Positions 1 through 64,000 are shown, counted from the first letter of the stretch. The stretch is 64,000 nucleotides of DNA from an uncultured Actinomycetota bacterium (GCA_963815335.1 CAWFGL010000006.1:161610-225609), one strand, 5' to 3'. Translations and numbers: made by a program. Notes: generated by a model not told the origin, from the letters alone.

Positions 1-710
1 GGCTGGATGCGGCCGGCGAACAGGAGCACGTCGGCGTCGACCGGCAGGCCGAGACCGGCACGCGCCTCGGCGGAGGAGACCGGGCGGAACACGTCGAGGT
101 CGACGCCGGGGTGCACCACCTCGACCCGGCCGGGGTCCGCGTCGTACAGCTCGATGAGCTGCTTGGCCTCGATGTCGGTGTTCGCGATCAGCATGTCGGC
201 GGCCTCGACCACCTGCTCCTCGCCGATCAGCCGGGCCGCCGGCTCGGGGGTGTCGCCCTCGGCGAGCGCGTCGTTCTTGACCTTCGCCATCGTGTGCATC
301 GAGTGCACGAGCGGGACGCCCCAGCGGTCGCGGGCGAGCGCGCCGACCTGCCCGGACAGCCAGTAGTGCGAGTGGACGGCGTCGTAGTGGCCGAGCGGCT
401 GCGCGGCCTCGGCGCGGAGGACCTCGCGGGCGAACACGCAGAGCTGGGCGGGCAGCTCCTCCTTCGTGAGCCCCTCGAACGGGCCGGCGTGGATGTGCCG
501 GACCGTGATGCCGTCGGCGGGGTGCACCTCCGCCTCGAGCGTCGAACTGGTCGCGCGCGTGAAGACGTCGACCTCGAGTCCGCGGTGGACCAGTCGCTTG
601 GCGAGCTCGATGACGTAGACGTTCATGCCACCGGCGTCGCCAGTCCCGGGCTGGTCCAGTGGAGACGTGTGGAGGCTGATCATCGCCAGCCGCCGCAGGG
701 CGTCACCCAT
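1..710 (-). CDS. mshA: D-inositol-3-phosphate glycosyltransferase (mycothiol biosynthesis), runs off the window edge
   Basis: Manual minus-strand translation from ATG 710 gives [24 protein letters not shown]...[16 protein letters not shown]...[13 protein letters not shown], the MshA signatures. Absent from the ORF track because it is truncated. Confidence 0.93.
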
Positions 711-799
711 GCCGTGCCTTTCGTCCCGTCGGGCGTTCCGAGACTCAACACCCGAGTTCCCGGTCCGATTCCCGCCGGTACCCGAGACGCTACTGGGCG

Positions 800-1177
800 C
801 TACTTGGCGTGGCTCCCACGCCGGGCCTCGCGCTCGTCCTTGGGCACGCCGCCGAGCAGGGACGCCGCGCAGATGAGCGCCAGCGCCAGGCCGAAGCCGC
901 CGTCGACGACGTTGTCGGAGGTCTGCTCGTGCAGCACCGAGACCACCGCCCAGACGAGGAGCGGGAGGCAGCAGCCGACCAGGATGCGCAGCCACGGTGC
1001 GCCGGACACGAGCTCCGCACCCAGTCCGACCAGGGCGACGAGGACCAGGGCGATGCCGCCCCAGTAGAGCGCGTTGACGGCCGCCTCCGCCGCGTCGTAC
1101 TGGTTCACCGCGGCCTGACCGAGCAGGCAGAGGCCACCGGCGACGCCGGCGATCCTGATCAGCGTCCTCGTGGACAC
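800..1177 (-). CDS. Small integral membrane protein, about 4 TM segments
   Basis: 125-aa ORF with alternating hydrophobic segments and GC-rich third positions; no family recognised. Confidence 0.7.
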
Positions 1178-1288
1178 GGTCGATCACCTCCCCCGAGGTC
1201 CGTGCGGCTTCCGCGCGGACAGTGTGCCAGAGGCCACCGGCGAGGTGGGCGCGAACTCATCCCTTGGCGGGGGGACCAGAATGGGCCG

Positions 1289-2062
1289 GTGCCCACACCC
1301 ACGACCCCCGTCGCCGTCGTCACGGGAGCCAGCAGCGGGATCGGTGCCGCCACGGCCCGGCGCCTGGCCCAGGAGGGCTTCCACGTCGTGTGCGCCGCCC
1401 GGCGCGCCGACCGTGTCGAGGCCCTGGCCGGCGAGATCGGCGGCTCGGCCGTGGTCTGCGACGTCACCTCGGCCGCGTCGGTCGCCGGGCTCGCCGCGGC
1501 CGTCGGCGACCGCCTCGACGTGCTGGTCAACAACGCCGGTGGCGCCTTCGGCGCGTCGCCGGTGGCCGAGGCGGACGCCGAGGACTGGCGCGCGATGTAC
1601 GACGTCAACGTCATCGGCCTCATGCAGGTGACCCGGGCCCTGCTGCCCGCGCTGCTCGCCAGCGGCGCGGGAACCATCGTCAACGTCGGGTCGACCGCGG
1701 GCCGGATCGCCTACGAGGGCGGCGCCGGCTACACCGCCGCCAAGCACGGCACCAAGGTCGTCACCGAGACCCTGCGCCTCGAGCTCTGGGACCAGCCCGT
1801 CCGCGTCTGCGAGGTCGCGCCGGGCATGGTGCGCACCGACGAGTTCGCGCTGGTGCGGTTCGAGGGGGACGAGGAGAAGGCCGCCGCCGTCTACGCCGGG
1901 GTGGCCGAGCCGCTCGTCGCCGAGGACATCGCCGACGCGATCGGCTGGATGGTCACCCGGCCGCCGCACGTGAACGTCGACGAGCTGGTGATCAGGCCGC
2001 GGGCCCAGGCGGCCCAGCACAAGGTGCACCGTGTGCTCGACCAGGAGTCAGTGGAAGAGTGA
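1289..2062 (+). CDS. SDR family NAD(P)-dependent oxidoreductase
   Basis: VTGASSGIG, NNAG and YTAAK (YxxxK) motifs. GTG 1289 lies 6 nt after CAGAAT (leaderless -10). Confidence 0.92.
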   Translation: MPTPTTPVAVVTGASSGIGAATARRLAQEGFHVVCAARRADRVEALAGEIGGSAVVCDVTSAASVAGLAAAVGDRLDVLVNNAGGAFGASPVAEADAEDWRAMYDVNVIGLMQVTRALLPALLASGAGTIVNVGSTAGRIAYEGGAGYTAAKHGTKVVTETLRLELWDQPVRVCEVAPGMVRTDEFALVRFEGDEEKAAAVYAGVAEPLVAEDIADAIGWMVTRPPHVNVDELVIRPRAQAAQHKVHRVLDQESVEE

Positions 2063-2067
2063 GCCCC

Positions 2068-2769
2068 ATGGCGGAGATGCAGACCATCGGCCTCGTCGGC
2101 GGCATGAGCTGGGAGAGCAGCGCGGCCTACTACCGCGACCTCAACCTCGGCGTCCGGCGCCGGCTGGGCGGGCTCTCCTCCCCCAAGCTCGCGATCAGCA
2201 CCGTCGACTTCGCCCAGCTCACCGAGCTGGAGGACGCCGAGAAGTGGGACCAGATCGGCGTCCTGCTCGCCGATGCGGGCCGCAGCGTCGAGCGCGCCGG
2301 CGCCGACTTCCTGCTGCTCTGCACGACGACGTTCCACAAGGTCGCCGACCAGGTCGAGGCCGCCGTCGACATCCCGCTGCTGCACCTCGCCGACGTCGTC
2401 GCCGACGCCTGCAAGGCGGAGGGTGTCGGCACCGTCGGCTTCATCGGCACGACGGTCGCGATGTCCGACGGCTTCTTCACCGACCGGATGGAGACCCACG
2501 ACCTCGAGGTCGTCGTCCCGGACGCCGCCCACCACGAGTTCCTCAACAACGCCATCTACGAGGAGCTCGTGCACGGGCACGTCCTCGACCGGACCCGGCG
2601 CCGGGTCGTGGAGATCATCGACGAGCTCTGGGACGCCGGCGCCGAGGGCGTGCTCCTCGGCTGCACCGAGCTGGAGCTGCTGATCCACCAGGCCGACTGC
2701 AACATCCCGGTCTTCCCGTGCACGACGCTGCACGTGGAGGCGGCGCTGGACCGCGCGCTGGGCGCCTAG
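2068..2769 (+). CDS. Aspartate/glutamate racemase family protein (YgeA-like)
   Basis: IGLVGGMSWESSAAYY N-terminus; LLCTTT and LGCTE catalytic-Cys motifs. Confidence 0.9.
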   Translation: MAEMQTIGLVGGMSWESSAAYYRDLNLGVRRRLGGLSSPKLAISTVDFAQLTELEDAEKWDQIGVLLADAGRSVERAGADFLLLCTTTFHKVADQVEAAVDIPLLHLADVVADACKAEGVGTVGFIGTTVAMSDGFFTDRMETHDLEVVVPDAAHHEFLNNAIYEELVHGHVLDRTRRRVVEIIDELWDAGAEGVLLGCTELELLIHQADCNIPVFPCTTLHVEAALDRALGA

Positions 2770-3524
2770 GGCAGCCGGACCCGCACGTACCGGAACCCCA
2801 CCATCCGCTGGAACTGCCGCACGCCGTTGGTCTGCGCGCCCGGCGGCTCGGTGTCGAGCAGCCAGCGGACGCCCAGCGCCGCGAGCTCGCGCACGAGTGC
2901 GTGCGTGACCAGGTAGCGCGCGTCGCTGAACCGCGGCCCGCTGCCGAGCGTCCGGAAGTAGCGCAGCGTCGCGAGCGTGCCGTCGACCGGTGTCACCGAC
3001 AGCAGGATCGGCGTCCCCTCGACGTCCTCGGCGACCAGCCAGAGGTCGTGGTCAAGAAGGTCGCCGTTGTCGGGGTCCGGCACGACGTAGCGCGGGTCGG
3101 CGTGGCGCCGCTCCGCGTCGTCGGCCAGCCCCAGCAGCCGGCGCTTCTCCGCCGGGTCGGTGACCCGGTGCCAGGTGGTGCCGGCGCGCTCGGCGGCGCG
3201 GATCTTGCGGCGCAGCGTCTGGGCGCTGCTGCCGACGAGGTGGTCGTCGGGGTCCGGGGGAACGCCGAGGGCGGCGTTGCCGAGGACCCGGGCCGGGGTC
3301 CGGAGCGGGCCACGGCGGCCCACGACGTCCGTCACGGCCGCCCCGCCGGGCGTGGACGACGGGTCGGCGTCCACCACCGGGAGTGCCCGGATGGCCTGCA
3401 CGGCACGCCACAGGGCGACCGGGTGCCGGACGAGGTAGGGGGCACCGCGCCACGAGGAGTCGCGGTACTCGGTCCAGAACTCGGCGAGGCCGCGCTCGGA
3501 GTCGCGTGAGTCCTCGGTCACCAT
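2766..3524 (-). CDS. Hypothetical protein, possible GNAT-fold acyltransferase
   Basis: ORF from ATG 3524. The C-terminal pattern (ARYLVTHALVRELAALGVRWLLD...GVRQFQRMVGF) resembles GNAT motifs A/B. Confidence 0.55.
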   Translation of the reverse strand: MVTEDSRDSERGLAEFWTEYRDSSWRGAPYLVRHPVALWRAVQAIRALPVVDADPSSTPGGAAVTDVVGRRGPLRTPARVLGNAALGVPPDPDDHLVGSSAQTLRRKIRAAERAGTTWHRVTDPAEKRRLLGLADDAERRHADPRYVVPDPDNGDLLDHDLWLVAEDVEGTPILLSVTPVDGTLATLRYFRTLGSGPRFSDARYLVTHALVRELAALGVRWLLDTEPPGAQTNGVRQFQRMVGFRYVRVRLP

Positions 3525-3587
3525 GGCGTCGCAGAGCGTAGTCGGCGATGCGGGTCCGTCAGGCGACAACTCCTACAGTTGACCCTT

Positions 3588-5459
<1,872 letters not shown>

Positions 5460-5518
5460 GCATCCCCCTGGTCCGTAGGGACGATGCGGAGAAGGTCGTC
5501 AGCACCTAGGTTCTCCGC

Positions 5519-5845
5519 ATGAACGACAGCCTCATCGGCTTCGAGGACAGCTCGCTGATCCAGCAGTGGATGCTCACGATCTCGTTCCTCGGGCTCGCAC
5601 TCTTCTGCCTGCTCCGGCTGCGGTCGGGCGCCTACGCGGCCCTGGGCGCCGTCGGAGGTCTCGCCGGCGGCGTCTCGTCCGGTGTCTACGCCGTCGCGCT
5701 CGTCGAGAACCGCGACGGCAGCGCTTCGGACGTCCTGACCTGGCTGGTCAACCACCCGACCTGGTTCGACCTGGTCAGCTGGGGCGTCCCGCTCGGCGTT
5801 CTCCTGGTGGTCGCGTCCACCCTGGTCGACCGCGCATCGGTGTGA
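5519..5845 (+). CDS. Small membrane protein
   Basis: 108-aa ORF with 3 hydrophobic segments; ATG 6 nt after TAGGTT. Confidence 0.65.
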   Translation: MNDSLIGFEDSSLIQQWMLTISFLGLALFCLLRLRSGAYAALGAVGGLAGGVSSGVYAVALVENRDGSASDVLTWLVNHPTWFDLVSWGVPLGVLLVVASTLVDRASV

Positions 5846-5861
5846 GCATCGACCCATTTTG

Positions 5862-5875
5862 TGGGAGCGCTTCCA
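5862..5875. promoter_or_regulatory. CebR/CelR-type LacI operator (distal)
   Basis: TGGGAGCGCTTCCA, one mismatch from the established CebR/CelR box TGGGAGCGCTCCCA, upstream of the sugar ABC operon. Confidence 0.8.
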
Positions 5876-5916
5876 CATTCAACCACCGCGCTGACCTGCG
5901 ACTTCACGCTCAGCCC

Positions 5917-5945
5917 TTGACGCCACCTGTGACGGCTGGCACTGT
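5917..5945 (+). promoter_or_regulatory. Putative housekeeping-sigma promoter of the sugar ABC operon
   Basis: TTGACG (5917-5922), 17-nt spacer, CACTGT (5940-5945); flanked by the two operators. Confidence 0.5.
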
Positions 5946-5960
5946 GTGCGCCGTCACAGC

Positions 5961-5976
5961 GTGAGAGCGCTCTCAC
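5961..5976. promoter_or_regulatory. LacI-family operator (proximal)
   Basis: Perfect 16-bp palindrome GTGAGAGCGCTCTCAC with the LacI-type AGCGCT core, just downstream of the predicted -10. Confidence 0.8.
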
Positions 5977-6008
5977 ACCTCTCACGCCCAACCGGTAGGA
6001 GTAGCACC

Positions 6009-7286
6009 GTGCACCCACACCACATCCGGTCCCGGAGGACCGGCCTCGCCCTGGCCGCGGTCGCCGCCCTGGTCCTGGGCCTCACGACCGCCTGCGGCGA
6101 CGACGCCGACGGCGGCGACGACGACGGAGCCGTGACGATCACCGTCGCGACCTTCAACGAGTTCGGCTACGAGGACCTGATCGAGGAGTGGAACTCCAGC
6201 CACGACGACATCACGATCAAGCAGGTCAAGGTCGGCACCTGGGACGACGCCAAGGCCAACCTGTACACCAAGCTCGCCGCCGGCTCGGGGCTGTCGGACA
6301 TCGAGGCCATCGAGGGCGACGCGATCGCGGCCGTCCTGGCCGAGAGCGACGCGTTCGCCGACCTGAGCGACCCGGAGCTCGACGGTCGCTGGCTCGACTT
6401 CGTCGTCGAGAAGGGCACCAACAGCGACGGCGCCCTCATCGGCTACGGCACCGACGTCGGCCCGGAGGGCATCTGCTATCGCGCCGACCTGTTCGAGAAG
6501 GCCGGCCTGCCGACCGACCGCGCCGAGGTCGCGGCCCTGATGGGCACGTGGGACGACTACTTCGCCACCGGCGAGGAGTTCGTCGCCGCCGTCCCGGACA
6601 CCGCCTGGTACGACTCGTCCGGCGGTCTCGCCCAGGCGATGCTCAACCAGGTCGCCAACCCGTTCGAGACCGACGACGACGCGATCGAGACCGACAACCC
6701 CGAGCTCAAGGCGGTCTGGGACTCGGTCACCGGCAACGCCGAGTCGCTGTCGACCAAGCTCTCGCAGTGGGGTGACGACTGGACGGCGTCCTTCCAGAAC
6801 GACGGTTTCGCCACGATGGCCTGCCCCGGCTGGATGCTCGGCGTCATCGAGGGCAACTCGGAGGGCGTCGAGGGCTGGGACATCGCGGACGTCTTCCCCG
6901 GCGGCGGTGGCAACTGGGGCGGCTCGTACCTCACGGTGCCGGCGCAGGGCGACCACATCGAGGAGGCCACCGAGGTCGCCGCCTGGCTGACGGCCCCGGA
7001 GCAGCAGATCAAGGCGTTCAAGGCGAAGGGCACGTTCCCGAGCCAGGTGGAGGCCCTGTCCTCGCCGGACGTCACGGCCGCGGCGAACGCCTTCTTCAAC
7101 GACGCACCGGTCGGCGAGATCCTGGCCAACCGGGCCGAGGCCGTCTCGATCCAGCCGCACAAGGGCCCGAAGTACTCGGACATCCTCCAGGCCTTCCAGG
7201 CCGCGGTGCTCCGGGTCGACGACGGGTCGCAGTCGGCCGACGAGTCCTGGGACCAGTTCCAGACAGACGTCGCGGCGCTGGGCTGA
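6009..7286 (+). CDS. Sugar ABC transporter substrate-binding lipoprotein (CebE-like)
   Basis: Lipobox LTTAC, AGGAG RBS, GGGNWGGSYL motif; first gene of an SBP-permease-permease-GH1-LacI run. Confidence 0.92.
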   Translation: MHPHHIRSRRTGLALAAVAALVLGLTTACGDDADGGDDDGAVTITVATFNEFGYEDLIEEWNSSHDDITIKQVKVGTWDDAKANLYTKLAAGSGLSDIEAIEGDAIAAVLAESDAFADLSDPELDGRWLDFVVEKGTNSDGALIGYGTDVGPEGICYRADLFEKAGLPTDRAEVAALMGTWDDYFATGEEFVAAVPDTAWYDSSGGLAQAMLNQVANPFETDDDAIETDNPELKAVWDSVTGNAESLSTKLSQWGDDWTASFQNDGFATMACPGWMLGVIEGNSEGVEGWDIADVFPGGGGNWGGSYLTVPAQGDHIEEATEVAAWLTAPEQQIKAFKAKGTFPSQVEALSSPDVTAAANAFFNDAPVGEILANRAEAVSIQPHKGPKYSDILQAFQAAVLRVDDGSQSADESWDQFQTDVAALG

Positions 7287-7295
7287 CCAACCACA

Positions 7296-8315
7296 GTGCA
7301 CCAGTCCACGCCCGGCCACACCGACACCCGGGACGACGGCACCGCCTCGCCGTCGTCCCGGGTGACCGGTGACCCGGGCGCGCGGCCGACGCCACGGCTG
7401 ACGTGGCGTCAGCGGATCTCCCGGTGGGACGCGCGCCTGGCGCCGTACCTCTACATCTCGCCGTTCTTCGTCGTGTTCGCCGTGGTGGGCCTCTTCCCCC
7501 TGGCCTACACGGGCTACGTCTCGCTCCACGACTGGAGCCTGCTCGGCGGCAAGGGCGAGTTCGTCGGCCTGCAGAACTACCGGGACGTCCTCGACAACCC
7601 CTACTTCCTCAAGCAGACCGTCAACACGCTGAGCATCTTCGTGCTCTCCTCGGGCCCGCAGATCGTGTTCGCCGTGGTGCTGGCCGCGCTGCTCGACAAC
7701 CGGCTCCGCGGCCGCACCTGGTGGCGGATGGGCATCCTGCTGCCCTACGTCGTCTCGCCCGTCGCGGTCGCGATCATCTTCGGGAGCCTGTTCGGCGACC
7801 GCTACGGCCTGATCAACGAGCTCCTCAACGGGATCGGGCTCGACGGGATCGACTGGCACACGAACCGGTTCGCCAGCCACGTCGCGATCGCGACGATGGT
7901 GAACTGGCGCTGGACCGGGTTCAACGCCCTCATCTTCCTGGCCGCCATGCAGGCGGTCCCCCGCGACCTCTACGAGTCCGCGGAGATCGACGGCGCGAGC
8001 CGGGTGCGCCAGTTCCTGTCGGTCACCCTGCCGATGATCCGGCCGACGATGATCTTCGTCGTCATCACCTCGACCATCGGCGGGCTGCAGATCTTCGCCG
8101 AGCCGAGGCTGTTCGACGAGACGAACGCGCGCAACGGCGGCGCCGACCGCCAGTTCGGCACGATCACGATGCTCGTCTACGACTTCGGCTGGCAGCTGCG
8201 CGACCTCGGGCGCGCGTCGGCCACCGCGTGGATGCTCTTCCTGCTGATCCTGGTCCTGGCGCTGGTGAACTTCCTGCTCATCCGCCGGATCGGCAGCCTG
8301 GGGAGGAGCCGATGA
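7296..8315 (+). CDS. Carbohydrate ABC transporter permease (CebF-like)
   Basis: Multiple TM segments and EAA motif [11 protein letters not shown]. Confidence 0.93.
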
Positions 8316-9130
8316 CCCGGCGTCCCGGCTTCGTGGTCTACGGGCTGCTGGCGGCGTTCCTGCTCGGCTCGGCCCTGCCGTTCTACTGGTCGTTCCTGCT
8401 CGGGTCGCACACCGCGGAGATCGCCGCCCAGGGCGTGCCGCCGCTGCTGCCCGGCGGCCACTTCCTCGACAACGCGAAGCGCGCCGTCGACACCATCCCG
8501 TTCTGGAAGGCCGTCGCGAACAGCGTCCTGGTCTCGTCGGTCGCGGCGACGTCGACGGTCGTCTTCGGGACGCTCGCCGGCTACGCGTTCGCCAAGCTGC
8601 GCTTCCGCGGCCGCGACGGCCTGCTGGGCTTCGTGGTCGCCACGATGGCGGTGCCGACCCAGCTGGGCGTGGTCCCGCTCTTCATCCTGATGTCCAAGCT
8701 CGGCTGGACGGGCACGACCTGGTCGGTGATGGTGCCGTCGCTCGTCACCGCGTTCGGCGTCTTCTTCATGCGCCAGTACCTCGTGGACGCGGTGCCCGAC
8801 GAGCTCATCGAGGCCGCCCGCATCGACGGGTGCTCGCAGATCCGGGTCGTCCTGCACGTCGTCGCGCCGGCCGCCAAGCCCGCCGCGGCCATCCTGTGGC
8901 TGTTCACGTTCATGGCCACGTGGACGGACTTCTTCTGGCCGCTGATCGCCCTGCCGGCCGACAACCCCACCATCCAGGTGGCGCTCAACCAGCTCCAGAG
9001 CGGCTTCTTCAAGGACTACAGCCTCGTCCTCGCGGGCACGACGCTGGCCACCCTGCCGCTCCTGGTCCTCTTCGTCCTCACCGGCCGCCAGCTCGTGGCC
9101 GGCATCATGCAAGGAGCCGTCAAGGGATGA
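8312..9130 (+). CDS. Carbohydrate ABC transporter permease (CebG-like)
   Basis: [14 protein letters not shown] motif; ATGA overlap with the upstream permease. Confidence 0.93.
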
Positions 9131-10593
9131 CCGACCTCAGCACCCGCCCAGGACCGGAGCAGTCCGAGGACGCCGACCTCGCGTTCCCGGCCGGCTTCCT
9201 CTGGGGCGCCGCCACCGCGTCGTTCCAGATCGAGGGCGCCGTCGACGAGGACGGCCGCAGCCCGTCGATCTGGGACACCTTCAGCCGGGTCCCCGGCGCC
9301 GTGGTCGACGGCGACACCGGAGACGTGGCGTGCGACCACTACCACCGGATGCCGCAGGACGTCGCGCTCATGACCGAGCTGAACCTGGCGTCGTACCGCT
9401 TCTCGGTGGCCTGGGGACGCGTGCGCCCGGACGGCGGCGCCGTCGACCAGCGCGGCCTGGACTTCTACCGGCGGCTCGTGGACGAGCTCAACGACGCGGG
9501 CATCGCGCCGTGGCTGACGCTCTACCACTGGGACCTGCCGCAGGCGCTCGAGGACGCCGGCGGCTGGACCAACCGGGACACGGCCTACCGGTTCGCCGAG
9601 TACGCCGCCTCCGTGCACGAGGCGATCGGTGACCGGGTCCCGGTCTGGACGACGTTCAACGAGCCGTGGTGCTCGGCGTTCCTCGGCTACACCGGCGGCC
9701 AGCACGCACCGGGCCGGCAGGAGGGCGTCGCGGGCCTCGTCGCCGCCCACCACCTGCTGCTGGGTCACGGGCTCGTCGTGGACGCGCTGCGGAGCCAGGG
9801 CGCCGACAACGAGCTCGGCATCACCCTCAACTTCACGGTCGCCGACCCGCACGACCCCGCGGACGAGGCCGACGTGGACGCCGCCCGGCGCATCGACGCG
9901 CTGCACAACCGGGTCTTCCTGGACCCCGTGCTCCGGGGCGCCTACCCCGCCGACCTGCTGGCCGACACCGCTCACCTGCCGTGGCACGGCAGCGCGTGGA
10001 CCGACGTCGTCCGGGACGGCGACCTGGAGCTCATCAGCACCCCCCTCGACGCGCTCGGCGTGAACTACTACAAGGGCGACTCCGTCTCGGGCCGCGCCCA
10101 CGACGCCGTCACCGGCGCCGACGCGGCCCACGCCGAGCGCGCCACCTCCACCCCGTTCGTCGGCTGCGAGGACATCACCTTCCCGAGCCGTGGGCTGCCC
10201 GTGACCGACATGGGCTGGGAGGTCCAGCCCGAGGGGTTGACCCGCCTGCTGGTCCGGCTGGCGCGCGAGTACGACGCGCCGCCGATGTTCGTCACCGAGA
10301 ACGGCGCGGCCTACGTCGACGTCGTCGGGCCCGACGGGTCGGTCCACGACCCGGAGCGGATCGCGTACGTCGACGCGCACCTGCGCGCGGTGCACGCGGC
10401 GGTCGAGCAGGGCGCCGACGTGCGCGGCTACTTCTGCTGGTCGCTGCTGGACAACTTCGAGTGGGCCTACGGCTATGCCAAGCGGTTCGGGCTCGTGCAC
10501 GTCGACTACGAGACGCTGGAGCGCCGTCCCAAGGACAGCGCCCGCTGGTACGCCGGCGTCGCGGCTCGCAACGGTCTCGGATCGGTACCGTGA
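9127..10593 (+). CDS. GH1 beta-glucosidase (BglC-like)
   Basis: [20 protein letters not shown] (acid/base), VTENG (nucleophile) and SLLDNFEW motifs. Confidence 0.96.
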
Positions 10594-11603
10594 CGGGCGT
10601 GTCGCCCACGCTCGAGGAGGTCGCCCGGCTCGCCGGCGTCTCCCGGGCGACCGCGTCACGCGCGATCAACGGCGGCAACCGGGTCAGCCCCCAGGCGCAG
10701 AACGCCGTCGACGAGGCCGTCCGCGCGCTCGGCTACACGCCGAACCCGGCGGCCCGCAGCCTGGTCACCCGGCGCACCGACTCCGTGGCCCTCGTGGTCC
10801 CCGAGCCCGACGAGCGGGTCTTCTCCGACCCGTTCTTCGCCAGCACGCTGCGCGGCGTCTCGCGGGTCCTGACCGAGCGGGACATCCAGCTGGTGCTCCT
10901 GATGGCCCGGCCGGGGCCGGAGGAGCAGCGGATGCTGCGCTACCTGCGCAACCGGCACGTCGACGGCGCCCTCGTGGTCTCGCACCACGAGGCCGACTCG
11001 CTGGCCGACCACCTCGCCGCCCTCGACCTGCCGTGCGCCTTCGTCGGCCGCCCGTGGTCCAGCGCCGAGCGGGTGTCCTACGTCGACACCGACAACGTGG
11101 CCGGGTCGCGGCTCGCCACCCAGGCGCTGGTCGACCGCGGCTGCCGACGGATCGGCGCGATCGCCGGACCGGCGGACATGACCGCCGGCCAGGACCGGCT
11201 CGCCGGCTTCCAGGAGGCGATGGCCGCGGCGGGGCTGCCCGCCGACGCCGTGATCCACGGGGACTTCACCGAGCGGGGCGGCGAGTCCGCGGCGGCCTCC
11301 CTCCTGGCCGACCACGCCGACATCGACGGTCTGGTCGTGGCCTCGGACCTGATGGCGCTCGGCGCGCTGCGGCACCTCTCGGTCGCCGGCCGCACGGTGC
11401 CGGACGACGTGGCGGTGGTCGGCTACGACGACCTCGGCGTGGCCGAGACGGCCGACCCGCCGCTCACGACCGTGCGCAACCCGATCGTGGAGATGGCCGA
11501 GCAGGCCACCCGGCTGCTGCTCGAGCAGGTCGACGGCGGCCGCGGCGCCCAGGCGATGCGCGTCATCTTCCCGCCGGCGCTCGTGCGGCGTACCAGCGCC
11601 TGA
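10590..11603 (+). CDS. LacI family repressor (CebR/CelR-like)
   Basis: [35 protein letters not shown] hinge, VVGYDD; last gene of the operon. Confidence 0.93.
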
Positions 11604-11620
11604 CGCCCTACCCTCCTCGG

Positions 11621-12703
11621 GTGGAGCAGGACACGGGGACCACACAGCGAGTCGACCACCTGGACGGCGTGCGCGCGCTCGCCATCGGCTGCGTCCTGGG
11701 CGTGCACTGGGTCGGCCAGTACGCCCCGGTCGGCCGTGGCGGCCCCATCGGCGTCGACATCTTCTTCGTGCTCAGCGGCTTCATCATCACCACGATCCTG
11801 TGGACCTGGCGCGGTGACGGGAGCCTCGGCCGGCAGGTCGGGGCGTTCCTCCGGCGCCGGTTCCGGCGGCTCTACCCGGCGCTCATCGGGCTCTGCCTCC
11901 TGACGCCGCCGATCTGGCTGCTGCTCCCCGAGCCGCCGTTCGCCGACGCCGACGTGATCGAGCGGAGCGGCCTCGCACTGGTGCAGCTGACCTGGCTCCC
12001 CGAGACGCTCGACCACACGATGGACCCGTTCCGGCAGACGTGGTCACTGGCCATCGAGTGGTACTTCTACCTGCTCTGGGCGCCGCTCGTGCTGTGGGTC
12101 CGGCACCGGGTCGGCCCCCTGACCCTGCTCCGGTGGGTCGTGCCGGTGGCCGTGGCCCTCTACGTCGTCCCGGCGCTCGTCCTCGACACCAACGCGTTCT
12201 ACTTCGGGCCACTGCCGCGGTTCGGCGAGATCCTCGCCGGCGCCGCTCTCGCCCTGTTCGCCCGGTCCCGTGCCGACGGCCTGCGCGGGCTGCGCGTCCC
12301 GCACTGGCTCGTCTGCGCGGTCATCGCGGTCATCGCGGTGTACGTCCTGGTGGCTCCCGACCCGAAGAACGACGTGCGCTGGGTCGGCATCCCGATCGCC
12401 GTGGCCGGCGCCCTCGTCCTGGTCGCGGCCGGGTACGCCGGCACCGAGGGCCCGGCGATGCGGCTCCTCAGATGGGGGCCGGTCACCGCGCTCGGCCGCG
12501 TGAGCTACAGCCTGTACCTCTGGCACGTGCTGCCGCTCTACCTGCTGGACAAGGACCAGATCGCGCTGCCGACGCCGGTGCTGGGCCTCCTCGGCGTGGG
12601 CATGGCGTGCCTGTTCACGTGGCTGAGCTACGTGTTCCTGGAACGACCGTTCGTGACCAGCCGCAGCGACGCGCTCGCCCCGGCGGCGGTGCAGCGCGCC
12701 TGA
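11621..12703 (+). CDS. Acyltransferase 3 family membrane O-acyltransferase
   Basis: LDGVRALA, GVDIFFVLSGF, RRFRRLYP, WSLAIEWYFY and SYSLYLWH motifs. Confidence 0.92.
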   Translation: MEQDTGTTQRVDHLDGVRALAIGCVLGVHWVGQYAPVGRGGPIGVDIFFVLSGFIITTILWTWRGDGSLGRQVGAFLRRRFRRLYPALIGLCLLTPPIWLLLPEPPFADADVIERSGLALVQLTWLPETLDHTMDPFRQTWSLAIEWYFYLLWAPLVLWVRHRVGPLTLLRWVVPVAVALYVVPALVLDTNAFYFGPLPRFGEILAGAALALFARSRADGLRGLRVPHWLVCAVIAVIAVYVLVAPDPKNDVRWVGIPIAVAGALVLVAAGYAGTEGPAMRLLRWGPVTALGRVSYSLYLWHVLPLYLLDKDQIALPTPVLGLLGVGMACLFTWLSYVFLERPFVTSRSDALAPAAVQRA

Positions 12704-12731
12704 CCGCGGCCCGATCTGCCACGATCCACCC

Positions 12732-13742
12732 GTGCTGCTCGATGTCCAGCTGGACGGCCGTCCCGACGAGGCGGCCTCGCGCGCCCGCGAGCTGGCCGGC
12801 GCCGGCGTGGCCGGCCTCTTCACGTTCGAGGGTCCCCACGACGTCTTCCTGCCCCTGGCCGCCGCTGCCGCGTCCGGTGTCACCGCCGACCTGATGACCA
12901 ATGTCGCGATCGCGATGCCCCGCTCGCCGATGCACCTCGCGAACGCGGCGTGGGACCTCCAGCTGATGTCGGGAGGCCGCTTCCGGCTGGGCCTCGGCTC
13001 CCAGATCCGGCCGCACATCGAGAAGCGGTACGGCGCGACGTGGTCTCCCCCCGCCGCGCGGATGCGCGAGATCGTGCTGGCGGTCAAGGCGATCCTGACC
13101 TCCTGGCAGGACGGCACCCGGCTCGACTTCCGGGGCGAGCACACCCAGCACACCCTGATGCCGCCGACGTTCGTCCCGGGACCGAACCCGTTCGGGCCGC
13201 CACCCGTCCTGCTCGGCGCCCTGGGCCCGGTGATGACCCGGACCGCCGCCGAGGTGGCCGACGGGCTGCTCGTGATGCCGTTCCACTCCCACCGGCACGT
13301 GCGCGAGCGGACGCTGCCCGCGGTGGCCGAGGGTCTCGCCAGGACCGGCCGCGCCGCGGACTCGTTCGCGATCTACCCGCAGGCGATCCTCGCGATGGGG
13401 CGGACGCCGGAGGAGCTCGAGGCGGCCTCCCTCGGCGTACGTGGGCTGCTGGCGTTCTACGGCTCGACGCCGGCGTACCTGCCCGTGCTCGACATCGAGG
13501 GCTGGGCCGACCTCCAGCCCGAGCTCAACGCGCTGTCCAAGACCGGGGACGTCATGGCGATGATCGCGCTCGTGTCCGACGAGATGGTCGACCGCCTGGC
13601 CGTGCGTGGGACCCCCGAGGAGTGCGCCGCCGAGCTGTCCCGCCGGTTCGGCGACCTCACCGACCGGGTCTGCTGCTACTTCCCCGGCTACACCGCACCG
13701 CTGGACCAGGTCCGCGACCTGGCGGCCGCCCTAGCCCACTAG
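12732..13742 (+). CDS. LLM class, probably F420-dependent, oxidoreductase
   Basis: FEGPHDVFLPL, TNVAIAMPRSP, GRFRLGLGSQIRPHIEKRYG; typical actinobacterial LLM subfamily. Confidence 0.85.
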   Translation: MLLDVQLDGRPDEAASRARELAGAGVAGLFTFEGPHDVFLPLAAAAASGVTADLMTNVAIAMPRSPMHLANAAWDLQLMSGGRFRLGLGSQIRPHIEKRYGATWSPPAARMREIVLAVKAILTSWQDGTRLDFRGEHTQHTLMPPTFVPGPNPFGPPPVLLGALGPVMTRTAAEVADGLLVMPFHSHRHVRERTLPAVAEGLARTGRAADSFAIYPQAILAMGRTPEELEAASLGVRGLLAFYGSTPAYLPVLDIEGWADLQPELNALSKTGDVMAMIALVSDEMVDRLAVRGTPEECAAELSRRFGDLTDRVCCYFPGYTAPLDQVRDLAAALAH

Positions 13743-14624
13743 CGCGGCGACCCGCTCCACCTGGGCGGGGTCGGAGCCGGTCGGGATGAGGTGCACCTCG
13801 TCGGCGCCGATGTCCTCGAACCGGCGCAGCACGTCCCGGAGCTCGGCCTCGGTGCCGGCGAACCCGGTCGTCGGGGCCATCGCGTCCACGAACGTCGACG
13901 GGATCCAGTTCATGTAGTGGAGCAGGTGCCGGTGCACCTGCTCGCGGGCGGCGCCGGACCCGTCGTCCAGGGCGAACCAGAACGACGTCGTCAGCCGCGG
14001 CGCGGGACGGCCGGCCTCCGACCACGCCGACCGGGCGAGGTCGAACAGCCCCGAGACCGCGGCGGTGTCGAGGTCGAGGGTCACCCCCGCGAGCCCGTCG
14101 GCCCACGCCGACGCCGATCGGATCGTCTTCGGGCCCATGGTGCCGACGAGCAGCTCGGGACCGCCGGGCTGGAGCACGGGCGGGCCGACCGGCCGGACCG
14201 CCTCGGTCACCTTCTCGCCGGCCCAGACCCGCTTCATCACCGCGACCCGCGACGCCATGCCGCGCATCGTCTGGGTCGCGAAGTCGGCTCCCGCCGCGCG
14301 GTAGTCCTCCTCGCGCCCGCCGACCCCGAAGCCCACCGTCAGCCGGCCGTGCGAGAGCCGGTCGGCGGTCGCGAGGGCCTTGGCCAGGGGGACCGGCTCG
14401 TGCAGCTGCGGCACGATCACGGTCGTCACCAGCCGCACCCGCGACGTCCAGGCCGAGCAGGCGCCGAGCAGCACCAGCGAGTGCGGGTTGTCGAACGCCA
14501 TCCGCTCGCCGAAGCACAGGGACGCGAACGGCCCGTCGTCGACCAGCCGCGCCCACCGCTCGAGGGTGTCGTCGGCCTCCCACAGGTCCGGCTCCATCAC
14601 CGGCAGCGTCATGCCCAGGTCCAC
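13731..14624 (-). CDS. LLM class flavin-dependent oxidoreductase
   Basis: SLCFGER, TSRVRLVTTV and GRLTVGFGVGGREEDY motifs; convergent with the previous LLM gene. Confidence 0.85.
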   Translation of the reverse strand: MDLGMTLPVMEPDLWEADDTLERWARLVDDGPFASLCFGERMAFDNPHSLVLLGACSAWTSRVRLVTTVIVPQLHEPVPLAKALATADRLSHGRLTVGFGVGGREEDYRAAGADFATQTMRGMASRVAVMKRVWAGEKVTEAVRPVGPPVLQPGGPELLVGTMGPKTIRSASAWADGLAGVTLDLDTAAVSGLFDLARSAWSEAGRPAPRLTTSFWFALDDGSGAAREQVHRHLLHYMNWIPSTFVDAMAPTTGFAGTEAELRDVLRRFEDIGADEVHLIPTGSDPAQVERVAALVG

Positions 14625-14674
14625 GCCCGGAACCCTAGATGTATCAGGGAGCCCCCGTGCGCCCTCCTAGCCAC

Positions 14675-15817
14675 GTGACCGACACCTTGACCCCTGCCCT
14701 GACCGGGGTCGGGTCCGCACGGACGGCCACCACACCCACTCCCTACCTCGAGCTCGACGTGCCGCACGCGGTCGCGAGCTACGGCCGTCTCGCCGCCGCC
14801 CTGCCCGGGACCGCGATGCACTACGCGGTGAAGGCCAACCCGGACCCGACGCTGCTCGCGGCCCTGTCCCGCGCCGGGTGCCGGTTCGACGTCGCCAGCC
14901 CGGCCGAGATCACCGCCGCCGTCCTGGCCGGCGCCCGGGCCGGGGAGCTCGTCTACTCCAACCCGGTCAAGCGTCGCGACGACGTGCGGTTCGCGGCACG
15001 CCTGGGCGTCGACCTGTTCGTCGTCGACTCCGTCGCCGAGGTGGAGAAGGTCGCCGAGGCGGCCCCGGGCGTCGGCGTCCTCTGCCGGCTGGTCACGTCC
15101 GGCGAGGGCTCCGACTGGCCGCTGTCGCGCAAGTACGGGTGCTCCACCTCCGAGGCCGTCGGCATCCTCCGCCACGCGGCCGCGCTCGGCCTGCGCGTCG
15201 ACGGTGTCAGCTTCCACGTCGGCTCCCAGCAGCGCGACCCCGAGCGGTGGGCGGCCCCGATCGCCGCCGCCGCGACCGTCTTCGAACGGCTCCGCGACGT
15301 CGGCATCGAGCCCTGGCTGCTCGACATCGGCGGCGGCTTCCCCGCGTCGCTGGACGACGGCTGCCCCCCACCTGAGGCGTACGGCGCCTCCATCGAACGC
15401 CACCTCGCGACCTCGTTCGGCACCCGACGGCCCACCACCATCGCCGAACCAGGTCGCGGGGTCGCGGGTGACGCGGGCGTCCTCGTCTCCGAGGTCGTCG
15501 GGGTCGTGCACCGGGCCGGGACGCGCTGGGTCTTCCTCGACGTCGGCGTCTTCACCGGGCTGGTCGAGACCCTCGAGGAAGCCATCCGCTACCCGCTCGT
15601 CACCGGCCGCGACGGCGGCCCGTCCGGCCCGTGCGTCCTGGCCGGACCGACCTGCGACAGCGCCGACGTGCTGTACGAGCGGACGATGGTCGAGCTGCCC
15701 CTCGACCTGGCCGAGGGCGACCGTCTGGAGTTCCGCTGCGCGGGTGTCTACACGGCCAGCTACTCCACCGTCGGCTTCAACGGCTTCGCCCCGCTCGCGA
15801 CGGTCCTCCGGACATGA
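14675..15817 (+). CDS. Fold-type III PLP-dependent decarboxylase (ornithine/lysine decarboxylase-like)
   Basis: YAVKAN (PLP lysine), FHVGSQ, DIGGGF, EPGR and GPTCDSAD motifs. Confidence 0.9.
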   Translation: MTDTLTPALTGVGSARTATTPTPYLELDVPHAVASYGRLAAALPGTAMHYAVKANPDPTLLAALSRAGCRFDVASPAEITAAVLAGARAGELVYSNPVKRRDDVRFAARLGVDLFVVDSVAEVEKVAEAAPGVGVLCRLVTSGEGSDWPLSRKYGCSTSEAVGILRHAAALGLRVDGVSFHVGSQQRDPERWAAPIAAAATVFERLRDVGIEPWLLDIGGGFPASLDDGCPPPEAYGASIERHLATSFGTRRPTTIAEPGRGVAGDAGVLVSEVVGVVHRAGTRWVFLDVGVFTGLVETLEEAIRYPLVTGRDGGPSGPCVLAGPTCDSADVLYERTMVELPLDLAEGDRLEFRCAGVYTASYSTVGFNGFAPLATVLRT

Positions 15818-17001
15818 CCAGGCGTCTCCTCACGTCGTACGTCTTCGCGTCGCTCGGCACCGGCCTGCCCTGGCCGCTGCTCCTCGTCCTGGTCTGGGAC
15901 CAGTACGGCGCCGGGCCGCACGGCGTGTGGGTGGTCGGGCTGGCGGGCGCCGCCCGGATGGCGCCGTACGTGCTGTTCTCGTGGGCGGTGGGGTCGCTCG
16001 GCGACCACGTCCGGCGCGACCTGCTGATCCGCACGACCTACGCCCTCCGCTTCGTGTGCCTCGGCGCGGCCGCCGTCGCGGTCCAGGCCGACCGGGTCGG
16101 CCTGGCCGTCGTCGCCGCCGCCCTCGCCGTGACCGTGGGGACCCCGACCTACCCGGCGATCGCCGCGTCCCTGCCGACGGTGGCCGGCGCGCAGCGCGCC
16201 CGGGCCACCGAGGTGCTGGTCACGATCGAGGTCTCGTCCTGGGTGGTCGGTCCGGCCCTCGGTGGCCTGATGCTGGCCCCGGCGACGCGCCCGATGACCC
16301 TCGTCGCCGCCGCGGCACTGGCTGTCGTCGGCTGGGCACTGATCCTGGACGTCCGGATCCCGGGACCCGCCCAGCGCGCGCCCGACGCCGTGGCGGGCAT
16401 GCTGCGCGCGGTCACCGGGTGCCCGCCGGCCGTGCGGGCGCTCGCGGTCGCGGGGTCCCTGAACCTCGCACTCACCGCGATCGGGATGGCCCTGCTCCCC
16501 CTCAGCCGGGTGGGCTGGGACAGCGGCGACGCCGGGTTCGGGGTGGCCACCGCCTTCCTGGGCTTCGGCGCCCTCGGGGCACCGCTGCTCGCACGGCTCG
16601 TCACGCCGACCGTCCCGCGGGGCCTGGCAGTGGTGGCCGGCGCCGTGCTGGTCGTCGCCGTCAGCCCGGTCCCGTGGGTGGCCCTCGTCCCGCTGGCGCT
16701 GGGCGGTGCCAGCGCGGTCGTGGTCGAGAGCGTGCTGACCGGCACCCTCCAGGAGGCCGTGCCCGACCGCTACCGGGCCGGCGCGCTCGGCGTCGGCGAC
16801 ACCGTGATGGTGGGTGCCTGCCTGGTCGGCAGCCTGCTCACCCCGACCTGCGTCGCCGTGATCGGCGCCCGGCCCACCATCGCCCTCGCGGCCCTGCTCG
16901 CGGTCGCCCCCGCCACGTGGCGGACCCGGCCGTCGAGGCGTCGGCACGTCGGCCGGCACCGCGCCGGAGATCGGACCAGTCTGGCCCTGGCCGGCAAGTA
17001 G
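15814..17001 (+). CDS. MFS transporter
   Basis: About 12 hydrophobic segments, GSLGDHVRRD motif-A-like loop; ATGA-coupled to the decarboxylase. Confidence 0.8.
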   Translation: MTRRLLTSYVFASLGTGLPWPLLLVLVWDQYGAGPHGVWVVGLAGAARMAPYVLFSWAVGSLGDHVRRDLLIRTTYALRFVCLGAAAVAVQADRVGLAVVAAALAVTVGTPTYPAIAASLPTVAGAQRARATEVLVTIEVSSWVVGPALGGLMLAPATRPMTLVAAAALAVVGWALILDVRIPGPAQRAPDAVAGMLRAVTGCPPAVRALAVAGSLNLALTAIGMALLPLSRVGWDSGDAGFGVATAFLGFGALGAPLLARLVTPTVPRGLAVVAGAVLVVAVSPVPWVALVPLALGGASAVVVESVLTGTLQEAVPDRYRAGALGVGDTVMVGACLVGSLLTPTCVAVIGARPTIALAALLAVAPATWRTRPSRRRHVGRHRAGDRTSLALAGK

Positions 17002-17054
17002 CTCCCTGGACGGCGGTGCCGCCTGCGTCGCACGCCCACCTAGGCTGCTCACCG

Positions 17055-17555
17055 ATGACCAGCGAGCGCGACCCCATCCGCGAGGCGCACCGGCAGTGGG
17101 TGGCCCACGGCTGGGACTCCGCCGCGGACGGCATGGCCATGGTGACGTCGGTGGTCCGCGTCCAGCAGCTCCTGCTCGAGCGCATCGACGCCGTGCTCCG
17201 CCCCCTGGGTCTGACCTTCGCCCGCTACGAGGTGCTGCGACTGCTGTCCTTCTCGTCGGCGGGAGCCATGCCGATGACCCGGATGGGCTCCCTGCTGCAG
17301 GTCCACCCGACGTCGGTCACGTCGGCGGTCGACCGGCTCGAGAAGCAGGGGTACGTCGCCCGGTCCCGTCGCGACGACGACCGGCGGGTCGTCCTCGCGA
17401 CGATCACCGACCCGGGCCGCGAGGTCGTCGAGCGGGCGACCTCGGGCCTCAACACGGAGGTCTTCGAGGACCACGGACTGGCGCCGGCCGAGCTCGCCGA
17501 GCTGACGCGTCTCCTCGGCGCCCTCCGGGCCACCGCTGGCGACCACGTCGACTGA
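17055..17555 (+). CDS. MarR family transcriptional regulator
   Basis: LRPLGLTFARYEVL, VHPTSVTSAVDRLE, DDRRVVLATIT wHTH pattern. Confidence 0.9.
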   Translation: MTSERDPIREAHRQWVAHGWDSAADGMAMVTSVVRVQQLLLERIDAVLRPLGLTFARYEVLRLLSFSSAGAMPMTRMGSLLQVHPTSVTSAVDRLEKQGYVARSRRDDDRRVVLATITDPGREVVERATSGLNTEVFEDHGLAPAELAELTRLLGALRATAGDHVD

Positions 17556-17562
17556 CCGGTAC

Positions 17563-17586
17563 GATTACTAGGACGTCCAACTAATC
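17563..17586. promoter_or_regulatory. Imperfect 24-bp palindrome, probable operator overlapping the icmF -10
   Basis: GATTACTAGGAC|GTCCAACTAATC (10 of 12 pairs); TACGAT -10 at 17560-17565. Confidence 0.65.
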
Positions 17587-17599
17587 TGCGAGGACCCCA

Positions 17600-20500
17600 G
17601 TGAGCGACCTTCACGTCCCCTCCAACCCGGTCCGGGTGGTGACCGCGTCCAGCCTGTTCGACGGGCACGACGCGGCGATCAACATCATGCGGCGGATCTT
17701 CATGGCGCAGGGGTGCGAGGTCATCCACCTCGGCCACAACCGGTCGGTGGCGGAGGTCGTCGACGCCGCGATCGAGGAGGACGCCCAGGGCGTCGCGGTG
17801 TCGTCGTACCAGGGTGGGCACGTCGAGTACTTCGAGTACCTCGTCGAGTCGCTGCGCGAGCGCGGCGCCGGCCACATCCAGGTCGTCGGCGGTGGCGGCG
17901 GCGTGATCGTGCACGACGAGATCGAGCGGCTGCGCAGCAGCGGCGTCACGATCTTCTCCCCCGAGGACGGCCAGCGGATGGGCCTGCCCGGGATGATCAA
18001 CTCCGTCGTCCGCGACCTCGACGTGGACCTCTGGGCGCAGCACCCGGTCAGCGCCGACGCCGTGCTGAGCGGCGACCGCTCGGCCGTCGCCCGCGCGATC
18101 ACGGGCGTCGAGCTGGGCCGCCTGCCCGCGGCCGACCTGGCCGCCCTGGTGGACGCCGCCGCCCAGAAGCACGTCCCGGTCCTCGGCATCACCGGCACGG
18201 GCGGATCCGGCAAGTCGAGCCTCACCGACGAGCTCGTCCGGCGCTTCCGCGTCGACCAGCAGGACAAGCTCCGCATCGCGGTCCTCGCCGTCGACCCGAC
18301 CCGCCGCAAGGGCGGGGGTGCCCTGCTCGGCGACCGGATCCGGATGAACAGCCTGTCGCTCGGCCGCACCAGCGACGACGACACGGTCTACTTCCGCAGC
18401 CTCGCCACCCGCGGCGCGCACGAGCTGCCCGAGCACCTCGGTGACGTGATCGCCGTCCTCAAGGGGTCCGGCTTCGACCTCGTCGTGGTCGAGACCCCGG
18501 GCATCGGCCAGGGCGACGCCGGCATCCTGCCGTTCGTCGACACCAGCCTCTACGTCATGACGCCGGAGTACGGCGCCGCGTCCCAGCTGGAGAAGATCGA
18601 CATGCTCGACTTCGCCGACGTCGTGGCGATCAACAAGTTCGAGCGCCGGGGCGCCGAGGACGCGCTGCGGGACGTCGGCCGACAGCTGGTCCGCAACCGC
18701 GAGGCCTTCGGCAAGCAGCCCGACGACATGCCCGTCTTCGGCACCAGCGCGGCGACGTTCAACGACGACGGGGTCACGGCGCTCTACCAGCACCTGCGCG
18801 GGATCCTCGGCGACGAAGGTCTCTCCCTGGACGAGGGCGTCCTCGAGCACGTCGAGGTGCGGCACTCCTCGAAGCTCCAGGCCGTCGTGCCGCCCGAGCG
18901 GGCGCGCTACCTGTCCGAGATCACGGAGACGGTCCGCGGCTACCACGCCGCGACGGACGTCCTCGCCGAGCAGGCCCGCCGTGTCCAGCGGCTCGAGCTC
19001 GTCGCCGAGGAGCTGGAGGCCGCACGCGAGCTGGCGTCGTCCGCCCGCGCCGAGCTCGACGACGACATCAGCACCCAGCTCGAGCAGTGGCCCGCGACGG
19101 TCCGCGAGTACGACGAGCAGCCCGGCCGGGAGTCGCTGTCCGGCAACCGCGTCCCCCGCGTCGCGGTCCCCCGCTACGCCGACCACGGCGAGCTCGTGCG
19201 GTTCTGGAGGCGCGAGAACCTGCCCGGCCGGTTCCCGTTCACCGCCGGCGTCTTCCCGTTCAAGCGCGAGAACGAGGACCCCGCCCGGATGTTCGCGGGC
19301 GAGGGCGACCCGGCCCGCACCAACCGCCGCTTCAAGGTGCTGAGCGAGGGACAGCCGGCGACCCGGCTCTCGACGGCGTTCGACTCCGTGACCCTCTACG
19401 GGCGCGACCCCGACGAGCGCCCCGACATCTACGGCAAGGTCGGCACGTCCGGCGTCAGCGTCGCGACGCTCGACGACATGAAGGACCTGTACGACGGGTT
19501 CGACCTGCTCGCACCGACCACCTCGGTCTCGATGACGATCAACGGGCCGGCGCCGACCGTGCTCGCGTTCTTCCTCAACACCGTCCTCGACCAGGCCGCC
19601 GCGCAGGGCGTCGACGCCGCGACCGCGCTGCAGACCGTCCGCGGCACGGTGCAGGCCGACATCCTCAAGGAGGACCAGGGCCAGAACACCTGCCTCTTCT
19701 CGACGGAGTTCTCGCTGCGCTGCATGGCCGACATGCAGGAGTGGTTCATCGAGAAGGGGGTGCGCAACTTCTACTCGGTCTCGATCTCGGGCTACCACAT
19801 CGCCGAGGCCGGGGCGAACCCCATCAGCCAGCTCGCGTTCACGCTCGCCAACGGGTTCACCTACGTCGAGGCCTACCTCGCGCGCGGCATGGACATCGAC
19901 GACTTCGCGCCCAACCTGTCGTTCTTCTTCAGCAACGGCATGGACCCCGAGTACTCCGTGATCGGCCGCGTCGCCCGCCGGATCTGGGCGGTCGCGATGC
20001 GTGACAGGTACGGCGCCGGCGAGCGCTCGCAGAAGCTGAAGTACCACGTGCAGACGTCCGGCCGGTCCCTGCACGCGCAGGAGATGGACTTCAACGACAT
20101 CCGCACCACGCTCCAGGCGCTGATCGCGATCTACGACAACGCCAACTCGCTGCACACCAACGCCTACGACGAGGCGGTGACCACCCCCGGCGAGGAGTCG
20201 GTCCGGCGCGCGCTCGCGATCCAGCTCATCATCAACCGCGAGTGGGGGCTGGCGATGAACGAGAACCCGCTCCAGGGCTCGTACGTCATCGACGAGCTCA
20301 CCGACCTCGTCGAGACCGCGGTCCTCGCGGAGTTCGACCGGATCAACGACCGCGGCGGCGTCCTCGGCGCCATGGAGACCGGCTACCAGCGCGGCCGGAT
20401 CCAGGACGAGTCGATGCTCTACGAGCACCGCAAGCACGACGGGACACTGCCGATCATCGGCGTCAACACGTTCCGCCGCCCGGGTGGGGACGACGGCACC

Positions 20501-20743
20501 CCCGACCACGTCGAGCTCGCCCGCGCCACGACGGAGGAGAAGGCGTCCCAGCTCCGGCGGGTCCGGGACTTCCAGTCGGTGCACGCGACCGAGGCCGAGG
20601 CCGCGATCGCCCGGCTCAAGGACGCCGCGACGTCCGGCGAGAACGTGTTCGCCGTCCTCATGGACGCCGCCCGGGTCTGCTCGCTCGGCCAGGTGACCGA
20701 GGCGTTCTTCGAGGTCGGCGGCCAGTACCGTCGCAACGTGTGA
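17600..20743 (+). CDS. icmF: Fused isobutyryl-CoA mutase / MeaB-like GTPase
   Basis: N-terminal B12-binding LFDGHD, P-loop [22 protein letters not shown], then the mutase barrel ([34 protein letters not shown]). Confidence 0.95.
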
Positions 20744-21453
20744 CAGCAAGCCGCGTCGTCAGCCTGGTCCCGTCGATCACGGAGGCGCTGGTCTCGGTAC
20801 GCCGCGACGCGGTCGTGGGGGCGACGGACTGGTGCACGCACCCGGCTGACCTGGACGACTCGCTCGAGGCGCGGGTCCGCGGCACGAAGAACCCCGACCT
20901 CTCCGCGATCCGCGCGCTCGAGCCCGACGTCGTGATCGCGAACAAGGAGGAGAACCGCGAGCTCGACGTCCGGCGGCTCCGCGAGTCGGGTGTCCGGGTC
21001 GAGGTCACCGACATCGAGACCGTCCCGCAGGCGGTCGAGACGTTCGCGCACCTCTTCGACGACGTCCTCGGCTGGGAGCGTCCGGGCTGGCTCGCCGAGG
21101 CCGAGCGGCTCTGGTGCGGGCCCGCTCCCCCGGTCACGCGGACCGTCGCGATCGCGATCTGGCGCGACCCGTGGATGGTGGTCGGCCGGGACACGTTCAC
21201 CGGCGACCTGGTCCGGCGGCTCGGCTGGCAGAACGTGTACGCGGGTGAGGCCGACCGCTACCCGACGGTCGACCTCGACGACCTCGACGCGGCAGGCGCC
21301 GACGTGGTCCTGCTGCCCGACGAGCCCTACGTCTTCACCGCGGACGACGGCCCCGAGGCGTTCTCCCGGACGCCGGCGCAGCTGGTCAGCGGACGGCTGC
21401 TCACCTGGTACGGCCCGTCACTCGTCGAGGCCCACGACGCACTGCGGCTATGA
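20740..21453 (+). CDS. Helical-backbone metal/cobalamin-binding protein (BtuF-like), no signal peptide
   Basis: [17 protein letters not shown]-like RGTKNPD, ANKEEN, LPDEPY and TWYGP motifs; GTGA-coupled to icmF. Confidence 0.8.
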
Positions 21454-24063
21454 GATCCGGAACGGCTTGTCGTTGACCGCGAAGAAGTAGTTGTCGACGG
21501 CCTCGACCATGATCCGGGCCTTCTTCGACCGCACCCGCGGGATCCGCACCGAGGCGCGGCCGTCGTTGGCGGTGGTCGCGAGCGAGGTCCAGGTCCTGCC
21601 ACCGTCGGTCGACAGCCTGATCCGGACCTTCGGGGCCAGGGGCCGGGTGCCGTTGACCCTCCAGGTGACCAGGCGACGGGAGCCGGCGCGGACGACGGAG
21701 CCCTTCTTCTTCTGCGAGGTGACCAGGAACGGCCCGGCGTTCGGGTCGATCTTCAGGGTCACGTCGGCGTGGTCGACACCGCCGCCGGTCGGGTCGGCGT
21801 CACGGACGGTGACCCGGAAGTGCATGGCGGGCTTGGTGTTGCCCGGGCGGCCCAGGTACCCCTTCACCGGCAGGAACTCCGAGTAGCAGTCGGTGACCGA
21901 GCCCTTCGGCGGCACGTAGTCGTCCAGGTCGTCCGGCAGCAACGGCACGATCGGGCAGTAGCCCGACTTCGCGTTCGTGTTGCCGGCCAGCACCTGGGCG
22001 AGGTCCGGGAAGTAGCGGGTCGGCGTGCCCTTGGCGAGGTTCTCGTTGGGCGACGGGGTGATGAGCGTGCCGCGCTCGGTGACCTTGGCGCGCGTCCCGA
22101 ACACCCGGAACAGCGGGCCGTTGGTCTTCTTGTTGGCGACCAGCTTGGTGCCCCGAGGACCGCCGACGTCGTTCTGCTCCCACAGGTAGGTCAGCTTGTC
22201 GCCGTCCGAGTCCTTCCCGGAGCCGGTCAGCCTGAACGGCGTCCGGAGCGGGATGGTGCGCGACGTCGGTGCCTTCGCCGTGGGCGCGTGGTTGCGCGTG
22301 GAGACCGAGCGGCCGCGGTTGCCGGCGGTGCCGCCCTGCGCCGTCTCACCCACGAAGGCGGAGACACCGGCGGACGGGCTGCCGACCTCCAGGGCGGGGA
22401 CGTCGCCGGCACCGCCGTACACCTCGGGGTCGGGCGAGCCGGAGAAGATCACCTGGAAGCCGGTGTCGTCCGGTGCGGTCAGCGGAGCGATCAGCTCGAC
22501 CGGGTCGCCGAACGGGTCGTAGCCCCAGCCGGCGATCGTCACGGTGCGACCGGTGACCGCCTCGACGGCGGCCTCGATGCCCGCGGCGTCGTAGTCGGTC
22601 CCGCGGGTCAGCGTGACCGGCCCGGACGCACCCGGGAAGTCGATGCTGACCTGCTCGCCGTCGGTGTCGAACCCGCTGAGCGAGACGGTCTGCACCTCGG
22701 TGACGGGCAGCGTCGGCGACTCGGTGTAGGCGTTGACCTCGTCGTTGGTGCGCTGGCTGAAGTACGGGTCGGTGTGCGGCTGCAGGTCGTCCTGCAGGCA
22801 GATGCCGGCGTACGCCATGACCGACGAGCCCGAGCCGGGCTCCACCGAGGCGCCGGGCTCGCGGTTGCCGCCCGCGCAGGCGTACTGGACGCCGTTGAAG
22901 GTGTGGTTGCCGCCGAACTGGTGGCCGAGCTCGTGCGCGACGTAGTCGAGGGCGAAGAAGTCGCCCTGCGGCTGGGGCAGGCCGGTGCAGCCGCTGCCCT
23001 TGTAGTCCCAGCCGACCACGCCGAGGAACGCGACGCCACCGCCGTTGACGCCGAGGCCGATGTGGCCGATGTCGTAGTTGGACGCGCCGATCAGCTGGCC
23101 CAGCACCGTCCGGTTGCGGCCGAGGGTGCCGATGTCGCAGAAGTCGAGCTGGCTGTACTGGTCGGGCGGCGGGTCGGCCGGGTTCGCCACCTGGTCGAAG
23201 CACGCGTGCGCGCCGCACGGGCCGTCGTCACCGAGCGCCTCGGCCGTCGTGTCGAGGTTGAGCTTGTCGGTGCCGTTGACCAGGCGCATGGTGATCGCCA
23301 TGTCGTCGTTGTAGATCTGGTTGACCCGGTTGATCAGGGTGACCTTCTCGGCCAGCACGTTCTCGGTGCCGAAGTACGCGGCGTACGACGGGTCGCTGGT
23401 CAGCGCCAGGCGGTAGACCTGCTGGACGACCGTGGCGCCCTTCTTGGCGCGGACCGCACCGCGGGCCAGGGAGTTGGTGATGCCGCGCGCCTCGCGCTCC
23501 ACGAACTGGTCCGCCGAGCTGGTCTCGACGGCCGCCCGGTAGTAGCTGAGGTGCGTGGTGGTGCCGGGCTTGTTGTACGCGGGGTCGACCAGCCAGGAGC
23601 CCTGGCCGTTCGCGCCGCGGACCGACGCGTGGAAGCCCATCGGCGTGACGTCGAGGGCGATCGTGGTGCCCGGGTTCTCGAGGGAGACACCGGACCAGGT
23701 GCCGATCTCGGGGTGCGCCGCGGCGAGCTCGGACTCCATGGCCTGGGTGCGCTGCACGGCGAAGCGCTCCGAGCCGCCGGTCGGCGTCGGCACCCGGAAG
23801 GACTGCGTGGCACCCGACTTGCCCGCGACCGGCGCGTTGCGCAGCACGGCCGCCACCCGGCGCGGGTCGACCTGCACGACGGAGTACTCGGACGGCGAGA
23901 CGCGGACCTTGGCGGCCTTCGCGTCGTACGAGCCCCCGGACCGGAACAGCGAGTCGTCGGCCGAGGCAGAGCGGGCGGACGGCGACGCCTGCGCTACGGC
24001 GACGGCCGGCAGGAACCCTGCGGCCAGGACCAGTGCGGCGCCCACGGCGACACGACGAAGCAT
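21448..24063 (-). CDS. Secreted reprolysin-like M12B metallopeptidase
   Basis: Signal peptide from ATG 24063; HELGHQFGGNH (HExxHxxGxxH), Met-turn SSVMAY; C-terminal beta-rich domains. Confidence 0.9.
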   Translation of the reverse strand: MLRRVAVGAALVLAAGFLPAVAVAQASPSARSASADDSLFRSGGSYDAKAAKVRVSPSEYSVVQVDPRRVAAVLRNAPVAGKSGATQSFRVPTPTGGSERFAVQRTQAMESELAAAHPEIGTWSGVSLENPGTTIALDVTPMGFHASVRGANGQGSWLVDPAYNKPGTTTHLSYYRAAVETSSADQFVEREARGITNSLARGAVRAKKGATVVQQVYRLALTSDPSYAAYFGTENVLAEKVTLINRVNQIYNDDMAITMRLVNGTDKLNLDTTAEALGDDGPCGAHACFDQVANPADPPPDQYSQLDFCDIGTLGRNRTVLGQLIGASNYDIGHIGLGVNGGGVAFLGVVGWDYKGSGCTGLPQPQGDFFALDYVAHELGHQFGGNHTFNGVQYACAGGNREPGASVEPGSGSSVMAYAGICLQDDLQPHTDPYFSQRTNDEVNAYTESPTLPVTEVQTVSLSGFDTDGEQVSIDFPGASGPVTLTRGTDYDAAGIEAAVEAVTGRTVTIAGWGYDPFGDPVELIAPLTAPDDTGFQVIFSGSPDPEVYGGAGDVPALEVGSPSAGVSAFVGETAQGGTAGNRGRSVSTRNHAPTAKAPTSRTIPLRTPFRLTGSGKDSDGDKLTYLWEQNDVGGPRGTKLVANKKTNGPLFRVFGTRAKVTERGTLITPSPNENLAKGTPTRYFPDLAQVLAGNTNAKSGYCPIVPLLPDDLDDYVPPKGSVTDCYSEFLPVKGYLGRPGNTKPAMHFRVTVRDADPTGGGVDHADVTLKIDPNAGPFLVTSQKKKGSVVRAGSRRLVTWRVNGTRPLAPKVRIRLSTDGGRTWTSLATTANDGRASVRIPRVRSKKARIMVEAVDNYFFAVNDKPFRIS

Positions 24064-24138
24064 GCGGATCTCCCCCAACGAACGGACCCGGCAACCGCCG
24101 GGCGCTTGCACCCTACGCCTCCCCTTTACCCTCCAAGC

Positions 24139-24816
24139 GTGGAGATGATCCTGGGCGTGACACCCGGCCCGCTGACCGCCGACGAGGTCGTGGCCGCCTA
24201 CCCGTGGCCGGCGGAGGGCCGCTGGGTGCGGGCGATGATGGTGACCACGCTCGACGGCGCCGCGTCGGGGCCGGACGGGCTGAGCGGCTCGATCTCGGGC
24301 GAGGCGGACAAGTCGGTCTTCGACGCCGTGCGACGCGAGGCCGACGCCGTCCTGATCGGCGCCGGCACGATGCGCGCCGAGCGCTACGGGCCGTTCCGGA
24401 ACCGGGCGCGCCTGGCGATCGTGAGCAGGTCGCTCGACCTGCCCTGGGACGAGCCCGTGTTCAGCGAGTCCGCGCAACGGCCGTTGATCCTGACCGCCCA
24501 CGACACCGACACCTCGGCCGTGCCGGACACCTGCGAGGTCGTGACCGTCGACGACAGCCCGGCCGCGTGCCTCGACGCCCTCGAGCAGCGCGGCCTGCAC
24601 CGGATCGTCTGCGAGGGCGGGCCGACCCTCCTCCGCGACCTGGTCGCCGCGGGGCTCGTCGACGAGGCCGACATCACCGTCTCCCCGACGTTCACCGGGA
24701 CCGCCCACAGCCCGGAGACACCGAGCCTGTCCTCGGTCGTCGACTGGGACCTCGAGCACCTCCTCACCGAGGACGGCTTCCTCATGGGCCGCTACGTCCG
24801 CCGCGGTGCCCGGTGA
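24139..24816 (+). CDS. RibD C-terminal / dihydrofolate reductase-like protein
   Basis: TLDGA, ADAVLIGAGT and VCEGGPTL motifs; GTG 6 nt after TACCCT. Confidence 0.85.
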   Translation: MEMILGVTPGPLTADEVVAAYPWPAEGRWVRAMMVTTLDGAASGPDGLSGSISGEADKSVFDAVRREADAVLIGAGTMRAERYGPFRNRARLAIVSRSLDLPWDEPVFSESAQRPLILTAHDTDTSAVPDTCEVVTVDDSPAACLDALEQRGLHRIVCEGGPTLLRDLVAAGLVDEADITVSPTFTGTAHSPETPSLSSVVDWDLEHLLTEDGFLMGRYVRRGAR

Positions 24817-25706
24817 TCTCGCTCGAGTCGCTCGCCGCGCTCGCCGCCGCGTACCCCGACGACGTGGGTCTCCCGGTGGCGCCGCTGGAGATCCGCGGCC
24901 GGGTGTTCGACACCGACCGGAGCGCCGTGGTGATGAGCGTCGTGAACCTGTCGTCGGACTCGACGTACCGGACCAGCATCGCCCCGACGGTCGAGGCCGC
25001 GATCAGCCGCGGTCGCGTGCACGCCGCCCAGGGTGCGGACGTGGTCGACGTGGGTGCCGAGTCCACGACCACCAGGGCCGACCGGGTGTCCGGCCCCGAC
25101 CAGATCGCCCGGCTCGTCCCTGTCGTGGAGGCCCTGGCCGCCGACGGGATCCTGGTGTCGAGCGAGGCCTACGACGTCGATGTCGTGCGCGCGACGCTGG
25201 CGGCCGGCGCCGCCGTCGTGAACCTCACCGGCTCCGCGGGTGACGACCCGGTCTTCGCGCTCGCCGCCGAGCACGGGGCGGCCGTGGTCCTCTGCCACGT
25301 CGAGGGCGAGAACCCGCGCGACCTCGACGGCGCCGACCTGTCGGCCGATCCGGTCCCGCGGATGCTCGACGGGTTCGGTCGCCGGCTCGAGCGCGCCCGG
25401 GAGCTCGGCGTGACCGGCCTCGTCATCGACCCGGGCGCCGGCTTCCACTTCGGCGTCCAGCAGACCCCCGAGGAGCGGCTCGCGCACCAGACCCGGATGC
25501 TGCTCCACGCCTTCCGGCTCCGGCGCCTGGGCGTGCCGGTGTGCCAGTCGGTGCCGCACGGCTTCGCGCTGTTCCAGGACGAGTTCCGCACCGGCGAGGC
25601 CTTCTTCACGGTCCTCGCCCGGCTCGCCGGCGCCGGGATGATCCGCACCCACGAGGTCCCGCGGGTCGTCCCGGTGCTGCAGGCGCTGCGGGAGCTGCCT
25701 ACCTGA
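24813..25706 (+). CDS. Divergent dihydropteroate synthase-like (pterin-binding TIM barrel) protein
   Basis: VMSVVN, GADVVDVGAEST, IDPGAGF and IRTHEV motifs; the canonical SRK lysine is not visible. Confidence 0.75.
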   Translation: MISLESLAALAAAYPDDVGLPVAPLEIRGRVFDTDRSAVVMSVVNLSSDSTYRTSIAPTVEAAISRGRVHAAQGADVVDVGAESTTTRADRVSGPDQIARLVPVVEALAADGILVSSEAYDVDVVRATLAAGAAVVNLTGSAGDDPVFALAAEHGAAVVLCHVEGENPRDLDGADLSADPVPRMLDGFGRRLERARELGVTGLVIDPGAGFHFGVQQTPEERLAHQTRMLLHAFRLRRLGVPVCQSVPHGFALFQDEFRTGEAFFTVLARLAGAGMIRTHEVPRVVPVLQALRELPT

Positions 25707-26471
25707 GGAACATCCGCACCGCGCGCGCCAGCGCGGCGGCGTAGCGCGCCCGGCCGTCCGCGGACGTCATCACGCCGGCGTCGCCGGGGTTCTTCATGTT
25801 GCCGAGCTCGACCATCACGGTGGGGACGTCCGACAGGTTGAGCGTGCCGAGGTCGGAGCGGAAGTCGAGGCCGTCGCCGCCGGCGATGTAGGTCGCGTCG
25901 ACGAAGTCCTTCTTGCGGAGGGACGCCCGGGTGAGCAGCGCCAGCCGACGGGAGGGCTTGAAGATGTCGTCGGTCCAGGGCGCCCGGTCGGTCGGCGCGA
26001 TGACGTGGAAGCCGTGGGCACCGGCGGCGAAGGAGCCGTCGCCGTGGACGCTGATCTTGAGGTCGGCCGGGATCCTGTTGCCGGTCCTGCCGCGCTTGTC
26101 GACGCACGGACCCCAGCGCTTCTCGCTGTTGACCTTGCGGGTCAGCACGACACGGGCGCCGAGCTTCTCGAGCTTGGTCTTGAGCCGGAGCGAGACCCGC
26201 CAGGCGAACGTCGCCTCGGCGTAGCCGCCCCGCGTGGCGGTCCCGGTCGTGTTGCACGGCTTGGTGAAGCCGCCCGCCGGCACCGGCGCGTTGATCTGGC
26301 TCGGGAAGTGGTGGTTGCCCAGCTGGTGTCCGGGGTCGATGACGACCGTCCGGCCGGCGAGCAGCCCCTCGTGGTGGAGCCGTCCCGTGCCAGGGCCGTG
26401 CGGTCCTCGGCGTACGCCGGACCAGCGGCCAGCAGCGCGACCGCGACGACTCCGGCGAGGACGACCTTCAC
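25699..26471 (-). pseudogene. N-acetylmuramoyl-L-alanine amidase (Amidase_3), frameshifted as assembled
   Basis: Signal peptide MKVVLAGVVAVALLAAGPAYAE is in one frame; VVIDPGH, YAE, ISVHGD and MVELGN are in another. One extra G in the run at 26365-26368 restores the frame. Confidence 0.8.
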
Positions 26472-27472
26472 TCGTAGCCCAGGATCTCCTGGCGCTTCTC
26501 GCCCCAGGCGAGCGCCGAGGCGATGGCGTCCTCGAGCGTCAGCTCGGTCCGCCAGCCGAGCAGCTCGGCCGCCGTGTCGACGTTCGCGTACGCGCCGACG
26601 GCGTCGCCGGGACGGGGCGGGGCCTCGGTGATCGGCACCGGCCGGCCGAAGACGTTCTCGAACGCCGTCACGAGCTCGCGGACGGTGGTGCCGTCGCCGG
26701 TGCCGAGGTTGATGACGACGCTCGTCGAGCCGACCTTCGCCAGGACGTCGTCGAACTGCTCGATGGCGCGCACGTGCGCCCGGGCGATGTCCCAGACGTG
26801 GATGTAGTCGCGGATGCCGGTGCCGTCGCGGGTCGGGTGCTCGACGCCGGTGATCGTGAACGAGTCCTTCTGGCCGCGGGCGGCCATCACCAGCTGGCCG
26901 AGGACGTGCGACGGCTCCTTGGCGTAGATGCCGGACTCGAGGTCCGGGTCGGAGCCGATCGGGTTGAAGTAGCGCAGGATGATCGCGCGCAGGTCGGTCG
27001 CGGCCGCCATGTCCTGCAGGACCTGCTCCATCATGTGCTTGGTCCGCGCGTACGGCGAGGTGGGGGCCAGCGGGTCGGACTCGACGACCTCGAAGCCCTC
27101 CTTGGGCGCGTACAGGCTGGCCGAGCTGGAGAACAGCACCCGGGGCTTGCCGAGCTGCTCGAGCTGGTCGAAGAGCTCGAGCGACTTGGCGACGTTGTCG
27201 CGGTAGTACTCGTAGGGCTGCTCGACCGACTCCGGCACCACGATCCGGGCTGCCATGTGGATGGTCGCGTCCAGGTCGGGGTGCTCCTCGACGATGCGGG
27301 CGAGCAGGGCCCGGTCGGCGATGTCGCCCTCGTAGAAGATCCGGTCGCGCGCGAAGACCTGGGGGCCGGTGAGGAGCGAGTCGAGGACCACCGGGACGTG
27401 TCCGGCCTGCTCCAGGGCCTTGGCGGTGATCGAACCGATGTACCCGGCGCCGCCGGTGACGAGGACCTTCAT
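26468..27472 (-). CDS. galE: UDP-glucose 4-epimerase
   Basis: MKVLVTGGAGYIGS, FSSSA, PYARTK, LRYFNPIG and GTGIRDYIHV motifs. Confidence 0.92.
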   Translation of the reverse strand: MKVLVTGGAGYIGSITAKALEQAGHVPVVLDSLLTGPQVFARDRIFYEGDIADRALLARIVEEHPDLDATIHMAARIVVPESVEQPYEYYRDNVAKSLELFDQLEQLGKPRVLFSSSASLYAPKEGFEVVESDPLAPTSPYARTKHMMEQVLQDMAAATDLRAIILRYFNPIGSDPDLESGIYAKEPSHVLGQLVMAARGQKDSFTITGVEHPTRDGTGIRDYIHVWDIARAHVRAIEQFDDVLAKVGSTSVVINLGTGDGTTVRELVTAFENVFGRPVPITEAPPRPGDAVGAYANVDTAAELLGWRTELTLEDAIASALAWGEKRQEILGYE

Positions 27473-27595
27473 TGGCCGAACTCTAGGCGGCGGCCGGTGG
27501 CGGCACCCCAGCAACTTCCCGAAACCCCAGCGGCGTGCGGGCGCCCCGCCCAGACTTGACGGGTTCTGGCCCGTCCTCCGCAGGAGCCTCCCCCC

Positions 27596-29347
27596 ATGCC
27601 TGAGACCGTCTCGGTCACCTCCGCGACCCGTCGCGGCCTGCACCGCGCCGTCGCCGGCGGGCTGGCCACCGCGGCCGTGGCACCCCTGCTGGCCGCCCAG
27701 GACGCGCACGCCGCGCCCGGCGAGGGCACACCGTTCGCCCGGCCGAAGCGCAAGTGGCACCGGTGCAAGGTGCACCGCAGGCACACCTGCTGGCGGGCGC
27801 GGACCTGCAAGCACCGCAAGCACAAGCCGCACGCCCCGGACCCGGAGCCGCCGCAGGTGGAGCTGCCCGACCCGCCGGACCCGCCTGACCCCGAGCAGCC
27901 CCAGGTGCCCACCGAGCTGCCGAGCGCGGCCGCGCTGCACCTCGCCAGCCGCTTCACCTACGGCATGACGCCCGCCCTGCACGCGGAGATGCAGTCCTTC
28001 AGCAGCGACGCGGCCTGGTTCGCGGCCCAGCTGCAGCCGGCGACCGTCCCTGACCAGGTCGCCGACGGGTTCCAGTCGTGGTGGCTGTCGCTGGACCTCG
28101 ACGCGCCCACCCTCTGGAGGCGCGACCAGGACAAGGTCGAGGCGACCTGGGTGGCGATGGCCAACTACCAGCGCTGGTGCCTCATGCGCCGGATCTACTC
28201 CAAGCGCCAGGTGCTCGAGGTCGTCACCGAGTTCTTCGAGAACTACCTCCACGTGCCGGTCCACGACGACGGCGTCTTCGGGTTCCGGGCGGCGTACGGG
28301 AAGCTCATCCGCTCGCACGCCCTCGGTCGGTTCGACCAGATGCTCGTCGCGGCGATCACGCACCCCGCCATGGGGACCAGCCTGGACAACGCCAGCTCCA
28401 CGAAGTCCGCGCCCAACGAGAACCTCGGCCGGGAGCTCCTCGAGCTGCACACCGTGGGCCGCGGGAACCACACCGAGGACGACGTCAAGAACTCGGCGCG
28501 GATCCTGACCGGCTACCGGGTCGACATGTGGCGCACCTGGAACTCCTGGTACGACGCGCCGAGCCACTGGACCGGTCCCGTCAAGGTCCTGGACTTCACG
28601 CACGCCAACACGGCCACGGACGGACGTCCCGTCGCCGAGGCCTACCTCACCTACCTGGCGCACCACCCGGCCACCGCCCGGCGGCTCGCCAGGAAGCTGG
28701 CCGTCCGGTTCGTCTCCGACGCACCGTCGGACGCCCTGGTCCAGCACCTCGCCGACGTCTACCTGGCGAACCAGACCGCGATCGTGCCGGTCCTCCTGGC
28801 CCTGGTCGCGCACCCGGAGTTCGCGGCCGCCGCCGGCGCCAAGGTCCGCACGCCCACCGACGACGTCGCGGCCACCTTCCGGGCCCTGGACGTCGCCGTG
28901 GCCCGCCCGGTCACCGGCGACTCGACGGCCAACACGATGCTCTACCAGGCCCAGAACATCGGCCAGACGCCGTTCGGCTGGGCCCGTCCCGACGGCCAGC
29001 CCGAGACCGGCGGTGCCTGGTCGTCGGCCTCGCGGATCCTCGCGTCCTTCGAGACCCACTACGCGATGTGCGGCGGCTGGTGGCCCAAGCAGGACGCGAC
29101 GTACCACCCGCTGACCTCCTGGGTGCCGCTGACCGGCACGCAGTCCATGACCTTCGAGGCGCTGGTCGACCACCTGTCTCGCCGGCTCCTCTGCCGGCCG
29201 GCCGACGCCCGGGTGGTCGACGCGTGCTGCCTCGCGAGCGGCGTCACCCGGACGACCGCGATGACCCTCAACCACGCCGTCGTCCGGTGGGGCATGCCGG
29301 TGCTCCTCACCACCGTCCTCGACAGCCCCGAACACATGAGCCGGTGA
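27596..29347 (+). CDS. DUF1800 family protein, TAT-exported
   Basis: TRRGL twin-arginine signal; YLDN-like SLDNASS, PNENLGRELLELHTVG, YTEDDV-like HTEDDV and HPATARRLARKLAVRFVSD motifs. Confidence 0.88.
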   Translation: MPETVSVTSATRRGLHRAVAGGLATAAVAPLLAAQDAHAAPGEGTPFARPKRKWHRCKVHRRHTCWRARTCKHRKHKPHAPDPEPPQVELPDPPDPPDPEQPQVPTELPSAAALHLASRFTYGMTPALHAEMQSFSSDAAWFAAQLQPATVPDQVADGFQSWWLSLDLDAPTLWRRDQDKVEATWVAMANYQRWCLMRRIYSKRQVLEVVTEFFENYLHVPVHDDGVFGFRAAYGKLIRSHALGRFDQMLVAAITHPAMGTSLDNASSTKSAPNENLGRELLELHTVGRGNHTEDDVKNSARILTGYRVDMWRTWNSWYDAPSHWTGPVKVLDFTHANTATDGRPVAEAYLTYLAHHPATARRLARKLAVRFVSDAPSDALVQHLADVYLANQTAIVPVLLALVAHPEFAAAAGAKVRTPTDDVAATFRALDVAVARPVTGDSTANTMLYQAQNIGQTPFGWARPDGQPETGGAWSSASRILASFETHYAMCGGWWPKQDATYHPLTSWVPLTGTQSMTFEALVDHLSRRLLCRPADARVVDACCLASGVTRTTAMTLNHAVVRWGMPVLLTTVLDSPEHMSR

Positions 29348-30639
29348 CCCCCATGACCTCCGACCGGACCCACGAGACCTGCTGCGACGAGTTCGCCCGC
29401 ACCGACCGCGCCCGGCTCAACCGGCGCAGCTTCCTGCGCACCGCCACCGTCCTCGGCGGCGCCGCGGCCGTCTCCACCGTGCACGGCACCGCGTTCACCT
29501 CGACGTCGTACGCCGCCGCGCCGGTCGAGCGGGTGCTGGTGGTGCTGTCCATGCGGGGCGCCTGCGACGGGCTCAGCCTCGTGGTCCCCCACCAGGACCC
29601 GGTCTACTACGCGGCCCGGCCGAGCATCGCGGTGCCGTACACCCGGCTGCTCGAGCCGGACGACCACTTCGGCCTGCACCCGGCCCTGGCGCCGCTCGTG
29701 CCGTGGTGGACCGCCGGCAAGATGGCGGCCGTCCACGCGACCGGGCTGCCCAGCCCGAACCGCTCCCACTTCTCCGCGATGGAGGAGGTCGAGGACGCCG
29801 ACCCCGGGTCCGACAAGCGCGTGGGCTGGCTCAACCGGCTGATCGGGCGCAACGGCACGGGCTCGCCGATCGAGGCGATCCAGTTCGGCGGGGGTGTGCC
29901 CAACGCCGCCGTGTCCGGGCCGGAACCGGTCCTCGTGACCTCCGACGCCGACTCGGTCACCCTGTCCGCGGCGGACGACGCGGCGTCGAGGCTGCGGCGC
30001 CACCAGTCGATGTCCCGTATGTGGGAGGACCTGCCCGGACCGCTCGGGGGCGGGGCACGCACCGCGCTCGACGTCGTCGAGCAGTTCGCCCCGGTGACGA
30101 CCGGCTCCGCGACGCCCGCCAACCAGGCGGTCTACCCGACCAGCTCCGACCTGGCCAAGGCCCTCGCCTCGGCCGCGCGCACCATCCGGGCCGACATCGG
30201 CGCCGAGGTGATCACCGTCGACCACGGCTCCTGGGACCACCACACCTGGATCGGGCAGCCCGACAACGGCAACCTGCGCCGGATGGCCGACGAGTTCGCC
30301 CTGAGCGTGGCGGCGTTCATGACCGACCTCGGTCCGCTCGCGGACCGGGTGACCGTGGTGACGCTCAGCGAGTTCGGCCGCCGGGTCAAGGAGAACGCCA
30401 ACCAGGGTCTCGACCACGGCTACGGCAACGTGATGTTCCTGCTCGGCGCCGGGGTGAAGGGCCGCGCGTACTACGGCACCTGGCCGGGGCTGACCAACAC
30501 CACCGACGCCGACCTCCTGGTGACCACGGACTACCGCAGCGTGCTCAGCGAGGTCGTCACGACGCGTCTCGGGGCCTCCTCGGCCCAGGTGTTCCCCGGC
30601 TTCAGCCCCGAGACCGTCGGGGCCATGTCCAGCCTCTGA
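29344..30639 (+). CDS. DUF1501 family protein, TAT-exported
   Basis: NRRSFL twin-arginine signal; LSMRGACDGLS, NRSHFSA, GWLNR, WDHH, SEFGRR and GLDHG motifs. Confidence 0.88.
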   Translation: MTPMTSDRTHETCCDEFARTDRARLNRRSFLRTATVLGGAAAVSTVHGTAFTSTSYAAAPVERVLVVLSMRGACDGLSLVVPHQDPVYYAARPSIAVPYTRLLEPDDHFGLHPALAPLVPWWTAGKMAAVHATGLPSPNRSHFSAMEEVEDADPGSDKRVGWLNRLIGRNGTGSPIEAIQFGGGVPNAAVSGPEPVLVTSDADSVTLSAADDAASRLRRHQSMSRMWEDLPGPLGGGARTALDVVEQFAPVTTGSATPANQAVYPTSSDLAKALASAARTIRADIGAEVITVDHGSWDHHTWIGQPDNGNLRRMADEFALSVAAFMTDLGPLADRVTVVTLSEFGRRVKENANQGLDHGYGNVMFLLGAGVKGRAYYGTWPGLTNTTDADLLVTTDYRSVLSEVVTTRLGASSAQVFPGFSPETVGAMSSL

Positions 30640-30753
30640 GGCCCCTCAGCGCCTTCGTCCTGCTGGAGGTTCGAGCTCGGTCCGGGCCGGGGGCGACCTC
30701 CGCGGACGCCCACACCGGCCCGGACCGTGGGGATCGGCTTTCACCCATCCCGA

Positions 30754-30808
30754 TGTGACTCCCCCCAGAGTCACACCACGCAAACGTCTGTCGTCACGCG
30801 GGAGTTAC
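30754..30808. promoter_or_regulatory. Palindrome and GTNAC pentamer array upstream of the GH6 gene
   Basis: TGTGACTC-N6-GAGTCACA (30754-30775) and GTCAC-N6-GTTAC (30793-30808). Confidence 0.4.
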
Positions 30809-30900
30809 GCAGGAACTCCTCCTGTTTCGAGCGGTCCAGACCGGATGTGACGGGTGGGGCGCCAAGGCACTCCTGTGTCGTCCTGCGGCGGGCCCACCGC

Positions 30901-31914
30901 GTGACCGAGACTGTGCTGGTGCTCCCCCGCCGACGATCGCGCCGCCTCGCCGCCCTCGGCGTGGCGGCGGCGCTGGTCGCTGGCGGCGGCACCCTCGTCG
31001 CCCGCCACGTGCTCGACGACCCGGACGACGAGAACCCGTTCGCCGGCCGCCCCCTCCTGGTGACTCCCGAACCCCGGCTGGACGCGGCCGCGCAGCAGGC
31101 GGCCGCGGACGGGGACCAGCGGCGGAGCGCCCAGCTGGAGCGCCTGGCCGACGTGCCCACGGGCACCTGGCTGCTGCCCGAGCAGCACCCCACGCCCGCC
31201 GACGTGGGCGCGTACGTCACCGACGTCGTCCGGCGGGCGGCGGGGCAGGACGCCCTGGCCCTCCTGGTCGTGTACGCGATCCCGGACCGCGACTGCAGCG
31301 GCGGCCTGTCGAGCGGCGGGCTGACCGCCGAGGAGTACGTCCCGTGGGTGCGCGCCGTCGCCTCGGCCGCCGCGGACGAGCACGCGGTCGTCGTGCTCGA
31401 GCCGGACGCCCTCGTCAGCGCGGACCAGTGCGGCCTTGCCGACGCCCGGACCGCGCAGCTGGGCGACGCGGTCGCAGCCCTGGCGGACGCCGGCGCCGCG
31501 ACGTACGTCGACGCCGGCCACTCGGCCTGGCGGGACGCCGACGAGGTGGCCGACCTGCTCGAGGCCGTCGGCGTCCAGCGCGTCCGGGGGTTCTCCGTGA
31601 ACGTCGCGAACTACCAGCCCACCGCGGTCGAGAGGCAGTGGGCCGAGCAGGTCAGCACGGCCGTCGGGGGCGCGCACTTCGTGGTCGACACCGGCCGCAA
31701 CGGCGCCGCCGGCGGGCGCGTCGACGACTGGTGCAACCCACCGGGCCAGGCCCTGGGCAGCGAGCCAGGCGTCGTCACGGACGACACGCGGCTCGACGCG
31801 CTGCTGTGGGTCAAGCCGCCGTGGGAGAGCGACGGCACCTGCCAGGGCGGCCCGGAGGCCGGTCAGCTGTGGCTCGAGCGGGTGGTCGACCTGGCCACCG
31901 CCGCCGGGTGGTGA
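30901..31914 (+). CDS. GH6 endoglucanase-like protein, N-terminal membrane anchor, no CBM
   Basis: YAIPDRDC, VLEPD, YVDAGH, GFSVNVANY, VVDTGRNG, WCNP and ESDG motifs of GH6. Confidence 0.9.
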   Translation: MTETVLVLPRRRSRRLAALGVAAALVAGGGTLVARHVLDDPDDENPFAGRPLLVTPEPRLDAAAQQAAADGDQRRSAQLERLADVPTGTWLLPEQHPTPADVGAYVTDVVRRAAGQDALALLVVYAIPDRDCSGGLSSGGLTAEEYVPWVRAVASAAADEHAVVVLEPDALVSADQCGLADARTAQLGDAVAALADAGAATYVDAGHSAWRDADEVADLLEAVGVQRVRGFSVNVANYQPTAVERQWAEQVSTAVGGAHFVVDTGRNGAAGGRVDDWCNPPGQALGSEPGVVTDDTRLDALLWVKPPWESDGTCQGGPEAGQLWLERVVDLATAAGW

Positions 31915-31977
31915 ACCTCTCGACCGACGTGGGCCAAACCCGGCACGTCCAGACCAGTTCCGACCTACCATCGACAC

Positions 31978-32851
31978 GTGAGTGAGACCCGCGTCGCAGT
32001 GGTGATCGAGGACGAGCCGGAGCTGCGAGAGCTGACCGAGATGATCCTGACGCAGTCAGGGTTCGCGGTCGTGACCGCCGGTGACGGCCCGAGCGGCATC
32101 CAGGCGGTCCGCGAGCACACCCCGCTCCTCACGACGCTCGACCTGAACATGCCGGGGATGGACGGCTTCGCGGTCGCCAAGCAGCTGCGCAAGTTCAGCG
32201 AGACCTACCTGATCATCATCACCGGCCGGGCGGACGAGATCGACGTCGTGACCGGCTTCGAGGCCGGTGCCGACGACTACCTGGTCAAGCCGTTCAGCCC
32301 CCGCGAGCTGCGTGCGCGTGCCGACTCGATGCTCCGTCGGCCCCGCCGGATGCAGGGCTTCGCCACCGGCGAGCCCGAGCCCGAGCCGGAGCCGGAGTCC
32401 TGGGCCAGCGCCGCGGCCCGCGAGCTCCGCGAGAGCCCGCTGGCGCCGATGGCCGCCGCCGCGGTGGCCGAGATGGCGACGGCCGCAGCCGAGCATCCTC
32501 GCGGACCCGGCAGCCGCGACCGAGCCCGGCCGGGTGCTGGGCACCAACGGCCTGACCATGGACCTGGCGACGGGTGTCACCACCCTGCACGGGCAGCGTG
32601 TCGACCTCTCCGACGCCGAGCGTGAGCTGCTGGCCAGCCTGCTCTCGACGGGCCGCCGGGTCCGCAGCAAGGCCGACCTGGTGCTGGCGCTGCGCGGCCA
32701 GCCCTACGTCACGTCGTACTTCGTCAAGGAGATCGACAAGAAGAACGTCGACGCCCACATCTCGAGCCTGCGCGCCAAGCTGGGTGACGACGGCGCGACG
32801 CCCAAGTTCATCGAGACGGTCCGCGGCGTCGGCTACCGGCTGGCCTCCTGA
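31978..32851 (+). pseudogene. OmpR-family response regulator, frameshifted as assembled
   Basis: Receiver domain (IEDE, LDLNMPGMDG, KPF) in the 31978 frame; winged-helix domain (IETVRGVGYRL) in the +1 frame. Codon bias switches at about 32476-32494. Confidence 0.8.
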
Positions 32852-32864
32852 CCCACGGCAGCCG

Positions 32865-33584
32865 TCAGTTGGCGTTGACCGGGATGTCGGCGACCACGGT
32901 CTCGTCGTCGGAGGCGAAGATCGCGATCGGCACCGACTGCGTCACCTCGCGCCTGACGAACTTGCGCGACCCGGCGCGGGTCTCGATGCTCACGGTGGCG
33001 GTCAGCTCCAGCGTCACCCCGATCGTGTCGCCGGCGACGGTCCCGATGCGCTGGTTGCGCAGCTCGAAGGCGCCCTTGGGCGAGGTGATGAGCATGCCGA
33101 ACCGGGTGGTCAGCGGCTCGGGGTCGAAGGTCGCCCGCGAGGCCGGGGTGTCGAGCTCGTACGGGGTCTCGGTCGCGCCGCCCGCGCTGGTCGTGGTCGC
33201 CGACGTCACGACGATCCTGCTGAGGTAGACCTTCCGCTTGGTCTCGAACGGGTCGCGCAGCTCGCGGTCGAGGTCGTAGGCCTGGAAGGTCACCGTGAAG
33301 AACTTGTCACCGCGCGGGTACCACTCGTTGGTCCGGGGCGTCGCCTTGGTGGGGTAGAGCGTGTAGACGAAGTCCACGCCCGACGCGCCGTCCACCTCGA
33401 TGTGCGACTGGAACGTCCCGTCGCGGGTGAACTGCGAGTCGAACACCGGGGCCGCCGTCGTCGACGGGGCCTCGGCCGGGGGCGGTTCGGCGTCGTCGCC
33501 CAGCACCGAGCACGCGGACGCCGACGTCGTCGCCAGCACGGCGACCACGACGGCAGCGAGCCGGCGGACACCCCTGACGCTCAT
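32865..33584 (-). CDS. Uncharacterised secreted lipoprotein
   Basis: Signal peptide with SASAC lipobox, Pro/Ala linker and beta-rich body; ATGA-coupled to the GT2 gene. Confidence 0.8.
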   Translation of the reverse strand: MSVRGVRRLAAVVVAVLATTSASACSVLGDDAEPPPAEAPSTTAAPVFDSQFTRDGTFQSHIEVDGASGVDFVYTLYPTKATPRTNEWYPRGDKFFTVTFQAYDLDRELRDPFETKRKVYLSRIVVTSATTTSAGGATETPYELDTPASRATFDPEPLTTRFGMLITSPKGAFELRNQRIGTVAGDTIGVTLELTATVSIETRAGSRKFVRREVTQSVPIAIFASDDETVVADIPVNAN

Positions 33585-35062
33585 GCCTTGAACCCGCGGT
33601 AGCGGCGCAGCACCTTGAGCGCCATCCACGCCGTCTGCAGGACCGTGATCACGCCCAGGACCGGCCACGCCACCTCCAAGAAGCTCGACCTCGCACCGAC
33701 GGAGAGCTGCGCCCAGATCGCGCTCACCGCCGCCAGGAACACCAGCAGCGCCAGGAACGGGTAGAGGTACGACGACCCCTTGCCCCGCTCGGCACGCGCC
33801 TGCGCCGCCCAGTTGTCGGACTGGTGGCTGCCGAAGAACTTCGCCCAGGCGCGGACGAAGTGACCCATCCGCACCCACATGTAGACCTCGGCCGGGACCA
33901 GGGTCGCGGCGAACAGGTAGTCCCGCTTGTGCGCGAACGCCATCGACCTGGCGACCTTGACGTTCAGCGCGATCGCGACGACCGGCGGGATCAGCCACTG
34001 GAGCTCGAAGACGTACGCGTCGATCGACAGCGATCCGGACAGCAGCAGGAGGAAGCCGAGCCGGGTGACGATGTTCAGCACCATCGAGAGGTGCTCGAAC
34101 CAGCGGATCCGCAGGTTGGGGTGCAGCGGCTGGCCGCGGGTGTCGCCGCGCTGTCCGGGCCACATCAGGTCGATCGCGCCGTAGTTCCACTTCACCTGCT
34201 GGGCGTCCAGGCTGCGCAGGGTGGTCATGCCGCCCACGTGCGCGTACGCCGACGCGCTGATCTTGGTGAGGAAGCCGGCGCTCTTGATCTGCAGCGAGAG
34301 GAGCGAGTCCTCGACCTCGCTGTCGTTCACCCACGGCGTGCGCTGGTGGCTGTCGTCCAGGACCTTCCGCAGTGCTCGCGTCGAGAAGATCGAGAACTGG
34401 CCGCCGAGCACCGCCATGTTGCGGCCCTTGAGCAGGTTCTGCATGTTGAAGGCGGAGAACTGCGCCCGCTGGCCGGCGATCAGGAACTTGCCCACCGCGC
34501 CCTCGAGGGCGCTGTCGTCGATCGAGTAGATCGCCGAGATCCCGCCGATCCGGTCGTCGCTCGAGATCTCGTCCACGAGCATCTCCAGCGCGTTGGGCTC
34601 CGGGGTGGTGTCGCCGTCGACGCCGAGCAGGTAGTCCATCGACTCGACCAGCGAGTAGCCGTAGTTGAGGGCCCCGACCTTCTTGTCGGGGTTCTTGCCG
34701 ATGTCGTGCACGTAGACGACGGTGTGCTGCTCGCCGCTGGGCGTCATCCGGGTGTGCGGACCCGCGTAGTGGCTGGCGATCTCGACCGAGTCGTCGGTCG
34801 TGTTGTTGATGATGACGTGGATGGAGTCCGGCAGCCGGGTCTGCATCAGCAGCGAGTCGATGACCCCGGCGATCGTCTCGGCCTCGTTGTACGCAGGGAT
34901 GACGCAGCCGACCGTGGGGCGCTGCTCGGGGATGGCCGCGACCGCGTCGAGGAACTCCTCGGCGTACGCGCTCAGCGAGGGGTCCTGGGTCAGGATGTAC
35001 GGGTTGCTCGGGGCAGCCCGGTCAGTTCCGCTCGCGGTCGCACGAGACCCGTCCAGTGTCAC
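33581..35062 (-). CDS. Processive-type family 2 glycosyltransferase with C-terminal TM helices
   Basis: IPAYNE, KKVGALN, VDGDT (DxD), VED and QQVKW (QxxRW variant); 4-5 C-terminal TM segments. Confidence 0.9.
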
Positions 35063-35130
35063 CCGCCCAGTGTCGTCAATCCTGGGCTAGTCCACCGGCG
35101 AACGGCGAAACTCGAGCCTCCGGATCCCGA

Positions 35131-36375
35131 TCAGGGCGGTGGCGTGTGGCACTGCTCACCGTCCTGCTGGTCGTCCGGCAGGTGCGGCAGCAGGACGTCG
35201 CCCAGCGGGGTCGCGTAGCCGGTGGTCACCGCGACCGGCGCGCGCGTGGCGGCGGCGTACTTGCAGTAGTGCGTGCCCTGGCCCAGGTAGGGCGAGTACG
35301 GGCCGGGCCCCGCCCGCACCGTGAGGTCGCTGCGCGTGAGCAGCTCGCCACCGAGCGTGAAGGTGCCGTCGGCGGCGGAGGTGGCGGAGTCGAGGACCCT
35401 GCCCTGGCCGTCGACGAGCGTGACCGAGCCACCCGACAGCGGGTACGACGGGTCGTTGCCGTCGACGACCCGGCCGGAGACCCAGGCGCCGCGCTGGGTG
35501 AGCCGGGCGCTGCCGAACGACGTCCGGCCGGCCTTCACCTTGCCCTTCACCAGGACGGTGGCGCCGACGTAGCCGCCGCCCGCGGGCACGACGAGGCGGT
35601 ACCTCCCCGGGAAGAGACCCTGCAGGGTGACGGTCCCGCGGCGGAGCCTCGCGGTCCAGAACTGGCCGCTCTTGCGGCTGACCGCCGTGACGAACGCGGT
35701 GCCCGGGTACGAGGCGCCGCCGGCGTACACGTCGACGATCATCCGGCCCGCCTTCGTGGTGAGCCCGATGTCGGTCGGCGTGTAGCTGCCGGCCTTGCGC
35801 TTGCGCAGGTAGGTGCTCTTGCCGACCCACTGCTTCCTGCGGTCGTAGGTGAAGACGGAGTAGGTGCCCGGCGGGAGCCCGCCGAGGGCGTACCGGCCCA
35901 GCTTGTCGGCCCGCACCTCGAAGGAGTTCTCGTCGGTGTTGGCGGCCACGACCCGCGCGCCGCCCGCCGGCTTCCCGCCCGCCCGCACGGTGCCGCCGAT
36001 CGCGGCGCCGCGCTTCATCCGGACGCTCCTCAGGGTCGTGTCGCCGGCGCGCACGGTGACGGTGACGTCGGCCGGGTAGTACTTCGTGACGTCGTACGCC
36101 GGACGCTGGTCGACGAACTGGAGGTGGTAGGTGCCCGGCTGCAGAGACAGGGAGTACCCGCCGCCGTACGCCTTGCGGGAGCCGAGGTACGTCCAGTCCG
36201 CGGCGAACCACAGCAGCTTGACCTCCGGCGAGGTGTCACCGCCCTGACCCGTGATGGTCCCGCGGACCCGACCGGTCGCCGCCGACGCCGGCGGGGCGTG
36301 GAGCGAGGGGAGCAGGCACGCGAGCACGAGGACGGCGAGCGCGAGCAGCCGTCGCTGCGACCTGGTCGTCACCAT
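35131..36375 (-). CDS. Secreted protein with repeated carboxypeptidase-regulatory-like beta domains
   Basis: Signal peptide ending ASAA; recurring G(R/A)xxGTV and LxPGTY motifs. Confidence 0.7.
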
Positions 36376-36450
36376 GCCACGACCATAAGTAGCGATCGTC
36401 GCGCCCGGGCTGGAACGGCGAACTCGACACGCTGCTGCGATGATCTGGCC

Positions 36451-37431
36451 GTGCCCACTGCCCTCATCACCGGGATCACCGGCCAGGACGGCCTGTACCT
36501 CGCCGAGCTGCTGCTCGCCAAGGGGTACGACGTCCACGGCGTGATCCGGGGGCAGAACAACCCCAAGCGCGACCTGGTCGAGCACCTGCTGCCGGACGTC
36601 CGGCTGCACAACGGCGACCTCACCGACATGTCGAGCCTGATCCGCGCGCTCCGCGACTCGGACCCCGGCGAGGTCTACAACCTCGGCGCGGTCTCCTTCG
36701 TCGCCTACTCGTGGGAGAACGCGCACCTCACCACCGACGTGACCGCCAAGGGCGTCCTCAACATGCTCGAGGCGATCCGGCTGCACACCGGCGACGACCC
36801 CGCCGGCGTCCGGTTCTACCAGGCGTCCAGCTCGGAGATGTTCGGCAAGGTGCACGAGTCGCCGCAGCACGAGCGCACCCTGCTCTGGCCCCGCTCGCCG
36901 TACGGCGTGAGCAAGGTCTACGGGCACTACATGACGATCAACTACCGCGAGTCGTACGGCATGCACGCGTCCTCCGGGATCCTCTTCAACCACGAGTCGC
37001 CGCGGCGCGGCCAGGAGTTCGTGACCCGCAAGGTCAGCCAGGCCGTGGCCCGCATCTCGCTGGGCCTCCAGGACGACCTGGTGCTCGGCAACCTCGACGC
37101 CGAGCGGGACTGGGGCTTCGCCGGTGACTACGTCGAGGCGATGTGGCTGATGCTCCAGCAGCCGGTCGGCGACGACTACGTGGTCGCGACGGGCGAGACC
37201 CACTCGATCCGCGAGCTCGTCGACGTGGCGTTCTCGCACATCGGGATCGACGACTGGACGCCGTACGTCAAGCAGGACAAGCGCTTCATGCGGCCGGCCG
37301 AGGTCGACCACCTCGTCGGCGACGCCACCAAGGCCCGCGAGGTGCTGGGCTGGGAGCCGAAGGTCGGGTTCGACGAGCTGGTCCGGATGATGGTCGACGC
37401 CGACATCTCCGCCCAGAGGGCCGGCTGGTGA
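36451..37431 (+). CDS. gmd: GDP-mannose 4,6-dehydratase
   Basis: [36 protein letters not shown] and [10 protein letters not shown] motifs. Confidence 0.93.
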
Positions 37432-38375
37432 CCCTCGCCTTCCTGACGGGCATCGGTGGGCAGGACGGCAGCTACCTCGCCGAGCGGTTGCTGGACGAGG
37501 GCGTCGAGGTGCACGCGCTGGCCCACGAGGCCGAGCCCGCACCGGACTGCCCCGGTGTCGTGCTGCACACCGGCGACCTCACCCGCGTCGACGAGGTCCG
37601 CGCGCTCCTGCTCGACCTCGCCCCGGACGAGGTCTACAACCTCGCCGCCCTGAGCTCGGTCGCGCAGTCGTGGGCCGAGCCCGACCTCACCGCACGGGTC
37701 AACGGCCTCGCCGCCGTGGCCCTGATGGAGTCCGCGCTGCAGGTCCAGGACCGCACCGGCAGGCCGGTCCGGTTCCTCCAGGCCTCGAGCGCCGAGATCT
37801 TCGGCGAGCCGGCCACGAGTCCCCAGGACGAGTCGACGCCGATCCGGCCGGTGAACCCGTACGGCGCCGCGAAGGCCTACGCGCACCTGATGGTCGACGT
37901 CTATCGCCGCCGCGACCTGCACGCGGTCGCCGCGATCCTCTACAACCACGAGTCCCCCCGCCGCCCGGCGCAGTTCGTCACCCGGAAGATCACCTCGACC
38001 GTGGCCGCGATCGCCGCCGGGCGGGCCGACACGCTGGTCCTCGGCAACCTCGAGGCCCGCCGCGACTGGGGCTGGGCGCCGGACTACGTCGACGCGGTCG
38101 TGCGCGCGACCCGGGCCGACGTGGCGCAGGACTACGTGGTGGCGACGGGCGAGGGCCACTCGGTCGAGGACTTCGCGGCCGCGGCGTTCGCGCACGCCGG
38201 GATCGACGACTGGGCGTCGTACGTCGAGGTCGACCCGAGCCTGCTCAGGCCCGCCGACCCGGTCGAGCTGACCGGCGACGCCACCCGGGCGCGGACGGAG
38301 CTCGGCTGGGCGCCCACGGTGGGGTTCGCCGAGCTGGTCGGGCGGATGGTCGACGCGGACCTGGAGTCCGGCTGA
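37428..38375 (+). CDS. Second GDP-mannose 4,6-dehydratase-like protein
   Basis: [32 protein letters not shown] and [10 protein letters not shown] motifs; GTGA-coupled tandem paralog. Confidence 0.85.
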
Positions 38376-38407
38376 GTTTCCTCACCATCTCCGCGGTGGT
38401 CTTGTTT

Positions 38408-38423
38408 TCGAACATCTGTTCTA
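38408..38423. promoter_or_regulatory. Actinobacterial LexA (SOS) box
   Basis: TCGAAC-ATCT-GTTCTA versus the established consensus TCGAAC-N4-GTTCGA; 16 nt upstream of the DUF222-HNH start. Confidence 0.75.
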
Positions 38424-38439
38424 GTAGGCTGGCCGCACG

Positions 38440-39819
38440 ATGACTTCCACGGCCGACCTCCTCCCCGATTCCGCCCCACTGGGGCGGGACCTGCTGGTGC
38501 AGGTGCGTGAGGAGCGGCAGGCCTCGGACCGTGCCGAGATCCGGATCATGGAGCTGGCCGTGGAGTACGCCTACGCGAACCCGGCACTGCCCGGCCAGGA
38601 GGCCTGGGCGCCGACCACGCTCCCGGTGTGGACCGACCCGCACTCCTACGCCACCACGGACGCCGACGAGGTGGAGTGGTACCGGCTCCCCGCGCTGCGG
38701 TGGGACGCCCCGGCCGCGTTCGCCGCCGCGAACGGCATGTCGACCATCGCCGGGAAGGCCGTGATCCGCGACGCCCTGGTCCTCACCCACCGAGCGCCGG
38801 CCGTGCGGGCCGCGATGTGCGCCGGGCAGGTCACCGTGCGGCGGGCCCGCAGGATCGCCGAGCAGCTCCTCGGCCAGCACGACGACGTGTGCCGCTACGT
38901 CAACGACGCCCTGGCCGAGCGCCTCCACGACGGCCGCCCGCTCGGCCCCGTGGTCGCCGAGCGCCTCGTCGAGGAAGCGATGCTCCGGCTGCACGCCGAG
39001 GAACGCGAGCTCGACCAGCTCGAGGCCCTCGACCGGCGCCACGTCACCATCGACCCCGCCTCGATCAACCACCACGGCATCGGCGACCTCGGCGCCCGCC
39101 TGGACTGCGCCGACCTGCTCAACCTCGACGAGAAGGTCGCCGAGCTCGCCGAGGCCATCAAGGACCTCCCCGAGCACGCCCACGAGTCCCTCGACGTCCG
39201 CCGCTCCATCGCCCTGGGGATCCTCGCCGACCCGCCCCGCGCCCAGGCGATCCTCGACGGCCACACCGACGCCAAGCCCACCCGCCGACGCGAGCTCGTC
39301 GCCGACCTGAACCTCACCGAGGCAAGCCTGCTCCTCGGCGACCCCGTCATCACCGACACCGACCTCAAGGCCCACCTCACCCAGGTCATCCAGACCTGGG
39401 TCGGCCGCCACGACATCGCCCTGACCATCAAGCCGGTCCGGCACTGCGGCGGCACCGCCGGCGGCTGCACCCACTGCCCCGCCCACATCGACTGCACCAA
39501 CCACACCCCGCACGCCACCGAGGACTACGTCCCCACCCAGCTGGACCGCACGATCGTCGAGCTCGCCGACCGCCGCTGCGTCCACCCCCACTGCCACCGG
39601 TCAGCCCGCCGCTGCGACTGCGACCACATCACACCCTTCGACACCGGCGGGCCCACCTGCCCCCGATGCAACCTCGCACCCCTGTGCCGACATCACCACC
39701 GACTCAAGACCCACACCGGCTGGCGCTACCAGAAGCTCGGACCACAGACCTACCTCTGGACCGACCCCCACGGACTCCACTACCTCCGCCAACGCGACGG
39801 GACCCGCCAGCTCGAATAG
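38440..39819 (+). CDS. DUF222 / HNH endonuclease domain protein (13E12-repeat-like)
   Basis: C-terminal RCVHPHC...CDCDHI...CPRCNLAPLCRHHHRLKT HNH signature; DUF222-like N-terminus; strongly C-rich 3' half. Confidence 0.9.
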   Translation: MTSTADLLPDSAPLGRDLLVQVREERQASDRAEIRIMELAVEYAYANPALPGQEAWAPTTLPVWTDPHSYATTDADEVEWYRLPALRWDAPAAFAAANGMSTIAGKAVIRDALVLTHRAPAVRAAMCAGQVTVRRARRIAEQLLGQHDDVCRYVNDALAERLHDGRPLGPVVAERLVEEAMLRLHAEERELDQLEALDRRHVTIDPASINHHGIGDLGARLDCADLLNLDEKVAELAEAIKDLPEHAHESLDVRRSIALGILADPPRAQAILDGHTDAKPTRRRELVADLNLTEASLLLGDPVITDTDLKAHLTQVIQTWVGRHDIALTIKPVRHCGGTAGGCTHCPAHIDCTNHTPHATEDYVPTQLDRTIVELADRRCVHPHCHRSARRCDCDHITPFDTGGPTCPRCNLAPLCRHHHRLKTHTGWRYQKLGPQTYLWTDPHGLHYLRQRDGTRQLE

Positions 39820-40180
39820 CCGACATCCGCGCATGCCGATGCGCGACCTCGACGCCACCTGGCGTCATTCTGCGGAAAATGGCGGACGCGCAGCTGTGCC
39901 ATACGACGTAGACGATGGCCAGGATCAAGACTCCGCGCAGGACGCCATCTCCGACTTCTTCGCGGTTGTCGTGCCGTTGCAGGGCAACCCCCGCGATGAG
40001 CGTGATCAGAAGGGCTCCGGCCGTCGCCGCTACCCAGACCTGGTAGTCGGCCACGACGTCGCCAGCGCGGCAGATCAGCAGCCACAGGGAACCGGACCAC
40101 ATGAGGTTGCTCGCGAGAGCGACGAGGACTCCCGTGCGATAGCTCGTCGTCTCACGTATCGCCGCGTCGTCGAATCGCAT
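39704..40180 (-). CDS. Hypothetical membrane protein in a lower-GC patch, 3' end doubtful
   Basis: Three hydrophobic segments; the low-complexity tail overlaps the HNH gene. Confidence 0.4.
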   Translation of the reverse strand: MRFDDAAIRETTSYRTGVLVALASNLMWSGSLWLLICRAGDVVADYQVWVAATAGALLITLIAGVALQRHDNREEVGDGVLRGVLILAIVYVVWHSCASAIFRRMTPGGVEVAHRHARMSAIRAGGSRRVGGGSGVRGGRSRGRSVVRASGSASRCGS

Positions 40181-40383
40181 GCGTCAGTGTGACCGGCCTT
40201 CAGACGTGGTGTCGACCATCCGGAGCTCGCACGCCCCGAATCAAGAAGCGTGCGTAGAAAGGCGGCAGATGACCCGTCGGCGCCCCGATCGCGCGCGATA
40301 TGCCGCCTTTCGAGAACGCCTTGGCACCGGGCAGCCGGACGACGGCCTCCCCGGCGACGTGGAAGTGTCCATGTGCCAGCGAC

Positions 40384-43686
<3,303 letters not shown>

Positions 43687-43690
<4 letters not shown>

Positions 43691-44079
43691 GAGTCCGCGC
43701 GGCCGAAGTCGTCCTCGAGGCGGACGATGTCGTCCTCGCCGGTGTAGTCGCCGCGCTGGACCTCGATGACCACGAGCGGGTAGTCCTCGTCGTTGCAGAT
43801 GCGGTGCGGCTGCCCGACCTCGACCTCGACGCACTCCCCCGGGCCGGCGATGGTGGTGACGCCGTCGACGACGCAGGTCGCCTTGCCCGCCGCGACGACC
43901 CAGTGCTCGGCGCGGTGGCGGTGGTACTGGTACGACAGCCGGCTGTGCGGGTTCACGACGATCCGCTTGACCTTGTAGCCCTCACCCTCGTCGAGGACGT
44001 GCCACGATCCCCATGGGCGGGTCTCCGACGGAAGACTCACGGGCTCAGGATAAGTAGCGTCGCGTTCGCGCGTGGTCAC
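43687..44079 (-). CDS. Stand-alone phosphomannose isomerase type II C-terminal cupin
   Basis: RPWG, VKRIVV, LSYQYHRHRAEHW, HRI and EDDIVRLED motifs. Confidence 0.88.
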
Positions 44080-44095
44080 AACGACCGAAACGGCG

Positions 44096-44380
44096 TCATC
44101 GACGCGTCAGCCCGGCGAGCGCGGGCCGGACGTCGGCGAGGTAGACGAACGCGGCGATGGTGAAGGCCAGGCTGAGGATGAACAGCCCGCCGCTGAACAG
44201 CAGCTGCAGCACCACGCCGAGGCCCAGGATGATCGACCAGGCCGGCTTGGTCAGCTTGCCCGCCGCCTCGTAGCTCTGCGCCGAGAAGGTCAGCGAGCTC
44301 ACGAACGCGTAGATCTTGACCGCCAGCAGGACGAAGAAGACGAGCAACATGATGTTGCTCGTGATGCCGAAGACGTCCAT
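44096..44380 (-). CDS. DUF2516 family membrane protein (Rv0476-like)
   Basis: AAGKLTKPAWSIILG and VYLADVRPAL; lies downstream of hbhA as in mycobacteria. Confidence 0.8.
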   Translation of the reverse strand: MDVFGITSNIMLLVFFVLLAVKIYAFVSSLTFSAQSYEAAGKLTKPAWSIILGLGVVLQLLFSGGLFILSLAFTIAAFVYLADVRPALAGLTRR

Positions 44381-44409
44381 GGCACAAGCCTAGAGGGTGC
44401 TGCGAGGGC

Positions 44410-45228
44410 TCAGCCGCCCCAGACCGCTTCGATGACGGCGGGGGTCTGCTCGGCGGACGACTCGGTCACGCCCCACGACGCCCACGGACCCGCGAGCAGC
44501 TCGACCCGCGGGTCGGAGGCGGTCGTGGTCGCACCCGTCGGGTCGACGACGAACGCCTGCTGGCCCTCGCGCAGGATGGAGAACGTCGCCGGGCCGGGGC
44601 CGACGTCGTACGTCCCCTCGGCGAGCACGCTCTCCTGGCCGCCCTCGAGGACCGACAGCGTCCACTCGCCCGGGACGGCCACCAGCCGGAACCCGGTGTC
44701 CGGCGCGGTGTCCGAACCGGCTTCGAACCCGGCGGCGAGGCTCCTCTGCCAGGCCACCAGCGTGACGGCACCGGAGTCCGTCTCGGCGAACCGGACGCGG
44801 AAGCCGAGCGAGCGCACGTCGGAGGCCAGCTCGGTCTCGACGAACCCGGCTGCGTAGCTGCCGCTGGTCGGCCGTCCGTGGACCAGGCCCTGGCGGGTCA
44901 GCTCGAGACCGGACGCGTTGCCACCGCCGTCGACGAGGAGCGCACCTTCCGGGAGGGGGTCGCCGGCGGCGAAGTCCGCGCGGCGCTGGTCGGCCACGGT
45001 CGGCGGGGTGGTGCTGACGGTCGGCGACGCGGACGGCGTGGACGCCGTCGGCTCGACGCTCGGGGACTCGTCGGAGCTGAGCGACGACGTCGTCCCGTCC
45101 GTGGCCTCCGAGTCGCCGTCGCCCTCGACGTTCGTGACCGCGAGGTAGCACAGACCGGCGGTGAGGACCGCCAACGCGAACAGGCCGACGTAGTGGCCCA
45201 GGGGCCGCCCGTATCCCCGACGTCGCAT
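44410..45228 (-). CDS. Uncharacterised membrane-anchored protein, paralog of 50762-51532
   Basis: N-terminal TM, Ser/Thr/Pro linker, and an approximately 185-aa beta-rich domain shared with 50762-51532. Confidence 0.75.
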   Translation of the reverse strand: MRRRGYGRPLGHYVGLFALAVLTAGLCYLAVTNVEGDGDSEATDGTTSSLSSDESPSVEPTASTPSASPTVSTTPPTVADQRRADFAAGDPLPEGALLVDGGGNASGLELTRQGLVHGRPTSGSYAAGFVETELASDVRSLGFRVRFAETDSGAVTLVAWQRSLAAGFEAGSDTAPDTGFRLVAVPGEWTLSVLEGGQESVLAEGTYDVGPGPATFSILREGQQAFVVDPTGATTTASDPRVELLAGPWASWGVTESSAEQTPAVIEAVWGG

Positions 45229-45265
45229 CCGAGAACCGTACGCGACGGCTGGGGCAGGAGATGCG

Positions 45266-45294
45266 AAAACCCCCGCAGCGAAACGCTGCGGGGG
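45266..45294 (-). terminator. Intrinsic terminator after hbhA-like gene
   Basis: 11-bp stem CCCCCGCAGCG-AAA-CGCTGCGGGGG followed on the minus strand by GTTTT. Confidence 0.8.
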
Positions 45295-45311
45295 CTCCCG
45301 GTGAGCAGAGG

Positions 45312-45884
45312 TCAGCCGGCGGACTTCGCCGGCGCCTTCTTGGTCGCCTTCTTGGCGGTCGCCTTCTTGGCCGGAGCCTTCTTGGCGGTCGTCTTCTTCG
45401 GCGCAGCCTTCCTCACGACCTTGTCGGCCGGGGCCACGGTCTGGGCGGCCTCGCCACGGAGCTTCTTGACCACGGTCTCGCCGCGCTTGGCGAGGACGTC
45501 GTAGGTGTCGGTGGCGGTCTCGATGTTCGTCGAGACGAACTTCTGGGCGTCGGCCTGGAGGGCCGCGACGCGCTTCTCGATCAGGTCACGACGGGTCGTG
45601 GCCTCCTTCGAGAGCTCGTCCACGCGGGCGGTGACGACGGTCGTGGCCTGCGAGCGCAGGGCCTTCGGCTGGAACTCGAAGCCCTTGACCGACTTCTGCA
45701 CGTCCTCGAACGCCTTGACGGCGTCCTTCTGCACGCCCTCGAGACGCTTCTGCGCCTTCTTCTGCGCGTCGGCGACGTAGGTCTTGACGGTCTCGACGGC
45801 GAGGTCGGCCGCGCCGACTCCGGCGTGCAGCGTCTTGGTCGCCGGGGTCTGGATGGTCTTGATGTCGAACTTGGCGGTGGCCAT
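45312..45884 (-). CDS. Heparin-binding hemagglutinin-like coiled-coil protein with Lys/Ala/Pro-rich tail
   Basis: AGVGAADLAVE, YDVLAKRGE and C-terminal KAAPKKTTAKKAPAKKATAKK; AAGGAG RBS. Confidence 0.8.
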   Translation of the reverse strand: MATAKFDIKTIQTPATKTLHAGVGAADLAVETVKTYVADAQKKAQKRLEGVQKDAVKAFEDVQKSVKGFEFQPKALRSQATTVVTARVDELSKEATTRRDLIEKRVAALQADAQKFVSTNIETATDTYDVLAKRGETVVKKLRGEAAQTVAPADKVVRKAAPKKTTAKKAPAKKATAKKATKKAPAKSAG

Positions 45885-45886
45885 GT

Positions 45887-46285
45887 TCACTCCTTCTCTT
45901 GGTGGTTTTCGTTGATCGCCAGGAATGACGAGTAGACGTCGAGCAGCGACTGCTTCTGGCGCTCGGTCAGCCCGGTGTCGCCGAGGATCGCGAGCTCGAC
46001 CGAGCCCCCGACCCCGTCCTCCGGGCTGATGATCCCGGCGCGGACGTAGAGCGACTCCGCGGAGATCCGCAGCGCCTTCGCGATCTGGGCCAGCACCTCG
46101 GCGGAGGGCTTGCGCAGGCCGCGCTCGATCTGGCTCAGGTAGGGGTTGGACACCCCTGCCTGCTCGGCCAGCTGTCGCAGGGACATGCGCGCACTCGCGC
46201 GCTGCTCCTTGAGGTAGTCACCGAGCGACTCGACGGTCTTGTTGACCGACTCGCCGACCCGCTCTCCTACCGTCACCTTGGCCAT
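45887..46285 (-). CDS. XRE/HTH_3 transcriptional regulator (Rv0474-like)
   Basis: SLRQLAEQAGVSNPYLSQIERGLRKPSA motif. Confidence 0.92.
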   Translation of the reverse strand: MAKVTVGERVGESVNKTVESLGDYLKEQRASARMSLRQLAEQAGVSNPYLSQIERGLRKPSAEVLAQIAKALRISAESLYVRAGIISPEDGVGGSVELAILGDTGLTERQKQSLLDVYSSFLAINENHQEKE

Positions 46286-46367
46286 GTCCCCATTGTGCTA
46301 ACTGGAGTTAGCAAAATGCAAACTCAGAGCCTGTGCATCGAGTCACATCCCGCTAGGACACAGGCAT

Positions 46368-46607
46368 TCAGCCGCTAGCAGAACGCCAGACCCACGCGGC
46401 GTAGAGGAGCCCGGCGAGACCGATCAGGTCGGCCGCGACCAGTCCGTGGTCCGGGGTCACGGAGACGAGAACCGGCCCCTCCATGCTCTTGTTCGCCGGG
46501 AACCAGGCGGCGCAGGAGAGTGCCAGGACGACGGCCGACGGCCGCGGCCAGCGGAGGGTCAGCGCCGCCGAGCAGATGAGCGCTCCCAGCACGAAGCCGG
46601 GGATCAC
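46368..46607 (-). CDS. Small membrane protein
   Basis: 79-aa hydrophobic ORF (GPVLVSVTPDHGLVAADL) with GTGA overlap to the asparaginase stop. Confidence 0.6.
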   Translation of the reverse strand: MIPGFVLGALICSAALTLRWPRPSAVVLALSCAAWFPANKSMEGPVLVSVTPDHGLVAADLIGLAGLLYAAWVWRSASG

Positions 46608-47566
46608 AGGAGCGTCGCCGTGACCCACCCGACGGGCTCGCCGCCACCGAGCAGCTGGTGCAGGCCCGTCGATCGGACCGCCTCGGTGTCGACGCCCGGC
46701 TCGAGGTCGACCCCGGAGCGGGCGAGGGCGGCCGCCATCACCACGGGGCGGGCGCGCTGGCCACCGTCGTCGGTCTTGAGCGCGAACGCGCGGCCGTCGG
46801 GCAGGGCGACGGCGTAGCAGGACTCGGCGCCGGCCTTGCCGATCGCGCCGGGGATGGCGGTGAGCAGCGTGCGCTCGTCCCGGCGGGTGCCGGACACCAT
46901 CGCGGGGTGCGTGCGGATCGCCACGGCCACCCGCGCGCGAGGCCCGTCCGGCGCGGTGGCGACCGCCGCGAAGCCGCGTGCCAGACCGACCAGCGACGTC
47001 GAGAAGAGCGGCGCGCCGCAGCCGTCGACCGCGGTCGCCACGATCGGCTCCCCCGTCAGCCGGCTGAACGCCTCCGCCAGCGCCAGCTGCAGCGGGTGGT
47101 CCACGGCGCGGTACGTCGCGACGTCCCAGCCGTTGATCACGCAGGTCGCGAGCATCGCGGCGTGCTTGCCGGAGCAGTTCATCGCGATCGGCTCCTTGCC
47201 GCGACCCTCCCGCAGCCAGGCGTCGCGCTCGGTGTCGTCGAGCGGCACGTCGGGTGGTGTCTGCAGCGCGGACGCGTCCAGCCCGGCGCCGTCGAGGATC
47301 CGGCGCGCACCCTCGACGTGCATCGGCTCGCCCGAGTGCGACGCGCACGCGAGGGCCAGGAGGTCCGGCGGCAGGTCAAGGCCGAGCTCGACCATGCCGA
47401 CCGCCTGCAACGGCTTGTTGCACGACCGCGGCAGCACGGGCGAGGTCACGTCGCCCACCGACCAGTCGACGGAGCCGTCCGCGGCGAGCGCGACGACCGA
47501 CCCGTAGTGGTGGCCCTCGACGAAGCCCGAGCGGACGACCTCGGCGACGACGACAGGACCTGGCAT
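46604..47566 (-). CDS. Class 3 (Rhizobium etli-type) L-asparaginase family protein
   Basis: RSCNKPLQ, CASHSGE, NCSGKH, DGCGAP and KAGAE motifs. Confidence 0.88.
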   Translation of the reverse strand: MPGPVVVAEVVRSGFVEGHHYGSVVALAADGSVDWSVGDVTSPVLPRSCNKPLQAVGMVELGLDLPPDLLALACASHSGEPMHVEGARRILDGAGLDASALQTPPDVPLDDTERDAWLREGRGKEPIAMNCSGKHAAMLATCVINGWDVATYRAVDHPLQLALAEAFSRLTGEPIVATAVDGCGAPLFSTSLVGLARGFAAVATAPDGPRARVAVAIRTHPAMVSGTRRDERTLLTAIPGAIGKAGAESCYAVALPDGRAFALKTDDGGQRARPVVMAAALARSGVDLEPGVDTEAVRSTGLHQLLGGGEPVGWVTATLL

Positions 47567-47597
47567 GCCGTCAGGCTAGCCAGGTCCTGTTCAGTGC

Positions 47598-47837
47598 TCA
47601 GATGTCGGTGCGGCGGTCGCTCACGACGTGCCGGCCGGCGCTGTCGGTCGTGGTCTCCGTGGTGCGGACGCTGCGCGCCCGGTTGGCGGTGACGGCGGTC
47701 AGGACGAGGGACAGGATGCCGACGAGTGCCAGGATCCAGCCGACCATGGTGAGGTCGACGCCGTTGACCTGGTCGGTGACGGCGAGGGCCAGGATGAGGC
47801 CGACCGCCAGCAGGAATGCTCCGAGGCCGTAGCCCAT
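47598..47837 (-). CDS. Small two-TM protein (DUF6458-like)
   Basis: GLGAFLLAVGLILALAV...GVDLTMVGWILALVG pattern. Confidence 0.7.
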   Translation of the reverse strand: MGYGLGAFLLAVGLILALAVTDQVNGVDLTMVGWILALVGILSLVLTAVTANRARSVRTTETTTDSAGRHVVSDRRTDI

Positions 47838-47996
47838 GATGATCTCCTAAGGTTGGGAGTGCCCCTGAGTTGTCCCCTCGGGGAGCCCGGGGCAAACCCC
47901 TGCCCGCGTGACGTGACACATGGCCCTGGGGCGTAACAGAACGTGCCCCCCGAGACATGGGGCGCTCGACCCCCTCGCCTTTGACAGGATGACGCC

Positions 47997-49739
47997 GTGC
48001 CCGAGTCCGCTCCCCAGTACTGCCCGAGCCCGGTCGAGCTGGACGACCTGGAGCTCCTGCTCGGTCGTGCGGTGCCCGGTGTCGACGCGTTCAACGCCCC
48101 CGGCAGCCCGATCACGCTCCGGCTCCCCGGGTCCGTGGACGAGCAGGCCGGCGCGGCCGGCGCCGTCGAGATCGTCGACCCCGAGGGACTCCCGCTGGCC
48201 CGGGTCGCCTGGCCGGCCGGCACCGTGGAGCCGCTGTCGCACGCGGCGTACGGGCCGTTCCGGCGGCTGCGCCTGACGCCCGAGCAGTACCGCGCCGAGC
48301 ACGCGGGCCGCACCGTCGTCCCCGTGGCGGACGCCCTCACCTCCGCGCAGCTCGCCGCCCTCGCGGAGCTCGGCCCCGTCACCCTGCTGACCCTGGACGG
48401 CACCGGCACACCGGTGCTGTCGCCGGTGGCCCTGGTGCGCGCCACCCTCGCCGCAGCCGCGCTGCTGGACGACGCCGTCGTCGTCACCGTCCCCCTCGCG
48501 TCGCACGGAGACCCGGAGGTCGACCACGCCCTGGGCATCGAGGTCGTCTCGGCGTACGTCGCCGGCGACCCGGTCCACGCGCTCGCCGACGACGACGAGG
48601 GCGAGTACCCCGCCGTGATCGGCGAGATCGTCGAGCGCGACCTCCCGGAGCCCGACCAGCAGGGCCTGGTGCTGTTCTTCACCGGCCTGTCGGGCAGCGG
48701 CAAGTCGACGCTCGCCCGCGCCCTGCTCGACAAGCTGCTCGAGCAGGGGCTGCGCACCGTCACCAGCCTCGACGGCGACGTCGTGCGACGGCACCTGTCG
48801 GCCGGGCTGACGTTCTCGAAGGAGGACCGGGAGACCAACATCCGGCGGATCGGCTGGGTCGCCGCCGAGATCGCCCGGCACGGCGGTGTCGCCGTGGTCA
48901 GCCCGATCGCGCCGTTCGACGAGACCCGACAGCAGGTCCGGGCGATGGTCGCGGACGCCGGGGGCGCGTTCTTCCTGGTCCACGTCGCAACCCCGCTCGA
49001 GGAGTGCGAACGGCGGGACCGCAAGGGCCTCTACGCCAAGGCGCGGGCCGGCGAGATCCCCGAGTTCACGGGCATCTCGTCCCCCTACGAGGAGCCGCAG
49101 GACGCCGACGTCCGTGTCGACACGACCGGGCGCACCATCGAGGACGCGCTCGACGACGTCCTCGCCGGGCTGCGCGAGGCGGGCTACCTCGACCTGTCGC
49201 CGGCCGGGCCGGAGCCCGAGGGCCCGCTGAAGGTGCTGTTCGTCTGCACGGCGAACATCTGCCGCTCCGCGTCGCTGGAGCTGCTCGCCCGGAGGTCGCG
49301 TCCGGACACGGACGACATCGTGTTCTCCAGCGCCGGTGTCCACGGCTTCGTCGACGAGCCGCTGGACGGCGTGATGGCGGCGGCGCTCCCCGACGGGCTC
49401 GACACCGGCTCCTTCCGCAGCCGGGCCCTCGACGACGCCATGCTCGCCGAGGCCGACCTCGTCCTCACCGCGGAGGGCGCGCACCGGACGGCCATCCTCG
49501 ACGAGCACCCCGAGCTGGCCCGATCGGTGCTGACGCTCGGCCAGGCCGCCCTGGCCCTGGGTCGCGCCCCCGAGGGGCTCGACCGCCGCGACCTCCTGCG
49601 CTGGCTGGGCGAGAACCGCGGGCCCGTCGATACCGCACTGGATGTCGCCGACCCCTATCGTCGGGGTCCAGAGGCGGCTTCAGGGTGCGTTGCCCGCCTC
49701 GCGGAGCTGCTGGACGTCGTACTGCCGGCACTGCGCTGA
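47997..49739 (+). CDS. cysC: Adenylyl-sulfate kinase with degenerate Sat-like N-terminus and C-terminal LMW protein-tyrosine-phosphatase domain
   Basis: FTGLSGSGKST, LDGDVVR, SPIAP and KGLYAKARAGEI (APS kinase); then VCTANICRS (CX5R) and ADPY (LMW-PTP). Confidence 0.88.
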   Translation: MPESAPQYCPSPVELDDLELLLGRAVPGVDAFNAPGSPITLRLPGSVDEQAGAAGAVEIVDPEGLPLARVAWPAGTVEPLSHAAYGPFRRLRLTPEQYRAEHAGRTVVPVADALTSAQLAALAELGPVTLLTLDGTGTPVLSPVALVRATLAAAALLDDAVVVTVPLASHGDPEVDHALGIEVVSAYVAGDPVHALADDDEGEYPAVIGEIVERDLPEPDQQGLVLFFTGLSGSGKSTLARALLDKLLEQGLRTVTSLDGDVVRRHLSAGLTFSKEDRETNIRRIGWVAAEIARHGGVAVVSPIAPFDETRQQVRAMVADAGGAFFLVHVATPLEECERRDRKGLYAKARAGEIPEFTGISSPYEEPQDADVRVDTTGRTIEDALDDVLAGLREAGYLDLSPAGPEPEGPLKVLFVCTANICRSASLELLARRSRPDTDDIVFSSAGVHGFVDEPLDGVMAAALPDGLDTGSFRSRALDDAMLAEADLVLTAEGAHRTAILDEHPELARSVLTLGQAALALGRAPEGLDRRDLLRWLGENRGPVDTALDVADPYRRGPEAASGCVARLAELLDVVLPALR

Positions 49740-49772
49740 CCTGCTGATGCGCCCGGAAGAGGGCGGCAGCGG

Positions 49773-50765
49773 ATGGAAGACCTGATCACCACCACGTTCT
49801 TCTCGATCCTGGCGGCGGGCTTCTTCGTCGGCATCGTCGTCGGCCTCACCGGCATGGGCGGTGGTGCGCTGATGACGCCCGCGCTGATCTTCCTGGGCGT
49901 CGGCGAGACGGCCACGGTCGTCACCGCCGACCTCACCGCCGCGGCGATCTACAAGACCGGCGGCGCGATCGTGCACGCGCGGGAGGGCTCCCCCAACCTC
50001 CAGCTGGCGAAGTGGCTGATCCTCGGCTCGGTGCCGATGGCCCTCCTCGGCCCGCACCTGGTGGCGGCCCTCACCAGCGACCCCGACGAGCTGGACTACG
50101 TCCTGAAGATGTCGATCGGCATCGCGCTCCTCCTGGCCGCGTCGACGTACGCGCTGCGGCTGTACATCGGCCTCCGCCGGCTCGGCGGAGGCAAGCCGGA
50201 CGCCGACCCGAACCCTCCGGTGCGCCCGCTGCCGACCCTGCTGGTCGGTGCCCTCGGCGGCCTGCTCGTCGGCATCACGAGCGTCGGCTCGGGCTCGGTG
50301 ATCATGGTGGCGCTGCTGATGCTCTACCCCGGTCTGGCCGCGGTGCGCCTGGTCGGGACCGACCTGGTGCAGGCCGTGCCCCTGGTGCTGGCGGCCGCGA
50401 TCTCGAACATCGCCCTCAACGGTCTCGACTGGGACCTGCTCATCCCGCTGGTCATCGGCTCGGTCCCCGGCACGCTCATCGGCGCCCGGATCGCCCCGCG
50501 CGTCCCGCAGTCCTTCATCCGCCGCGCCATCGTCGTGGTCCTCACGATGAGCGGTGTCGCGCTGCTCGACAAGGCCGGCTGGGCGCCGCTCGGCAAGGAC
50601 GAGACGCACCCCCTGCTGATCGGCGTGGTCGGCCTCGTGATGGTCGTGCTCGTCCCTCTGGTGTGGGGGCTCCTGAGGCGCTCGGAGGGTCTGCCGATGT
50701 TCGGCACCCCGACCGTGGCCCAGCTCGAGGACCCGGAGTACGTCGCGCGCCGGCGCGGCGGTTAG
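49773..50765 (+). CDS. Sulfite exporter TauE/SafE family protein
   Basis: GLTGMGGGALMTP, GITSVGSGS and LVGTDLVQAVP motifs. Confidence 0.9.
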   Translation: MEDLITTTFFSILAAGFFVGIVVGLTGMGGGALMTPALIFLGVGETATVVTADLTAAAIYKTGGAIVHAREGSPNLQLAKWLILGSVPMALLGPHLVAALTSDPDELDYVLKMSIGIALLLAASTYALRLYIGLRRLGGGKPDADPNPPVRPLPTLLVGALGGLLVGITSVGSGSVIMVALLMLYPGLAAVRLVGTDLVQAVPLVLAAAISNIALNGLDWDLLIPLVIGSVPGTLIGARIAPRVPQSFIRRAIVVVLTMSGVALLDKAGWAPLGKDETHPLLIGVVGLVMVVLVPLVWGLLRRSEGLPMFGTPTVAQLEDPEYVARRRGG

Positions 50766-51532
50766 CCCGCCCAGACCGCCTCGAGGGACGCCGGCGTCTG
50801 CTCGGGACCGGTCTCGGAGAGACCCCAGGACGCCCACGTGCCGGCCAGCCGGGCGGCCCGCTTGTCCTTGACCACGGTCACGGCTCCGGTCGGGTCGACG
50901 ACGTAGACCGCGCCCCCGACCCGGCGGACCTCGAAGGTCGCCGGCCCGTCGACGACCTCGTAGCTGCCGGAGCCGATCACCTCGACGTCGCCGTCGACGA
51001 CGGTGAGCTCCCACCGCCCCGGGGACGCCACGAGGCGGAGCCCGGTCGACGGGGTCGGGCCACCGGCGCGGTCGGCGCCGACGAGAGACGACTGCCAGCC
51101 GACCAGGGCGACCGAGCCGGAGTCCGTGGCCGGGAACCGCACCCGTGCGCCGAGGAGCGCCACCTCGCCCGCGAGCTTGGTCTCCACGAAGCCCGCCGCA
51201 CCCGACGCCTCCGGGGCGCCGTGCGCGAGCAGGCCGCCGGCCAGGGCCATGCCCGAGGTGTTCCCGCCCGTGTTGAACACCCGGGCGCCGTCCGGCAGGC
51301 CGTCGCCGATGGTGAAGTCGGCGTGCCGCTGCTCGGCGACGTCCGGGAGCGGCACCGACGGCAGCACGACGTCGACCTCGATGCTGTCGGCCGCGGCCGG
51401 CGCCTCGGCGGCGCCACCGGACGCGAGCGCGCTGCTGCCGGCGGGGCCGATCAGCACGCCCGTCAGCGTCACCGACACGGTGACCGCGGCGGCAGCGCTC
51501 AGCTGCCGCAGCGCACGCGTCCGAGTCGTCAC
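50762..51532 (-). CDS. Uncharacterised secreted protein, paralog of 44410-45228
   Basis: Signal peptide; shared GFVET, TDSG, VVDPTGA, WASWG and EAVW motifs. Confidence 0.75.
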   Translation of the reverse strand: MTTRTRALRQLSAAAAVTVSVTLTGVLIGPAGSSALASGGAAEAPAAADSIEVDVVLPSVPLPDVAEQRHADFTIGDGLPDGARVFNTGGNTSGMALAGGLLAHGAPEASGAAGFVETKLAGEVALLGARVRFPATDSGSVALVGWQSSLVGADRAGGPTPSTGLRLVASPGRWELTVVDGDVEVIGSGSYEVVDGPATFEVRRVGGAVYVVDPTGAVTVVKDKRAARLAGTWASWGLSETGPEQTPASLEAVWAG

Positions 51533-51581
51533 ACTCGATTGTTGCGGCGAAGCGACCCTGCTCTCAGGGAAACGGCAGAAC

Positions 51582-52748
51582 TCAGTCCCGGCCGTACAGG
51601 TCGCGCGTGTAGACCTTCTCCGCGACGTCCTCGAGGACCGGGGACCGCCGGTTGGCGATGATGAGGTCCGCGCGGCGCTTGAACTCGTCGAGGTCCCGCA
51701 CGACGTCGGAGTTGAAGAAGGTGTCCTCCTCGAGCGTGGGCTCGTAGACGATCACCTCGACCCCCTTGGCCTTCAGCCGCTTCATGACCCCCTGGACCGA
51801 GGAGGACCGGAAGTTGTCCGAGCCGGCCTTCATGATCAGCCGGTAGATCCCGACCGTCTCGGGCCGCCGGCTCAGGACGTCCCAGGCGATGAAGTCCTTG
51901 CGGGTCGTGTTCGCGTCGACGATCGCGCTGATCAGGTTCTGCGGCACGTCCCGGTAGTTCGCCTGCAGCTGCATCGTGTCCTTGGGCAGGCAGTAGCCGC
52001 CGTAGCCGAAGCTCGGGTTGTTGTAGTGCGTCCCGATGCGCGGGTCGAGGCCGACCCCCTCGATGACCTCGGCGGGGTCCAGCCCGTGCAGCGCCGCGTA
52101 GGTGTCGAGCTCGTTGAAGTACGCCACGCGCAGCGCCAGGTAGGTGTTGGCGAACAGCTTGATCGCCTCCGCCTCCGACGACCCGGTGAGCAGCACCGTG
52201 ACGTCCGGGTCGAGCGAGCCCTCCCGCAGCAGGTCCGCGACCTGCTTGCCGCGGTCGCCCTCGTCACCCACGACGATCCGCGACGGGTGCAGGTTGTCGT
52301 GCAGGGCCCGGCCCTCGCGCAGGAACTCCGGGCTGAAGACGACGGCCGCGTCGGGGTGGGCCGCGCGCAGCCGCTCGGTGAAGCCCACCGGCACCGTCGA
52401 CTTCACGACCAGCGTGGCGTCGGGGGCCGCCGCGTGGGCCTGCGCCAGCACCGCCTCGACGGAGCGGGTGTCGAAGAAGTTGGTGTCCGGGTCGTAGTCG
52501 GTGGGGGTCGCGATCAGCACGACCTCGGCGCCGTCGTACGCCGTCGCCGCGTCCGTCGTGGCGGTGAGGGACAGGTCGCGGTGGGCGAGGTAGTCCTCGA
52601 GCTCCGGGTCCTCGATCGGCGACTCGCGCCGCTGGAGGGCCGCCACCCGGTCCGGGTCGACGTCGAGCACTCTGACGTCGTGCCGCTGGGCCAGCAGGAC
52701 CGCGTTGGACAGCCCGACGTACCCGGCTCCGACCACGGTGATCCTCAC
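51582..52748 (-). CDS. ugd: UDP-glucose 6-dehydrogenase (388-aa type)
   Basis: [41 protein letters not shown] and [10 protein letters not shown] motifs. Confidence 0.95.
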
Positions 52749-52928
52749 GCCCGGAGTTTAGGCGGGAGCCGTGTCGGGAGGCGTGTGTCGCGCGGATGTC
52801 GCGCTGATGTCGGTCGCAAAACAAAACGACGTGCCTTACCCGACATTCGGTACTTGCTTTCGTGACCATCGGGAGTCGCGGCTACTGTGAGGGGTCGCAA
52901 CCACCGATCCAGAGGTCACCGCTTCCCT

Positions 52929-53843
52929 ATGACAGCCACGCACGTCGACTACCGGCTGAGCCAGCTCGACCAGCTCGAGGCCGAGTCGATCCACATCTTC
53001 CGCGAGGTCGCAGCCGAGTTCGAGAAGCCGGTCCTGATGTTCTCGGGCGGCAAGGACTCCATCGTGATGATGCGCCTCGCCGAGAAGGCCTTCTACCCGG
53101 CGAAGATCCCGTTCCCGGTGCTCCAGGTGGACACCGGCTACGACTTCCCCGAGGTCCTGGAGTGCCGCGACAACTGGGTCAACCGGCTCGGCGTCCGCCT
53201 GATCGTGGCCAGCGTCGAGGAGGCCATCAAGGACGGCATCGTCGTCGACGACGGCAAGACGTCGCGCAACCGGCTCCAGATCGGCACCTTGCTCAACGCG
53301 CTCGAGGAGGGCGGCTTCACCGCGGCCTTCGGCGGCGGCCGTCGCGACGAGGAGAAGGCCCGCGCCAAGGAGCGCGTCTACTCCCACCGCGACGAGTTCG
53401 GGCAGTGGGACCCCAAGAACCAGCGCCCCGAGCTGTGGAGCCTCTACAACGGCCGCCTGCACGAGGGCGAGCACATGCGGATCTTCCCGATCAGCAACTG
53501 GACCGAGCTCGACATCTGGGACTACCTCGGCCGCGAGGGCATCGAGATCCCGACCATCTACTTCTCGCACCAGCGCCGGGTCTTCGAGCGTGACGGGATG
53601 CTGCTCACCGAGTCGGACTTCAACCCGTGCCGCGAGGGCGAGACCGTCGAGGAGCGCACCGTCCGCTTCCGCACCGTCGGCGACCTGACGCTGACCGGCT
53701 GCGTGGAGTCCGAGGCGGCGACCATCCCCGAGATCATCGAGGAGATCGCCGTCGCCCGGCTGACCGAGCGTGGCGCCACCCGTGGCGACGACCGGTTCTC
53801 CGAGGCAGCCATGGAGGACCGGAAGAAGGAGGGCTACTTCTGA
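52929..53843 (+). CDS. cysD: Sulfate adenylyltransferase subunit 2
   Basis: FSGGKDS, FGGGRRDEEKARAKER, RIFPISNW and MEDRKKEGYF motifs. Confidence 0.97.
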   Translation: MTATHVDYRLSQLDQLEAESIHIFREVAAEFEKPVLMFSGGKDSIVMMRLAEKAFYPAKIPFPVLQVDTGYDFPEVLECRDNWVNRLGVRLIVASVEEAIKDGIVVDDGKTSRNRLQIGTLLNALEEGGFTAAFGGGRRDEEKARAKERVYSHRDEFGQWDPKNQRPELWSLYNGRLHEGEHMRIFPISNWTELDIWDYLGREGIEIPTIYFSHQRRVFERDGMLLTESDFNPCREGETVEERTVRFRTVGDLTLTGCVESEAATIPEIIEEIAVARLTERGATRGDDRFSEAAMEDRKKEGYF

Positions 53844-55162
53844 TGGCCGACGAGACCACCGAGAGCGCCCGCGACGAGCAGGGCAACATCCACGGGCTGG
53901 CCGGCCGCGACGCCGACCTGCTCCGCTTCGCCACCGCCGGCAGCGTGGACGACGGCAAGTCGACCCTGATCGGCCGCCTGCTGCTCGACTCCAAGTCGAT
54001 CTTCGAGGACCAGCTCGAGGCCGTCGAGGCGACCTCGGCGTCCAAGGGCTACGACTACACCGACCTCGCGCTGCTGACCGACGGTCTGCGCTCCGAGCGC
54101 GAGCAGGGCATCACCATCGACGTGGCCTACCGCTACTTCGCGACCCCGAGCCGCAAGTTCATCATCGCGGACACCCCGGGCCACGTGCAGTACACGCGGA
54201 ACATGGTCACCGGCGCCTCCACCGCCGACCTCGGCCTGGTGCTGGTCGACGCCCGCCAGGGCCTCACCGAGCAGTCCCGCCGGCACGCGGTGATCCTGTC
54301 GCTGCTCCGGGTCCCGCACCTCGTGCTCGCGGTGAACAAGATGGACCTGGTCGACTACGACCAGAAGATCTACGAGAAGATCCACGCCGAGTTCACGCAG
54401 TTCGCGACCAAGCTCAACATCCCGGACCTCGAGGTCATCCCGATCTCGGCGCTGAACGGCGACAACGTCGTCACCCGCTCCGACCACATGCCGTGGTACT
54501 CCGGACCGACCCTGATGCACCACCTCGAGCACGTGCACGTGGCCTCCGACCGCGACCTGGTCGACGTCCGCTTCCCGGTGCAGTACGTCGTCCGGCCGAA
54601 GTCGGACGAGCACCACGACTACCGGGGCTACGGCGGCATGGTCGCCGGCGGCGTCCTCAAGGCCGGCGACGAGGTCGTCGTGCTGCCCAGCGGCATGACC
54701 TCCCGGATCGCCGGCATCGACCTCTTCGACGAGGAGGTCAGCGAGGCGTTCCCGCCGATGTCGGTGACCGTCCGTCTCGAGGACGACGTCGACGTCTCGC
54801 GCGGCGACATGATCGCCCGGGTCAACAACGCCCCGGTGCCCAGCCAGGACATCGACGCGATGATCTGCTGGATGACGCCGACGCCGCTGCGTCCGCGTCA
54901 GAAGCTCGCGATCAAGCACACGACGCGCACGGCCCGGGCGCTGGTGAAGGACATCCAGTACCGGCTCGACGTCAACTCGCTGCACCGCGACCAGGAGACC
55001 AAGGAGCTCGGCCTCAACGAGATCGGCCGCATCCAGCTGCGCACCACCCAGCCGCTGCTGTGCGACCCGTACTCGAAGAACCGCACCACGGGCTCGTTCA
55101 TCCTGATCGACGAGGCGACCGGCGTGACCGTCGGGGCAGGGATGATCAACTCCGGCAGCTGA
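53843..55162 (+). CDS. cysN: Sulfate adenylyltransferase subunit 1 (GTPase), no fused APS kinase
   Basis: AGSVDDGKSTLIGRLL, EQGITIDVAYRYF, DTPGHVQYTRNM and NKMD motifs; ends after GSFILID. Confidence 0.96.
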   Translation: MADETTESARDEQGNIHGLAGRDADLLRFATAGSVDDGKSTLIGRLLLDSKSIFEDQLEAVEATSASKGYDYTDLALLTDGLRSEREQGITIDVAYRYFATPSRKFIIADTPGHVQYTRNMVTGASTADLGLVLVDARQGLTEQSRRHAVILSLLRVPHLVLAVNKMDLVDYDQKIYEKIHAEFTQFATKLNIPDLEVIPISALNGDNVVTRSDHMPWYSGPTLMHHLEHVHVASDRDLVDVRFPVQYVVRPKSDEHHDYRGYGGMVAGGVLKAGDEVVVLPSGMTSRIAGIDLFDEEVSEAFPPMSVTVRLEDDVDVSRGDMIARVNNAPVPSQDIDAMICWMTPTPLRPRQKLAIKHTTRTARALVKDIQYRLDVNSLHRDQETKELGLNEIGRIQLRTTQPLLCDPYSKNRTTGSFILIDEATGVTVGAGMINSGS

Positions 55163-55273
55163 GGCCGGATTTGCCGAAGTCCACCACATCGGCCGCGGGA
55201 CACCGCTAGGTTCGCCTGACGTGCTTTGAGGGAGGCACGGGGGGCACACGGGGCGACCAGAGGGAGTGCCCAC

Positions 55274-58200
55274 GTGGCGAAGCTCGGCATCGGCCTGTTC
55301 ACCGGAGCGCTCGTCGCGAGTGCGCTGACCCTGGTCGTCAGCGGCCCCGCCCACGCGGACGACCCCGTCGCCGGCGCGCTCACCTCGGGCGACTCGCTGT
55401 TCCCCCACCAGGGGAACGGCGGCTACGACGCCCTGCACTACGACGTGCGCCTGACCGTCAACGTCGCGGTGTCCGCCACCAACAACGCGGTGGCCACCAC
55501 GACGCTCCCGGAGGCGAGCACCTCCATGCGCGCGACCACGACGGGCGCGCCGCTGTCGTCGTTCGGCCTCGACTTCCAGGGCTCGACCGGCAACCTCGCG
55601 GCCTCGACCCTCGACGTCGGATCGGTCACCGTCAACGGCGCTCCGGCCACCTTCTCCCGCATCGAGAGCACCACGCCGACCAACGTCACCACCGACGTGC
55701 ACAAGATCGTCGTGACGCCGGCGACCCCGGTGAGCGGTGAGTTCACCACCGTGGTCACCTACTCCGGCACGCCGGTCCGGCACACCGACGCGGACGGCTC
55801 GGCCGAGGGCTGGAACAACACCACCGACGGCGCGACGTTCGTCAACCAGCCGGTCGGGTCGATGACCGCGTTCCCGAACAACAACACACCCAGCGACAAG
55901 GCGACCTACACGTTCACCGTCGACGCGCCGAGCAGGCTGACGACCTCGGCGCAGGCCGTCGCGGCCAACCCCGGTCTCAGGGACGCTGCCGTGGCGAGCA
56001 ACGGCGAGCTCGTCTCCAGGACGCCGAGCCCCGACGGCACCCGCACGACCTGGGTCTGGGAGCAGACCCGGCCGATGGCCAGCATGCTGGCGCTCGTCTC
56101 CGTCGGCCGCTACGACGTCCACGAGTCCGACATCACGCTGGCCAGCGGCCGCACGCTGCACGAGTGGACCTTCATCGACCCCGCGATCTCGGCGCAGAGC
56201 CAGCTCGTCACGCAGGCGACCCGGGCTCAGACGAAGCAGATCCTCGACCACCTCGAGACCCAGTTCGGCCCCTACCCCGGCGGCAGCACCGGCTACGTGA
56301 CCGACGTCGTCCCCAGCGCCATCAACTACGCGCTGGAGACCCAGGACCGCTCGTTCTTCCCCAACTCGGCGAGCCGGTCGACGGCCATCCACGAGCACAC
56401 GCACCAGTGGTTCGGTGACGGCGTCTCCCCCGGCGACTGGAACGACCTCTGGATCAGCGAGGGCACGGCGACGTTCGCCGAGAACCAGACGGCGTACGGC
56501 AGCTCCGGCACCTCGACCACCCCGAACGAGACGTCGTACTACAACGCGTGGAGCTCGAGCAGTCCCACCGCGGCCCTCTGGACGACGCCGAGCGCGGGCA
56601 TGACGAACGCCTCGCAGCTGTTCGGCTCGCAGGTCTACCAGCGCGGCTCGTGGACCCTCGAGGCGCTGCGCACCGTGATCGGTGCACCGGCGTTCAGCCA
56701 GGTCATGCACGAGTGGCAGAGCCGCTACCAGGGCACCAGCCGCCGGACCGCGGCGTTCATCGCGCTGGCCGAGGAGATCTCCGGCCGCAGCCTGACCGCG
56801 TTCTTCCAGCCCTGGCTCTACGGCACCACCAAGGCCCCGTGGCCCTCGCGGTCCACCCTCACGGTGGCCGGGCCGGCGGCGCTCGTCTCGCCGGGCGACC
56901 CGGTGTCGTACACCCTCACGAACCGCAACACCGGGAAGGTGACCCAGGCCGGCAGCGTGGTGGCGCTCGACCTGACCGACGTGCTGGACGACGCCACCAT
57001 CGGCACCCTGCCCGCCAACACGACCCTGGTCGGGAGCACGCTGACCTGGAACGTCCCGTCGACGGCGGTCGCCGCGAGCTCGAGCGTCGTCGTGCCGCTG
57101 ACGGTCGACCCCGGCGCGGCGGGCGCCACGCTCCGGGCCGTCGCGTCGGTCTCCACGCTCGGTGGCACCTGCATCGACTGCACCCCGACCGTGACGGTCG
57201 GCGCACCACCGGTCAGCCCGTCCCCGGCGCCGACCGTGGTCGGTACGGCGACCGCCGGGGTGCCACTCGGCACCGGCAACACCGACACCTGGCCCGCCGG
57301 CACGTCCCTGACCTACCAGTGGACCGTCGACAACACCCCGGTGCCCGGTGCGACGTCGGCGACCTTCACCCCCGACGTCACGCACGTCGGGCTCGCCGTC
57401 CGCGTGCAGGTGACCGGCGCCCTCAGCGACCTGTCACCCGTGACGACGACCAGTGCCCCGACGGCCAACGTCGTCCGCGCGACCCAGACCGGCTCGATGC
57501 CGGTGATCAGCGGAACGCCGCAGTTCGGCAAGCCGTTGACCGTGGACGTCGGCTCGTGGGAGCCCGGCACCTACTTCACGTACCAGTGGCTGACCAACGG
57601 CGTGAACGTCGCGGCCGGGAGCGGCGGCACCGGCCCGACCTTCACTCCCTCCGTCGCGACGCAGGCCGGCCAGACGGTCACGGTGAGCGTGACGGGCACC
57701 AAGGCCGGCCAGAACAGCGTGGCGAGGACCAGCGCCGCCACGGCCGGCATCGCGGCCGGTGCGTTCGTGCTCTCGCCGACGCCCACCATCAGTGGCGCGG
57801 CTCGGGCCCTCGCGCCGATGACGGCCGTCCCCGGCCAGTGGGACGACGGCACCACGCTGACCTACCTGTGGAGCGTCGGTGGGACGCCGGTCGCGGTGGG
57901 CGGGACGTCGGCCGGCTTCACGCCGACCCTGCTGCACCTCGGCCAGACGGCGACCGTCACGGTGACCGGCACCAAGCCCGGCTACCCGACCACGGCACGG
58001 ACCAGTGCCGAGACCGCCCCGATCGCGCTCGCGCTCCAGGTCCTGAGCCCGACCCCGGTCGTGACCGGCACCGGCAAGGTCGGCCAGACGCTCACCGTCG
58101 AGCCCGGGATCTGGGACGTCGGCTCGACGCAGGCGGTCCAGTGGAACGTCGACGGCGTCCCCGTGGACGGTGCCACCGCCACGACGTTCACCCCGCTCGC

Positions 58201-60181
58201 GGGCCACCTCGGCGCGGCGGTCACGGCCTCGGTCACCAGCACCCGGCTCAGCTACGTCCCGGTGACGCGGACCAGCCTCCCCCGGACAGTCGTGCCCGGC
58301 GACCAGGCCCTGACGCCGACGCCGACGGTCACCGGCACCCCGCAGGTCGGCCAGCCGCTCCAGGCCCAGCCGGGCACGTGGGACGACGGCGTCGTGCTCG
58401 GCTACCAGTGGGCGGTCGACGGCACCGAGCTCCTCGGCGCGACGGGCGACTCGTACACGCCGCTCGCCGGCGACGAAGGCGAGACGGTCAGGGTCGCGGT
58501 CACCGGTACGAGGACCGGCTACGCGACGGTCACGAGGACCTCGGCCCCCACGGCCGCGGTCTCCGCCGGCGCCCTGGCCCTGACGCCGGTCCCGACCGTC
58601 TCCGGCACGGCGCGGGTCGGGTCCCTCCTGACCGCCGTGCCCGGCACCTGGGACACCGGCACCGCGCTCGGCTACCAGTGGCAGGTCGCCGGCGAGGACG
58701 TCGCCGGGGCGACCGGGCCGGCCTACGCCCCGGTGCCCGCCGACCTCGGCGGGACGGTCACGGTCGAGGTCACCGGCAGCAAGCCCGGCTACACGAGCGT
58801 GACGCAGGAGTCCGACCCGACGACCGCCGTGACGACCGGTCTCCAGGGCAGCACCCCGGCACCGACGGTCAGCGGAGCGGCGAAGGTGGGCGCCACGCTC
58901 ACCGCCAACGCCGGCACGTGGGACGACGGGGTCTCGCTCGCGTACCAGTGGACGCTCGACGGCACGGACGTCGACGGCGCCACCGCGTCGACGTACGTGC
59001 CGGGACCGGGTGACCTCGGCTCGGCGGTCCGGGTCGAGGTCACCGGCACCAGGCCCGGCTTCGACGCCGTCGTCCGGGAGTCCGACCCCACCGCGGCGGT
59101 CGGGCCGGGCGACCTCGTGTCGACCCCCACCCCCCAGCTCGGCGGGTCCGCGGCCAAGGTCGGCGTCCAGCTGACCGCCCTCCCCGGCACCTGGGACGAG
59201 GGGGTCTCGTTCGGCTACCAGTGGACCGCCGACGGCGACGACATCCCCGGAGCCACGTCGGCGACCTACACACCGGTGCCGGGAGACGTCGGGGAGTCGA
59301 TCGCCGTGGAGGTGACCGGGACCAGGACCGGGTACACCGCGGTCACGCGGACCTCGCCCTCCACGTCGGGGATCGAGCCGGGCGACCTGTCCCTGACCCC
59401 GACGCCGACGGTCACGGGCGACCCCGAGGTCGGCACCGAGCTCACGGCGGTCCCGGGAACCTGGGACCCGGGCGTCGCCCTGGCCTACCAGTGGGCCCTC
59501 GACGGAGCCGACGTCGCGGGTGCGACGGCGACGACGTACACGCCGCTCTCCGCCGACGCCGGCAGGAGCGTGACCGTGGCGGTGACCGGCACGAGGACCG
59601 GCTACGCCCCGGTGACACGGGTGTCGGACCCGACGGCCCAGGTCCTCATCGGCGACCAGACGCTGACCCCGAGGCCCTCCGTCACCGGCACCGCGCGCGT
59701 GGGCGATCAGCTGACCGCCGTTCCCGGGACCTGGGACGACGGCGCCGTGCTGAGCTACCAGTGGGCGTCCGACGGCGACGACATCAGCGGGGCGACGGCG
59801 CCGGCCTACACCCCGGCTGCCCGCGACGTCGGCGCCGGGATCACCGTGCGGGTGACGGGCACCAGGCCCGGCTACTCCCCCGCGTCGAGGACGTCCGACC
59901 CCACGACGGCCGTCGCGCGGGGCGTGCTCGGCACGACGCTGGACGTGCGGATCAAGGGGACCGCGAGGGCCGGCCGGAAGCTCACGGCCAAGGTGGGCAG
60001 CTGGCCGCCCGGCACCACCGTCACCTACGCGTGGACGGTGAAGGGGGTCGTGAAGAGCAGGCGGTCCACCCTCGCGCTCAAGCGCGGCATGACGGGCAGG
60101 CGGGTCACGCTGGTGGTCACCGTGTCGAGGCCCGGCTACGTGCCCCAGCAGGACCGGGCGAGGACCTCGAAGGTGCTGTAG
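55274..60181 (+). CDS. Secreted M1 family zinc aminopeptidase with a DUF11-like domain and tandem Ig-like repeats
   Basis: Signal peptide ending AHA; YALETQ, HEHTHQW and ISEG (HExxH...E); 10 approximately 90-aa repeats plus a basic terminal repeat. Confidence 0.9.
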   Translation: MAKLGIGLFTGALVASALTLVVSGPAHADDPVAGALTSGDSLFPHQGNGGYDALHYDVRLTVNVAVSATNNAVATTTLPEASTSMRATTTGAPLSSFGLDFQGSTGNLAASTLDVGSVTVNGAPATFSRIESTTPTNVTTDVHKIVVTPATPVSGEFTTVVTYSGTPVRHTDADGSAEGWNNTTDGATFVNQPVGSMTAFPNNNTPSDKATYTFTVDAPSRLTTSAQAVAANPGLRDAAVASNGELVSRTPSPDGTRTTWVWEQTRPMASMLALVSVGRYDVHESDITLASGRTLHEWTFIDPAISAQSQLVTQATRAQTKQILDHLETQFGPYPGGSTGYVTDVVPSAINYALETQDRSFFPNSASRSTAIHEHTHQWFGDGVSPGDWNDLWISEGTATFAENQTAYGSSGTSTTPNETSYYNAWSSSSPTAALWTTPSAGMTNASQLFGSQVYQRGSWTLEALRTVIGAPAFSQVMHEWQSRYQGTSRRTAAFIALAEEISGRSLTAFFQPWLYGTTKAPWPSRSTLTVAGPAALVSPGDPVSYTLTNRNTGKVTQAGSVVALDLTDVLDDATIGTLPANTTLVGSTLTWNVPSTAVAASSSVVVPLTVDPGAAGATLRAVASVSTLGGTCIDCTPTVTVGAPPVSPSPAPTVVGTATAGVPLGTGNTDTWPAGTSLTYQWTVDNTPVPGATSATFTPDVTHVGLAVRVQVTGALSDLSPVTTTSAPTANVVRATQTGSMPVISGTPQFGKPLTVDVGSWEPGTYFTYQWLTNGVNVAAGSGGTGPTFTPSVATQAGQTVTVSVTGTKAGQNSVARTSAATAGIAAGAFVLSPTPTISGAARALAPMTAVPGQWDDGTTLTYLWSVGGTPVAVGGTSAGFTPTLLHLGQTATVTVTGTKPGYPTTARTSAETAPIALALQVLSPTPVVTGTGKVGQTLTVEPGIWDVGSTQAVQWNVDGVPVDGATATTFTPLAGHLGAAVTASVTSTRLSYVPVTRTSLPRTVVPGDQALTPTPTVTGTPQVGQPLQAQPGTWDDGVVLGYQWAVDGTELLGATGDSYTPLAGDEGETVRVAVTGTRTGYATVTRTSAPTAAVSAGALALTPVPTVSGTARVGSLLTAVPGTWDTGTALGYQWQVAGEDVAGATGPAYAPVPADLGGTVTVEVTGSKPGYTSVTQESDPTTAVTTGLQGSTPAPTVSGAAKVGATLTANAGTWDDGVSLAYQWTLDGTDVDGATASTYVPGPGDLGSAVRVEVTGTRPGFDAVVRESDPTAAVGPGDLVSTPTPQLGGSAAKVGVQLTALPGTWDEGVSFGYQWTADGDDIPGATSATYTPVPGDVGESIAVEVTGTRTGYTAVTRTSPSTSGIEPGDLSLTPTPTVTGDPEVGTELTAVPGTWDPGVALAYQWALDGADVAGATATTYTPLSADAGRSVTVAVTGTRTGYAPVTRVSDPTAQVLIGDQTLTPRPSVTGTARVGDQLTAVPGTWDDGAVLSYQWASDGDDISGATAPAYTPAARDVGAGITVRVTGTRPGYSPASRTSDPTTAVARGVLGTTLDVRIKGTARAGRKLTAKVGSWPPGTTVTYAWTVKGVVKSRRSTLALKRGMTGRRVTLVVTVSRPGYVPQQDRARTSKVL

Positions 60182-60195
60182 CCACCCGGGACGAC

Positions 60196-60228
60196 GCCGA
60201 CCCGCCCGAACAGTACGGGCGGGTCGGC
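60196..60228. terminator. Hairpin terminator between convergent genes
   Basis: 13-bp perfect stem GCCGACCCGCCCG-AACAGTA-CGGGCGGGTCGGC. Confidence 0.75.
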
Positions 60229-60239
60229 GGTCGGGGGCC

Positions 60240-60536
60240 TCAGATCGAGACGGTCACCTCGGCGACCGACCCGACGGCTGCGTGCACCGCGTTGTCGACC
60301 GGCTCGGCCTGCGGCGCGAGCGTCCGCAGGGTCCAGTCACCGTCGCCGGCGAAGAACCGGAAGTGGCCCGTGGCCGAGGTCGGGACCTCGGCGGTGAACT
60401 CACCGGTCCGGTCCAGCAGCCGCACGTAGGCGTTGCCCACCGGCTCGCCGTCGCGGACGACCTGGCCCTGGATGATGGCCTCCTTGGCGACGTCCACGCC
60501 GTCGAGGGACAGGCCGCCCTCGGTCGCGCCGCACAT
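60240..60536 (-). CDS. DUF1416 protein (SseC-like)
   Basis: MCGA...AYVRLLDRTGEFTAEVPTSATGHFRFFA; coupled to the sulfurtransferase stop. Confidence 0.88.
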   Translation of the reverse strand: MCGATEGGLSLDGVDVAKEAIIQGQVVRDGEPVGNAYVRLLDRTGEFTAEVPTSATGHFRFFAGDGDWTLRTLAPQAEPVDNAVHAAVGSVAEVTVSI

Positions 60537-61384
60537 CAGGCTTCGCCAGCCTCGTCGCCGAGAGCCACCGGCACGCCCACGAGCGAGCCGTACTCGGTCC
60601 ACGAGCCGTCGTAGTTCTTGACGTTGTCCTGGCCGAGGAGCTCCTTGAGCACGAACCAGGTGTGCGACGAGCGCTCGCCGATGCGGCAGTAGGCGATGGT
60701 GTCCTTGCTCCAGTCGACACCGGCCTCGGTGTAGATCTCCTTGAGCTCGTCGTCGGAGCGGAACGTGCCGTCGTCGTTGGCCGCCTTGCTCCACGGGACG
60801 TTGGCCGCGGTGGGGATGTGGCCCGCGCGCTGCGCCTGCTCCTGCGGGAGGTGCGCCGGGGCGAGCAGCCGGCCGGCGTACTCGTCGGGGCTGCGGACGT
60901 CGACCAGGTTCTGGGTGCCGATCGCGGCGACCGTCTCGTCGCGGAACGCGCGGATGCTCGAGTCCTGCTCCTGGGCGGTGTACGACGTCTCGGCGCGGTC
61001 CGGCAGCTCGTCGGTGAGCTCGCGCGAGTCGAGCTCCCACTTCTTGCGGCCGCCGTCGAGCAGCTTCACGTCCTGGTGGCCGTAGAGCTTGAAGTACCAG
61101 TAGGCGTAGGCGGCGAACCAGTTGTTGTTGCCGCCGTAGAGCACCACGGTGTGGTCGTTGCCGACGCCGCGCGAGGACAGGAGCGCCTCGAACTGCTCCT
61201 TGTTGACGAAGTCACGACGGACCTGGTCCTGGAGGTCGGTCGTCCAGTCGAGCTTGATGGCGCCCTTGATGTGGCCCTTGTCGTAGGCCGTGGTGTCCTC
61301 GTCGACCTCGACGAGAACGATGTCGGGGTTGTCCAGGTTGTCCTCCACCCACTGGGCGGAGACGAGAGAGCTCTCGCGGGTCAT
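60536..61384 (-). CDS. Thiosulfate sulfurtransferase (rhodanese, CysA2/SseA-like)
   Basis: GHIKGA, AYAYW, YCRIGERS active site and YDGSWTEYG motifs. Confidence 0.95.
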   Translation of the reverse strand: MTRESSLVSAQWVEDNLDNPDIVLVEVDEDTTAYDKGHIKGAIKLDWTTDLQDQVRRDFVNKEQFEALLSSRGVGNDHTVVLYGGNNNWFAAYAYWYFKLYGHQDVKLLDGGRKKWELDSRELTDELPDRAETSYTAQEQDSSIRAFRDETVAAIGTQNLVDVRSPDEYAGRLLAPAHLPQEQAQRAGHIPTAANVPWSKAANDDGTFRSDDELKEIYTEAGVDWSKDTIAYCRIGERSSHTWFVLKELLGQDNVKNYDGSWTEYGSLVGVPVALGDEAGEA

Positions 61385-61394
61385 GTCTTGTCCT

Positions 61395-61869
61395 TCACTT
61401 GTTGAGGTTCTGGATGGATGTGAGCAGGAGGAAGACCTCGCAGCCCAGGCAGAAGCCGAAGACCGAGTTGAGGATGGCGGCGACGAGGGCGAACCCGAGC
61501 GCCACCTGGGCGAGCAGCGTCGCGCCGGCGGCGAAGCCGACCACCGCCACGACGAGGAACACGAGACCGACCGCCTGGGCGAACCGCGGCGGGGCCGGGT
61601 CCTCCAGCGCGGACGGCGCACCGAGGCGCGGGCGCACGACGGTGCGGAAGACCCACGACTGCGGCGTGTGCTGGACACCGCGGGCGGCGCCGATGCCGAA
61701 CAGCACGGCCTGGATCGCAGCGAGCACCGGGCCGACCGGGTCGGGCGCGAGCAGGGCGGCCGCGACGACGACGACGGTGATCCCGGCGACGAAGCGCGGG
61801 CCCCGCGGGTCGATGCCGGCACCGACGCCGGTGCTGGTGCCGGGTGCTCGTGCTGGTGCTCGTGGACAT
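61395..61869 (-). pseudogene. DUF4395 membrane protein, frameshifted near the start as assembled
   Basis: AGGAGG RBS + ATG 61869 is one base out of frame with IDPRGPRF...PPRFAQAVG...FGFCLGCE. There is no in-frame start after the stop at 61902-61904 until 61727. Confidence 0.78.
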
Positions 61870-61900
61870 GTCGTCCTCCTGCTGGTGCGCGTGGGCGCGG

Positions 61901-61927
61901 GTTACTGGACTAAATCAGTCTAGTTAC
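61901..61927. promoter_or_regulatory. AT-rich imperfect palindrome between leader peptide and DUF4395
   Basis: ACTGGACT-AAATC-AGTCTAGT core. Confidence 0.45.
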
Positions 61928-61928
61928 T

Positions 61929-62006
61929 TCAGCAGGATCGACACAGGCTCGAGCGGACGCGGCAGTGGTCGACTGCGCGGCGCTTGGTGAGCATGGTCGT
62001 GAACAC
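61929..62006 (-). CDS. Cys-rich leader peptide (Ms5788A-like attenuator sORF)
   Basis: [25 protein letters not shown]; GTG 7 nt after TAGCGT; directly upstream of DUF4395-sulfurtransferase-DUF1416. Confidence 0.8.
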
Positions 62007-62074
62007 GACGGTCACGCTACGGGTGTCGGGGCCGTCGTCCGAGGGTGCGTCCCGCGATGCGAGACGGCCATCCA

Positions 62075-62545
62075 TCATGTGGACACGCCGGGAAGTGCGT
62101 CCAGGGCGGACTCGACCTGCTCGCGGCGCGGGGCACCGGTGGCCCGCATCCGCTCGTGCCCGTGCCGGTCGAGCACCAGGGTGGTCGGCGTCCGCATGAT
62201 GCCGAGCCGGCGGACCAGGTCCAGGTGTGCCTCCGCGTCGATCTCGACGTGGGCGACGCCGTCGTTCCTCGCCGCCACGTCGGCGAGCACGTGACGGGTC
62301 GTGCGGCAGGGGGCGCAGAACGCCGACGAGAACTGCAGCAGCGTCGCCCGCTCCCCCAGCCCGTCGCCCCAGGAGGTGCCGGCCAGGGCGGAGCCGGGCG
62401 CCGGGACCGCCGCCGAGGCCTCGGCGCCCTCGTGCGTGCGGATCCGGTGCGTGCCCCGGAAGCGGCCGTCGACGGCGGCCCGGTACATCCCGAAGCCGAG
62501 CGCGAGCACGACCGCGACGACGACCACCCACAGCCCCGTGCTCAT
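62075..62545 (-). CDS. Membrane-anchored thioredoxin family protein (ThiX-like)
   Basis: N-terminal [11 protein letters not shown] (CxxC) and MRTPT motifs. Confidence 0.88.
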
Positions 62546-62581
62546 GTCGCTACCAACCCGGCGAGCTGGTGCGGCATTCCG

Positions 62582-62869
62582 CTACCCGCCGGCGAACGGC
62601 GGAAGGAACTCGACCGTCGCACCGACGGGGACCTCGACCTCGGCCGGGTCCCGGCTGCCGACCGGCTGCTCCCCCACCAGGGCCGAGCACGCACCGAGCA
62701 CGTCGGCGAGCCGCGTCCCGGGATGGAGGTCGACCGCGCGGCGGCGTACCTCGTGGAGGGTGACCGGTCCTGTCACCTCGATGTCATCCCCGGCGGTCCC
62801 GGCGGCGGCCTTTGCTGCGGCCCAGTAACGGACGTGGACGACGGCGCCGGTGACAGGCGTCTCATCCAC
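62582..62869 (-). CDS. MoaD/ThiS-family sulfur carrier protein
   Basis: [12 protein letters not shown] and C-terminal LPPFAGG. Confidence 0.88.
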
Positions 62870-62971
62870 GATTGGATCCTTCCAATGCAACGTCCGGGTT
62901 TCGTAGGATGTCAGTGTCGCACCGGAGCCCAGCGCTGTGTTTCCGGTCCAGGCCCGCCATCGGGAGGACCC

Positions 62972-63700
62972 ATGAGCACTCTCCTGCTCCTCACCAGCGC
63001 ACTCCAGCCGTCCGCCGAGGTGATCCCCGGGCTCGCCCTGCTGGGCCACCAGGTCAAGATCCTTCCCTCGGAGGGCAGCGCCCTCCTCGAGGCGCCGGAC
63101 TCCGACCTCCTGCTCGTCGACGGCCGCCAGGACCTCGCCCACGCGCGCGACCTGTGCCGGCTGATCCGGACGACGGGCACCGACGTGCCGGTCCTCCTGA
63201 TCGTCACCGAGGGCGGTCTCGCCGTGGTGAACCACGACTGGGGCATGGACGACGTCGTGCTGCACACGTGCGGGCCCGCCGAGCTCGAGGCGCGGATCAA
63301 GCTGTCGATCGGCCGGCTGGCCGCCCAGCGCGAGGCCGCCGACCCCGACGCGCACGTGATCCGGTCCGGCGAGGTGGTCGTCGACGACGCGACGTACACC
63401 GCGAAGGTCAGCGGCCGGCACCTCGACCTCACGTTCAAGGAGTTCGAGCTCCTCAAGTTCCTGGCCCAGCACCCGGGCCGCGTGTTCAGCCGCCAGCAGC
63501 TGCTCCAGGAGGTCTGGGGCTACGACTACTTCGGCGGCACCCGGACCGTGGACGTCCACGTCCGGCGGCTCCGCGCCAAGCTCGGCCCCGAGAACGAGAC
63601 GCTCATCGGCACCGTGCGCAACGTCGGCTACCGGTTCGTGGTGCCCTCGAAGGAGACCGCGAAGGAGCCGGCGCCGCAGTCCGAGCGCCCGATGGTCTAG
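62972..63700 (+). CDS. glnR: GlnR-type OmpR-family regulator
   Basis: [30 protein letters not shown] atypical receiver, w[19 protein letters not shown]; synteny with thiX/cysA2/sseC as for Rv0818. Confidence 0.88.
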
Positions 63701-63729
63701 TCCGCGCGATGTCGCCGCTGTATGGACCG

Positions 63730-64000
63730 TCAGCGCAGGGGGCGGACGTGCAGACCGACCTCGGGGTCGACGACGACCTCCTGGGTGGCCGGCATGCTGT
63801 CGACGCTGAGGTCCGCGTCGACGTCGACGTTGCGCTTGAGCAGGGCCAGCGCGATCGGACCGAGCTCGTGGTGCCGGGCGCTGGAGCCGACGACGCCCAC
63901 GACCTTCTCGCCGAGGAGGACGTCGGCGCCGTGCGTCGGCAGCCGGTTCTCGGTGCCGTCGAGGTGGAGCAGGGTGAGGCGGCGCGGCGGGCGGCCGAGG
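63730..64000 (-). CDS. YgfZ-like folate-binding protein, C-terminal fragment
   Basis: Manual translation LGRPPRRLTLLHLDG...HHELGPIALALLKR...; starts beyond the window. Confidence 0.8.
   Translation of the reverse strand, partial: LGRPPRRLTLLHLDGTENRLPTHGADVLLGEKVVGVVGSSARHHELGPIALALLKRNVDVDADLSVDSMPATQEVVVDPEVGLHVRPLR

Follow-up and report, generated by a model that had tools for sequence, protein, structure and literature searches.

The four genes that occupy positions 30901 to 35062 of the window (by which we mean the whole 64,000-nucleotide stretch of DNA that was analysed) are a real, conserved cassette that moves between genomic contexts as a unit. We put at roughly 55% the probability that this module is a synthase-dependent cell-surface glycan system of the Nocardioidaceae and some Microbacteriaceae. 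It resembles the cellulose-type "synthase plus hydrolase" machines, of which it would be an undescribed variant, and a literature search found no published description of the cassette. The host genome is Nocardioides-like, not a Streptomyces. On the plus strand a family 6 glycoside hydrolase (GH6, 30901-31914, 337 aa, Pfam Glyco_hydro_6 PF01341) is followed by an OmpR-type response regulator (RR, 31978-32851), whose Response_reg and Trans_reg_C domains are split over two frames. This pair is convergent with a second pair on the minus strand, a family 2 glycosyltransferase (GT2, 33581-35062, 493 aa, PF00535/PF13641/PF13632) and a lipoprotein (32865-33584, 239 aa). The preliminary description had read the same four-gene layout from the DNA, and every feature was found where it had been placed.

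The evidence that these genes belong together comes from synteny. A relative of the GT2 is encoded in 222 species genomes, and our synteny counts refer to the 61 species loci with sufficient flanking sequence. Fifty-five of these (about 90%) have all four genes together, and because it recurs so often the arrangement is far beyond chance; the co-occurrence that a neighbourhood survey was meant to check is therefore borne out. The RR is present at all 61 loci and GH6 is missing from four. GH6 always adjoins the RR (55/55), co-oriented and directly upstream. In about 50 loci birA-accD5 and maf flank the module, in about 12 it sits between glmM and coaA-glmS instead, and its flanks in the window are unique among the loci compared. 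The core-genome surroundings are thus of at least three kinds, and the module moves as a unit. The neighbours of the module in the window include GDP- and dTDP-deoxysugar genes and an Amidase_3 gene; in the comparison with related loci, the nucleotide-sugar neighbours were found in the window genome only. Labedella and Leifsonia retain the GT2, RR and GH6 with a distant homolog of the lipoprotein (hhalign probability 75%, E 2.5e-5), and their modules gain a PAS-histidine kinase and a membrane GGDEF protein. In Lactobacillus phages and on a plasmid, distant members of the GT2 family occur singly, a setting that suggests these standalone genes can function alone.

The GT2 begins with a cytoplasmic GT-A domain that carries the motifs DGD (149-151), GGQ (220), VED (250-252) and QQVKW (288-292), and continues into interface and transmembrane helices; near residues 415-426 there is a loop, NWAAQAxAERG, that is conserved. 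Hydrophobic helices occur only past residue 315 or so; before this point neither the sequence nor the AF2 model has an N-terminal transmembrane helix. The prediction gives about four C-terminal transmembrane helices. BcsA and hyaluronan synthase (HAS) have more, therefore a complete channel is not assured. In the family alignment D149 is invariant, Q288, K291, W292, E251 and D252 are conserved at 90% or more, and the DxD, (T/V)ED and Q(Q/R)xKW motifs are retained down to 25% identity. Across the family Lys stands in place of the Arg of QxxRW; on the alignment QxxKW is a signature of the whole family. In the window protein Val also takes the place of the Thr of TED. The preliminary description had reported the DxD, ED and QQVKW motifs and helices at the C-terminus only, all of which can be read in the sequence. 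It had also noted a QxxKW variant with neither PilZ nor GlxA; the Pfam scans of the genes were negative for both domains, and the variant proves to be family-wide.

The AF2 model of the GT2 (pLDDT 86, pTM 0.82) has as its best Foldseek match the Chlorella virus hyaluronan synthase (7sp7, E 2e-15, TM 0.55). The top 36 matches are all chains of HAS, chitin synthase and BcsA, with E-values from 2e-15 to 4.5e-11 and TM-scores of about 0.45-0.59; these are moderate values, about 0.55. In sequence-profile comparisons the family aligns to BcsA through both the glycosyltransferase and transmembrane regions (profile positions 32-463, E about 1e-9), and BcsA is the sole full-length match. As modelled, the fold is that of a membrane-embedded processive family-2 synthase of the hyaluronan, chitin or cellulose synthase type.

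The GH6 match covers nearly the whole domain (196.8 bits, cut-off 27, E 9.5e-58, profile positions 5-300 of 305), and the catalytic motifs PDRDC, EPDA(L) and ESDG are present here and, with few exceptions, in the cluster homologs. Among solved structures M. tuberculosis CelA1/Cel6 is the closest (1UOZ, E 2e-55, residues 44-336). This endoglucanase-like protein starts with RRRSRR and a hydrophobic signal anchor, and Pfam finds no carbohydrate-binding module (CBM) in it, so the claim that this GH6 is membrane-anchored and CBM-less holds. The N-terminal hydrophobic anchor is conserved among the cluster homologs, about 60% of which have a lipobox. The sequence of the upstream intergenic region (30640-30900, plus strand), the presumed promoter of the GH6-RR pair, was also read. 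A mismatch-tolerant motif scan found no CebR-like box near it within three mismatches, and did find such boxes at 5862 (one mismatch) and 5962 (two mismatches) in the window's cellobiose operon, in agreement with what had been noted before. A perfect inverted repeat, TGTGACTC-N6-GAGTCACA, lies at 30754-30775; it is absent from 57 other GH6 upstream regions and is thus specific to the window.

The lipoprotein has a signal peptide that ends in a lipobox, with a Cys25 that is invariant in 27 homologs (consensus L-S-G-C). There are 462 homologs, and those of Nocardioides and Aeromicrobium are 60-77% identical. The motifs FTRDGTFQSH, PTKxTPRTNEW, TFDPEP and TSPKGAFELRNQ are invariant. The protein is predicted to be all-beta, a small beta-sandwich (AF2 model, pLDDT 79), and the model has no structural neighbour in the PDB with E<1e-3. 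Its ATG overlaps the stop codon of the GT2 (ATGA), as can be read directly in the window, and an [AG]TGA overlap of the two genes occurs in 52/79 loci, an arrangement by which the lipoprotein is, on sequence grounds, translationally coupled to the GT2. Pfam and NCBIfam are blank for it, and the earlier picture of a GT2 coupled through ATGA to a lipoprotein of no known family can be kept as it was.

The regulator has the domains of the OmpR/PhoB family and a Pro/Ala-rich linker. In the window its Response_reg (95.5 bits) and Trans_reg_C (61.2 bits) matches are on different frames, the receiver in one and the winged helix in the next, and the tblastn match splits likewise. A +1 frameshift near 32485 accounts for this, one extra base relative to near-identical metagenome contigs; the related contigs X2 and X4 are without it. 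Removal of the base gives an intact 290-aa regulator, and the gene is intact in its homologs, including a 289-aa version in the closest relative. With the MtrA, RpaB, CseB and PhoB models the read-through protein scores about 140-150 bits, and every NCBIfam equivalog match is below its cut-off.

This regulator had been called an orphan of the OmpR type. The domains are indeed of that type, but the term orphan is too simple, as conserved CTTGAG(G) direct repeats precede the GT2 wherever the RR is adjacent. Forward CTTGAG was found upstream of the GT2 in 61/83 loci, compared with 3-5 in shuffled sequences, and the spacings of the repeats peak at 11, 22-23, 33-34 and 44-45 bp, i.e. they are phased at 11 bp. 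A CAGACT -10-like box follows them after about 9 bp, in a layout that resembles a pho box, and the array is upstream of the GT2, not of GH6. Microbacterium enclense has the repeats with an adjacent RR; in Kineococcus the repeats are absent and there is no RR. From the periodicity, position and co-occurrence of the repeats we infer that the RR binds them, and because they precede the GT2 where an RR is adjacent it looks like the dedicated regulator of the module. In the window itself there are no CTTGAG(G) repeats upstream of the GT2. As the regulator is also frameshifted, this type of control looks decayed or rewired in the window genome.

How could these parts work together? We infer the nature of the product, a beta-glycan, and the roles of the subunits from the findings above. 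From a UDP-sugar, the GT2 would polymerise a beta-linked glycan on the cytoplasmic side of the membrane and may thread the nascent chain outward through its own C-terminal helices. The lipoprotein, on the outer leaflet, would be the extracytoplasmic partner of the synthase, in a role like that of BcsB, GlxA or PgaD. The tethered GH6 might trim or release the nascent chain, or open the wall for it, as has been proposed for BcsZ and CslZ. Its dispensability in 4/61 species counts against this reading. The OmpR-type regulator, transcribed with GH6, would control the synthase operon via the 11-bp-phased CTTGAG(G) direct repeats. Since the partner hydrolase is a GH6, the polymer is probably beta-1,4-linked and beta-1,4-glucan-like. 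It counts against a glucan that the best structural matches and the JGI names indicate GlcNAc-polymer synthases equally well.

The closest precedent is the apical glycan system CslA-GlxA-CslZ of Streptomyces, with LpmP (PMC9040799). CslZ is a putative lipoprotein and a CBM-less tethered GH6 that is needed in glycan deposition; it has no shown role as a cellulase and degrades peptidoglycan in vitro (PMC9040799). Both systems have an actinobacterial, apparently processive GT2 next to a CBM-less tethered GH6 on the opposite strand, an extracytoplasmic accessory protein co-transcribed with the synthase, and a GH6 that is not a nutritional cellulase (PMC9040799). The lipobox of many of the module's GH6 homologs is a further likeness to CslZ. 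However, the accessory protein of the module is a small beta-sandwich lipoprotein of no known family, its GH6 shares a transcript with an OmpR-type regulator, and its GT2 has QxxKW and no N-terminal transmembrane helices. CslA is BcsA-like, with N-terminal helices. The nearest solved relative of the module's GH6 is M. tuberculosis CelA1. No GlxA-like domain was found in the window genes scanned or in the gene tables consulted for related loci, and there is no LPMO in the module neighbourhood. A system of the CslA-GlxA type was ruled out, as there is no GlxA radical copper oxidase in the genes scanned.

The BcsA-BcsB-BcsZ system follows the same logic of a synthase, a periplasmic partner and an endoglucanase, and the GT2 model superposes on BcsA, with counterparts of its D, DxD, (T)ED and QxxRW motifs. 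The module differs in that K replaces the R of QxxRW, the hydrolase is a GH6 rather than a GH8, and the N-terminal transmembrane helices of BcsA are absent, as is a c-di-GMP module in Nocardioides. Pfam found no PilZ domain in the GT2, no BcsA model is among its NCBIfam matches, and the module neighbourhood has no BcsB-like gene. Without PilZ, BcsB and the N-terminal helices, a BcsA-type system was ruled out as well. The GH6 of the module shares its catalytic motifs with CelA1 (Rv0062), which is not known to have an equivalent GT2, lipoprotein or RR neighbourhood. CelA1 is a GH6 in a non-cellulolytic actinobacterium and has been linked to biofilm cellulose (PMC7952908, PMC10816823).

An unlikely alternative, yet the one that survives best, keeps the architecture and changes the polymer, which would be GlcNAc-based (chitin-, PNAG- or hyaluronan-like), with GH6 cutting the beta-1,4 bonds of wall peptidoglycan instead of the product. 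Its appeal is that hyaluronan and chitin synthases are the top structural neighbours of the GT2. As known systems, the single-chain synthases (class I HAS, chitin synthase and the NodC type) are similar in size to the GT2 (about 500 aa), and the distant family members found singly in phages and on a plasmid are a further likeness. The GT2 is 12-15% identical to these enzymes, lacks N-terminal helices and has a lipoprotein and a GH6 as partners. Against the GlcNAc reading, the GT2 matches no chitin-synthase Pfam family, and BcsA alone matches it at full length in sequence-profile comparison. PgaC_IcaA (TIGR03937) is the best NCBIfam match and relatives are named PgaC by JGI, but the score is 46.1 bits against an equivalog cut-off of 422.3, for which reason the GT2 was rejected as a PgaC/IcaA PNAG synthase. 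PgaCD/IcaAD also link the GT2 synthase translationally to a small accessory protein. That protein is a small integral membrane protein in PgaD and IcaD and a secreted lipoprotein here, and the module has neither a deacetylase, of the PgaB or IcaB type or any other, nor a GH18/19/20 gene. The site between glmM and glmS in one clade would suit GlcNAc, although it is used by a minority of loci in an ordinary core-genome region, with most at accD5-maf. Finally, CslZ offers an example of a CBM-less tethered GH6 that degrades peptidoglycan in vitro and is required for glycan deposition (PMC9040799), set against which characterised GH6 enzymes are overwhelmingly beta-1,4-glucanases.

It is rather improbable that the GT2 does not export at all, being instead a "minimal cellulose-synthase-like" glycosyltransferase that decorates a lipid- or wall-linked acceptor (e.g. 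a wall glycopolymer, glycolipid or lipoprotein), with GH6 and the RR as a wall-remodelling unit. The few transmembrane helices, all C-terminal, speak for it, and so does the strongest PDB sequence-profile match, PcManGT of Pyrobaculum calidifontis (6YV7, E 3.5e-12), which likewise has a GT-A domain followed by C-terminal helices only and a Foldseek TM-score of 0.59-0.63 when normalised to the PcManGT target. That sequence match is limited to the GT-A core, though; the window protein is 140 aa longer and keeps QxxKW and the conserved loop after the third interface helix, and its best whole-chain structural matches are processive synthases. The family-wide conservation of the acceptor-binding Q(Q/R)xKW and of (T/V)ED, which are hallmarks of processive synthases, argues the same way. 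The phage and plasmid settings are typical of surface-glycan modification, but a standalone copy equally fits a self-sufficient synthase, cf. the Chlorella virus HAS, and of the deoxysugar and Amidase_3 neighbours the nucleotide-sugar genes adjoin the module in the window genome alone. Least of all do we expect the adjacency to be incidental, with a nutritional cellulase unit (GH6-RR) beside an unrelated GT2-lipoprotein pair: cellulose breakdown is the classical role of GH6 enzymes, the two pairs form distinct transcription units that converge, and GH6 is sometimes missing, but the four genes remain neighbours in three unrelated contexts and in two families of bacteria, this GH6 is tethered, CBM-less and without the CebR box that the window's cellobiose operon has twice, and the RR-associated repeats precede the GT2, not GH6.

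The operon of the GT2 probably extends further. A gene for a CarboxypepD_reg-like secreted protein (35131-36375, minus strand, 414 aa) precedes the GT2 in the same orientation, with 68 nt between them. The product is a CarboxypepD_reg/prealbumin-like repeat protein with a signal peptide ending in ASA, a PF13620 match of 62.6 bits and weaker matches to fn3_3 and SpaA. About 14 related loci have such a gene ahead of the GT2, and in N. aquaticus it overlaps the GT2 start by 4 nt. In this clade it probably heads the GT2 operon, as a fifth member that the preliminary description had overlooked.

The genes considered here lie in a region of 70–76% G+C, where the real reading frames were picked out by their third-position GC. 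On the forward strand a GH6 gene (30901–31914) is followed by a gene for an OmpR-type response regulator (31978–32851), while on the reverse strand a family-2 glycosyltransferase gene, GT2 (33581–35062, 493 amino acids), is followed by a lipoprotein gene (32865–33584, 239 amino acids). The GT2 stop codon and the lipoprotein start codon share the letters ATGA, as read in the sequence. Only 13 nucleotides separate the ends of the regulator and lipoprotein genes, which converge (32851–32865), so that no terminators fit between the two. A fifth gene, absent from the preliminary description, encodes a secreted CarboxypepD_reg-like protein of 414 amino acids on the reverse strand (35131–36375). The organism is Nocardioides-like, with GT2 homologs at 73–89% identity coming overwhelmingly from Nocardioides. 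No GlxA-like protein or PilZ domain was found among the window genes scanned; on this point, as on the genes, their motifs and the CebR boxes, Pfam scans and a reading of the sequence show the preliminary description to be accurate.

Synthase-dependent exopolysaccharide systems (Bcs, Pga, Alg and the Streptomyces Csl system) shape biofilms, cell envelopes and morphology. To our knowledge, such systems are little known in Actinobacteria other than Streptomyces. We propose, with a probability of about 55%, that the four genes constitute a synthase-dependent surface-glycan system made up of GT2, lipoprotein, GH6 and a phospho-relay regulator. The processive GT2 would polymerise and export the glycan, with the lipoprotein as its coupled extracytoplasmic partner, the tethered GH6 may process the chains or open the wall, and the OmpR-type regulator would provide phospho-relay control. 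The most economical guess for the product is a beta-1,4-glucan-like polymer, given the GH6 partner and a profile match across the breadth of BcsA.

The GH6 protein matches Pfam Glyco_hydro_6 with 196.8 bits, has no CBM and begins with RRRSRR and a hydrophobic segment. Its nearest relatives are CelA1 of M. tuberculosis (E 2e-55) and also endo-type Cel6A, and the motifs PDRDC, EPDAL and ESDG are retained. In the module, every GH6 homolog has a hydrophobic anchor at its N-terminus, and a lipobox occurs in about 60% of them. In this they match CslZ, the CBM-less GH6 lipoprotein that adjoins the synthase CslA in Streptomyces (PMC9040799). The likeness also lends itself to another reading, which we consider unlikely, namely that the polymer is of a GlcNAc type and the GH6 acts on peptidoglycan, as reported for CslZ; the PgaC_IcaA model scores 46 bits against GT2, where its cut-off is 422.

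The GT2 protein carries the motifs DGD (149–151), GGQ (220), VED (250–252) and QQVKW (288–292), and its hydrophobic segments all lie after residue 315 or so. The family is small, with 84 proteins below an E-value of 1e-30, many of them fragments, among 1.84 billion representative proteins. Distant full-length members (25–44% identity) come from Microbacterium, Kineococcus, Planctomonas and Jatrophihabitans, and D149 is invariant over the whole range of members. The (T/V)ED motif, Q(Q/R)xKW and a loop, W418-x2-Q421-x2-A424-E425, are at least 90% conserved across the family, so the lysine of QxxKW in place of the usual arginine is a family trait. This loop follows the third interface helix, which we take to be the position of the gating loop in BcsA, HAS and chitin synthases; the order of the helices and the positively charged C-terminus predict that it is cytoplasmic.

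No BcsA model and no PilZ domain matched GT2 in NCBIfam and Pfam, and by these comparisons the protein lies outside the curated synthase families. The family profile aligns with both the catalytic and the membrane parts of BcsA (E about 1e-9). The AlphaFold model (pLDDT 86, pTM 0.82) has the Chlorella virus hyaluronan synthase as its best PDB neighbour (E 2e-15, TM 0.55), followed by chitin synthases from yeast, Candida and Phytophthora and by BcsA, and these best neighbours are membrane-embedded processive synthases. Next in plausibility after the GlcNAc reading comes the doubtful one that GT2 exports nothing and, as a "minimal cellulose-synthase-like" transferase, decorates an acceptor linked to a lipid or to the wall. 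This is favoured by the exclusively C-terminal helices, by the match of GT2 to PcManGT and by the existence of phage-borne relatives.

The lipoprotein has 462 homologs, in which the lipobox cysteine and several further motifs are invariant, and no family in Pfam or NCBIfam matched it. Its predicted structure is all-beta, with no neighbour below E 1e-3 in the PDB.

The preliminary description had presented the four genes as a candidate cassette, and they do indeed travel together; the outcome that it named as a refutation, a lack of co-occurrence in other genomes, is contradicted by the counts. One genome was scanned for each species, and 222 of them have a GT2 relative; the best 80 loci of these were taken with 10-kb flanks, and 61 species loci with enough flank were used for the synteny counts. 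Lipoprotein, regulator and GH6 are all present in 55 of these 61, so that all four genes recur. The regulator is found in every one (61/61), GH6 lies directly upstream of it in 55/55, and GH6 is missing in 4 species of the 61. An in-frame [AG]TGA overlap between the GT2 stop and the lipoprotein start occurs in 52 of 79 loci, and in the other loci the lipoprotein starts downstream of GT2, at a distance of a few tens of bases. Association of the module with the CarboxypepD_reg gene is confined to the window's clade and a few Aeromicrobium-type loci. In two of the 61 species, the Microbacteriaceae Labedella and Leifsonia, tblastn found no lipoprotein; these loci have a lipoprotein of the same size upstream of GT2, divergently transcribed, which aligns over its whole length with the Nocardioides family profile (hhalign probability 75%, E 2.5e-5).

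When all flanking ORFs were clustered, the module proved to occupy three or more core settings that are unrelated to one another: between purE-purK-...-birA-accD5 and maf-fadE (about 50 loci), between rplM-rpsI-glmM and coaA-glmS-acpS (about 12 loci), and, in the window, with two GDP-mannose-dehydratase-like genes plus rml genes to one side of it and DUF1501/DUF1800 genes to the other. Since the four genes are kept together while their surroundings change, they are functionally linked, and an incidental adjacency, contradicted by this synteny, is very improbable. The module is near-universal in the Nocardioidaceae, a family that is abundant in soil, in the rhizosphere and among pollutant degraders.

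The regulator, of a generic OmpR/PhoB type, has a long Pro/Ala linker, and no equivalog model matched it. A candidate for its operator was found upstream of GT2, where the motif CTTGAG occurs in forward orientation in 61 of 83 loci, compared with 3–5 for shuffled sequences and 4 in reverse orientation. The copies form direct repeats, (A)TCTTGAG(G), located 40–210 nucleotides upstream of the GT2 start in loci L004–L083 and L085 (e.g. L020, L078 and L085:6885–6915), and their spacings peak at 11, 22–23, 33–34 and 44–45 bp. The consensus of the array is ATCTTTGGGGTT-N-GTCTTGAGG-N9-CAGACTGG. A CA(G/C)ACTGG box comes after the repeats, and about 9 bp separate the end of the array from a -10-like box. 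PhoB/OmpR-type activators are known for this layout, in which direct repeats are phased by one helical turn and stop at such a distance from the box.

Among the loci, the presence of CTTGAG tracks that of the regulator. The element is found in Aeromicrobium, Labedella, Leifsonia and Microbacterium enclense, in the last of which GT2 is 44% identical and the regulator is the sole module gene beside it; in Kineococcus GT2 stands alone and the element is absent. CTTGAG is not enriched upstream of GH6. As the element follows the regulator and sits upstream of GT2, we infer that the regulator, transcribed with GH6, probably controls the synthase operon.

The window itself lacks CTTGAG repeats both before GT2 and before the CarboxypepD_reg gene, and there are none in L087, the closest relative. 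Furthermore, the receiver domain and winged helix of the window's regulator are in different frames. Compared with contigs of about 95% identity from two metagenomes, the window has one extra base at about 32485 (32470–32500), removal of which restores an uninterrupted regulator of 290 amino acids. L087, with a GT2 of 89% identity, encodes an intact regulator of 289 amino acids in the same genomic context. Given these intact counterparts, the frameshift is either an error of assembly or a recent pseudogenisation by a mutation specific to the strain. Run X1, the one that seems to hold the window's strain, is identical to the window in the part covered and gave no contig across 32296–32600. The missing element and the frameshift together suggest that the circuit has decayed or been rewired in the window's lineage.

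The module shares its working logic with the Bcs, Csl and Pga systems and belongs to none of them. Unlike Bcs it has no PilZ or BcsB, unlike Csl no GlxA or LPMO, and unlike Pga no deacetylase. It carries the QxxKW signature, the fold of its lipoprotein is unknown, and an operator is predicted for its OmpR-type regulator. A full-text literature search returned work on Streptomyces and mycobacteria and nothing on the module. By bringing together an uncharacterised GT2 clade, a lipoprotein without a family, a CelA1 relative and a regulator with a predicted operator, it provides a directly testable model of how a monoderm actinobacterium may make, export, process and regulate a surface glycan without c-di-GMP/PilZ, BcsB or GlxA. 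It would offer a tractable way to study how non-filamentous actinobacteria export glycans, and a lead for non-canonical glucan synthases.

More tentatively, and with the odds against it, the GT2 family may be a class of cellulose-type (beta-1,4-glucan) synthase that has gone unrecognised in actinobacteria. Such a class would be marked by QxxKW, by C-terminal helices only and by a conserved W-x2-Q-x2-AE loop at the gating-loop position. A dedicated lipoprotein of novel fold would take the place of BcsB/GlxA, a phospho-relay regulator on 11-bp-phased CTTGAGG repeats that of c-di-GMP/PilZ, and a tethered CelA1/CslZ-like GH6 would be the cognate hydrolase. If the proposal is true, the family would serve as a template in the search for the glucan synthases still missing from BcsA-less actinobacteria with a cellulose-like matrix. 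The module also bears on a question in mycobacteria, in whose biofilms cellulose-like material has been reported: M. tuberculosis makes biofilms that contain cellulose, yet no BcsA or BcsB homolog is found in it (PMC7952908).

Single-gene relatives of GT2 are found outside the actinobacteria, in Lactobacillus phages Lbab1, Lb338-1 and T25 (P0422–P0424) and on the Lacticaseibacillus conjugative plasmid pLPCN-1 of L. paracasei (L086:5932–7416), where the gene adjoins an IS5 element. At about 26–28% identity they retain QRKKW, TED, GGQ and the W..Q..AE loop, which suggests a self-sufficient surface-glycan synthase or modifier spread by mobile elements. A link to the Pediococcus GTF beta-glucan synthase was dropped, since tblastn against plasmids yielded no GTF plasmid and a single distant GT2, from Lacticaseibacillus. 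Plasmid-borne mobility of the module was rejected as well, the same search having given no match on an actinobacterial plasmid. In Labedella and Leifsonia (L080:5957–13631 and L083:6202–14236) the module has an extra PAS histidine kinase and a membrane protein whose GGDEF domain looks degenerate, and Leifsonia has an additional weak Hpt-like ORF.

Upstream of GH6 there is a perfect inverted repeat, TGTGACTC-N6-GAGTCACA (30754–30775), with a third ATGTGAC copy about 80 nucleotides downstream. It was rejected as a conserved operator because it is missing from all 57 other GH6 upstream regions. The preliminary description had also placed CebR boxes at 5862 and 5962 and none at the GH6 promoter, and a palindrome search agrees: CebR-like palindromes lie at 5862 (1 mismatch) and 5962 (2 mismatches), before a solute-binding-protein and GH1 beta-glucosidase operon, with none near GH6 within 3 mismatches. 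The stretch 5862–10593, with a solute-binding protein, permease-sized ORFs and the glucosidase, looks like a cebEFG-bglC-type cellobiose operon. Searches for promoters gave no sigma-70-like match and those for terminators gave four weak sites, none convincing; a weak terminator-like hairpin for the reverse-strand unit lies inside the regulator coding region (32756–32743). Rfam (29500–37000, E≤1) found no riboswitch or RNA element, the sole match being a spurious miRNA, and RNA-seq gave only metatranscriptome matches of low share, too little to serve as support.

Adjoining the module is a nucleotide-sugar gene cluster (36400–43690) with two tandem GDP-mannose-4,6-dehydratase-like genes, rmlA, rmlB and a fused rmlC-rmlD; a 459-amino-acid protein within it (38440–39819) had no Pfam or NCBIfam match. 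Among the 84 loci compared, these flanks are found in this genome alone. Directly upstream of GH6 is a DUF1800 and DUF1501 pair (27596–30639), the DUF1501 protein with a Tat signal, and the pair also adjoins the module in L087. Elsewhere the window encodes a 1047-amino-acid fusion of B12-binding, MeaB GTPase and methylmalonyl-CoA-mutase domains with an IcmF-like architecture (17600–20743), a 1184-amino-acid reprolysin-like metalloprotease (21448–25002), an Amidase_3 protein (25699–26538) and a 1651-amino-acid protein with an M1 peptidase domain (55226–60181).
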